Positions 1 to 32,574 of a stretch of 32,574 bases of DNA are shown piece after piece; position 1 is the stretch's first letter, and each line of letters begins with the position of its first letter. Both the position numbers and the translations under genes were made by a program. Origin of the DNA: Flavobacteriaceae bacterium UBA2000 (GTDB lineage: Bacteria > Bacteroidota > Bacteroidia > Flavobacteriales > Flavobacteriaceae); contig DDCS01000005.1 of the NCBI GenBank assembly GCA_002335345.1, positions 1 through 32,574 of the forward strand. The letters run 5' to 3'. The notes beneath the pieces are model-generated. The model did no database searches. It saw only the letters and a list, made by a program, of their open reading frames with translations, and was not told the DNA's origin.

Positions 1-4
1 AGGC

Positions 5-346
5 ATGCGAACATTTTTATTATTCGGGCTGCTTTTTGGTCTTCTCTCTCAAAATATCTGGAGTCAAAAAGTATTCAGTACGGAATATGCCCATCAGGCG
101 GATCTTAAAGTATTTGTCGTGGATTATGCCCACCAGGCGGACTTATCTGTTTATCGTGTGGATTATGCCCATCAAGTCAAGGGAAACGAAGGGCTTTGGT
201 TCTTTACTGCATATCTCCATCAAGCGGATAAGTTGGTTTTTTTCGTGGATCATGCCCATCAGGCAGACCTCCAGGTGTATTTTGTCGATTATGCCCATCA
301 AGCCCATTGGCGCACCGCTTCTAAAAAACATCTGATGTTTCGCTGA
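5..346 (+). CDS. secreted tandem-repeat protein, DUF6150-like
   Basis: N-terminal signal-like segment MRTFLLFGLLFGLLSQNIWSQ. It is followed by six ~13-aa units of the type [DE]YAHQADLxV[FY]xV, one of them interrupted by a GNEGLWFF insert. I recall this pattern from small Bacteroidota proteins of unknown function. Confidence 0.6.
   Translation: MRTFLLFGLLFGLLSQNIWSQKVFSTEYAHQADLKVFVVDYAHQADLSVYRVDYAHQVKGNEGLWFFTAYLHQADKLVFFVDHAHQADLQVYFVDYAHQAHWRTASKKHLMFR
86..310 (+). repeat. in-frame tandem DNA repeat (39-nt period, one 48-nt unit) inside the DUF6150-like gene
   Basis: The unit TATGCCCAyCArGCrGA recurs with starts at 86, 125, 164, (212), 251 and 290. The repeat stays in the coding frame. 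Confidence 0.8.
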
Positions 347-361
347 CCTTTTGGTTTTCGT

Positions 362-369
362 TATCTTTG
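362..369 (+). promoter_or_regulatory. Bacteroidota-type -7 promoter box TATCTTTG upstream of mvaD
   Basis: Exact match to the TAnnTTTG consensus, ending 27 nt before the ATG at 396. No clear -33 TTG at canonical spacing. Confidence 0.45.
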
Positions 370-395
370 CGACGGTCTTCATTAATACATCGCCC

Positions 396-1514
396 ATGAT
401 TACAGCATCTTTTTTGACACTGCCTCAGCTTGAACTTCCGAGTGCGCGTGGGTCAATAACGGTAACGGCACCGAGCAATATCGCTTTAGTGAAATATTGG
501 GGTAAATCTCAGGGACAAATTCCAAAAAATGCGAGTATTAGTTTTACGCTGAGTAATTGTCTCACAAAGACCACTTTGAGCTACACTCCATTTTCTGAGC
601 AATCAAAGGAGTCACAAGGCATAGGTCGTGCGCTTGATCATTCAAACTTTGAAGTTTTTGTAGAAGGAAGCGCTAAGCCAGAATTTGCGCCGAAAATTGC
701 TACTTTTTTTAATCGAATTGAAGCGCATATGCCATGGATCAGATCGTTTCAATGGCGAATCGATACAGAAAATACATTTCCGCATGGCAGCGGCATAGCC
801 AGTTCCGCCAGTGGATTTGCTGCCTTAGCCGGGGCCCTCATGGAATTAGAAAATTCTTGGTCCTTGCACCCCTTAACTCCTGAATTACGTGCTCAGAAGA
901 CTTCTTTTTTAGCGCGATTAGGCAGTGGTAGTGCGTCCCGCTCAGTACTCGGGCCTCTGATGTATTGGGGAGCACACCCCGCGTTGCCTGCATCAAGCGA
1001 TTTATATGCTTGCGTTTTGGAACATGAGGTTCATGCGGTGTTCAAAAATTACAAAGACACCATCCTTTTGGTCGATCAAGGAGAGAAAGAAGTCAGCAGT
1101 ACCCTGGGCCATAATTTAATGCATGATCATCCCTTTGCTCATCAGCGTTTTGAACAGGCCCAAGCCAATCTCAAGAAGCTTCTCACTGTTTTGGCCAACG
1201 GAGACACCCAAGAGTTTTGTGCCCTAGTCGAGTCCGAGGCCTTGTCGCTCCACGCCATGATGATGACCTCAAATCCCTCTTATTTGCTCATGAAGCCCAA
1301 TACCCTTGCGATCATTGAAAAGATTCGTTTATTCAGACGCACCCAGAACGTTCCCGTTTGTTTTACGCTTGACGCCGGAGCCAATGTGCACCTGTTGTAC
1401 CCCGCTGATTTTACCCCACAGCTTATGCCCTGGATTAAAAATGATTTGAGCCAACATTGTCAAGGCGGTCAATTTATTGAGGATCAAGTTGGTCAGGGCG
1501 TTAAAAAAGTCTAA
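396..1514 (+). CDS. mvaD: diphosphomevalonate decarboxylase (GHMP family)
   Basis: Motifs ITVTAPSNIALVKYWGK, HGSGIASSASGFAALA, LGSGSASRS and FTLDAGANVHLL are typical of MVD. I chose the start at 396 (MITASF...) because the 351 ATG lies upstream of the -7 box. Confidence 0.85.
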   Translation: MITASFLTLPQLELPSARGSITVTAPSNIALVKYWGKSQGQIPKNASISFTLSNCLTKTTLSYTPFSEQSKESQGIGRALDHSNFEVFVEGSAKPEFAPKIATFFNRIEAHMPWIRSFQWRIDTENTFPHGSGIASSASGFAALAGALMELENSWSLHPLTPELRAQKTSFLARLGSGSASRSVLGPLMYWGAHPALPASSDLYACVLEHEVHAVFKNYKDTILLVDQGEKEVSSTLGHNLMHDHPFAHQRFEQAQANLKKLLTVLANGDTQEFCALVESEALSLHAMMMTSNPSYLLMKPNTLAIIEKIRLFRRTQNVPVCFTLDAGANVHLLYPADFTPQLMPWIKNDLSQHCQGGQFIEDQVGQGVKKV

Positions 1515-1533
1515 TTTTACCACAAAAGATGCC

Positions 1534-2469
1534 ATGAAAGGACCTTTATTTTACTCGAAAATATTACTCTTTGGAGAATACGGCATCATCAAAGATTCCA
1601 AGGGGCTTTCCATACCGTATAATTTTTACAAAGGGGCCTTGATTATTCCGGATGTTGAAACTCCAGAAACCAAAAAGTCCAACACGCATTTAACCGCGTT
1701 TTGTGCTTACTTAGCCCAGATAGAACAAGGCGATCAACCATTGACACGTTTCAACCTGACTCAAATGACTCAAGATCTTTCCCAAGGGATGTATTTTGAC
1801 TCAAGTATTCCTCAGGGTTATGGTGTGGGCAGTAGCGGAGCGCTTGTCGCCGCCATTTACGATCGTTATGCGATCGACAAAATAACCGTTTTAGAAAACC
1901 TGACCCGTGAAAAACTTTTGACCTTAAAAGCGGCTTTTGCCCAGATGGAGTCATTTTTCCACGGAAAATCCTCTGGCCTTGATCCACTGAATAGTTATTT
2001 GAGTTTGCCCATCTTGATCAACTCCCAGGAACATATTGAACCGGCAGGAATCCCGTCGCAAACCAATACTGGAGGGGCCGTATTTTTGCTCGACAGCGGA
2101 ATGACAGGGGAAACGGCACCTATGGTCCAGTTATTCATGGAAAAAATGAAGCACGAGGGATTTCGGAGCATGCTGAAAAATGAATTTGTCACCTATACTG
2201 ATTGCTGTGTCGAGGATTTCTTAAAGGGAGATGTTGGGTCACTCTTTGGCAATATTAAACGACTCTCTAAAGTCGTTTTAGATCACTTTCAGCCGATGAT
2301 CCCGATACAATTTCATGAGCTCTGGCAACGCGGTTTAGAAACCAACGCATACTACTTAAAGCTTTGTGGCTCAGGCGGCGGAGGCTATATGCTCGGATTT
2401 ACCCAAGATTTAGATCAAGCTAAAGCGGTCTTGAAAGATTACAAACTCGAGGTAGTCTATCAATTTTAG
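1534..2469 (+). CDS. GHMP-family kinase of the mevalonate pathway (mevalonate or phosphomevalonate kinase)
   Basis: N-terminal SKILLFGEYGIIKDSKG, GHMP ATP motif IPQGYGVGSSGALVAAI, and C-terminal KLCGSGGGGYMLGF. The start at 1534 (MKGPLFY) avoids a 38-nt overlap with mvaD. Confidence 0.7.
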   Translation: MKGPLFYSKILLFGEYGIIKDSKGLSIPYNFYKGALIIPDVETPETKKSNTHLTAFCAYLAQIEQGDQPLTRFNLTQMTQDLSQGMYFDSSIPQGYGVGSSGALVAAIYDRYAIDKITVLENLTREKLLTLKAAFAQMESFFHGKSSGLDPLNSYLSLPILINSQEHIEPAGIPSQTNTGGAVFLLDSGMTGETAPMVQLFMEKMKHEGFRSMLKNEFVTYTDCCVEDFLKGDVGSLFGNIKRLSKVVLDHFQPMIPIQFHELWQRGLETNAYYLKLCGSGGGGYMLGFTQDLDQAKAVLKDYKLEVVYQF

Positions 2470-2487
2470 CCTTAAAACATCGGGCTC

Positions 2488-3393
2488 ATGGTCTCACGCC
2501 CTCAAAAAATAATTTTGCTCAAACTACTTAGTCTAGTCTCTGTAGTACGTGGTTATGCCATTGCGCTGATGATCGCAGCGCAGTTATTCACCGCAGCATT
2601 TATTTTGTCTCCTGAAGCGCCCCTGAGCGAGGTATTGTTATCGGGAAACTTATGGTGGCTTATTTTGGCTACGGCATTATCCATCGCTGGAGGCTATATC
2701 ATCAATAATTTTTACGATCAAGAGAAGGACTTGATCAATCGTCCTCGACGAAGTAAACTCGATCAAATGTTGCGTCAGCAGACCAAACTTTCAGGGTATT
2801 TTATCCTCAATTTTGCTTCTGTTCTGGCCGCTAGTGCGGTTTCATTTCAGGCGGCTCTTTTTTTTTCTGGGTTTATATTTTTGATGTGGTATTACTCACA
2901 CCGACTCAAAAAAATCATCTTTATAGGCAATTTGACCTCAGCAATTTTGTCGGTCATGCCCCTTTTTATCTTGGTGGTTTATTTTAAATCCTTCTCTTCG
3001 ATTATTGTGGTTCATGCTTGCTTTTTGTTGCTTCTTTTGGCTTCACGGGAATTGCTCAAGGACCTTGAAAATTTAACCGGGGATTTAGTTCTCGGGTATA
3101 AAACCATTCCCGTGGTGTATGGAGTTCGCTGGGCTAAAATTATCGGGATTCTTTTGATTGCACTGACCTTCGTGCCGTCTATGGTCTTGATTTTGTATTA
3201 CGATATTCACGCCATGCGCTATTACTTTTATATGACGATGGCTATTCTGCCCTATGGGGCCTTATTGTTGTGGCGTGCCAGGGAGCGGCGGGATTACTTG
3301 GTCTTACACGCCTTGCTAAGGTTGGGGATCATTGTGGGGGTATTTAGTATCGTTTTACTCAATCCCGAACGACTCATTTACGGTTGGTTTTAA
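2488..3393 (+). CDS. UbiA-family polyprenyltransferase (DGGGP-synthase-like)
   Basis: Multi-pass membrane protein. First Asp-rich motif NNFYDQEKDLINRP, second motif KDLENLTGDLVLGYKTIPV. It follows the mevalonate genes with an 18-nt gap. Confidence 0.75.
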   Translation: MVSRPQKIILLKLLSLVSVVRGYAIALMIAAQLFTAAFILSPEAPLSEVLLSGNLWWLILATALSIAGGYIINNFYDQEKDLINRPRRSKLDQMLRQQTKLSGYFILNFASVLAASAVSFQAALFFSGFIFLMWYYSHRLKKIIFIGNLTSAILSVMPLFILVVYFKSFSSIIVVHACFLLLLLASRELLKDLENLTGDLVLGYKTIPVVYGVRWAKIIGILLIALTFVPSMVLILYYDIHAMRYYFYMTMAILPYGALLLWRARERRDYLVLHALLRLGIIVGVFSIVLLNPERLIYGWF

Positions 3394-3446
3394 ATCGCTG
3401 CAAAAAGAAGTCGCTCAAGTCAAAGGAAGAGACATTTTTTATTGTC

Positions 3447-3454
3447 TATCTTTG
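3447..3454 (+). promoter_or_regulatory. -7 promoter box TATCTTTG upstream of the pseudouridine-synthase-like gene
   Basis: Exact TAnnTTTG ending 26 nt before the ATG at 3481. Same octamer as at 362 and nearly the same spacing (27 nt there). Confidence 0.45.
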
Positions 3455-3480
3455 TGCCCTAAATTCAATTCACCCAACTA

Positions 3481-4347
3481 ATGGTTAAGAAAAAAAGTGG
3501 TTCGCCCAAGGCGACATCGGCCACCCGTAAACCTACAGGAGATCGTCCTGTTCAAAAAAACAGGAAGCCACTTGGTCAAGGGGGGCAAGGGGGTAAAGGG
3601 GGACGGCCTACTTTTACAAAACCTCAAAAAGTGACTGAACCTAAGCGTGATGGGACACGCCTGAATAAGTTTATCGCCAATAGCGGGGTTTGTTCTCGTC
3701 GTGAGGCCGATACTTATATTGCTTCAGGCTTAGTGACTGTGAATAATAAAGTGGTCAATACTATGGGCTACCTGGTACAAGCAGGCGACGAGGTCAAATT
3801 TGATGGCCGTCGATTGCAGCAAGAGCCTCCGACCTATGTTTTACTCAATAAACCAAAGGCAGTGGCTTCGACCACAAGTGAGTCCAAGGGGTTAACCGTA
3901 ATGGATTTGATTGCCAATGCGACAAATGCCCGAGTAGCCCCAGTAGGACGATTAGGCCGCAATGCGACGGGATTGTTTTTATTTACCAATGATGATCGCC
4001 TCATGAATAAGTTACACAAAAAGGGTTTGCCGAGACTCTTTCATGTGGAGCTCAATAAAAATCTAAAAAATGAGGACTTACTCAAGATAAGAGAAGGTCA
4101 AAGTGTCGATGGCCGCACAGTAATTGTTGAGGAAGTGAGTTATGTCGCTAACGCCGCGAAAAAAGAGGTGGGATTGCGAATTAAGAACATGGGCAGTAGC
4201 ATTATTAGAGAGCTGTTCGAGCACTTGGGCTACCAAGTGGTTAAAGTCGATTGTGTCGCCTTGGCCCACCTGACCAAAAAAGATCTTCCGAGAGGGCGTT
4301 ATCGTCATCTAAACGATGATGAAATAAGCTTATTTTCAATGCTTTAA
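3481..4347 (+). CDS. RluB/RsuA-family pseudouridine-synthase homologue with S4 domain and degenerate catalytic motifs
   Basis: K/R/G-rich N-terminal tail. S4 domain RLNKFIANSGVCSRREADTYIASGLVTVNNKVV. Core PVGRLGRNATGLFLFTNDD, where family members have GRLD. Confidence 0.8.
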   Translation: MVKKKSGSPKATSATRKPTGDRPVQKNRKPLGQGGQGGKGGRPTFTKPQKVTEPKRDGTRLNKFIANSGVCSRREADTYIASGLVTVNNKVVNTMGYLVQAGDEVKFDGRRLQQEPPTYVLLNKPKAVASTTSESKGLTVMDLIANATNARVAPVGRLGRNATGLFLFTNDDRLMNKLHKKGLPRLFHVELNKNLKNEDLLKIREGQSVDGRTVIVEEVSYVANAAKKEVGLRIKNMGSSIIRELFEHLGYQVVKVDCVALAHLTKKDLPRGRYRHLNDDEISLFSML

Positions 4348-4386
4348 AATAGAATTAGAGCAGTTTATTTTTTTTAAACATTTTGC

Positions 4387-4414
4387 TTGTTTTTCAAAAA
4401 ATAAATTACATTTG
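4387..4414 (+). promoter_or_regulatory. candidate Bacteroidota promoter (TTG, 17-nt spacer, TACATTTG)
   Basis: TTG at 4387-4389 and an exact TAnnTTTG at 4407-4414. The predicted TSS is near 4421, about 255 nt before speA. Confidence 0.45.
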
Positions 4415-4464
4415 CCCTGTTTCTTAGCTGAACGAGTGAACCAAGTTTCTACCTTCGGGTTTTT

Positions 4465-4540
4465 GAAAAAAAGGAAGTCATATTCAAAAACTGCTTACCA
4501 GGTAAGCGACCGAAATTTAAAGCTAGCTTCCGTTTTTTTG
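4465..4540 (+). promoter_or_regulatory. structured element ending in a U7 tract (attenuator, terminator or small-RNA 3' end candidate)
   Basis: A7-GGAAG (4466-4477) pairs with CTTCC-g-T7 (4527-4539). This encloses the hairpin GCTTAC-cag-GTAAGC (4493-4507) and the palindrome AAGCTAGCTT (4520-4529). Confidence 0.3.
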
Positions 4541-4675
4541 ATTCCGCGCACCGCTCATCTTTTACGCAAAAAGATCTGGGCTTTGTTGCCAATAATTGTA
4601 TGAGTTACTTCATATTTTACTCTTAATCACAATTATTATTAACACCGCTTATTTTCGGTAAGGCAACAAAAATAA

Positions 4676-6073
4676 ATGAACACAAAATACATTGATCTCA
4701 TCGATCAGACTTACGAGTTTCCTCAAGAAGAATTCAAACTTGATGGAGACCATCTAAAATTTCACGATATTGATTTAATGAATTTGGTTGAAACCTATGG
4801 CGCGCCGCTAAAGTTCACCTATCTGCCAAAAATTTCAGAAAATATCCAAAGGGCTAAGACTTGGTTTGCCCGTGCGATTGAAAAGCACGATTATAAGGGC
4901 ACTTACAATTATAGTTACTGTACCAAAAGTTCTCATTTTAAACACATCTTAGTCGAGGCCCTGAGCAACGATATTCACATTGAGACCTCATCGGCCTACG
5001 ATATCAATATCGTAGAGAATCTCAAGGAAGAGGGTAAAATCACCAAGGACACCTTTGTGATTTGTAATGGATTCAAGCGTGAGGAATACATCGAGAACAT
5101 AGGACGTTTGATTAACTCCGGCCATGAGAATTGTATCCCAATAATTGATAATTACGAAGAACTAGCACTTTTAGGTGATGCCATTGAGCGTGACTTTAAG
5201 ATCGGTATTCGTATTGCCTCAGAAGAAGAACCAAAATTTGAGTTTTATACTTCGAGATTGGGTATTGGTTATAAAAACATCGTTCCTTTTTATGAAGACC
5301 AAGTCAAGTATAATGACAAGGTAGAATTAAAAATGCTTCACTTTTTCATCAATACGGGGATTAAGGATAATGCGTATTATTGGAATGAGCTCCTGAAGTG
5401 TCTCAAGGTCTACACCAAATTGAAGAAAGTCTGCCCCACCTTAGACAGTCTTAATATTGGGGGTGGATTCCCTATAAAAAATTCACTGGCCTTTGATTAT
5501 GATTACAATTACATGATTGATGAAATCATCAATCAAATCAATATCACTTGTGCCTCAGAAGGGGTCCCTGTTCCGCATATCTTTACTGAATTTGGCAGTT
5601 TTACTGTAGGAGAGAGTGGCGGAGCGATTTATGAGATTCTGCATCAAAAGCAGCAGAACGATCGTGAAAAGTGGAATATGATCAATTCATCATTTATCAC
5701 CACCCTGCCGGATACTTGGGCCATCAATAAGCGATTTATTATGCTGGCTGTAAATCGTTGGTATGATGAATATGAACGTGTGCTTTTGGGAGGCTTAACT
5801 TGTGATAGCGATGATTATTACAATAGTGAACAACACGTGAATGCTATTTATTTGCCTAAGTTTAAAAAAGACAGGCCATTGTACATAGGATTCTTTAACA
5901 CCGGGGCCTATCAAGAATCCATAGGGGGCTTCGGTGGATTACAACACTGTTTAATCCCATCACCAAAACATATTTTAATTCAAAAAGATTCCGAAGGAAA
6001 ACTAGAAACTTCGGTATTTACGCCACAGCAAACAAGCGAACAATTACTATCAATTTTAGGTTATGAGCACTAG
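4676..6073 (+). CDS. speA: arginine decarboxylase (PLP-dependent, alanine-racemase fold)
   Basis: PLP-Lys region YSYCTKSS, LNIGGGFPI, TEFGSFTVGESG and GGLTCDSDD. Followed directly by agmatinase. Confidence 0.85.
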   Translation: MNTKYIDLIDQTYEFPQEEFKLDGDHLKFHDIDLMNLVETYGAPLKFTYLPKISENIQRAKTWFARAIEKHDYKGTYNYSYCTKSSHFKHILVEALSNDIHIETSSAYDINIVENLKEEGKITKDTFVICNGFKREEYIENIGRLINSGHENCIPIIDNYEELALLGDAIERDFKIGIRIASEEEPKFEFYTSRLGIGYKNIVPFYEDQVKYNDKVELKMLHFFINTGIKDNAYYWNELLKCLKVYTKLKKVCPTLDSLNIGGGFPIKNSLAFDYDYNYMIDEIINQINITCASEGVPVPHIFTEFGSFTVGESGGAIYEILHQKQQNDREKWNMINSSFITTLPDTWAINKRFIMLAVNRWYDEYERVLLGGLTCDSDDYYNSEQHVNAIYLPKFKKDRPLYIGFFNTGAYQESIGGFGGLQHCLIPSPKHILIQKDSEGKLETSVFTPQQTSEQLLSILGYEH

Positions 6074-6998
6074 AACTTATGCGGGAATCCCTGCAGCTTA
6101 CAGCAGTCTTGACACGAGTAAAATCGTTTTAATTCCCGTGCCTTACGACGGAACCAGTACCTGGCAAAAAGGGGCTGATAAAGGCCCAGAGGCTTTTTTA
6201 AGAGCCTCTGAGAACATGGAGTTATACGATATTGAAACCGAAAGCGAGGTTTACAAGCAAGGCGTGTATTTGGCCGATGCCATTGACGAGAAGAGCAGTC
6301 CTGAGGCAGTAGTTGCCAAGGTTCATAAAACAGTAAAGGAATATATTCTACGCAATAAATTTGTGACCATTTTTGGTGGCGAACACAGTATTTCTATTGG
6401 GACAATTCGGGCATTTAACGAATGTTTTGATGACTTAACTGTTTTGCATATCGATGCACACGCAGATTTGCGTGCGACCTATGAGGGCTCTACGTGTAAC
6501 CACGCCTGTGCAGTTTATGAAGCCAGTCAAACGACCAATTTGGTTCAAGTGGGTATTCGCAGTATGGATGTTGCAGAGACTACGGTCATGGATCCGGAGA
6601 AAACATGGTTTGCTCATGAAATGGTGAGTGAAGAATACTGGATGGATAGTGTTATTGAGGCTCTTGGCGAGAATGTATTTATCACCTTTGACCTCGACGC
6701 CTTTGATCCTTCGATTATGCCTTCTACAGGAACGCCTGAGCCAGGAGGCTTGCTCTGGTACGAAACCCTTGACTTTTTGCGTCGTGTATTTGAGCAGCGC
6801 AATGTGGTTGGGTTTGACATAGTGGAGCTCTGTCCAAGAGAAGAGGAAAAAAGTTCTGATTTTTTGGCGGCGAAACTTTATTACAAAATGTTATCCTATA
6901 AATTTGATGGCATTGATTCTGAAGATACTTTTGAAAGTAACTTTAATGAAACCTTCAAAAAATCTCTGCCTAAATTTAACAGCGAAAGCGATGAGTAA
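6063..6998 (+). CDS. speB: agmatinase (ureohydrolase family)
   Basis: Mn-binding motifs GGEHSIS, HIDAHADLR, FDLDAFDPS and GFDIVEL. The start overlaps the speA end by 11 nt. Confidence 0.9.
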   Translation: MSTRTYAGIPAAYSSLDTSKIVLIPVPYDGTSTWQKGADKGPEAFLRASENMELYDIETESEVYKQGVYLADAIDEKSSPEAVVAKVHKTVKEYILRNKFVTIFGGEHSISIGTIRAFNECFDDLTVLHIDAHADLRATYEGSTCNHACAVYEASQTTNLVQVGIRSMDVAETTVMDPEKTWFAHEMVSEEYWMDSVIEALGENVFITFDLDAFDPSIMPSTGTPEPGGLLWYETLDFLRRVFEQRNVVGFDIVELCPREEEKSSDFLAAKLYYKMLSYKFDGIDSEDTFESNFNETFKKSLPKFNSESDE

Positions 6999-7962
6999 AA
7001 AACCAATATCAGAATTTATACAAAAGTACTACAAGCACTTTAACGCAGCGGCCTTAGTCGATGCAGCCAAAGGGTACCAAGAGCAGCTCAATCAAGGATC
7101 CAAAATGTTAGTGTCTTTAGCCGGAGCAATGAGTACCGCCGAATTGGGAAAAATATTTTCGGATATGATTCGCCAAGATAAGGTGCAGATTATCTCATGT
7201 ACCGGGGCTAATTTGGAAGAAGACGTTATGAATTTAGTGGCGCACTCTCACTATGAGCGTGTCCCAAATTATCGTGATCTTACTCCAGAACAGGAGTGGG
7301 CATTACTCGAGCGTGGACTGAACCGCGTAACCGATACCTGCATTCCAGAAGAGGAGGCCTTTCGCAGACTTCAGGGACATATATTTGACATTTGGAAAGA
7401 AGCCGAGCAGCGCAATGAGCGTTATTTTCCGCATGAATTCATGTATAAATTGCTTCTTAGCGGGGTTTTAGAACCCTATTATGAAATTGACCTAAAGGAT
7501 TCATGGATGTATGCCGCAGCGCAAAAAAACCTGCCTATGGTTGTGCCTGGCTGGGAAGACAGTACCCTGGGTAATATTTTTGCCAGTTACGTGCTCAAAG
7601 GAGAGCTCAAGGCCTCGACGATGAAATCAGGAATTGAGTACATGACCTTTTTGGCCGATTGGTATACGGCCAACTCAAGTAAGGGCATTGGCTTTTTCCA
7701 AATTGGAGGCGGGATTGCCGGTGATTTCCCAATTTGTGTGGTGCCTATGCTTTATCAAGATATGGAACGAACAGACACACCGTTTTGGAGTTATTTTTGT
7801 CAAATTAGTGATTCAACCACCAGCTATGGAAGTTATTCTGGGGCCGTGCCTAATGAAAAAATTACTTGGGGTAAATTGGATATCCATACGCCCAAATATA
7901 TTATAGAAAGTGACGCCACCATTGTGGCCCCATTAATTTTTGCTTATTTATTAGACTATTAA
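6991..7962 (+). CDS. deoxyhypusine-synthase-family protein (homospermidine-synthase-like)
   Basis: AGAMSTAELG, SCTGANLEED, QIGGGIAGDFP and ITWGKLD, which carries the DHS catalytic-Lys context. The start at 6991 (MSKKPISEF) forms an ATGAGTAA overlap with the speB stop. The 6904 start was rejected. Confidence 0.85.
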   Translation: MSKKPISEFIQKYYKHFNAAALVDAAKGYQEQLNQGSKMLVSLAGAMSTAELGKIFSDMIRQDKVQIISCTGANLEEDVMNLVAHSHYERVPNYRDLTPEQEWALLERGLNRVTDTCIPEEEAFRRLQGHIFDIWKEAEQRNERYFPHEFMYKLLLSGVLEPYYEIDLKDSWMYAAAQKNLPMVVPGWEDSTLGNIFASYVLKGELKASTMKSGIEYMTFLADWYTANSSKGIGFFQIGGGIAGDFPICVVPMLYQDMERTDTPFWSYFCQISDSTTSYGSYSGAVPNEKITWGKLDIHTPKYIIESDATIVAPLIFAYLLDY

Positions 7963-7964
7963 TT

Positions 7965-8267
7965 ATGAGACGTGTCATCGTAGATTACAAGAAACTAAAC
8001 AACGAAATACTTGACCTCTTGGTTGATAAATTTCCCTATGGTTACGAACAAGAGGACATTATTACTTTTAGAAATGCCCAAAATGAAGTCATTGAGGCCG
8101 TAGAGGTACGCACAGAGGACACCATTTATTTGGTCAAAGTCAGCAAGCGTCTGGCGGATACCATGGAAAGCTTTCAAGATGACGACAATGATTACGACGA
8201 TGACGAAAAAGAGAGCACAGATACCCCTGAATTGTCCGATGAGGACGGTGAAGAGGAAGATTATTAA
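7965..8267 (+). CDS. small conserved-looking protein with a strongly acidic C-terminal tail
   Basis: 100 aa. Structured N-terminal about 65 aa, then DDDNDYDDDEKESTDTPELSDEDGEEEDY. It starts 2 nt after the DHS-like stop. Confidence 0.55.
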   Translation: MRRVIVDYKKLNNEILDLLVDKFPYGYEQEDIITFRNAQNEVIEAVEVRTEDTIYLVKVSKRLADTMESFQDDDNDYDDDEKESTDTPELSDEDGEEEDY

Positions 8268-8294
8268 ACGATAATTGATTTCTATATAAAGATC

Positions 8295-8708
8295 ATGAAT
8301 CCACAATTCCATTTGTCTTTGCCTTGTCGCCATTTGGAGGCGACACGTCGTTTTTTTACCGAAATTATTGGCGCCACGGTTGGGCGCCAATCAAATTTAT
8401 GGTGCGATATTAATCTTTTTGGTCATCAAATTACCTATACTCAATGTGGGGCCTTTCGATTCGACTACCCTAATTATAGTTTTGAGAAAACTATTTTGCC
8501 CTCGTTTCATTTTGGCGTGGTGTTACAACCTGCAGCCTGGAATGAACTTCATGATCGTTTAGAAAGAGAAGAATTTTTGCACACTCTGGCCACCGAGTTT
8601 TTAGCGGGTCGCGTGGGGGCACACCGCTCATTTTTTGTCAAAGATCCTAATGGATTTTTGATTGAGTTTAAGTGTTTTGATCAAGACGATGAGGTTTTTG
8701 CCCATTGA
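8295..8708 (+). CDS. VOC (glyoxalase/dioxygenase-fold) family protein
   Basis: FHLSLPCRHLEATRRFFTEIIG, FHFGVVL and FFVKDPNGFLIEFK resemble the paired beta-alpha-beta-beta-beta VOC modules. Confidence 0.55.
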   Translation: MNPQFHLSLPCRHLEATRRFFTEIIGATVGRQSNLWCDINLFGHQITYTQCGAFRFDYPNYSFEKTILPSFHFGVVLQPAAWNELHDRLEREEFLHTLATEFLAGRVGAHRSFFVKDPNGFLIEFKCFDQDDEVFAH

Positions 8709-10087
8709 TCCTTTTGGGCTTTAGAATTTTTGAGTTCCCAAAATAGATAGGCAAAAAGAAGCAGGTACTCTAGACTAAGCCAGAGCAATGACTCTTGGAC
8801 TAGTTCTTCTCCATAGGCTGTATAACTGAGAAATACGAGCATACTTCCCAACAAACCGATACGGCTTTGTGTCAGTATACTTAATACCAACACCGTGGTC
8901 CAATACCAGGGATGTACTGTGGTGGCGCAGAGCAGGTAAATTAAAACGGACCCCATCATCGCTTGGTAAATATTACTTTTTTGGGTCCAAACCCGATAAC
9001 TTAAATAAAAAATACTGAGCGCGGTAATTAAGGAGAGTGCGGGTCCAATTTGGGCAATGAGATTATAACCCTTCCACTGAAATCCGATCCAGCGCAGCAC
9101 GTAATAAATACTGGCATTAAATTCAAACTTTGTAAACCAAAGACCTGTGGTTGCTGTGTAATGGGCTATTGTTTCTGCGTTGAGCATGGGTAGAAATATA
9201 AGCCCGAGAGTCCCAATAACTCCCGTAATAAATAAGCGTATGGGTTTGATCGTTTGACTTTTTTTACATCTACCTGCGACGAATGCCCCGAGGACCGGGA
9301 GCAGCATCAAGGGGATTAGTTTAAGGCCAATTCCTATGCCCAACATGATGCCTGAAGTCAAATATTTTTTGCGCTCCAGCAGCAAAATACTGGCCAAAAT
9401 ACACACGGCCATAAGGCCCTCAAAGTGACCGTTACCCGTCAATTCAAGGATGATCAATGGGTTTAAGAAGTACCAATTGATGTATTTAGGATTCAATGAA
9501 CGATTTAACAATAAGCGACGGCCCAAGAAAAATACGGCAAGGTCTGCCAGAATTATAATGATCCTTAAAACCGATATTTGCGCTATAATCCCACGAATAC
9601 CGAGCCAATGAGGTAGGGCGAAGATCAATTGTTTTATCGGGGGGTAATTGCTGAAATTATTAGCGCTCAAAGACCCCATGGCACTTAACAACGCCCCGGA
9701 GTTTGGGAGCGTTATGCCCAGGAGTTCTGGCTGATTGATTATTGAATTTGGCGTATATAAATAGGGTGAAATTCCTTGAGCAAATAAGGCGCCGTCCCAT
9801 AAAAATCGATAAACATCTTGTGAGAGACTAGGCCAAGAGAAAATCAGTAAAATCCTGAGGATTAGGCCGGCATATAAATCTTTCTTCCATGAATTTAAAC
9901 CCTTATCTAGTGGGGCGCTCACCACACGCAACCAAGGCCAGCTCAATAACCATAATCCAGCGTAGGCGCTAAGCAGGATATTGGTTTGGCTTCGGCTTAT
10001 ATAATGCCCAATGAGGAAATAACCGACGCAAAGCAGCAGGAAAGTAAGCGCGAGTAAAGTGATATGGTTATGCCGCAGGGCCTTCAT
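8681..10087 (-). CDS. polytopic GT-C-like glycosyltransferase (DUF2029/GT87-like)
   Basis: About 12 predicted TM segments. First-loop motif SQDVYRFLWDGALFAQGISPY, similar to polyprenyl-phosphate-sugar-dependent transferases. Confidence 0.5.
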   Translation of the reverse strand: MKALRHNHITLLALTFLLLCVGYFLIGHYISRSQTNILLSAYAGLWLLSWPWLRVVSAPLDKGLNSWKKDLYAGLILRILLIFSWPSLSQDVYRFLWDGALFAQGISPYLYTPNSIINQPELLGITLPNSGALLSAMGSLSANNFSNYPPIKQLIFALPHWLGIRGIIAQISVLRIIIILADLAVFFLGRRLLLNRSLNPKYINWYFLNPLIILELTGNGHFEGLMAVCILASILLLERKKYLTSGIMLGIGIGLKLIPLMLLPVLGAFVAGRCKKSQTIKPIRLFITGVIGTLGLIFLPMLNAETIAHYTATTGLWFTKFEFNASIYYVLRWIGFQWKGYNLIAQIGPALSLITALSIFYLSYRVWTQKSNIYQAMMGSVLIYLLCATTVHPWYWTTVLVLSILTQSRIGLLGSMLVFLSYTAYGEELVQESLLWLSLEYLLLFAYLFWELKNSKAQKDQWAKTSSS

Positions 10088-10098
10088 GGCCTGTTAGT

Positions 10099-11202
10099 TT
10101 AATCCTGCCACTCGGCAATAAACAAGTTGGTATCACGTGTTCCCCCATTATTTCTATTTGAGGAAAACACTAAATACTTGCCGTCATTACTAAAGACCGG
10201 AAAGGCGTCAAAGGTTTCACTATGCGTAATACGCGTTAGATTTTTTCCGTCGGTATCAATCATATAAAGATTGAAAGGAAATCCGCGCTCAGCCTCGAAA
10301 TTACTGGAAAATAATATTTTGTCCCCGCTCGGGTGAAAAAATGGACTCCAGTTTGCATTGCCCAAACGCGTCAACTGTCGTAGGTCAGACCCGTCGGCAT
10401 TACAGATAAACAATTCCATTTCTGTAGGTTCCACGAGTCCGTCCGCCAATAAAGTCTTGTATTTTTCGATGGCTTCAGGTGTTTTTGGTCGTGAAGAACG
10501 GAAAATAATTTGGGTGCCATCGGGCGAGAAAAATGCGCCGCCATCATAACCTAGCTCATCGGTAATTTGCGTGACATTCGAGCCATCAATATTCATGGTA
10601 TACAATTCTAAATCCCCACTTCTCGTTGAGGTAAATACAATTTTGTCCCCCTTTGGCGAGACAGTGGCTTCAGCATCATAACCGGGTTCATTGGTGAGTT
10701 GCCCGGTAATATTGCCCTGTAGGTCTGCCACGAAAATATCGAAGCTATCGTAAACCGGCCAAACGTAATTACCGTTTTTTCTCAAGGGAACCTCAGGACA
10801 GGCCTCATTATCCAAATGTGTTGAAGCATAGACGAAATGAGTGTTGTCCGGTAAAAAATAACCACATGTGGTTCGTCCCTTTCCCGTTGAAATCATCGGA
10901 GGTTGATTGGCTGAAAATTCTTCATCGACATTCATGAGAAACATTTGATCGCAACCTACGCCCCAATCGGCATTGTTTGATTGAAAAAGAAGTTGCTGAT
11001 CGTCAAAACGCCAATAGGCTTCAGCATTGTCGCCTCCAAAAGTGACTTGACGCAATGATTTAAAATGCGTCTCTTCCGGATAGATGAGCAGATTATCAGG
11101 CGCAGTATTTTGCGCCGTCTCTTCTTGGGGGTCTTGCTTCTGTTGTTTTTGACCACAGGCAGCAAAAATCAAAAGCAACAATACAAGGTGTAGGTTTCTC
11201 AT
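10099..11202 (-). CDS. TolB-like PD40 beta-propeller lipoprotein
   Basis: Start at MRNLHLVLLLLIFAACGQ (lipobox). Repeated PD40-type segments SPKGDKIVFTS, SPDGTQIIFRS, HPSGDKILFSS and SNDGKYLVFSS. The longer 11316 start would run through the divergent promoter. Confidence 0.75.
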   Translation of the reverse strand: MRNLHLVLLLLIFAACGQKQQKQDPQEETAQNTAPDNLLIYPEETHFKSLRQVTFGGDNAEAYWRFDDQQLLFQSNNADWGVGCDQMFLMNVDEEFSANQPPMISTGKGRTTCGYFLPDNTHFVYASTHLDNEACPEVPLRKNGNYVWPVYDSFDIFVADLQGNITGQLTNEPGYDAEATVSPKGDKIVFTSTRSGDLELYTMNIDGSNVTQITDELGYDGGAFFSPDGTQIIFRSSRPKTPEAIEKYKTLLADGLVEPTEMELFICNADGSDLRQLTRLGNANWSPFFHPSGDKILFSSNFEAERGFPFNLYMIDTDGKNLTRITHSETFDAFPVFSNDGKYLVFSSNRNNGGTRDTNLFIAEWQD

Positions 11203-11210
11203 TTTTGGAC

Positions 11211-11218
11211 TATTTTTG
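11211..11218 (+). promoter_or_regulatory. -7 box TATTTTTG for the M28 peptidase gene
   Basis: Exact TAnnTTTG ending 15 nt before the ATG at 11234. Confidence 0.45.
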
Positions 11219-11220
11219 TG

Positions 11221-11228
11221 CAAAAATA
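11221..11228 (-). promoter_or_regulatory. -7 box TATTTTTG (minus strand) for the TolB-like/GT-C operon
   Basis: Plus-strand CAAAAATA equals an exact TAnnTTTG on the minus strand, 18 nt before the ATG at 11202. Confidence 0.45.
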
Positions 11229-11233
11229 AAGAT

Positions 11234-12472
11234 ATGCGCACAATTACAGTCCTTTTTTCCTTATTGATTTTATCTTCTTGTGGGGCCCCTTCTGTGGCTC
11301 CCGTCGACCAGCTCAAAACAGATGTAGCCTATTTGGCGTCTGATGAATTAGAGGGTAGAGAGACGGGGACAAAAGGAGAGCAACTGGCTGCTGACTATTT
11401 GGCTCAGCGTTTTGCTGCCCTGGGACTTTCCCCAAAAGGAGTTGAGGATTACCGTCAAAAATTCAGTTATAAACCCAGTACGAATCCCCATGAGCAAACC
11501 AAAGTTGATGCGCCGAGCCAAGACCAGGGGATGCCTCAAGGAATTAACGTGATTGGTTACAAAGATAATGGTGCGGATAAGACGGTGATCATCGGAGCGC
11601 ATTTCGATCATTTAGGATGGGGTGGTGAAGGGTCCCTTTATCGCGATAGCATTCCCAGTGTCCATAATGGAGCAGACGACAATGCCAGTGGCGTTGCTTT
11701 ACTTTTGTATTTGGCAGAGCGGCTCAAGGACGAGAAAAATACCCAAAGTAATTATTTGTTTATTGGATTTTCTGGTGAAGAAAAAGGTCTGTTAGGATCA
11801 AATTACTTTGCAAAAAACCCAACCATAGATTTGGCCTCTGTAAACGTGATGATCAATATGGATATGGTGGGGCGTCTGAATGAAGAAAATACTTTGGCCG
11901 TCCACGGAGTAGGGACCTCGCCAAGATTCAAACAACTCCTTTTTGCCAACAATGATTTTGGGTTGAACATTGCAGAGCATGAAAGCGGTGTTGGCCCCTC
12001 AGACCATACTTCTTTTTATTTAATGGATTTACCGGTACTTCATTTTTTTACAGGGCAGCATGAAGATTATCACAAGCCCTCAGATGACGCGGATAAAATC
12101 AACTATCCAGGATTAGAAACCATAGGACAATATATCTATGCCTTAGTCACTGATCTCGACGATGACCCCAAGTTGAGTTTCCGCAAAACGAAAAATGAGA
12201 GCGAAGAAACGCCTCGCTTTAAAGTAGGATTGGGTGTTATTCCGGATTATCTATACACGGGAACGGGAATGCGCATCGATGGCGTGAGTGAAGACAAGCC
12301 GGCACAAAAAGCGGGGCTTCAAAAAGGAGATGTTGTGGTTCGTTTAGGAGACAGTACAGTGACCGATATGATGAGTTATATGCGCGCACTGTCTGTGTTC
12401 AAGCAAGGCGATTCAACACAGGCGACTATCGAGCGCGGCGCCGAGTCTCTTGAGTTTCGGATCGATTTTTAA
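11234..12472 (+). CDS. M28-family aminopeptidase lipoprotein with C-terminal PDZ domain
   Basis: MRTITVLFSLLILSSCG lipobox. Zn-ligand motifs AHFDHLG, GADDNASGVA, GEEKGLLGS, NMDMVG and SDHTSF. PDZ-like GMRIDGVSEDKPAQKAGLQKGDVVVRLGD. Confidence 0.85.
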   Translation: MRTITVLFSLLILSSCGAPSVAPVDQLKTDVAYLASDELEGRETGTKGEQLAADYLAQRFAALGLSPKGVEDYRQKFSYKPSTNPHEQTKVDAPSQDQGMPQGINVIGYKDNGADKTVIIGAHFDHLGWGGEGSLYRDSIPSVHNGADDNASGVALLLYLAERLKDEKNTQSNYLFIGFSGEEKGLLGSNYFAKNPTIDLASVNVMINMDMVGRLNEENTLAVHGVGTSPRFKQLLFANNDFGLNIAEHESGVGPSDHTSFYLMDLPVLHFFTGQHEDYHKPSDDADKINYPGLETIGQYIYALVTDLDDDPKLSFRKTKNESEETPRFKVGLGVIPDYLYTGTGMRIDGVSEDKPAQKAGLQKGDVVVRLGDSTVTDMMSYMRALSVFKQGDSTQATIERGAESLEFRIDF

Positions 12473-12477
12473 GGCCA

Positions 12478-13482
12478 TCAATAGCGTCGACTGTAGGACA
12501 ATGAAACGTAGAGGTGGGGTTCAGCGCTGCGATTGCGGGCTGATTCGTAATGATATTTGAGGAAGACGTCATTTCGTTTGTAGCGCCAAAAAAAGCCGAC
12601 ATTAAAAAAATACATCATTCGATAAGGGGTAACCGTATAGACTGAGTTGTCACCAAGCCAATTGCCTTGTAACATGGCGTCGTGTAGCACGTAACGATAT
12701 CCAAAGCGGGTGGAAAAGAACAGTTCTGTTTCGCGTCCCAGTAATTGGCCATACGCCATACTCTTTTGAAGAGAAGATCGGCGTCCAAAATAAAATACGG
12801 CATCTTGCTCGACATAAGCGTCTTTGGTGCCCAGTGCTGCCTTTGGATTTAAGGAAAAGTAAACGGCAAAAGGCTTGGGATTCCATTGCCATTCACGGAC
12901 ATATTCGTAATAGGCATTGAGATGAAAACTATTATCTACTTGAGAAAGCCATGTGGCAATTTTAGAATCTACCGTTGCCGAATTGTGAAAGGCGCTTTGA
13001 ACAGTCTCTGAACCAGACCATGGGCCCGCAATACCAAAAACAAAATTATAACGATTCAAATGTGCTCTGCGGGTAACGGTCAGTCCATTATTAAGACCAA
13101 TAAAGCCAGCATAGGGGCGGTCTAAGAATTTTATTTTGTCGGTCAAAAGGTCTGTAGGGGTATAAATTTCCTGATACAGGACTAAGCTGTATTGACGGGT
13201 TTGTCTTTGCTCCAGTTGCTTCGGGGAAAGAGGGAGCCATCGGTGCAATCCTAAAAAACTTCCGGTAGAGTAGTAGCGATCAGTGAAATGTAAAAAATCA
13301 TTGTCTTGACGCAGTTCAAATTGATCAAAATAATCAGGGGACCACAAGGTGCTTTCTAATGAATCAATGCGTTGTGTTTGGGATTCCAGATGTTGTTCTT
13401 TCGACGCGATTAAGGTTTGCGCGTTCAGACTTGAACTGACGATCAAAAACAGCAACGCTATGTAATGAAAGATTTTGATCAT
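12478..13482 (-). CDS. LpxR-like (DUF2219) outer-membrane lipid A deacylase family protein
   Basis: Signal peptide MIKIFHYIALLFLIVSSSLNAQ. Motif RQDNDFLHFTDRYYSTGSF resembles the LpxR N-terminal NDxxxxxDRxYTxG motif. Beta-barrel-like aromatic C-terminus SLSYSRRY. Confidence 0.55.
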   Translation of the reverse strand: MIKIFHYIALLFLIVSSSLNAQTLIASKEQHLESQTQRIDSLESTLWSPDYFDQFELRQDNDFLHFTDRYYSTGSFLGLHRWLPLSPKQLEQRQTRQYSLVLYQEIYTPTDLLTDKIKFLDRPYAGFIGLNNGLTVTRRAHLNRYNFVFGIAGPWSGSETVQSAFHNSATVDSKIATWLSQVDNSFHLNAYYEYVREWQWNPKPFAVYFSLNPKAALGTKDAYVEQDAVFYFGRRSSLQKSMAYGQLLGRETELFFSTRFGYRYVLHDAMLQGNWLGDNSVYTVTPYRMMYFFNVGFFWRYKRNDVFLKYHYESARNRSAEPHLYVSLSYSRRY

Positions 13483-13489
13483 GCCCCGT

Positions 13490-14992
13490 TCAATGCTTAA
13501 ACCTGTCAAAAATACTTTTTATTAAAAGATAACCGAAACCCAAGATACAGAGTATATGAAATGGGGCTAAACCATAATCACCAGTCGTACCCATTTTTGT
13601 GGCCAGAAATAAGCCAAAAAGCGCATAAAGCATCAGAAATAGTTCCAAAACAACAGGGGCTATTGCCCCCCCCGCGGAATAATTTGCCCGAGTCTTGACC
13701 CGATCGCCCCGCTTTGCGTTAACCGTATTGACTTTTGGCGTGCGTACAAATGGAGTGATTACCCCAAGGTGTCCTTGAATAACAGCAATGGCGTTGTTTG
13801 CTGAAAGGCCAATGGCGAGGGTGAAAAAGACAATGAAATCAAAAAAGGCCTGCGCCCAAGATAGGTTGCGCTGTGTATTAAACATTTTATAGGCTCCGGT
13901 ATAGGACCAGAGGAACAGTAGTGTGGTTAGGCCAAAAGATTGGAATAAATAAAAAATCCAGGACCATTGTGGATGACTGTTTTTAATCCATAATAGGGGT
14001 AAACTCAGGACAATAAGGATCAGAACCAAAAAAAATATCGAGCTGCTAAACAAATGGGCCGTGCCAAAAACTTTTTCTTTAAGGCTCAGGTCTTTTTTAG
14101 CCCATAAGCGACGCCAAAGTTGCCTGAAATTTTGTGCCCCACCTTTATTCCATCTGAATTGTTGACTTCGTGCGGCTTGAACGCTCTGGGGTAATTGTGC
14201 CGGCGTAATAATGTCTGGGCGATACAGGATCCGCCATCCTTTGAGTTGGGCGCGATAGCTCAGATCAAGGTCTTCGGTTAGCGTCGTGCCGGACCAATTT
14301 CCAGCCTCTTCAATACAGGATTTGCGCCAGATTCCGGCAGTCCCATTAAAATTCATGAATACGCCATGGGCTTGTCGTCCGATTTGCTCAAGACCAAAGT
14401 GTAAATCCAGGGCAAAGGCCTGAACCCGTGTCAAAATTGAATGCGCTCGGTTGAGGTGTCCCCAGCGGGTTTGCACCACGCCAATTTTTGGATCCTTGAA
14501 GTAGGGCATACTGCGCAAGAGCCAATCGCTTTGCGGCAGAAAATCCGCGTCAAAAATGGCGATAAACTCACCCGTAGCCGCTGCTAAACCCTCTTTGAGG
14601 GCGCCTGCTTTAAATCCAGTTCTATGTCTTCGGTGTAGGTGTCTGATTGGGATTCCTTTTGCATTGAGCTTAGAAACGAGCGCGCCCACCATGGCGGTCG
14701 TCTGGTCTGTTGAATCATCGAGCACCTGAATTTCGAGACGATCCATTGGATATTGTATTGCCGCCACTTGTCTTATGAGCGCTTGGATCACATTTTGCTC
14801 ATTGTAAATGGGCAGTTGAATCGTTACTCTAGGTAAGTCGTCTTTTAGACTCAGGGGGGGCAATTGGTTTTTTGTGAATAGGTTTCTCGCCCCTTTAAAT
14901 TTGTGAAAAAGTAGGACCTGCGTTACGGCAAAGAGCAATACGATGAACAGGCAAAGCGCATAAATAAGGACGGTGAGAAACTCCAAGATCAT
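13490..14992 (-). CDS. membrane-embedded family-2 glycosyltransferase (CslA/MgdA/cellulose-synthase-like)
   Basis: N-terminal TM segment, VTIQLPIYNE, QVLDDSTD, FDADF, TEDLDLSYR and the QQFRWNKG (QxxRW) motif. Several C-terminal TM helices. Confidence 0.8.
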   Translation of the reverse strand: MILEFLTVLIYALCLFIVLLFAVTQVLLFHKFKGARNLFTKNQLPPLSLKDDLPRVTIQLPIYNEQNVIQALIRQVAAIQYPMDRLEIQVLDDSTDQTTAMVGALVSKLNAKGIPIRHLHRRHRTGFKAGALKEGLAAATGEFIAIFDADFLPQSDWLLRSMPYFKDPKIGVVQTRWGHLNRAHSILTRVQAFALDLHFGLEQIGRQAHGVFMNFNGTAGIWRKSCIEEAGNWSGTTLTEDLDLSYRAQLKGWRILYRPDIITPAQLPQSVQAARSQQFRWNKGGAQNFRQLWRRLWAKKDLSLKEKVFGTAHLFSSSIFFLVLILIVLSLPLLWIKNSHPQWSWIFYLFQSFGLTTLLFLWSYTGAYKMFNTQRNLSWAQAFFDFIVFFTLAIGLSANNAIAVIQGHLGVITPFVRTPKVNTVNAKRGDRVKTRANYSAGGAIAPVVLELFLMLYALFGLFLATKMGTTGDYGLAPFHILCILGFGYLLIKSIFDRFKH

Positions 14993-15699
14993 TTGAAAAC
15001 GGCGTGTTTGGCAATCCAGCCAATAATTTTCACTCCGGCAAAGATAACACCTTTTAAAGTCCCTGAAACTTTTGATACCCCGATGCGATTTCTGTAAGGT
15101 ACCGGAATTTCTATATAATTGAGATTCATATTCAGGGCCTTGAGTTGCATTTCGATCGTCCAGCCATAAGTCATGTCGGACATATTCATCGCCATGAGTT
15201 GTTCATAGCCTATGGCGCGAAAGGGCCCTAGGTCTGTGTAACGCGCGCCAAATAAATGACGCATAAGCCAAGTGGCCAGCCAATTGCCAAAGCGTTGAGG
15301 TGGGGTCATCGCTCCAGCTTCCATCAATTTAGAGTCTCTTGAACCGATGACAAGATCCATATTTTTTTCTTCAATCGGGGCGACCAAAGCATCGAGGTAT
15401 TCAGGATAGTCGCTGTAGTCGCCATCAAGAAATACAATGATCTCCGGCGTTTGTTCAGGGTGTTTCAGCGCTCTTGATTTGATGTGTTTCAGGGCACGCA
15501 TACAAGCATATCCATATCCTCGACGAGATTCATTGAGGACCAAAGCACCATGTTTTTTGGCTACGGCTGCGGTGTTGTCCGAAGAGCCGTTGTCGACAAC
15601 AATGACTTCTGTAGCTGATTTTGGGAGGTCATCCAGCACATGTCCGATGGCCCCAGCTTCATTGATAGCAGGAATAATTACCGTGATTTTTGCCCTCAA
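14989..15699 (-). CDS. family-2 glycosyltransferase, polyprenyl-phosphate-sugar-synthase (DPM1/GtrB)-like
   Basis: ITVIIPAINEAGAIG, VIVVDNGSSDNT, FLDGDYSD. The stop overlaps the next start (ATGA at 14989-14992). Confidence 0.8.
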   Translation of the reverse strand: MRAKITVIIPAINEAGAIGHVLDDLPKSATEVIVVDNGSSDNTAAVAKKHGALVLNESRRGYGYACMRALKHIKSRALKHPEQTPEIIVFLDGDYSDYPEYLDALVAPIEEKNMDLVIGSRDSKLMEAGAMTPPQRFGNWLATWLMRHLFGARYTDLGPFRAIGYEQLMAMNMSDMTYGWTIEMQLKALNMNLNYIEIPVPYRNRIGVSKVSGTLKGVIFAGVKIIGWIAKHAVFK

Positions 15700-15707
15700 A
15701 ATAGTCT

Positions 15708-16121
15708 CTATTTGCCCTCTAGTTCGATTTGCTGCTGAGGCACAATATAGGTGTCAAAATACCAAGAGGAAAATTCTTCTAGCCCGATAAACAATAGAAT
15801 TCCAAGAATAATAATCAAAGCCCCTACAAGCAGTAAATTCAGTTTTTTGCGCTTAGGATCGATAGAGCATTGATCTTGAGTTGTTTTGTATTTGTAGATC
15901 CCATAGGCGCCAATGAGGACAGCAACCACGCGAAGCAAGATCGCGCCAGTACCCAATGAGCCGTCTTCTTGGTAAAAAAAGTCTGCAAAAGAAATGGCGA
16001 CAACACCGCCCATAAGCCCAAGCATAAATAAAACGGCAGGGGCGACACAACACAAGATCCCTGCCAAAGCAGACATGAGTCCATATTTGAGCGTCCATTT
16101 AAAAATACTGGGTGTTTTCAT
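15708..16121 (-). CDS. small 4-TM membrane protein with MerT-like vicinal-cysteine helix
   Basis: The first TM segment reads ALAGILCCVAPAVLFMLGLMGG. Compare the MerT helix ASACCLGPLVLIALGFSG, recalled from memory. Three further hydrophobic segments follow. Confidence 0.55.
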   Translation of the reverse strand: MKTPSIFKWTLKYGLMSALAGILCCVAPAVLFMLGLMGGVVAISFADFFYQEDGSLGTGAILLRVVAVLIGAYGIYKYKTTQDQCSIDPKRKKLNLLLVGALIIILGILLFIGLEEFSSWYFDTYIVPQQQIELEGK

Positions 16122-16143
16122 AAAGTGAATCTAAGCCACTAAT

Positions 16144-16890
16144 TTACTCATTTTTTGGGGTATTGGGCCACACATTTCTTTGGTAGTAGGCCCACAGTTG
16201 TGCGGGGCTATGTCCACGTCGGTAATTGACTTGGATCACCCAAAAGTGCCATTGTAATTGCCAAAGCCCACGAGATTTATATTTGCGGGCTGAACTGATC
16301 ACTTTTTGGGGCAAGACGCAAAAGCGGGTCTGGGCATATAAACGGTCAATTAAATTTAAGTCTTCACAGATAATGTAGTCTTCTGAATAGCCCCCGATTT
16401 GGTCGAAAAGCGTTTTACGCACAAAAAGACTTTGGTCCCCGCCGCGACAGAATTTCCAATTAAAGCGGGTACCCCAGCCAGCTATTTTCAGCCACCAATG
16501 CGGCAGGTCAAATGCCATGCGAAAACAACCTGCTTGGCCGTCTTTGTGCTCCTGATTTATAATGTGTTGATCGTAGTTTTCTGGGGGCAGCGTGTCTGCG
16601 TGAATAAAATAGAGGAGCTTAGCGCGGGCGTGTGACGCACCCAAATTCATTTGGCGGGCTCGGCCAGCGGGGCCTTGAAGCAGCGTGACATTTTTCTGAG
16701 CGTTCTTTTTCTGCCAATGCTTCACCGAGCTTTGGGTTTGGTCTGAACTGCCCCCATCGACGATGATAACCTCTATGCGATGGGGATAAACGGCACGCTG
16801 AAATAGTGTTTCAATGGTCTGTAGAATATGGTTCGCCTCATTTAAGGTCGGGACGACTACAGAGAGATTAAGTGGGTTGCCTTGATTCAC
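16144..16890 (-). CDS. small soluble GT2 glycosyltransferase (TIGR04283-type, arsenosugar-cluster-associated)
   Basis: LSVVVPTLNEANHI, VIIVDGGSSDQT, FIHADTLPP. Its position in the ArsM/ArsS cluster matches the family's reported context. Confidence 0.7.
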   Translation of the reverse strand: MNQGNPLNLSVVVPTLNEANHILQTIETLFQRAVYPHRIEVIIVDGGSSDQTQSSVKHWQKKNAQKNVTLLQGPAGRARQMNLGASHARAKLLYFIHADTLPPENYDQHIINQEHKDGQAGCFRMAFDLPHWWLKIAGWGTRFNWKFCRGGDQSLFVRKTLFDQIGGYSEDYIICEDLNLIDRLYAQTRFCVLPQKVISSARKYKSRGLWQLQWHFWVIQVNYRRGHSPAQLWAYYQRNVWPNTPKNE

Positions 16891-16895
16891 CGAGA

Positions 16896-17699
16896 TTAAT
16901 TATTTAGCGACCAATCATAGGACAAATAACTGATGGCTACATTTGGGGCAAAGTTGTGCTTGGTGTATTGATTGATCAGTTGAATCAAGTCTTCAGTTGG
17001 GCCAAAATCACGCTTAAACCACAGAAAAATACGCGAGAGATTCAGGCGTTTTTCGGTGTAATTATTTTTTGTTGAATCGTTAAAAAAGACCGATGCAGCG
17101 CGATTGAGTTGTCGGTCAATTTGATCCCCCCGGTAGGCTTCATTAGACAGAATAGGACATGATTTTGAGGCGCAATTAATGGCGAAATGAATACGCGGCT
17201 CTTCAAACTTTCTCAAAATTTCGTGTTCTATGTCATCCAAAGTCCAGGCGTTATTTTTGCTTTTGAGCACCGTCTGCTTCCATGGTCGACTCAGGTCTTT
17301 AATGCTGCTTAAAGGCAGGTTATCGCAAATAAGTTTAACGGTGCAGGCGTTATAGGCATTAATCCAAAAGGCCAATTGCTCCTCTTTTGAACGAATTTTA
17401 ATTCCTTCAGCCTCTTTTGACAGTGCGCTGATATATCGGTTAAGGTCGCTGATATCACCTTGAAAGCTTGAGTAATCCACACGGCCTTGATCACTGACAT
17501 GACGTTTTAAAAGATGATCCCATAATTGGTGATCGATTCCTTCTTGTCCCAATTTTATTTGCCCCGCGCTGCCCTGCGTCATGTTCTGCGCGCTTGTTTT
17601 TGCGCTTGTTTGCGTTCTGATCTGCGCGCTTGTCTGGAGGTTGGTCTGGGCGTTGAGACCAAAGCCTATGAGTAAAATGAGCCAAAAATATTTCATCAC
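16896..17699 (-). CDS. exported DUF547-domain protein
   Basis: Signal peptide MMKYFWLILLIGFGLNAQ, a low-complexity QTSA(Q/K) linker, then DUF547 hallmarks FWINAYNACTV and EPRIHFAINCASKSCP. Confidence 0.7.
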   Translation of the reverse strand: MMKYFWLILLIGFGLNAQTNLQTSAQIRTQTSAKTSAQNMTQGSAGQIKLGQEGIDHQLWDHLLKRHVSDQGRVDYSSFQGDISDLNRYISALSKEAEGIKIRSKEEQLAFWINAYNACTVKLICDNLPLSSIKDLSRPWKQTVLKSKNNAWTLDDIEHEILRKFEEPRIHFAINCASKSCPILSNEAYRGDQIDRQLNRAASVFFNDSTKNNYTEKRLNLSRIFLWFKRDFGPTEDLIQLINQYTKHNFAPNVAISYLSYDWSLNN

Positions 17700-17728
17700 C
17701 TTATGCGTCTATCGTATCTATAGGATAA

Positions 17729-18697
17729 TTAACAACACCCGCCCCCATCATAGTGATAGGTCGATGGACTAATAAAAATATCGTTTCTGTTCAACGCAGC
17801 CAGCGCGGCGGCAGTTTTATCGCATATAGCCAAAGGTTGATTCGGCATCAGCACATGGCCTTTTTTATCGTCAAAATAGGGTTGGTCACCATAGTAAATG
17901 GCGGCTTTACCCGTAAAAATGCAAGGGCCATCATCGGGCATCGGGTCTTTGATCGCGGCCACTTCTATGGATTCAATATAGATTAATTCCTCTGTGGGGT
18001 AATGGCCTGGATCCAGAATACGATAAGGTTTTCTAGCGCGTATTTCAATAGTGCCAAAGCCGGCATCGGTAAGGGCCTTTACGTATTGATCGATGGGTAA
18101 ACTCCCACTAAGACACAAGGCCCGTAGTCGCTCGTCTTCTCTGAGTGTTACATTCATTTCTTGTTCGCAGGTAGGGTCACTCATGACCAGGCGTCCGTGT
18201 GGTTTGAGGACTCTGTACATTTCGGCAACAGCCTTTTTAAGTTCTTGATCTTTGAAGATGTTAAAAAGACAATTTTGGGCCGCGACATCCACGCTTTCAT
18301 TCTCAAGGGGAAGATTTAGGGCATCTCCCTTGCGCAATGAGACAAAATCTGACGAAAACCAGGGGTTTAGAGCTTCTGCTTCTTTGAAATTTGCCTGGGA
18401 AGCTTCAAGCATTTCATCGACGACATCTACGCCTATGACCTTTCCTTTTTCTCTTGAGAAATAAGCAAATTGCAGCAGCTCCATTCCGCCGCCGACACCG
18501 ACATAGAGAATTTTGGGATTACGGCTTAAATCGCGCGGATGTACCGTTGAGCCACAACCGTAATTCATTTCCTGCATGATTTTTGGGATTTTAAGTCCTG
18601 GCAATTCCCATATGGGGTTGGTGGTACAGCACAACCCAATATCTGGAGTTTCTGCTGCTTTTTTATAGACGTCTTTGGTGGTATCTAAATAACTCAT
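17729..18697 (-). CDS. arsM: arsenite S-adenosylmethionine methyltransferase
   Basis: N-terminal Cys pair DIGLCCTTNP, NYGCGS, SAM motif ILYVGVGGGMEL, a later conserved Cys in LRALCLSGS, and C-terminal GGGCC. Confidence 0.8.
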   Translation of the reverse strand: MSYLDTTKDVYKKAAETPDIGLCCTTNPIWELPGLKIPKIMQEMNYGCGSTVHPRDLSRNPKILYVGVGGGMELLQFAYFSREKGKVIGVDVVDEMLEASQANFKEAEALNPWFSSDFVSLRKGDALNLPLENESVDVAAQNCLFNIFKDQELKKAVAEMYRVLKPHGRLVMSDPTCEQEMNVTLREDERLRALCLSGSLPIDQYVKALTDAGFGTIEIRARKPYRILDPGHYPTEELIYIESIEVAAIKDPMPDDGPCIFTGKAAIYYGDQPYFDDKKGHVLMPNQPLAICDKTAAALAALNRNDIFISPSTYHYDGGGCC

Positions 18698-19524
18698 AAG
18701 GATAAACGCTCAATTAAAATTTTAAATAATTCAACCATTTTGGGTTCAGCTTTTTTTGCACTGGCGATAATGTCACTGATGTCCACGGGTGCCAAATGGT
18801 CTGGATCGCACTCATCTGTTAATACCGAAATGGCCGCCACGGGTAAGGATAAATGATTGGCGACTATAATCTCAGGAACAGTACTCATGCCTACGGCATC
18901 TCCTCCGATAAGTCTTAAATAGCGATACTCGGCCTTAGTTTCGAGTTCAGGTCCCCGCACGCCAATATAAACCCCTTGATGAAGATCTATGCCACGCTCT
19001 TGGGCAATGGCGCGCAAAGAGGCGCACATTTCTAGATCATATGGTGTGTTGAGGTCTACAAATCGTTCCCCCATTTGATCGACCCCTTTAAAAGCCAATG
19101 GGGAACAACCTTGCAGATTAATGTGATCGGTTATGAGCATCATTTCCCCTTTTTTATAATTGAGATTTAGAGCGCCAGAGGCATTGCTCACCAATAGGCG
19201 CTTTACGCCAAGGGCACGCATGACCCGAATGGGAAAAGTCACCTCTTCTGGAGTATATCCTTCGTAAAGATGAAATCTACCCTGCATTACGATTACTTTT
19301 TTTCCGCCAAGAATGCCATAAATAAGCTTTCCTTGATGAAATTCCACGGTAGCGGTTGGAAAATGGGGTATGGCCGAATAATGTGCTTCTTGCTCTATAG
19401 TGACGGCATCGACCAGTGCCCCGAGGCCGGTGCCAAGCACAATGCCAATTTCGGGTTGGTCAAATCCGCGTGCTTCGAGATAACTCTTGGCCTGTTCTAC
19501 CTGTTGTATGAGAATGGGTTTCAT
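18694..19524 (-). CDS. trimeric-type purine nucleoside phosphorylase (PNP/MTAP family)
   Basis: GIVLGTGLG, VMQGRFHLYEGY, LLVSNASGALN, GPELETKAEYR, DAVGMSTVPE. ATGA overlaps at both ends. Confidence 0.9.
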   Translation of the reverse strand: MKPILIQQVEQAKSYLEARGFDQPEIGIVLGTGLGALVDAVTIEQEAHYSAIPHFPTATVEFHQGKLIYGILGGKKVIVMQGRFHLYEGYTPEEVTFPIRVMRALGVKRLLVSNASGALNLNYKKGEMMLITDHINLQGCSPLAFKGVDQMGERFVDLNTPYDLEMCASLRAIAQERGIDLHQGVYIGVRGPELETKAEYRYLRLIGGDAVGMSTVPEIIVANHLSLPVAAISVLTDECDPDHLAPVDISDIIASAKKAEPKMVELFKILIERLSL

Positions 19525-20132
19525 TTTATTAAAGGATTAAATACTTCTTCAGGATAAAGATCTTCAAATTGATCTATATCGTTTTTAATAGGGAGAAGAA
19601 ATGGTGAATCTGGTTTCAAATTAATTAAAGTATCTGTTAAAACTGTGGCACTCCCCCAAATTTTATTTTCAAACAAATCGGGATTCATCTGGGTCATCCC
19701 GATGAGATAATATCCACCATCTCGGGCAGGCCCGATAACGGTTTTATGCGTGTCTAGGCGGTCAAAGGCCTGAACAATTAATTCTGGGGTCAGGTCGTAT
19801 AAATCGCTACCGATGACAATCGCTTTTTTTGCTCCGTTGGTCAATGCAGTGTTTATGGCGTTAGCCATGCGCGCCCCCAGATCATCGCCCTGCTGCACAT
19901 CCTTATCGAACACTTTGGGGTCAAAAGCATCTTGGGGCTCTAAGTAATTGCTGTAAAAAACGACTCGTTTGGCGGGAACCTCAGCGGTAATCTTTGCCGT
20001 GTGCTCCAGCAAAAATTTGTAAACCGCTAAAGCTTTTTCTGGGCCAATACGCGCCGCTAGGCGCGTTTTACACTGCCCTAAAATTGGATTTTTACAAAAG
20101 ATAATGAGATGATTTTCTCTGGTTTGGTTCAT
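19521..20132 (-). CDS. DUF2064/TIGR04282-type transferase (nucleotidyl-/glycosyltransferase-like)
   Basis: LIIFCKNPILGQCKTRLA, an N-terminal motif typical of DUF2064. GSDLYDLT and GPARDGGYYLIG. Confidence 0.7.
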   Translation of the reverse strand: MNQTRENHLIIFCKNPILGQCKTRLAARIGPEKALAVYKFLLEHTAKITAEVPAKRVVFYSNYLEPQDAFDPKVFDKDVQQGDDLGARMANAINTALTNGAKKAIVIGSDLYDLTPELIVQAFDRLDTHKTVIGPARDGGYYLIGMTQMNPDLFENKIWGSATVLTDTLINLKPDSPFLLPIKNDIDQFEDLYPEEVFNPLIK

Positions 20133-20171
20133 GATTTAGCCTAAGTCTTAGCGCACAACAAGGTTTAACAT

Positions 20172-20672
20172 TCAAAAGGTAGGGGTGCCTTTTTCGACAT
20201 ATCGTGCCCAGTTTTTGTCATAGCCATGTAGGGCAAGTGTTGGTTTATTTTGTGAATCAACCACGGGATGACTTTGATTATACCATTGAAAAATACCCCC
20301 GTAAAGGTTGAATATCTTGTAATAACCTAACTGTTTGAGTTTGACACCAATTTGTTCTGATCGAACCCCGATAGAGCAATAAACCACTATTGGAGTGGAC
20401 GGCGCTATATTTAATGCATTGATTTTATGGGCATCAAATTCGTCGTAACCCACAAACCGTGCCCCTTGGATATGGGACACTTCATATTCTTTTAGTGCCC
20501 GTGTGTCCAAAAATAGAACACTGTCTTTTTGATGCCATTGGAATGCCGCATCGGTATTTATATAGGGAATTATACCGGTATTATAGCGCTTTAAGGCTTT
20601 GTCAATCGGGCTTTGACTCCAGGCACTTAGCGTGATCATGATTATGCCAAATAAGGGAATAAGTCTTTTCAT
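20172..20672 (-). CDS. exported single-domain rhodanese
   Basis: I chose the start MKRLIPLFGIIMITLSAWSQ (signal peptide), which forms an ATGA overlap with the arsS stop. Active-site loop VVYCSIGVRS (CX4R). Confidence 0.8.
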   Translation of the reverse strand: MKRLIPLFGIIMITLSAWSQSPIDKALKRYNTGIIPYINTDAAFQWHQKDSVLFLDTRALKEYEVSHIQGARFVGYDEFDAHKINALNIAPSTPIVVYCSIGVRSEQIGVKLKQLGYYKIFNLYGGIFQWYNQSHPVVDSQNKPTLALHGYDKNWARYVEKGTPTF

Positions 20673-21736
20673 ATGACGGCCCCTTGACAACTACTGCCGG
20701 CCCCTGCGGTACAGCCATAACAGTGTTGTGAAATTTTAATGAGACGCCCCTCCATCAGGTCGTTTTGGTACTGAGCAATATGTTGTCGGGCATCATTAAT
20801 CGGCATTTGTAGCATTTGATTGAAATCACAATCAAAAAGATAGCCGTCCCATGAAACGGACAAGGTGTTGAGGCACATTACCGCCCTGGCTGCTGCGGGA
20901 TTAAACGATTCCACGAGCGTCCACATATAGTCTTCATAATTGTCTGAAGCAATGAGATAATCTAGAAATCTAGAAATGGGTAAATTGGTTAGGGCAAAAA
21001 GTCCATTAAATTTTATGTTAAAGCTTTGATCCAAGCGCCTTTTGAAATCTTGGCAGAGGGCTTCTTGGTCTCCCGGTAAAAAAGCCCCACTTGGGTTGTA
21101 AACTAAATCCAGTGTCAGGTTGCTCCCCGTTAGGCCATAACCTACATCATTAAGCATTTTTAGGGCCTTAATAGAATCCTCAAACACTCCTGAACCGCGC
21201 TGACGATCTGTTTTTTCTTTGGTCCAATGGGGCATGCTGCTCACGACATGTACCTGGTGTTGCGCAAAGAATTCAGGTAAATCGTGGTATTTTTTATTGG
21301 CCACAATTATGGTCAGGTTACTGCGTACGATTATTTCATTCACCCCACGTGCTTTGGCCTGGGTAACAAACCACCGGAAGTTCGGATTCATCTCGGGGGC
21401 CCCACCGGTGAGGTCTAAAGTTTTTACGCCACTGGATTCCATGACCTTGAGGCAGTGCTCCATGGTTTCTTGTGTCATGATTTCTTTTCGGTCTGGACCC
21501 GCATCCACATGACAATGCGCACAAACCTGATTACACATATAACCCAGGTTCACTTGAAGGATATCCAGCCCCGTTGTTTTTAAGGGAGCACCCAGACTTT
21601 GCTGTATTTTTTGGCCGAATTTTGGTGCGTCCCCATTGGAAAAAATACCCTCCTCTAAAATTTTAAGCTGTCGCTCTGTTTGGGCCAGCGGACTTTGTCT
21701 TTTGTGTAAAGATTGTAATACTTTGGTTTGGCTCAT
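20669..21736 (-). CDS. arsS: radical SAM enzyme, arsenosugar-biosynthesis ArsS type
   Basis: 4Fe-4S/SAM motif CNQVCAHC, LDLTGGAPEMNP, and a Cys-rich C-terminus CLNTLSVSWDGYLFDCDFN...HCYGCTAGAGSSCQGA. Confidence 0.8.
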   Translation of the reverse strand: MSQTKVLQSLHKRQSPLAQTERQLKILEEGIFSNGDAPKFGQKIQQSLGAPLKTTGLDILQVNLGYMCNQVCAHCHVDAGPDRKEIMTQETMEHCLKVMESSGVKTLDLTGGAPEMNPNFRWFVTQAKARGVNEIIVRSNLTIIVANKKYHDLPEFFAQHQVHVVSSMPHWTKEKTDRQRGSGVFEDSIKALKMLNDVGYGLTGSNLTLDLVYNPSGAFLPGDQEALCQDFKRRLDQSFNIKFNGLFALTNLPISRFLDYLIASDNYEDYMWTLVESFNPAAARAVMCLNTLSVSWDGYLFDCDFNQMLQMPINDARQHIAQYQNDLMEGRLIKISQHCYGCTAGAGSSCQGAVI

Positions 21737-21742
21737 GGCGAC

Positions 21743-22072
21743 TTATGAATCCAATTTATTGACCTTATTCATCATCATTACCCCATGGACCAGCGTAGCA
21801 CCACTTTTTATAGCAGCCCCAACATGGACGGCCTCCATCATTTCTTCTTTGGTAATCCCGCGCTCTAATCCGTCTTTGGTATAAGCATCAATACAATAAG
21901 GGCACATCTCCGTGTGGGCAACAGCAAGGGCGATCAGGGACTTCTCTCTCGGGGTCAAAGCCCCTTCTTTAAAAACACTGTTGTAGTAGTCAAAAAATTT
22001 TTCTCCCAGGGATTCACTCCACTCGGTAATGCGGCCAAATTTTCTGAGATCTTTTGGGTCGTAATAAGACAT
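21743..22072 (-). CDS. AhpD/carboxymuconolactone-decarboxylase-like CxxC protein (arsenosugar-cluster-associated peroxidase-like)
   Basis: 109 aa with LTPREKSLIALAVAHTEMCPYCIDAYT. First gene of the operon, 6 nt upstream of arsS. Confidence 0.75.
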   Translation of the reverse strand: MSYYDPKDLRKFGRITEWSESLGEKFFDYYNSVFKEGALTPREKSLIALAVAHTEMCPYCIDAYTKDGLERGITKEEMMEAVHVGAAIKSGATLVHGVMMMNKVNKLDS

Positions 22073-22091
22073 AAATGTATTTTTTAGCGAT

Positions 22092-22109
22092 TAAATCGTT
22101 TCCGATTTA
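22092..22109. promoter_or_regulatory. perfect 7-bp inverted repeat TAAATCG-tttc-CGATTTA in the leader of the arsenosugar operon
   Basis: Read directly from the sequence. It lies between the candidate -7 box (22116-22123) and the ATG at 22072. Confidence 0.5.
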
Positions 22110-22115
22110 GGTTCC

Positions 22116-22123
22116 TAAAGATA
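22116..22123 (-). promoter_or_regulatory. near-consensus -7 box TATCTTTA (minus strand)
   Basis: One mismatch to TAnnTTTG and the same core as the TATCTTTG boxes at 362 and 3447. It ends 43 nt upstream of the first ATG. No canonical -33 TTG seen. Confidence 0.3.
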
Positions 22124-22146
22124 CAACTTCGGCAGAAAGACATCCC

Positions 22147-22180
22147 TTAACGCGCCCCTCTTTTAACGCCCAATTAACGC
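22147..22180. repeat. three direct copies of TTAACGC (GCGTTAA on the minus strand)
   Basis: Copies at 22147-22153, 22163-22169 and 22174-22180, with start-to-start spacing of 16 and 11 nt. They sit just upstream of the candidate promoter. Confidence 0.6.
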
Positions 22181-22201
22181 AAAGGACAGGCGCGGGTTGA
22201 T

Positions 22202-23851
22202 TTATCTAAAATAAATATAGATGGCGGCAACAAGCAAGACAATCAGCGCCCCAATGGGTTTGGTATAGGCCCAGGGTTGAATGTCAACTTGTTTTGTGTA
22301 CTCAATAGTATAGGCTTCTTTACGTGGATAAAACTTCCCAATAAGGAGCATAATAAGCACATTTAACACAAAGAGTATGGCCATGACATCGAGATAATGC
22401 AATCCAAAATACCCTTGTGATTCAATGATAGAAAGTGTGTTCGGGTCTGTAATGCCCTCTGCCTTAGCGGCGGCCAAAGCGTCACTTACAAAATGAGGTT
22501 TTAAAAAGAACTGGCTCAAAATATAAAGTAAAGAACCCGAGAGTAAGCCTATTTTTGCTGCGATGGCAGGAACTCTTTTGGTTAGATAGCCCACCACGAT
22601 AATGGTTAAAATTGGAATCGAGTAGATGCCGTTAATTTCCTGAAGATAGTCGAATAGGCTTCCAGCATTGGCAATAAATGGGGCAATTACCATAGCGCCA
22701 ATGGCCAAAACGACACCAAACATTTTTCCTTTATTGACCACGGTGGCTTCATCGGCCTCAGGGTTGATGTGTTGCTTATAAATGTCGATCCCAAACAAAG
22801 TCACTGAGCTGTTAAGGACACTATTGAAGGAACTTAAGATGGCCCCAAAGATAACTGCTGCAAAGAATCCAAGTAGGGCTGGGGGGAGCACTGCAGAAAC
22901 GAGTTGAGGATAGGCTTGATCCACCGCAGAAAGGTTGGGAAACATATGATAAGCAATGATTCCTGGAAGCACGACAATGATAGGGCCAAGAATCTTAATA
23001 AAGGAGCCCAAAAGCAAACCCTTTTGGCCTTCTTCTAGGTTTTTAGCGCCCAGTGCTCGCTGTATAATTTGTTGGTTTGTTCCCCAATAAAAAAGCTGAA
23101 CCAACATCATTCCCGTAAAAATGGTGTAAAATGGAACCGGATCTGTGCGCTCGCCCATAGATTTTAATTTTTCAGGATGTTCTGCCGCCAAAACGGATAG
23201 TCCATTCATAAGGCTTCCATCCCCAATAGCGATAAGGCCCAAAACAGGGATGAGTAATCCGCCAATTAACAGACCAATTGCATTTATCGTGTCAGACACC
23301 GCTACAGCCTTTAGTCCGCCAAACACCGCATAGATGGAGCCAATAAGACCGATACCCCAAACGCAGAGATAAATTGCTTGAGCATTGGACACCCCAAAGG
23401 CCGCTGGTATGTCAAACATTCCACTTATGGCCACTGAGCCAGAGTATAAAATCACAGGAAGTAACACAACGACATAACCCGTCAAAAACAGGGCAGAGGT
23501 GATGGTTTTAGTGGTGGTATCAAATCGATTGGCCAAAAATTGGGGTACGGTGGTGAGCCCGCCTTTGAGATAGCGCGGCAATAAAAACATTGCCGTAACC
23601 ACCATGGCAATGGCCGCTAAACTTTCCCAGGCCATAACGGAGAGACCACTTTCGTATGCCGATCCATTGAGCCCCACGATTTGTTCGGTCGATAAATTGG
23701 TCAGGAGTAAAGAACCCGCGATAACCCCAGCGGTAAGACTGCGCCCCCCTAAAAAATAGCCATCTGCACTTTTTTCATTTGTTTTCCTCGAGGCGAAATA
23801 GGCAATAATGGCTACTAAGGCGGTAAAAGCGATAAATGAAATGATGGTCAT
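22202..23851 (-). CDS. sodium:solute symporter (SSS/SGLT family)
   Basis: 549 aa with about 13-14 TM segments. N-terminal DGYFLGGRSLTAGVIAGSLLLTNLSTEQIVGLNG is typical of SGLT-type transporters. Confidence 0.85.
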   Translation of the reverse strand: MTIISFIAFTALVAIIAYFASRKTNEKSADGYFLGGRSLTAGVIAGSLLLTNLSTEQIVGLNGSAYESGLSVMAWESLAAIAMVVTAMFLLPRYLKGGLTTVPQFLANRFDTTTKTITSALFLTGYVVVLLPVILYSGSVAISGMFDIPAAFGVSNAQAIYLCVWGIGLIGSIYAVFGGLKAVAVSDTINAIGLLIGGLLIPVLGLIAIGDGSLMNGLSVLAAEHPEKLKSMGERTDPVPFYTIFTGMMLVQLFYWGTNQQIIQRALGAKNLEEGQKGLLLGSFIKILGPIIVVLPGIIAYHMFPNLSAVDQAYPQLVSAVLPPALLGFFAAVIFGAILSSFNSVLNSSVTLFGIDIYKQHINPEADEATVVNKGKMFGVVLAIGAMVIAPFIANAGSLFDYLQEINGIYSIPILTIIVVGYLTKRVPAIAAKIGLLSGSLLYILSQFFLKPHFVSDALAAAKAEGITDPNTLSIIESQGYFGLHYLDVMAILFVLNVLIMLLIGKFYPRKEAYTIEYTKQVDIQPWAYTKPIGALIVLLVAAIYIYFR

Positions 23852-23881
23852 CGGTTGTGTTTTTCTAGTTAGTTGTTAAAG

Positions 23882-24850
23882 TTAGTCATTTAAAATGTCT
23901 GATATAACATCGGCGTAATCTGGGATGCGCCCAACATTTTGAAGTTTTATGGCGGCCATTTTTAGTGCCGAGGATAAACATTTCTCTGGCTTTTGGCCTT
24001 TGATATGTCCATAAAGAAATCCACTCCAAAAGGCATCACCCGCCCCAGTGGCATCCATTATTTTTTCGACTTTAAGCGCGGAGAGTTGAATCACCTCATG
24101 GCCTGCAACACTGAGTTTGGCTCCATCCTTGCCTAAAGTAAAACAAATCGTCTGTGCGCCCAATCCATGAAGGTATTCAAAAACCTCCTGGTGACTTAAT
24201 CCCGGCCCCAGCAAACGATCCACGTCATCTTGGCTAATTTTGACCAAGGCCCCCCATTGGCAATAGCGCGTAATGGCTTCAATGGCTTCATTCCGGTTTG
24301 GCCAAATTTTTTCACTGTAATTCACGTCAATGCTGAGTTGTACTCCTCGTTGCGCCGCACGCTCCGCTGCCGAAAGTATTGTTTCTCTAGCAGGATCTCG
24401 GCTTAAGGCAAAACAGGTGGTATGACAAATTTTACTTGAATTCAGTAAGGCGTCAGGGATTTGATTGGGATAAATTTCTTTATCCGCACCGCGATAGGCG
24501 ATAAATTCCGGGGTTCCTGCGGTGTTGTTGATAAAAATAACGGTACTCGGTGTCTGCGGGGCACGATACATATACTGGGTATCGATCCCAGCCTCTTCAA
24601 ACCGACTGAGCATATAGTCTCCAAAACCATCATCACCAACACTAGAGATCATCGCCACATTCATGCCTAATCGCGCCATGTTCATGGCGACATTGGTTGG
24701 TGACCCCCCGAGATATCGATGATAATCTTTAGTTTCACTAATGGGAGCTTCATTTTGTGTTCCAATAAAATCGATTAAGGTCTCCCCGATACAGATTAAA
24801 TCCGTTGAAAGATTTTTACTGTTATTCATAACTGATTGTGCATTCATCAA
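23882..24850 (-). CDS. PfkB-family sugar kinase (fructokinase-like)
   Basis: LICIGETLIDFIG, YLGGSPTNVAMNMARLG and DATGAGDAFWSGFLYG (PfkB signature). Confidence 0.8.
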   Translation of the reverse strand: MMNAQSVMNNSKNLSTDLICIGETLIDFIGTQNEAPISETKDYHRYLGGSPTNVAMNMARLGMNVAMISSVGDDGFGDYMLSRFEEAGIDTQYMYRAPQTPSTVIFINNTAGTPEFIAYRGADKEIYPNQIPDALLNSSKICHTTCFALSRDPARETILSAAERAAQRGVQLSIDVNYSEKIWPNRNEAIEAITRYCQWGALVKISQDDVDRLLGPGLSHQEVFEYLHGLGAQTICFTLGKDGAKLSVAGHEVIQLSALKVEKIMDATGAGDAFWSGFLYGHIKGQKPEKCLSSALKMAAIKLQNVGRIPDYADVISDILND

Positions 24851-24865
24851 AAATTACGATATCGT

Positions 24866-26164
24866 TTATTTTGCTTTTGGCTTAAGGCGGAGCGCTAAAA
24901 TTGCAGCAATTATAAAGAAAACACCCCCAAAGAGGATGGCATTTATGGCACTACCGCCCAAAAGGTGTTTCATAATTGGTCCAAAAGTGACGGTTTCAAT
25001 ACCCATAGGAATAACAATCATCATATTTAATATGCCCATGTAAACCCCCCGGCGTTCTTGTGGCACTATTTTAGAAACCATACTGTAAGGAATCCCCATC
25101 ATAGCAGCCCAACCTATTCCAAACAAAATCATTGGAAAGAGAACAGTTATCGGGTCCGTGATAAATGGAATAACCAGAAGCGCTGCTCCCGTGCCAAATA
25201 AACTTCCCGCATAGGTTTTCTTTCCGCCAAAACGCATGGTAATGGGCACGAGTAAAAGGGCGACAATGATCGTAGTGATGTTATAAGTGGTACTCATTTT
25301 GGCCGCTTGTCCAAGCGCTTGAGCCCCATCATAACCCATTGATTCCTGGAAAAGTGGGGTAATGTATTGCCAATAAATAAAGAGTGCATACCATTGAAAA
25401 AGATAAACCGCCGAGAGTTGCCACATAAATTTTGGCATAAGTTTTACGGCAGAGGCAATTTCATTAAAAGGGGTTTGGAGTCTTGTCAAAAAGGGTTCCT
25501 TGCGCTCGGCTTCTAGAGTCTTAAGTTCTTGCGCTGTCGGAGGTATTTCTGGCGTTTTTAAAACGGACCATAAAATAGTGACCACCGACAAAATGGCGCC
25601 CAAGAAGAACGAGTAATAGAGCCACGTTGGTATGCCTTGGGTTGTGTCTCCTGAAGGATCAGCAAACCAATCTTGAAAAATGAAAATAGAAGCATTGGCC
25701 AAAACAATCCCCGCGCCAACAAATAGACTCTGCATTTGATAGCCCATGGTGAGCTGTTTTTCAGGCAACTTATCCCCGACAAAGGCGCGGTATGGCTCCA
25801 TCGCCATATTGTTTCCTACATCCAGAATCCAGAGCAATCCCACGGCGAACCATAGACTAGGGCTGTAGGGAAAGGCAAAAAGACACAGACTGCCAATGAC
25901 TGCCCCAATAAGAAAATACGGTTTTCTGCGGCCCCACTTAGGAGACCAGGTTTTGTCAGAAAGCGCCCCTATGATGGGTTGAACCAGCAGTCCCGTCACT
26001 GGACCAGCGAGATTTAAAATGGGCAGTTCTTCGGGTAAGGCCCCGAGAAATGAAAATATTGGATTGATTGCTGTTTGCTGTAATCCGAAGCTAAATTGAA
26101 TGCCTAAGAAGCCGACATTCATGTTCCAGATGTCCCAGAACGAGAGTTTTGGTTTTTTGGTCAT
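24866..26164 (-). CDS. MFS transporter, GPH/SLC45 (sucrose-type) family
   Basis: 12-TM profile with GALSDKTWSPKWGRRKPYF, similar to the conserved loop of glycoside-pentoside-hexuronide/SLC45 carriers. Confidence 0.75.
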   Translation of the reverse strand: MTKKPKLSFWDIWNMNVGFLGIQFSFGLQQTAINPIFSFLGALPEELPILNLAGPVTGLLVQPIIGALSDKTWSPKWGRRKPYFLIGAVIGSLCLFAFPYSPSLWFAVGLLWILDVGNNMAMEPYRAFVGDKLPEKQLTMGYQMQSLFVGAGIVLANASIFIFQDWFADPSGDTTQGIPTWLYYSFFLGAILSVVTILWSVLKTPEIPPTAQELKTLEAERKEPFLTRLQTPFNEIASAVKLMPKFMWQLSAVYLFQWYALFIYWQYITPLFQESMGYDGAQALGQAAKMSTTYNITTIIVALLLVPITMRFGGKKTYAGSLFGTGAALLVIPFITDPITVLFPMILFGIGWAAMMGIPYSMVSKIVPQERRGVYMGILNMMIVIPMGIETVTFGPIMKHLLGGSAINAILFGGVFFIIAAILALRLKPKAK

Positions 26165-26176
26165 GGTCTATTTTTG
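26149..26176 (+). promoter_or_regulatory. plus-strand promoter-like TTG, 17-nt spacer, TATTTTTG facing the inverted repeat
   Basis: TTG at 26149-26151 and an exact TAnnTTTG at 26169-26176. The predicted TSS near 26183 is 5 nt before the left arm of the 26188-26268 repeat. Confidence 0.25.
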
Positions 26177-26187
26177 GTCGTTGTGTT

Positions 26188-26268
26188 AAGGGGTCATAGT
26201 CTGTATCAGTGTAGGTTTGGGTTGAGAATAACCCCTTAGCTAGCATCTTAAACAGACTATGACCTCTT
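26188..26268. repeat. 17-bp-arm inverted repeat (16/17) with 47-nt loop containing a nested hairpin
   Basis: AAGGGGTCATAGTCTGT (26188-26204) pairs with ACAGACTATGACCTCTT (26252-26268). Inner hairpin GGGTT-gagaat-AACCC (26219-26234) and a GCTAGC palindrome (26239-26244). Confidence 0.8.
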
Positions 26269-26405
26269 CAAGATGCACAAAAAATATCAGAATTTTTAGT
26301 TTTCTATTCGCGATATGAGCGATTCTTAAACGAAATCGTTTTCGAGAACAATTGCGCCACAGCGCCGCAGCGTTTTAAGCCACAATCAGAGGGCCTTGTC
26401 TTGGC

Positions 26406-27323
26406 TTAATGTTCTACCGGCATAAGCAGCTCTGCGACCCACTGCATACTGTCTCCGCCTTCGTGAGGATCATTGCGATAAATCTCTATGATTTCAGCGC
26501 CTAGCTTAATTCCATTGCTTTGGGCATAATCCAATAGAGTGTACCAACCCTGTTGCGAAAGGCGATAATTACCATTAAAAATCGCTTTAAGGTAACGACG
26601 TGGGGCTAAGGTTTTGAAACGGACCTCAGGGTCTGTTGGTCTTGTCGTTAGCGAATCAATTGGAAAGCAAAAGTCAAAACTTAAATCTTGTGTCATCGGA
26701 TTCCAATGGGAGATTGTAATAAAGGGGTCGCCTTTTAAAGGGATCTTGTTGTCTTTGATGTAATGCATGACCGTACTGATCTGTCGCAACATACCTTGAG
26801 CCTTTGTCCCCTCTTTGGTATGCACCGGAACATAAGCGCAAAACAAAGGAGCAGTGAGGGTATCACTAATGCTGTGTGTTTTAAAGTTTTTGCTTTTTTC
26901 GATCAGGCCTTGAGCCAAAGACTGGGTCAGTGTGATACTACTGCTTGGAACAAAACTTTGACCAAAGGGCAAGCGAATCTTTTCTTTTAACGCCTCATTG
27001 GTTGCCGAAAAACGACCCTCAACACGTGTGGTACTATCCCCGTGTCGCTTTATCGACCAATCTACCGAAAGCGCTCCATCTGGATGATCAATGTTTTGAA
27101 CGAGCCTGCTGTAAAGGACCATATCTTGATTTACGACTTGGGCAGTGTCCGTTTGATCGAATTCAGGCCACGCCCTAAGGTGATCAAAAACAACTCCAGG
27201 GGGTTGCTTAGTGGTAAAACTCACCTTGTAATGATAGGGAAAAACAAAGAGATAACTCATGAGGACAAAGGCCAAAAAGAAAATCCCCAGATTAAAAAGC
27301 TTTTGTTTTTTAGCGCGTTTCAT
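26406..27323 (-). CDS. membrane-anchored protein with SRPBCC-like N-terminal half and GyrI-like (effector-binding) C-terminal half
   Basis: N-terminal TM segment LFNLGIFFLAFVLMSYLFVF. The C-terminus GWYTLLDYAQSNGIKLGAEIIEIYRNDPHEG...WVAELLMPVE is typical of GyrI-like domain ends. Confidence 0.45.
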   Translation of the reverse strand: MKRAKKQKLFNLGIFFLAFVLMSYLFVFPYHYKVSFTTKQPPGVVFDHLRAWPEFDQTDTAQVVNQDMVLYSRLVQNIDHPDGALSVDWSIKRHGDSTTRVEGRFSATNEALKEKIRLPFGQSFVPSSSITLTQSLAQGLIEKSKNFKTHSISDTLTAPLFCAYVPVHTKEGTKAQGMLRQISTVMHYIKDNKIPLKGDPFITISHWNPMTQDLSFDFCFPIDSLTTRPTDPEVRFKTLAPRRYLKAIFNGNYRLSQQGWYTLLDYAQSNGIKLGAEIIEIYRNDPHEGGDSMQWVAELLMPVEH

Positions 27324-27337
27324 GCTTGAACTTTTGA

Positions 27338-28690
27338 TTAGTTTTTAATTGAAAAAAGAGATTCGGAAAGTTTGTGGCCTATAGAGATTCCTTGCTGTAA
27401 CCCTACCTCGATAGCGGCGCGATAATGAATTCCTCCGTACATCCTTGAAATTGCTGCTTCTTGTGCTGCTTGCTCAAAAGACGGATAGGAACGAACAGGC
27501 AAGCCATAAGGGACCTCTGTATCGTCATCAAAGGTAAAATCGGGGCCAAATATTTCCGTTAAAACCGTAGATGCCGCGCCAGACACCACGGAATGTCCAG
27601 AGGTGTACTCAGGGAAAGGAGGTGTTTGTAAGACCGGTTTCCAGTTCTCGTCTATATATTGATTGATTAAGGTTTCAGGGCGAATTAAATTACTGCGGTA
27701 TTTTTCATCCCAACAGCTAATAAAGGCATCAAATATGGCCAACGATGTGTAGGTATAAGCCGATACTGTTTGTCGAAAATCCAGCTGAGCTTTGTTACAG
27801 GCAATTTTGGTAATGCCAATCCAATGGGCACCAGGCGTAATTTTTTTAGTAGCAAACATAAGATGTCCACGAGTGACTGAGACATAAGGGTTACAATCCC
27901 AGAATTGTGCCATTTGTATCTCTTCTGAGGAGTCCCCTTGGGCTTCTATGCGTTTACTTGTGTCGTAAACCTCCATGAGTTCTTTATAAAAGGCGCTATT
28001 TTTTTCAAGCGAAAATGCGGGTGGGGGTGTGGGTTTAAATTGACTTGCAGAGTCTAATATAAAGGGCCGAATTTTATTCCAGTGGGGTTCAATACCATCC
28101 ATATAGGCCGGGGGTGTGGGCTGCCAGCGTGAAGGATCTTCTGTAATCACAGTAAATTTAGGCATGGTACGTGTTTGGTTATACTGGTCCGTATTCATCC
28201 ACAGTTTTATGTGCTGTGCGACAGAGAGACCGTACTCCTTGGATTGAGTAAATTCAGATTTATTTTGTTTTGACCAAAGGGCGTATAAACTATCGCGGTA
28301 GTGCTCCATGCGCTCTTCAGAAAAAACTAAAGATTTGCTCAGATCCATATGCGCGATGAGTGCAGCTAACGCTAAATTAACCGTACTGTCCTTTGCTAAT
28401 GGTATTGGTTTAAGGTGATCAATAGACTGGGTCAACGAGCGCATGCCTGGATCGGATTGAGCTAAAATTTCATAGGCTGCGATATTAGGGTAGGCGTAAA
28501 TTCTACTGGCTACGGGTGGCGAAAATATATCATGGACCATGATCCTGGTCACTTGGTCTACACTGCTTTGAAAGTCCGCTGAGCGAACCACTATAGGTTG
28601 GTCTGGAGTGCAACTGCTCAGTGCGCCAATGGCGACCACTAAACTCATTTTTTTAAAATTCAATGCGGTAAATTTCAGTTGTTTCATCAT
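27338..28690 (-). CDS. PAP2-superfamily / vanadium-dependent-haloperoxidase-like lipoprotein
   Basis: Lipobox AIGALSSC. Motifs KYRSNLIRP (Kx6RP), YTSGHS (SGH) and SRMYGGIH (SRx5H). An alternative start at 28648 (MSLVV...) would remove the 38-nt overlap with the upstream gene. Confidence 0.75.
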   Translation of the reverse strand: MMKQLKFTALNFKKMSLVVAIGALSSCTPDQPIVVRSADFQSSVDQVTRIMVHDIFSPPVASRIYAYPNIAAYEILAQSDPGMRSLTQSIDHLKPIPLAKDSTVNLALAALIAHMDLSKSLVFSEERMEHYRDSLYALWSKQNKSEFTQSKEYGLSVAQHIKLWMNTDQYNQTRTMPKFTVITEDPSRWQPTPPAYMDGIEPHWNKIRPFILDSASQFKPTPPPAFSLEKNSAFYKELMEVYDTSKRIEAQGDSSEEIQMAQFWDCNPYVSVTRGHLMFATKKITPGAHWIGITKIACNKAQLDFRQTVSAYTYTSLAIFDAFISCWDEKYRSNLIRPETLINQYIDENWKPVLQTPPFPEYTSGHSVVSGAASTVLTEIFGPDFTFDDDTEVPYGLPVRSYPSFEQAAQEAAISRMYGGIHYRAAIEVGLQQGISIGHKLSESLFSIKN

Positions 28691-31600
28691 TAAAAATTAC
28701 AATTAAATAGGCTTGGTTGTTTCGGCTAATTAAATCAAAATGCCGTACCGATTTATTCCACAGATCTAATCCATAATCGGCAGAGGAATGGATGTTTCCG
28801 TTATGATCAATAACGGCTCCTGAAAAGGAATCAAATCGTCCTTGAAAGGGGATCACCCCAAAATAATTTCCTCCTACTAAAATCTCTGTATTTTGATCTT
28901 GATTAAAATCTGCCACGAGAAATGTGTTTATTGGACTTTGCTGGAGCTGGGGATCAAAGCGCACAAATTGATAGTTACCCTCTTGATTTTCAAAATAGCC
29001 GCTGGCCAATTCATTCACGGTTAAAACGTGTACCTGGTCAAAATCAAGACCGCGAATTTTGGTGAGCGGTTGATTAGCAAACGCACTGTATTGGTTATAT
29101 TGTTTGCGTAAAATGACCATTTGAGCGGCTAAATCATCGAGGCCGAGCAAAGGGTAATCATCGCCTTGACGATGTGTTGTGAGTATGGTTTCGCTCGCGC
29201 CATTATGATCAAAATCGTTATGCCAGAGTTTCATTGGGTGCTCCATGGACGCTTGTAGTTTACTGTTCAGACCCCAATTGCCCATGAGCAGGTCCAGGTC
29301 ACCGTCTTGATCAAGGTCATGCGCGACAACGCGCCGCCAAAGCCCTTTTAAATCTGGAAATACTTCTATATTTTCTTCAAATCCCTCAGGGGTTTGGATA
29401 AACAGTCGGGGGGACATCCAATGACCAATAACCAACAAATCCATAAGCCCATCTTGATCATGGTCCATCCACAAGGCGTCCGTTATCATTCCTAGGTTAT
29501 CGATTTGTAGTATTTTTTGGTGGTCCCGAAAAATATAAGAGGGAACCGCCTTGCCAAAATCTTGAGGCCCACAAAAGTTCCCGACAAACAAAAGGTTTTC
29601 GTGGCCCCGTACCACATGAGTATTGGCTAAGTCTCCCTCTAATGGAATCCCGACCTGATTCAATTGATCCATAGGCCAAACCTTGTTTTCAAAAACAGAG
29701 GCGGATGGTCGGACCGAATTACCACCGGCGGCGAGAACCAATTGTGGTTTTCCATTGGCGTTGTAAACCGTGGCGTCAACAAACTCTTGTAGACTGTCCA
29801 AAGCCATCCCTAAATTAGGTTCTTTCTCAAACCCTTCTTTATTGGCGGTGTAAACCTGGGTCCTTTGATTCTTACCGCCACTGATCAAAATGTCTTTGCG
29901 CCCATCATTGTTGAAATCAAAGGATAAATAGGCCGGTCCGTGGTCCGAAACTTTATAGGGAATAAGTTTTTGATCATTAAAATCTGAGAAATCGTCTTCT
30001 TTATGGGTAAAATTAATCCCTAAATTTCCTGCCTCAGGGACAAATAGAAACTCAGGGGGCGGATTTTTTTCAGGGTGCGCCTCAAGGCCGAGGGACTTTT
30101 CCGAATATTTTAAAGTATTGAATCCTGGGGTTAATCCTGAATCCACCCACTGTTGTTGGCCATTAGGCCATATAATTCTTAAACCTTTTATCGATTGTTT
30201 AGCCGGTAGGGCAAAATGAAGTAAAGGTTCGGAACACGATTGAAAGCCACGTACGGGGTAAACCTCTCTGTATTGAAATCCTTCCTCAGTATAAAGGTAG
30301 GCCTTGGTCCCAATTGCATAGGGGTTCAGGGGGGTATAGGACAGACTGATACTCAGACCAGAATTCTGCTGATTATTAAGAGGATTAATATCCGCGTTGT
30401 TTTGGTCTAAATGCTCATGATTTTGAGATTCCGTATCTTGATTAATACTCTGGTTTACGTACAAACCAGCGGGGCCATCGGTATTGTTTACAACGAGGTC
30501 TAAATCTCCATCGCGATCTAAATCTCCTACGACAGAAGCGCCTGAGAGACTCAGCTGGGTGCTGCCCCAAGGGCCGCTCACATCGTCAAATTTAACTCCC
30601 TTTTGACCCCTATAAAAGAAATTTACAGCTGCTCCAGAGGGCATCATTTCAATGGCTGATTGATCGACCAATCGACTGTCATTGATTTGTTTATGGATCT
30701 CTTGATTCGAGATGAATTTGATATAGTCCAAGTTATTTGGGCGTCGCGTGATGCCATTGGAAATAAATAAGTCCAAATACCCGTCCAAATCGTAATCCCC
30801 AAATAAAGCGCTCCAACTCCAATCGGTCGCCGCGACACCACTATAGAGGGCCGTTTCAGTAAAATTTTTCCCTTTTTGATTGATAAAGAGCATGTTACGA
30901 CTGTATTGATAATGATAGCCATAAGCTTGGGTCCTGAGTTTGAGCGTTTGAACCGCATCATCTCCTTCACTGGTTTTGAGGAGTGTCTCACTTTGAGGAA
31001 GCATGTCTAGAGAGATCAAATCTGGCCAGCCATCATTATTGATGTCGGCCACATCATTGCCCATTGAAAAGCGCGAGATATGGCTAAAGGCAGAGCGTAA
31101 TTGCTCTGTAAAAGTTCCGTCTTGGTTATTGTGGTAATAGTAATCATCTTCGTGGAAATCATTGCCCACGTAAATATCAGGCCAGCCGTCTTTATCAAAA
31201 TCGGCAATGCTAATCCCAAGTCCATAGGCATTAATTCCACCTAAGATCCCCGCTTGTTCGCTGACGTCGGTAAAAACATTTCCGTCATTGCGCAGCAGGC
31301 GGTCCCCCGTTTTTGGATTACGGGTATAGCGCAGGTCAACACGGCCAAAGGACTCTTGCGTATGCACCGCATGATTTAATAAATAAAGATCCAAATCGCC
31401 ATCTTGATCATAATCGAGAACTGCGGACATTGTTCCAAAATCTTCAAAGTCTAAACCATATGCTTTTGACGATTCCGTAAACGTTAAATCGCCATTATTA
31501 ATGTAGAGTTCATTGTGTCCCGTAAATCCATTAATCCCCACGACGGCGCTGATATAGAGGTCCTGAAATCCATCACCGTTTGCATCAAAAATAAGACATC

Positions 31601-31958
31601 CCGTTTGCCAATCGCTTTTGCCCATAACACCAGCCGAATTAGTAATGTCTTCAAATTTTAAATCTCCTTTGTTCAGGTAAAGGGCATTTGGTCCTTGATT
31701 GGCGGTGAAGTATAAGTCGGGAAGCCCATCATTATTGAGATCCCCCATAGCGAGGCCACCGCCATTGTAATAATAGAGATAATCGAGGATACTTAGACTG
31801 TCGGTTGGCGTCAAAGTATTTTTAAATTTGAGCCCCGTGGTTTCAGAATCTGGCGAAATGAATAGAGTTGATTCTTTTTTTGAGCAGCCTAAGACCCCAA
31901 AAATGAGAATAAAAATTGTCCAATATGTGTTGCGGGTAACACGCATCAAGGGGATCAT
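28653..31958 (-). CDS. FG-GAP/VCBS-repeat protein with central ASPIC/UnbV domain (CRTAC1-like) lipoprotein
   Basis: Lipobox FGVLGCS. Many Ca-binding-type repeats: DLNNDGLPDLY, DANGDGFQDLY, DYDQDGDLDLY, DFDKDGWPDIY, DINNDGWPDLI, DLDRDGDLDLV. ASPIC/UnbV-like VRGFQSCSEPLLHFAL. A second repeat set lies in the C-terminal half. Confidence 0.85.
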   Translation of the reverse strand: MIPLMRVTRNTYWTIFILIFGVLGCSKKESTLFISPDSETTGLKFKNTLTPTDSLSILDYLYYYNGGGLAMGDLNNDGLPDLYFTANQGPNALYLNKGDLKFEDITNSAGVMGKSDWQTGCLIFDANGDGFQDLYISAVVGINGFTGHNELYINNGDLTFTESSKAYGLDFEDFGTMSAVLDYDQDGDLDLYLLNHAVHTQESFGRVDLRYTRNPKTGDRLLRNDGNVFTDVSEQAGILGGINAYGLGISIADFDKDGWPDIYVGNDFHEDDYYYHNNQDGTFTEQLRSAFSHISRFSMGNDVADINNDGWPDLISLDMLPQSETLLKTSEGDDAVQTLKLRTQAYGYHYQYSRNMLFINQKGKNFTETALYSGVAATDWSWSALFGDYDLDGYLDLFISNGITRRPNNLDYIKFISNQEIHKQINDSRLVDQSAIEMMPSGAAVNFFYRGQKGVKFDDVSGPWGSTQLSLSGASVVGDLDRDGDLDLVVNNTDGPAGLYVNQSINQDTESQNHEHLDQNNADINPLNNQQNSGLSISLSYTPLNPYAIGTKAYLYTEEGFQYREVYPVRGFQSCSEPLLHFALPAKQSIKGLRIIWPNGQQQWVDSGLTPGFNTLKYSEKSLGLEAHPEKNPPPEFLFVPEAGNLGINFTHKEDDFSDFNDQKLIPYKVSDHGPAYLSFDFNNDGRKDILISGGKNQRTQVYTANKEGFEKEPNLGMALDSLQEFVDATVYNANGKPQLVLAAGGNSVRPSASVFENKVWPMDQLNQVGIPLEGDLANTHVVRGHENLLFVGNFCGPQDFGKAVPSYIFRDHQKILQIDNLGMITDALWMDHDQDGLMDLLVIGHWMSPRLFIQTPEGFEENIEVFPDLKGLWRRVVAHDLDQDGDLDLLMGNWGLNSKLQASMEHPMKLWHNDFDHNGASETILTTHRQGDDYPLLGLDDLAAQMVILRKQYNQYSAFANQPLTKIRGLDFDQVHVLTVNELASGYFENQEGNYQFVRFDPQLQQSPINTFLVADFNQDQNTEILVGGNYFGVIPFQGRFDSFSGAVIDHNGNIHSSADYGLDLWNKSVRHFDLISRNNQAYLIVIFNDETTEIYRIEF

Positions 31959-32574
31959 TTAAGGGAGTTGATATACTAAAGGTTTTTGATCGTTTAGGGC
32001 GACAAAAATATAGGTCTTCCCCAGGGCATCATTAAAGGGTTGGATGTGCTTGATTTCCTCACGTACGTAGAAGCCACTCTCTTTGTAGTTTTGCCAATCG
32101 AAGTTTTGCCCCCCATCGTTGAGAAGCACATTCCCGAAATCTGAGTCTAGTCTTGAAAATTGAGGTCTAAATTCATGGTTATTACCTCCAGCAATAATAT
32201 CGAGATGACCATCATTATTGACATCTACGCAGGCAATCCCGCAAATACACGAAAGTTGTGCCCTGGCTGGTAAATTGTCAAAGGTAAAGACGCCATCCCC
32301 TTGATTATAGGCGACTACTGAATGCGCATAGCGCGCTTCGAGAACTGTGGTATTGCTTAAAATTGTTGGTGTAAACAATTCTTGAATAGATTTTTTGGCA
32401 TACTCAGAGGCCTTTAAATTTTGTTTTTTAAGGGACACGAGTTGTGTCGTCATCTCCTTTTTCTGATGGATGGGCATATCCTGTCCCTCTAGGTGTTGAG
32501 AGATAATTTGTTCATAGGTGCCATTGTTGTCAAAATCATTGACCCAAAGACGCATTGGAGCGTCGGCCCGTGGT
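31959..32574 (-). CDS. C-terminal part of a second FG-GAP/VCBS (CRTAC1-like) protein, truncated by the window edge
   Basis: The frame stays open to position 32574. Its ...PMRLWVNDFDNNGTYEQII... aligns with ...PMKLWHNDFDHNGASETIL... of the downstream paralogue. The stop TAA (31959-31961) abuts the next ATG (31958). Confidence 0.75.
   Translation of the reverse strand, partial: PRADAPMRLWVNDFDNNGTYEQIISQHLEGQDMPIHQKKEMTTQLVSLKKQNLKASEYAKKSIQELFTPTILSNTTVLEARYAHSVVAYNQGDGVFTFDNLPARAQLSCICGIACVDVNNDGHLDIIAGGNNHEFRPQFSRLDSDFGNVLLNDGGQNFDWQNYKESGFYVREEIKHIQPFNDALGKTYIFVALNDQKPLVYQLP

Follow-up and report, generated by a model that had tools for sequence, protein, structure and literature searches.

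What does a set of arsenosugar genes do beside membrane glycosyltransferase genes in a marine Flavobacteriaceae genome, and where would its product end up? We put the chances at about even that the window, that is, the whole 32,574-nucleotide stretch of DNA that was analysed, carries a compact form of a supercluster conserved in Flavobacteriaceae, in which an arsenosugar core is joined to a lipid-carrier glycosylation module providing a route to the envelope. If this is true, an arsenic sugar may finish on the cell envelope.

Gene layout

The ORF listing of the window gives twelve minus-strand ORFs (g1 to g12) running from 22072 down to 12478, shown here with a GT-C gene and the two genes that sit between it and g12.

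21743-22072, minus strand: g1, AhpD/CMD-like CxxC (CPYC) protein (TIGR04169, Pfam CMD)
20669-21736, minus strand: g2, ArsS, radical SAM enzyme (TIGR04167 equivalog, Pfam Radical_SAM and DUF3641)
20172-20672, minus strand: g3, single-domain rhodanese, from ATG (longest ORF from TTG 20690; NF045521, Pfam Rhodanese)
19521-20132, minus strand: g4, TIGR04282 (DUF2064) protein (Pfam DUF2064, PDB 3cgx)
18694-19524, minus strand: g5, trimeric-type purine nucleoside phosphorylase, PNP (NF006054)
17729-18697, minus strand: g6, arsenosugar-type ArsM, As(III) SAM methyltransferase (NF038099)
16896-17699, minus strand: g7, DUF547 protein (Pfam DUF547, 91.4 bits)
16144-16890, minus strand: g8, GT2 glycosyltransferase (TIGR04283)
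15708-16121, minus strand: g9, small CC-motif membrane protein (three predicted TM helices, invariant cysteines)
14989-15699, minus strand: g10, soluble GT2 (Pfam Glycos_transf_2, 80 bits)
13490-14992, minus strand: g11, membrane GT2 with cellulose-synthase-like fold (Pfam Glyco_tranf_2_3, Glyco_trans_2_3, Glyco_transf_21)
12478-13509, minus strand: g12, LpxR-family outer-membrane protein (Pfam LpxR, 140.7 bits, cut-off 26)
11216-12472, plus strand: M28-PDZ peptidase (Pfam Peptidase_M28, PDZ)
10099-11316, minus strand: TolB/PD40-like gene (Pfam PD40)
8681-10087, minus strand: GT87/MptA_B-like GT-C glycosyltransferase (Pfam GT87, 45.7 bits, cut-off 25)

The junctions measure +6, -4, +39, -4, -4 and +29 nt from g1 to g7 and +5, +22, +8, -4 and -20 nt from g7 to g12, the last becoming +7 with ATG 13482 as the g12 start. 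The widest gap is thus 39 nt (g3/g4), and ATGA stop/start overlaps occur at 20669-20672 (g2 stop with g3 start), 19521-19524, 18694-18697 and 14989-14992 (g10 with g11), all of which reproduces the coordinates of an earlier sequence-only reading. That reading had set the extent at 12478-22123; the ORF span does end at 12478, but the first start codon comes 51 nt downstream of 22123. A run of twelve genes on one strand with so little space between them is typical of an operon-like unit and would disfavour chance. Sigma-70 promoter and terminator scans gave no more than shuffled controls, and such scans are uninformative for Bacteroidota.

Arsenosugar core

Six genes (g1, g2, g3, g4, g6 and g8) pass the curated cut-offs of arsenosugar-linked NCBIfam families and, together with the PNP g5 and the DUF547 protein g7, make up an eight-gene core that is recurrent in Flavobacteriaceae. 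The ArsS and ArsM candidates proposed from the letters score far above their cut-offs: 431.7 bits (cut-off 300) for g2 with TIGR04167, and 564.7 bits (cut-off 400) for g6 with NF038099. ArsS carries the radical SAM motif C68-x3-C72-x2-C75 and a Cys-rich DUF3641 C-terminus, with Cys and not Sec, and a structure search gave no solved homologue for it. Alignment with the solved CmArsM (4fs8/4kw7) puts the ArsM cysteines of YGCG, NC(L/V) and C(L)xG opposite its three As(III)-binding cysteines.

The accessory arsenosugar families named earlier all came out over cut-off in the profile search. TIGR04169, 'arsenosugar biosynthesis-associated peroxidase-like protein', gives 183.7 bits for g1 (cut-off 120), and a g1 homologue adjoins ArsS in 81 of 82 ArsS loci (L001-L082). 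TIGR04282 gives 195.9 bits for g4 (cut-off 134; CofC 32 bits), whose match to PDB 3cgx (E 2e-22), CofC/MobA-like fold and KTRL motif suggest a sugar-1-phosphate nucleotidyltransferase. The 'small GT2' at 16144-16890, which had been grouped with the distal genes, is really a TIGR04283 member (230.8 bits, cut-off 182), and g8 is therefore counted in the known core. The remaining core genes are g3, which matches NF045521 'rhoda_near_glyco' (171.4 bits, cut-off 145) and has a signal-like N-terminal sequence and a six-residue active-site loop, CSIGVR; g5, with 329 bits for NF006054 (cut-off 218); and g7, with a signal-like N-terminus and an NCASKSCP motif, for whose DUF547 domain the literature searched gave no function. 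To call all of this undescribed was too strong for the core, since NCBI already names arsenosugar biosynthesis proteins in many Flavobacteriaceae, including g2 homologues of ~70% identity named ArsS; the core is not new.

Distal genes and the GT-C gene

The novelty lies in the distal part: g9, g10, g11 and the GT-C gene recur beside the core, with both anchors of the synteny comparison below in agreement. The five distal genes had been treated as one unit, which does not hold, as g8 is core, g9 to g11 recur, and the LpxR-like g12 is restricted to the window's own lineage and one other contig. Homologues of g12, which has a signal-like N-terminus and no match in a sequence search of the PDB, occur only in L001, L087 (81-92% identity) and L098 (43%) among the loci compared. 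The GT-C gene, which falls outside the interval first considered, was overlooked. Where 2.5 kb or more of sequence is available downstream of g11 (31 loci), a homologue follows it in 27; the homologues in L167 and L171 match Pfam MptA_B_family. The PD40 and M28-PDZ block ahead of it is also found in L087, L092, L098, L120 and L171, and its membership of the system is uncertain.

The family labels given earlier were all recovered by profile search, apart from the 'MerT-like' label of g9, which fails both cut-offs (Pfam MerT 15 against 32.9; NCBIfam MerTP 21.4 against 180), the likeness going no further than the first transmembrane helix, which bears the CC motif. The profile search places g9 in no Pfam or NCBIfam family. 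Its invariant residues are C24-C25 (CCVAPA) and C85, and none of its 572 homologues, which come from marine Flavobacteriaceae-type contigs, is named or has a Pfam domain. In L011, L027, L087, L088, L111, L120, L122 and L167 it separates the core from g10, and it never co-occurs with the flavoprotein/NapH-like pair in the loci compared. The top named relatives of g10 are Dol-P/Pol-P-sugar synthases (AglJ 113, Dol-P-hexose transferase 67 and PpgS 46 bits, all below cut-off). In g11 the motifs DDS, DAD, TED and QQFRW are invariant, one N-terminal and four to five C-terminal TM helices are predicted, and the structure matches are BcsA (E 2e-20) and PcManGT 6yv7 (1e-13).

Linkage across genomes

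Anchored on ArsS (46 Flavobacteriaceae-type loci, neighbourhood limit 10 kb), the steadiest core companion is TIGR04282 (43 loci), followed by PNP (34) and DUF547 (27; the reduced cluster L167 has it too); 22 loci have one or more extended-module genes, compared with none of 10 loci of other Bacteroidota. PNP stays linked to the cluster after rearrangement in L064, L071, L078 and L080. With g11 as the anchor and ArsS left out of account, g10 is immediately upstream in 56 of 80 loci. On the long metagenome contigs with g10-g11 (at least 9 kb upstream, n = 25), at least one core gene is present in 21 and at least two in 18. Three cultured genomes selected without regard to ArsS (Patiriisocius, Formosa agariphila and Luteirhabdus pelagi) all show the link as well, and it is kept despite rearrangement in L064, L136, L142-144, L150, L161 and L165. 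The proposed tie between core and distal glycosyltransferases thus stands, although the synteny may be partly due to shared ancestry. In reduced or rearranged clusters TIGR04282 accompanies the g10-g11-GT-C module, and it is the gene common to ArsS-only and glycosylation-only clusters, which would fit a role in making the donor sugar.

Proposed route

ArsM (g6) would convert As(III) to DMAs(III), the As(III) methylation activity of this family being demonstrated, and ArsS (g2) would then put on the 5'-deoxyadenosyl group to give DDMAA. The latter conversion has published support and is demonstrated for cyanobacterial ArsS (PMC13598754, PMC12159101). Every step past ArsS is one that we infer. 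The PNP g5 would strip adenine from DDMAA by phosphorolysis, leaving 5-deoxy-5-dimethylarsinoyl-alpha-ribose-1-phosphate, which g4, with its CofC/MobA-like KTRL motif, would turn into an NDP-sugar; from this the inverting GT2 g8 would make soluble beta-ribosides. Natural arsenosugars are beta-ribosides, so that an alpha-1-phosphate from PNP and an inverting GT2 would be stereochemically coherent with them. In a second branch, g10 would charge polyprenyl phosphate with the sugar. GT-C enzymes take Dol-P/Pol-P-sugar donors, and the GT87-like enzyme would accept the g10 product at the periplasmic face and move the sugar to a glycan or glycolipid that g11 would synthesise. The proteins g1, g9 and the exported g3 and g7 may serve thiol, redox or sulfur chemistry at the arsenic centre, and g12 would be a late arrival in the window's lineage.

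Several findings count against this route. D237 of g5, aligned to N243 of human PNP, characterises the subfamily and is not specific to the cluster; g10, g11 and the GT-C protein miss all equivalog cut-offs; g9 homologues are also found alone in unrelated contexts; and GT-C transfer is expected to leave the sugar alpha-linked, whereas known arsenosugars are beta. The 'complete route' and 'arsenolipid' of the sequence-only reading are conjectural. The window has no FA_hydroxylase, GH113, metallophosphoesterase or flavoprotein/NapH-like pair, though most relatives have them. Overall, that reading holds for ArsS/ArsM, the accessory families and the core-distal link, and gives way on the distal unit, the novelty of the core and completeness.

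Alternative explanations

The most serious rival, which we regard as possible but doubtful, is that g9 to g11 and the GT-C protein (with GH113 in relatives) make an arsenic-free envelope glycan, which could be a polymer of beta-mannan type, a LAM-like polymer or a decoration of lipid A/LPS. In that case TIGR04282 and DUF547 would belong to the glycan pathway, and adjacency would reflect shared regulation (e.g., phosphate limitation, with arsenate entering via phosphate transporters) or inherited gene order. It is serious because in one abundant marine lineage TIGR04282-DUF547-g9-g10-g11-GT-C stands without ArsS, ArsM, PNP or CMD within 10 kb, and contig L105 holds g10-g11-GT-C by itself. A polymer would suit g11, which has a BcsA-like fold and the QxxRW signature of processive enzymes; GH113, a beta-mannanase family, recurs beside g11 in relatives, the GT-C protein is likened to Pol-P-mannose-dependent MptA/B, and lipid A is the target of the LpxR family according to Pfam. 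However, TIGR04282 and rhodanese keep with the triad under scrambled gene order and with ArsS in lineages lacking the triad, and the core genes within 10 kb on those 21 long contigs, as well as the core-to-distal spacing in the window (g8/g9 22 nt, g9/g10 8 nt, g10/g11 a 4-nt overlap), argue for a tie to the core.

An arsenolipid is improbable. Here g11, as an MgdA/GT21-type enzyme, would link arsenoribose to diacylglycerol or phosphatidylglycerol, giving arsenosugar phospholipids or glycolipids of which soluble arsenosugars are breakdown products. The match of g11 to Glyco_transf_21, the ceramide glucosyltransferase family, its membrane anchors, and the OlsE-like lipid hydroxylase and metallophosphoesterase in relatives' clusters speak for it, as does the Synechocystis precedent, where arsenosugar phospholipids are known (cited in PMC12159101). 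It leaves unexplained why g11 is constantly accompanied by a Pol-P-sugar-synthase-like GT2 and a GT-C enzyme; the QxxRW/TED set and top PDB matches of g11 point to polymer synthases, and the window has neither the lipid hydroxylase nor the phosphoesterase. The genes present fit an envelope glycoconjugate built by way of polyprenyl phosphate and GT-C better than they fit a simple lipid glycosyltransferase.

That the whole Flavobacteriaceae cluster acts on a non-arsenic substrate (5'-deoxyadenosine or MTA left over by SAM enzymes, or an analogue with selenium or sulfur), its names being annotation transfer only, is very improbable given the wide equivalog-level margins of ArsS and ArsM and the retained As(III)-binding cysteines, even though the literature search gave no experimental work on these bacteria, profile searches found no ars resistance genes among the window ORFs, the reduced cluster lacks ArsS, and M. 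tuberculosis offers a methylthio pentose precedent.

Comparison with known systems

The neighbourhood of g11 and GH113 in relatives resembles the BcsA-BcsZ pairing. For the proposed route to the envelope, a parallel in logic is the methylthioxylose capping of M. tuberculosis lipoarabinomannan, in which the GT2 MtxS produces a 5-substituted pentose linked to Pol-P, which the GT-C MtxT then transfers; g10 would correspond to MtxS and the GT-C gene to MtxT.

Operon layout and flanking regions

The twelve consecutive minus-strand ORFs that the sequence-only reading had described are present from 22072 down to 12478 (g1 to g12 in the order of transcription), with a largest intergenic gap of 39 nt, as it had stated, and four ATGA overlaps exactly where it had placed them. 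The junctions from g1 to g12 are +6, -4, +39, -4, -4, +29, +5, +22, +8, -4, and -20, the last becoming +7 if g12 starts at the ATG at 13482. Judged from these spacings, the arrangement is an operon layout with the appearance of a co-transcribed unit. The GC content is even (0.42-0.47 over the operon vs 0.38-0.46 in the rest of the window), and a recently acquired island was dismissed for want of any compositional sign. Scans of the window for sigma-70 promoters (29 vs 24.7±5.0 in shuffles) and terminators (21 vs 13.9±4.3) did not rise above shuffled sequence, and neither Rfam families nor tRNAs were matched in the window, hence no riboswitch 5′ of g1. A GC-rich inverted repeat (CGCGCC ... GGCGCG, window c. 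22151-22196, loop of ~30 nt), lying in the 129-nt spacer between a symporter gene and g1, may serve as a terminator or operator.

The left flank (351-7962, plus strand) encodes mevalonate diphosphate decarboxylase (MVD), a GHMP kinase, a UbiA prenyltransferase, and an RluB-like pseudouridine synthase, then a polyamine set of Orn/Arg decarboxylase-like, arginase-family, and deoxyhypusine-synthase-like genes. Its housekeeping genes (MVD, GHMP kinase, RluB-like) also border the cluster end in L167, one of the loci fetched around homologues for comparison (L-numbers), on the side of the GT-C glycosyltransferase gene described below. To the right (22202-31958, minus strand) lie genes for a sodium:solute symporter, a sugar kinase (PfkB), an MFS transporter of the sucrose type, GyrI-like and PAP2 proteins, and a large FG-GAP/ASPIC protein; the PAP2 protein is vanadium-haloperoxidase-like in L001. 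L001 and L087 likewise have symporter, kinase, and MFS transporter ahead of the cluster; in L008 the region upstream of the cluster has kinase and MFS homologues and a weak symporter match (30% identity) on the opposite strand.

Family identity and distribution of the core genes

Table. Core genes (all minus strand), with the family model matched, score, and cut-off
g1, CMD/AhpD-like CxxC protein: TIGR04169, 183.7 bits, cut-off 120
g2, radical SAM enzyme ArsS: TIGR04167, 431.7 bits, cut-off 300
g3, rhodanese: NF045521 'rhoda_near_glyco', 171.4 bits, cut-off 145
g4, DUF2064 protein: TIGR04282, 195.9 bits, cut-off 134
g5 (18694-19524), trimeric-type PNP: NF006054, 329 bits, cut-off 218
g6, methyltransferase ArsM: NF038099, 564.7 bits, cut-off 400
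g7, DUF547 protein: Pfam
g8, GT2 glycosyltransferase: TIGR04283, 230.8 bits, cut-off 182

By profile score, six of these genes are above the curated NCBIfam cut-offs of families explicitly tied to arsenosugar biosynthesis, and the six models are matched in their usual order within the same operon. The arsenosugar core proposed from the sequence alone is thus borne out for ArsS, ArsM, TIGR04169, TIGR04282, and TIGR04283, all above cut-off; g8, which had been counted as a "small GT2" among the distal genes, is instead a core gene by its TIGR04283 score (230.8 vs 182).

The g2 product aligns with TIGR04167 over profile positions 2-303 of 303 (E 1.3e-129), carries the cluster motif CX3CX2C (C68NQVC72AHC75 in translation), and matches the Pfam families DUF3641 (C-terminal, Cys-rich, 175.9 bits) and Radical_SAM (38.2 bits); a sequence search of the PDB gave no matches to it. 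Formation of 5′-deoxy-5′-dimethylarsinoyl-adenosine (DDMAA) by g2 is predicted, the biochemistry coming only from cyanobacterial ArsS. Aligned with the solved CmArsM, g6 keeps all three As(III)-binding cysteines (YGCGST, NCLFN, LCLSGSL), which correspond to C72, C174, and C224 of CmArsM. On the general arsenite methyltransferase model g6 scores 123 bits vs a cut-off of 263, and it falls in its own subfamily, NF038099. Because g4 aligns with PDB entry 3cgx and conserves a CofC/MobA-type KTRL motif, we infer that it acts as a nucleotidyltransferase rather than as a Leloir glycosyltransferase. In g5, D237 aligns with N243 of human PNP, where Asp in place of Asn is a change known to admit adenine nucleosides. 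From this alignment the residue fits an adenine nucleoside substrate, but it marks a PNP subfamily: the same Asp occurs in the unrelated bacterial PNPs 4lna, 8swt, and 4m1e, and it was rejected as a cluster-specific marker. The literature searched gave nothing relevant on PNP in arsenosugar synthesis or on the function of DUF547.

ArsS homologues at ~70% identity bear the NCBI name "arsenosugar biosynthesis radical SAM (seleno)protein ArsS" in many Flavobacteriaceae genera. L001, with an ArsS 89% identical, has all twelve genes and the same flanks; Hwangdonia lutea has g1-g8 only. In a sample of 46 Flavobacteriaceae-type loci anchored on ArsS, each with at least 9 kb downstream, CMD is found in 46, TIGR04282 in 43, PNP in 34, rhodanese in 30, DUF547 in 27, ArsM in 26, and TIGR04283 in 22, and all eight core genes stand in the window's order in 15/46. 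Given the NCBI naming of ArsS and these counts, the eight-gene core is a widespread, already annotated unit, and hence not new. The cluster of Formosa agariphila KMM 3901 (L085, 3393-11491) reads CMD-ArsS-TIGR04282-PNP-FA_hydroxylase-outer-membrane protein-g10-g11, with no ArsM, rhodanese, DUF547, or TIGR04283 nearby; the lack of a nearby ArsM therefore raises the question of where dimethylarsenite, DMAs(III), comes from there.

Genes downstream of the core

The system probably extends beyond the twelve genes that had been delimited, to a GT-C gene downstream of g12; two more genes, which may or may not belong to it, lie in between:

8681-10087, minus strand, GT-C: GT87/MptA_B-like glycosyltransferase gene, outside the range of the sequence-only reading
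10099-12472, between g12 and GT-C: PD40/TolB-like gene (minus strand) and M28-PDZ peptidase gene (plus strand)

GT-C scores 45.7 bits on Pfam GT87 (cut-off 25) and 28 bits vs 40 on the MptB equivalog, and its homologues carry precomputed Pfam MptA_B_family matches. The three-gene block of peptidase, PD40/TolB-like gene, and GT-C is also found in L087, L092, L098, L120, and L171.

The closest named relatives of g10, a soluble GT2 with no predicted TM anchor, are Dol-P/Pol-P-sugar synthases, and every equivalog cut-off stays out of its reach (AglJ 113.2 vs 325; Dol-P-hexose transferase 67.2 vs 375; PpgS 45.7 vs 370). The next gene, g11, encodes a membrane GT2 that aligns with BcsA (E 2e-20) and has predicted TM segments with a multi-TM C-terminal region; its motifs DDS 92-94, DAD 148-150, TED 239-241, and QQFRW 277-281 do not vary among 13 homologues, and it too is below the named synthase equivalogs (PgaC 126.5 vs 422; CelA 113.7 vs 699; NodC 50.6 vs 550). 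The g12 product is, on profile evidence, a clear member of Pfam LpxR (PF09982; 140.7 bits, cut-off 26, profile positions 16-322 of 323), with no match to a solved LpxR in a sequence search of the PDB. Since its homologues are limited to the window's own lineage and L098, g12 is taken to be a local, lineage-specific addition.

The membrane protein g9 is above no family cut-off. Its earlier label "MerT-like" fails on both models (Pfam MerT 15 bits, cut-off 32.9; NCBIfam MerTP 21.4 bits, cut-off 180), and hhalign pairs it with MerT at 40% probability over 38 columns, covering only TM1 with the CC pair; an identity with MerT was therefore rejected. The vicinal Cys pair itself is there, as CCVAPA (CCxxP-type, in TM1), invariant in 16 homologues. 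The g9 family comprises 572 proteins on marine Flavobacteriaceae-type contigs, none of them named or assigned a Pfam domain, and its invariant residues are C24, C25, and C85. In most relatives the g9 slot is filled by a flavoprotein and a NapH-like Fe-S membrane protein, and g9 and the pair are never found together (g9 only in 6 loci, the pair only in 36, both in 0); g9 homologues are also found alone in other contexts. The pair consists of a CoA-disulfide-reductase/ferredoxin-reductase-like flavoprotein of ~430 aa and a NapH/MauN-like protein of ~527 aa, lies directly upstream of g10 in most relatives (e.g., L037 12611-15477, L083 5665-8636), and is absent from the window.

Linkage of the distal genes to the core

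Linkage was examined from both sides, with ArsS as the anchor and with g11 as an anchor blind to ArsS. The extended module was defined as GH113, metallophosphoesterase, flavoprotein, NapH-like Fe-S membrane protein, g9, g10, g11, and the GT87-like gene. At least one of these genes is within the 10 kb limit in 22/46 Flavobacteriaceae-type ArsS loci, compared with 0/10 ArsS loci of other Bacteroidota orders. A metagenome scan anchored on g11 gave 80 loci, with g10 adjoining g11 in 56; where at least 9 kb lie upstream of the g10-g11 pair (n = 25), at least one core gene is present in 21 and at least two in 18. The 24/80 loci with g11 homologues (41-51% identity) that lack an adjoining g10 were left aside as a different orthologous group; only 2 of the 24 have a core-gene match. 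A GT87-like gene follows directly after g11 in 27/31 related loci with at least 2.5 kb downstream, because of which GT-C probably belongs to the same system as g11. All three cultured genomes from the g11 match list (Patiriisocius sp. Uisw_017, Formosa agariphila KMM 3901, and Luteirhabdus pelagi) have g10-g11 downstream of arsenosugar genes.

The association is also kept through rearrangement: L064 is organized as divergent blocks, in L142-144 and L161 rhodanese and TIGR04282 come after g10-g11-GT-C, and in L165 and L150 g11 precedes g10. Since it outlasts such changes of order and orientation, this genomic pattern argues for a functional coupling of core and distal genes and not merely an inherited order. 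The co-occurrence that had been expected for five distal genes holds in part: g9, g10, and g11 recur beside the core, whereas g8 is itself core and g12 is local. For PNP, DUF547, g9, g10, g11, GT-C, and the LpxR-like gene, which have no dedicated model, membership in the set is suggested by synteny.

Several genes that recur in the clusters of relatives are missing from the window, namely an OlsE-like FA_hydroxylase and a beta-mannanase family GH113 (each in 16/46 ArsS loci), and a metallophosphoesterase; GH113 and metallophosphoesterase are on the strand opposite to the cluster. Example coordinates are L011 15259-16140 and 17753-19497, L085 6598-7500, and L171 1702-2628.

Proposed pathway and an arsenic-free alternative

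At the family level, ArsM yields DMAs(III) and ArsS yields DDMAA (PMC13598754, PMC12159101). From there, PNP (g5) would remove adenine by phosphorolysis, TIGR04282 (g4) would convert the pentose-1-phosphate to an NDP-sugar, and TIGR04283 (g8) may make beta-ribosides. The sugar would be loaded onto polyprenyl phosphate by g10 and transferred by GT-C, on the periplasmic face, to the g11 product. The CxxC protein, rhodanese, DUF547, and g9 may act on the state of the arsenic (thiol, redox, or sulfur), with the CC-motif g9, or alternatively the flavoprotein/NapH-like pair, supplying thiol/redox chemistry across the membrane. Taken as a whole, it is a tentative proposal, in which we place rather low confidence, that marine Flavobacteriaceae covalently attach an arsenic-containing pentose to an envelope glycan or lipid via an NDP-sugar, a polyprenyl-phosphate carrier, and a GT-C transferase.

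The main doubt concerns the distal module, which may act on an arsenic-free substrate, the arsenic link being regulatory or optional, if the genomes of L167, L168, and L105 truly lack ArsS. In an abundant TARA Flavobacteriaceae lineage, L167 and L168 (8634-13937) have a reduced cluster, TIGR04282-DUF547-g9-g10-g11-GT-C, from which ArsS, ArsM, PNP, and CMD are all absent over 10 kb; in L105 the triad g10-g11-GT-C stands alone. For the g9 homologue of the reduced-cluster lineage (P0350), the index of the collection lists 912 blocks. GH113 beside g11 in relatives and the MptA/B-like character of GT-C would in that case both point to a mannan-type envelope polymer. Were this so, the genes would still define a widespread, uncharacterised envelope-glycosylation module in Flavobacteriaceae.

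Significance

The literature searched contains no paper tying the arsenosugar core to Flavobacteria or naming the enzymes that act after ArsS. What appears new on the genomic evidence is the conserved coupling of the core to two GT2 enzymes (one Pol-P-synthase-like, one cellulose-synthase-like), a GT-C, and a new membrane protein with a CC motif. In marine food webs, organic arsenic occurs mainly as arsenosugars and arsenolipids. To our knowledge, no biosynthetic step beyond DDMAA has been worked out since the pathway was first put forward in the 1980s. The supercluster supplies a single candidate for each gap in the route (phosphorylase, activating enzyme, and transferases of two kinds), and it is found in cultured, testable heterotrophs (Patiriisocius sp. 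Uisw_017, Luteirhabdus pelagi, Neotamlana nanhaiensis, Salegentibacter spp., and Formosa agariphila), which opens a long-standing question to experiment on cultured strains. If the arsenic-bearing pathway is true, it would give the first arsenic-bearing envelope glycoconjugate and the first enzymology of all post-DDMAA steps, comprising an adenine-removing PNP, a TIGR04282 nucleotidyltransferase, and an MtxS/MtxT-like transfer pair. The cluster suggests that abundant marine heterotrophic bacteria, besides algae and cyanobacteria, may make complex organoarsenicals, perhaps on the cell surface; if so, the picture of how arsenic cycles in the sea, and of where the arsenic in particulate organic matter comes from, would change.

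Comparison with known systems

The ArsM/ArsS arsenosugar pathway of Synechocystis sp. PCC 6803 was reportedly described by Xue et al. in 2019, and by Cheng et al. in 2021 as cited in PMC12159101. Like Synechocystis, the window pairs an ArsM-type methyltransferase with a TIGR04167 radical SAM enzyme in one locus, and conserved features are the CX3CX2C motif, a DUF3641 tail rich in Cys, and the As(III)-binding cysteines. Unlike Synechocystis, its host is a heterotrophic marine member of the Flavobacteriaceae, its ArsM is of the NF038099 type, and ten further genes share the putative operon. The NCBIfam arsenosugar neighbourhood, annotated in many Flavobacteriaceae genomes, is matched in full (TIGR04167, TIGR04169, TIGR04282, TIGR04283, NF038099, and NF045521), and the window differs from it by adding PNP, DUF547, g9, g10, g11, GT-C, and the LpxR-like gene.

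In the lipid A modification systems ArnC/ArnT, FlmF/FlmK, and LgmA/LgmB, a GT2 makes a Pol-P-sugar from which a GT-C transfers the sugar on the periplasmic face. The window likewise combines a GT2 with a GT-C, and its operon has a gene of the LpxR (lipid A deacylase) family; however, the ArnC matches are weak (19-24 bits), GT-C is GT87/MptA_B-like and not ArnT-like, and the LpxR-like gene is limited to the window's lineage. With BcsA/BcsZ the likeness is that g11 aligns over the BcsA catalytic domain, including TED and QxxRW, and that relatives carry GH113 nearby. Unlike BcsA, g11 has 500 aa, no PilZ domain, and no BcsB partner, and is below the CelA and PgaC cut-offs, and the window is without the GH113 that would complete a BcsA/BcsZ-type glycanase pairing.

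The closest precedent, as an analogy, appears to be the methylthioxylose (MTX) capping of M. tuberculosis. According to Angala et al. 2017, MtxS is reportedly Rv0539, a GT2 Pol-P-MTX synthase, and MtxT is Rv0541c, a GT-C. The MTX locus also holds a PNP-family phosphorylase, the MTAP Rv0535. In published accounts, the caps are placed on lipoarabinomannan, with the GT2 MtxS making a lipid-linked donor from which the GT-C MtxT transfers (PMC8780516, PMC12088412). The likeness, by enzyme class and locus logic only, is that a SAM-derived, C5-substituted pentose would be loaded onto polyprenyl phosphate by a small GT2 and then transferred by a GT-C to an envelope glycan. Unlike in MtxS/MtxT, the substituent would be dimethylarsinoyl and not methylthio, and the host is a Gram-negative member of the Bacteroidota.

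Follow-up and report, generated by a model that had tools for sequence, protein, structure and literature searches.

The purine nucleoside phosphorylase (PNP) encoded within the arsenic gene cluster of Flavobacteriaceae bacterium UBA2000 is, judged from its sequence and modelled fold, probably a PNP-I-derived phosphorylase of 5'-substituted adenosines, which would cleave DDMAA, the ArsS product, and would also salvage SAM by-products. As such, it would be a dual-use enzyme rather than an arsenic-exclusive one, and a functional analogue of MTA phosphorylase (MTAP) for adenosines without a 5'-OH. The original prediction of an adenine-nucleoside phosphorylase, probably acting on the ArsS product, had been drawn from Asp237. 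This conclusion gained support from the 5' pocket, from a sister clade and from an MTAP found in the same slot of other clusters, but not from the cited residue.

Gene cluster and family of the PNP

The window, i.e. the whole 32,574-nucleotide stretch that was analysed, comes from a genome of 1.73 Mb that is 73.6% complete. The PNP gene (276 aa; 18694..19524, on the minus strand like all the cluster genes below) was joined to its neighbours by ATGA overlaps on both sides, just as had been read earlier: the PNP start codon ATG shares 19521-19524 with the TGA of the TIGR04282/DUF2064 gene, and its stop codon TGA shares 18694-18697 with the arsM ATG. The TIGR04282 protein (19521..20132; 195.9 bits, cut-off 134) is a putative nucleotidyl- or glycosyltransferase, weakly CofC-like (E 7e-8) and matching PDB 3CGX, the structure of a putative NDP-sugar transferase (E 2e-22). 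The arsM gene (17729..18697; NF038099, 564.7 bits, cut-off 400) encodes an arsenosugar-type arsenite methyltransferase. The cluster also contains a rhodanese-like protein (20172..20690; NF045521, 171.3 bits, cut-off 145), the radical SAM DDMAA synthase ArsS (20669..21736; TIGR04167, 431.7 bits, cut-off 300) and an AhpD-like CxxC protein associated with arsS (21743..22072; TIGR04169, 183.7 bits, cut-off 120). On the other side, a DUF547 protein (16896..17699; PF04784), present in 67 of 80 related loci, lies between arsM and a TIGR04283 family-2 glycosyltransferase (GT2; 16144..16890; 230.8 bits, cut-off 182), a candidate for the aglycone-attaching step. Hence arsS, arsM, TIGR04169, TIGR04282 and TIGR04283 of the NCBIfam arsenosugar set all exceeded their cut-offs in one cluster. 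The promoter and terminator scan gave results at chance level.

Several other genes of the window were recorded. A 137-aa membrane protein with a Cys-Cys pair (15708-16121, minus strand), located between TIGR04283 and two GT2 genes, had no Pfam or NCBIfam match and was found in 7 of the 80 related loci and in L205; its likeness to MerT/MerF-type metal(loid) transporters was judged by eye only. The two GT2 genes, together with an LpxR-like outer-membrane protein and a GT87 (8681-15699), come after the arsenic genes in the same orientation, and the GT2 pair was linked in just 12-19 of the 80 loci. Upstream of the cluster, a sodium:solute symporter, a PfkB kinase and an MFS transporter (22202-26164, minus strand; 16 of 80 loci) probably form a sugar-uptake-like unit with no tie to the arsenic cluster. 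Farther away, a PAP2-superfamily protein with a vanadium-haloperoxidase-like C-terminal motif lies beside ASPIC/UnbV FG-GAP repeat proteins (27338-32555, minus strand). The plus-strand genes at 351-7962 comprise those of the mevalonate pathway, a UbiA prenyltransferase, and an arginine decarboxylase, an agmatinase and a deoxyhypusine-synthase-like gene; the last three represent a homospermidine route, which yields no MTA.

The PNP scored above the PNP-I cut-offs (PRK08202, 329 versus 218 bits; TIGR01697, 279.5 versus 197.1 bits) and has the NP-I alpha/beta fold, with invariant phosphate- and ribose-site residues Arg83, His85, Tyr87, Glu88, Met213 and Ser214. Its AlphaFold model (pLDDT 92) matched 4LNA, 4M1E, 8SWT and human PNP at TM 0.94-0.96, human PNP at TM 0.94 and an rmsd of 1.6 A. 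The score fell narrowly below the cut-off of the inosine/guanosine-specific TIGR01700 (284.9 versus 293.35 bits) and far below that of the MTA phosphorylase TIGR01694 (90.5 versus 274.85 bits). Of the inosine/guanosine-type residues, Glu201 is present as Glu195, but Asn243 and His257 are absent, the PNP having Asp237 and Ile249 instead. Only the first aspartate of the MTAP T-D-[YF]-D motif is present, D-E-C replacing D-Y-D. The PNP therefore belongs to PNP-I, and neither to its inosine/guanosine-specific group nor to MTAP.

Asp237 and the 5' pocket

Residues 230-242 of the PNP (AAISVLTDECDPD) include Asp237, the codon of which is GAT at 18814..18816 on the minus strand, as previously reported. 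The alignment to human PNP (PDB 2A0X, an H257F mutant) had no gaps from Tyr186 to Cys239 and paired Asp237 with Asn243, Glu195 with Glu201 and Leu194 with Phe200 (Leu194-Glu195, 18940..18945), so that the equivalence of Asp237 to Asn243 in the original prediction stands. In further gap-free alignments, Asp237 corresponded to the Asn in E. coli XapA and to the leading Asp in the VTDYD motif of MTAP. Ile249 (codon 18778..18780) lies past a 2-residue human insertion, equals human position 257 and starts the C-terminal helix in the AlphaFold model, like His257 in human PNP. Since Asp237 was invariant in the 80 closest homologs, it is neither a chance nor a sequencing change.

An Asp at this position permits a 6-aminopurine. 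The Asn-to-Asp mutagenesis cited in the original prediction is confirmed by K. lactis PNP, where the equivalent N256D gained adenosine (kcat/Km 2.2e6) and kept inosine (1.6e5) (PMC5074518). Because Glu195 is retained, and because N256D accepts both adenosine and inosine, the Asp signifies that adenine is allowed, not that only adenine is. Furthermore, an Asp occupied the Asn243 position in 20 of 20 lpxK- or porin-linked housekeeping PNPs, in 13 of 13 sequences of a yggS/divIVA/ileS-linked clade and in the arsenic-linked clade, in loci from across the phylum. This Asp is shared by the top three PDB matches, including the Bacteroides fragilis PNP (8SWT), whose crystal structure contains the inosine-type analogue Immucillin-H. 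In the tree, Asp was ancestral to the whole non-Asn group; by this reconstruction, it is ancestral to most Bacteroidota PNP-I enzymes. Asp237 was rejected as a marker of arsenic specialisation, being ancestral to 72 of the 79 tree sequences and present in housekeeping copies. A role of Cys239 in binding arsenic was not supported, since the divIVA/mtnA clade, which mostly occurs without arsS, has this Cys invariantly as well.

Variation at this position was seen elsewhere. Related PNPs of one family (f21; L158-L161) have Ser-Asn for Thr-Asp and have apparently reverted to Asn, and the P. gingivalis enzyme 4NS1 also has Asn. A genome without arsS or TIGR04282 (G147, L122:4376-6029) contains a tandem duplicate of this PNP clade, with one Asp copy and one Asn copy, which offers a natural pair for the specificity switch.

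The 5' pocket was more informative. In human PNP, His257 binds the ribose 5'-OH (PMC4308819). A His was present at this position in 7 of 7 Asn-type PNPs and in 19 of 20 lpxK/porin-linked Asp-type PNPs, whereas the arsenic-linked sequences had Ile or Val (22 of 22), the closest homologs Ile (80 of 80), and the divIVA clade a hydrophobic residue (12 of 13). The Phe200 position was Leu in the arsenic-linked, closest-homolog and divIVA groups. The loss of His257 is the change that would be expected for substrates without a 5'-OH, and we infer that it marks the 5'-substituted-adenosine type and is a better signature than the Asp. Outside the Flavobacteriaceae, four arsS-positive genomes (G044, G056, G103 and G171) had no copy in the cluster, but carried an Asp-type, His257-less PNP elsewhere.

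Compared with the trimeric PNP-I enzymes human PNP, PunA and XapA, the operon PNP has the common fold, 40% identity, the phosphate- and ribose-site residues and Glu195, but differs in having Asp for Asn243, Ile for His257 and Leu for Phe200. The structures 4LNA from Spirosoma linguale and 4M1E from Planctomyces limnophilus, which matched best in both sequence and fold (44-48% identity, TM 0.94-0.96), resemble it in the Asp and the Leu194 equivalent and have Leu where human PNP has His257; they differ in having TDLC where the operon PNP has TDEC. The B. fragilis PNP, a member of the lpxK-type housekeeping clade with 47% identity, also has the Asp, but keeps Phe200 and His257, falls in a separate part of the tree and had no arsenic genes nearby in the loci examined. 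MTAP (MtnP) shares with the operon PNP the Asp at the base-specificity position and, by sequence alignment, probably a hydrophobic residue at the 5' pocket, where Ile249 falls on Val or Ala of two MTAPs. It differs in identity (approximately 26%) and in that the operon PNP lacks the second Asp of TDYD and keeps Glu201. The adenine-releasing phosphorolysis of a 5'-substituted adenosine by MTAP would be a further likeness; the operon PNP probably works like MTAP though it is not a member of that family, and would be a convergent solution. Within the scope of the literature search, no paper was found on a PNP-I acting as MTAP in Bacteroidota, nor on the specificity of the B. fragilis PNP.

The operon PNP could instead be a broad-specificity housekeeping enzyme for adenosine, inosine and guanosine, which replaced the lpxK-linked copy in marine Flavobacteriaceae and stays in the operon by ancestry only. 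The search for a second PNP or DeoD, suggested with the original prediction, gave a negative answer, as the operon PNP was the only PF01048 (PNP/UDP) gene found in the source genome (73.6% complete, in which MTAP, MtnN and MtnA were not found either); the operon-type PNP was also the only PF01048 member in a congener (G005, 93% complete), and most Flavobacteriaceae genomes have a single PNP. These counts, the retained Glu195 and the inosine-type analogue bound by the Asp-bearing B. fragilis PNP favour such a role. However, His257 and Phe200, both kept by housekeeping PNPs, are lost here; the linkage to TIGR04282 extends across several families and orders; an MTAP occupies the same slot in Proteobacteria; and three genomes (G221, G119 and G035) carry this PNP together with an lpxK- or porin-linked one. 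We therefore consider a housekeeping role improbable.

A sister clade adjacent to mtnA

In the tree, the arsenic-linked clade (32 rows; support 100/99) and the yggS/divIVA-linked clade (100/99) were joined at 100/94. In 18 of 21 loci of family f31, which we take to be green sulfur bacteria, the sister-clade PNP, with the same Asp, Leu and Ile, preceded a same-strand mtnA by 28-202 bases (the loci concerned being L226-L227, L229-L245 and L146; for example, L227:3366-5269). When 45 genomes of non-Bacteroidia classes were searched, with controls as expected, MtnA was found in 37, MTAP in 0 of 45 and MtnK in 0 of 37. One genome (G042, 100% complete) has MtnA and just two PF01048 genes, one for an Asn-type and one for a sister-type PNP. 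MtnA needs methylthioribose-1-phosphate or 5-deoxyribose-1-phosphate, the source of which is either MTAP or MtnN plus MtnK (PMC13474568, PMC6302742). The simplest reading of the mtnA adjacency without MTAP or MtnK is therefore that the sister clade supplies the sugar phosphate, and it is likely to be an MTA/5'-deoxyadenosine phosphorylase. One mtnA-adjacent sister protein passed the cut-off of the 'inosine and guanosine-specific' TIGR01700 and is probably misannotated. An MTA/5'-deoxyadenosine phosphorylase is missing from many Bacteroidota that have mtnA, and the sister clade, currently annotated as plain PNP, is a candidate for this role.

Since DDMAA is an adenosine with a 5'-dimethylarsinoyl in place of the methylthio group, an MTAP-like enzyme would be pre-adapted to it. 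With its greater bulk and polarity compared with methylthio, the As(V) oxide group counts against DDMAA as a substrate.

The PNP is also used outside the arsenic pathway. In seven genomes (99-100% complete), the ortholog stood alone, with neither arsS nor TIGR04282, and these copies were nested at several places in the clade. They rule out strict dedication to the arsenic pathway and imply an arsenic-independent use, most likely the recovery of adenine from adenosine or SAM by-products. The Glu238-Cys239 pair was kept in 1 of the 7 stand-alone copies versus 78 of the 80 close homologs, a weak hint of changed constraint.

Salvage of the SAM by-products 5'-deoxyadenosine and MTA might even be the only function, the PNP being kept in the operon to clear inhibitors of ArsS and ArsM and to recover adenine, while DDMAA is deadenylated otherwise or transferred directly. 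The tie of the sister clade to mtnA, the persistence of copies without arsenic genes and the requirement of a nucleosidase or phosphorylase to scavenge 5'-deoxyadenosine (PMC6302742) are in line with this. Moreover, MtnN was absent from 55 of the 56 Flavobacteriaceae genomes searched, so that by-product salvage alone could explain the presence of the PNP. Nevertheless, ArsS should release little 5'-deoxyadenosine, because the deoxyadenosyl radical ends up in the product (PMC13598754). The tightest partner of the PNP is TIGR04282 rather than arsS, and the PNP stays with TIGR04282 when arsS is absent or elsewhere. No MtnA to use the salvaged sugar phosphate was found in four genomes (the source genome, its congener, G151 and G200), and G221, which has MtnN as well as the lpxK-type PNP, still keeps the cluster copy. 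Salvage as the only function is accordingly considered unlikely, though less so than the housekeeping role, and cleavage of DDMAA combined with salvage is preferred.

Linkage, distribution and the proposed pathway

The position of the PNP in other arsS clusters was strongly conserved, as the original prediction needed. Among the 80 related loci, it was adjacent to TIGR04282 in 76 and accompanied by arsM in 73 and arsS in 61, and among the 61 full-length ones by TIGR04282 in 60, arsM in 54 and arsS in 49; the kin are not independent, and these linkage counts, like the residue counts, overstate. The linkage of PNP and TIGR04282 reached other families and orders. In 79 Flavobacteriaceae genomes, one per genus, arsS was present in 64, all 64 of which had this PNP type, as assigned by score to the query with the motif checked in a subset and one copy partial. 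Of the 15 genomes without arsS, 8 keep this PNP, 4 have the housekeeping type only and 3 have none; the 7 genomes without this PNP all lack arsS. The TIGR04282-PNP-DUF547 genes were also seen in near-complete genomes without arsS (G012, L200:4000-10500; L168; L201), with TIGR04283 and rhodanese genes as well in G012, and this downstream module may act there on an imported or different substrate. Two records titled Candidatus Rokubacteria and Rhodobacteraceae (L034 and L108) hold typical flavobacterial loci and are probably mislabelled or mis-binned.

In Burkholderia thailandensis, Acinetobacter portensis and Cupriavidus, arsS clusters on plasmids carry a true MTAP among TIGR04282, TIGR04283 and DUF547, and in Cupriavidus the MTAP directly follows TIGR04282, in the same slot as the operon PNP. 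Judged by gene family, an adenine-releasing phosphorylase rather than a hydrolase was thus recruited a second time, independently; a metagenome scan gave 5 loci, and the comparison rests on the three plasmid lineages. The plasmid arsS-MTAP clusters (L175, L176) are mobile arsenosugar-type clusters; they occurred in 48 Burkholderia records, mostly B. glumae, and the name of the A. portensis plasmid indicates NDM-1. A nearby phosphorylase is not universal, which counts against the proposed role: none was found within 9-10 kb of arsS on two plasmids, one of Pseudanabaena and one of Hymenobacter, or in four gammaproteobacterial loci, some of them truncated.

Arsenolysis, in which arsenate replaces phosphate and the resulting ribose-1-arsenate is reduced by thiols, could feed arsenite to ArsM with the help of the CxxC and rhodanese neighbours. 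Any PNP can use arsenate, thiol reduction of ribose-1-arsenate has been described for mammalian PNP, and thiol-redox proteins flank the PNP gene. However, any resident phosphorylase would serve, and the changed 5' pocket, the choice of MTAP in Proteobacteria and the coupling to TIGR04282 are left unexplained, which makes arsenolysis a very improbable function.

Phosphorolysis of DDMAA, the preferred function, would fit into the pathway as follows. ArsM methylates arsenite, and ArsS adenosylates dimethylarsenite to DDMAA, building the deoxyadenosyl radical into the product (PMC13598754). This ArsM-ArsS pathway was described in Synechocystis (Xue 2019 and Cheng 2021, as cited in PMC8552651 and PMC12159101); orthologs of both genes exceeded the NCBIfam cut-offs here, together with TIGR04169, TIGR04282 and TIGR04283, but the cyanobacterial locus on the Pseudanabaena plasmid differs in having no phosphorylase near arsM-arsS. 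A preprint of May 2026 states that adenine 'can then be removed' after DDMAA, in a passage that names no enzyme (bioRxiv 10.64898/2026.04.29.721666). The accessible literature named none for the steps beyond DDMAA, and the search, in which primary papers were partly out of reach, found nothing joining arsenosugar, ArsS and a phosphorylase. In the flavobacterial cluster, ArsM would produce dimethylarsenite, which ArsS would couple with the 5'-deoxyadenosyl radical to form DDMAA; both steps are known from other bacteria. By phosphorolysis of DDMAA, either as such or reduced to As(III), the PNP would then release adenine and 5-dimethylarsinoyl-5-deoxy-alpha-ribose-1-phosphate. With less certainty, the overlapping TIGR04282 protein might activate this dimethylarsinoyl-ribose-1-phosphate, and the TIGR04283 GT2 might transfer the sugar with inversion to give a beta-riboside arsenosugar. 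Natural arsenosugars are beta-ribosides, and the GT2 mechanism is inverting. The PNP would very probably also clear MTA, 5'-deoxyadenosine or adenosine, because alternative enzymes for this task are absent from most of these genomes.

A wider proposal, for which we put the chances at slightly below even, is that a PNP-I clade labelled plain PNP became an MTA/5'-deoxyadenosine phosphorylase by convergence and takes the place of the absent MTAP in several Bacteroidota classes, that the flavobacterial branch of this clade supplies the missing DDMAA phosphorylase, and that arsenosugars arise via dimethylarsinoyl-ribose-1-phosphate and a TIGR04282-made nucleotide-sugar in most marine Flavobacteriaceae genera. 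NCBIfam already has names for the gene set, and the class of enzyme is a familiar one. ArsM and ArsS are the only arsenosugar enzymes characterised in the accessible literature. A candidate adenine-removal enzyme that is soluble, easily assayed and recruited twice independently, from PNP-I and from MTAP, makes the next pathway step directly testable and reduces a long-open step to a one-enzyme assay. If the proposal is true, the later chemistry would be that of a sugar-1-phosphate and not of a free sugar. Arsenosugars are major organoarsenicals in marine food webs, and, with the gene set in 64 of the 79 sampled Flavobacteriaceae genera, these heterotrophs would then be a large, overlooked source of them.
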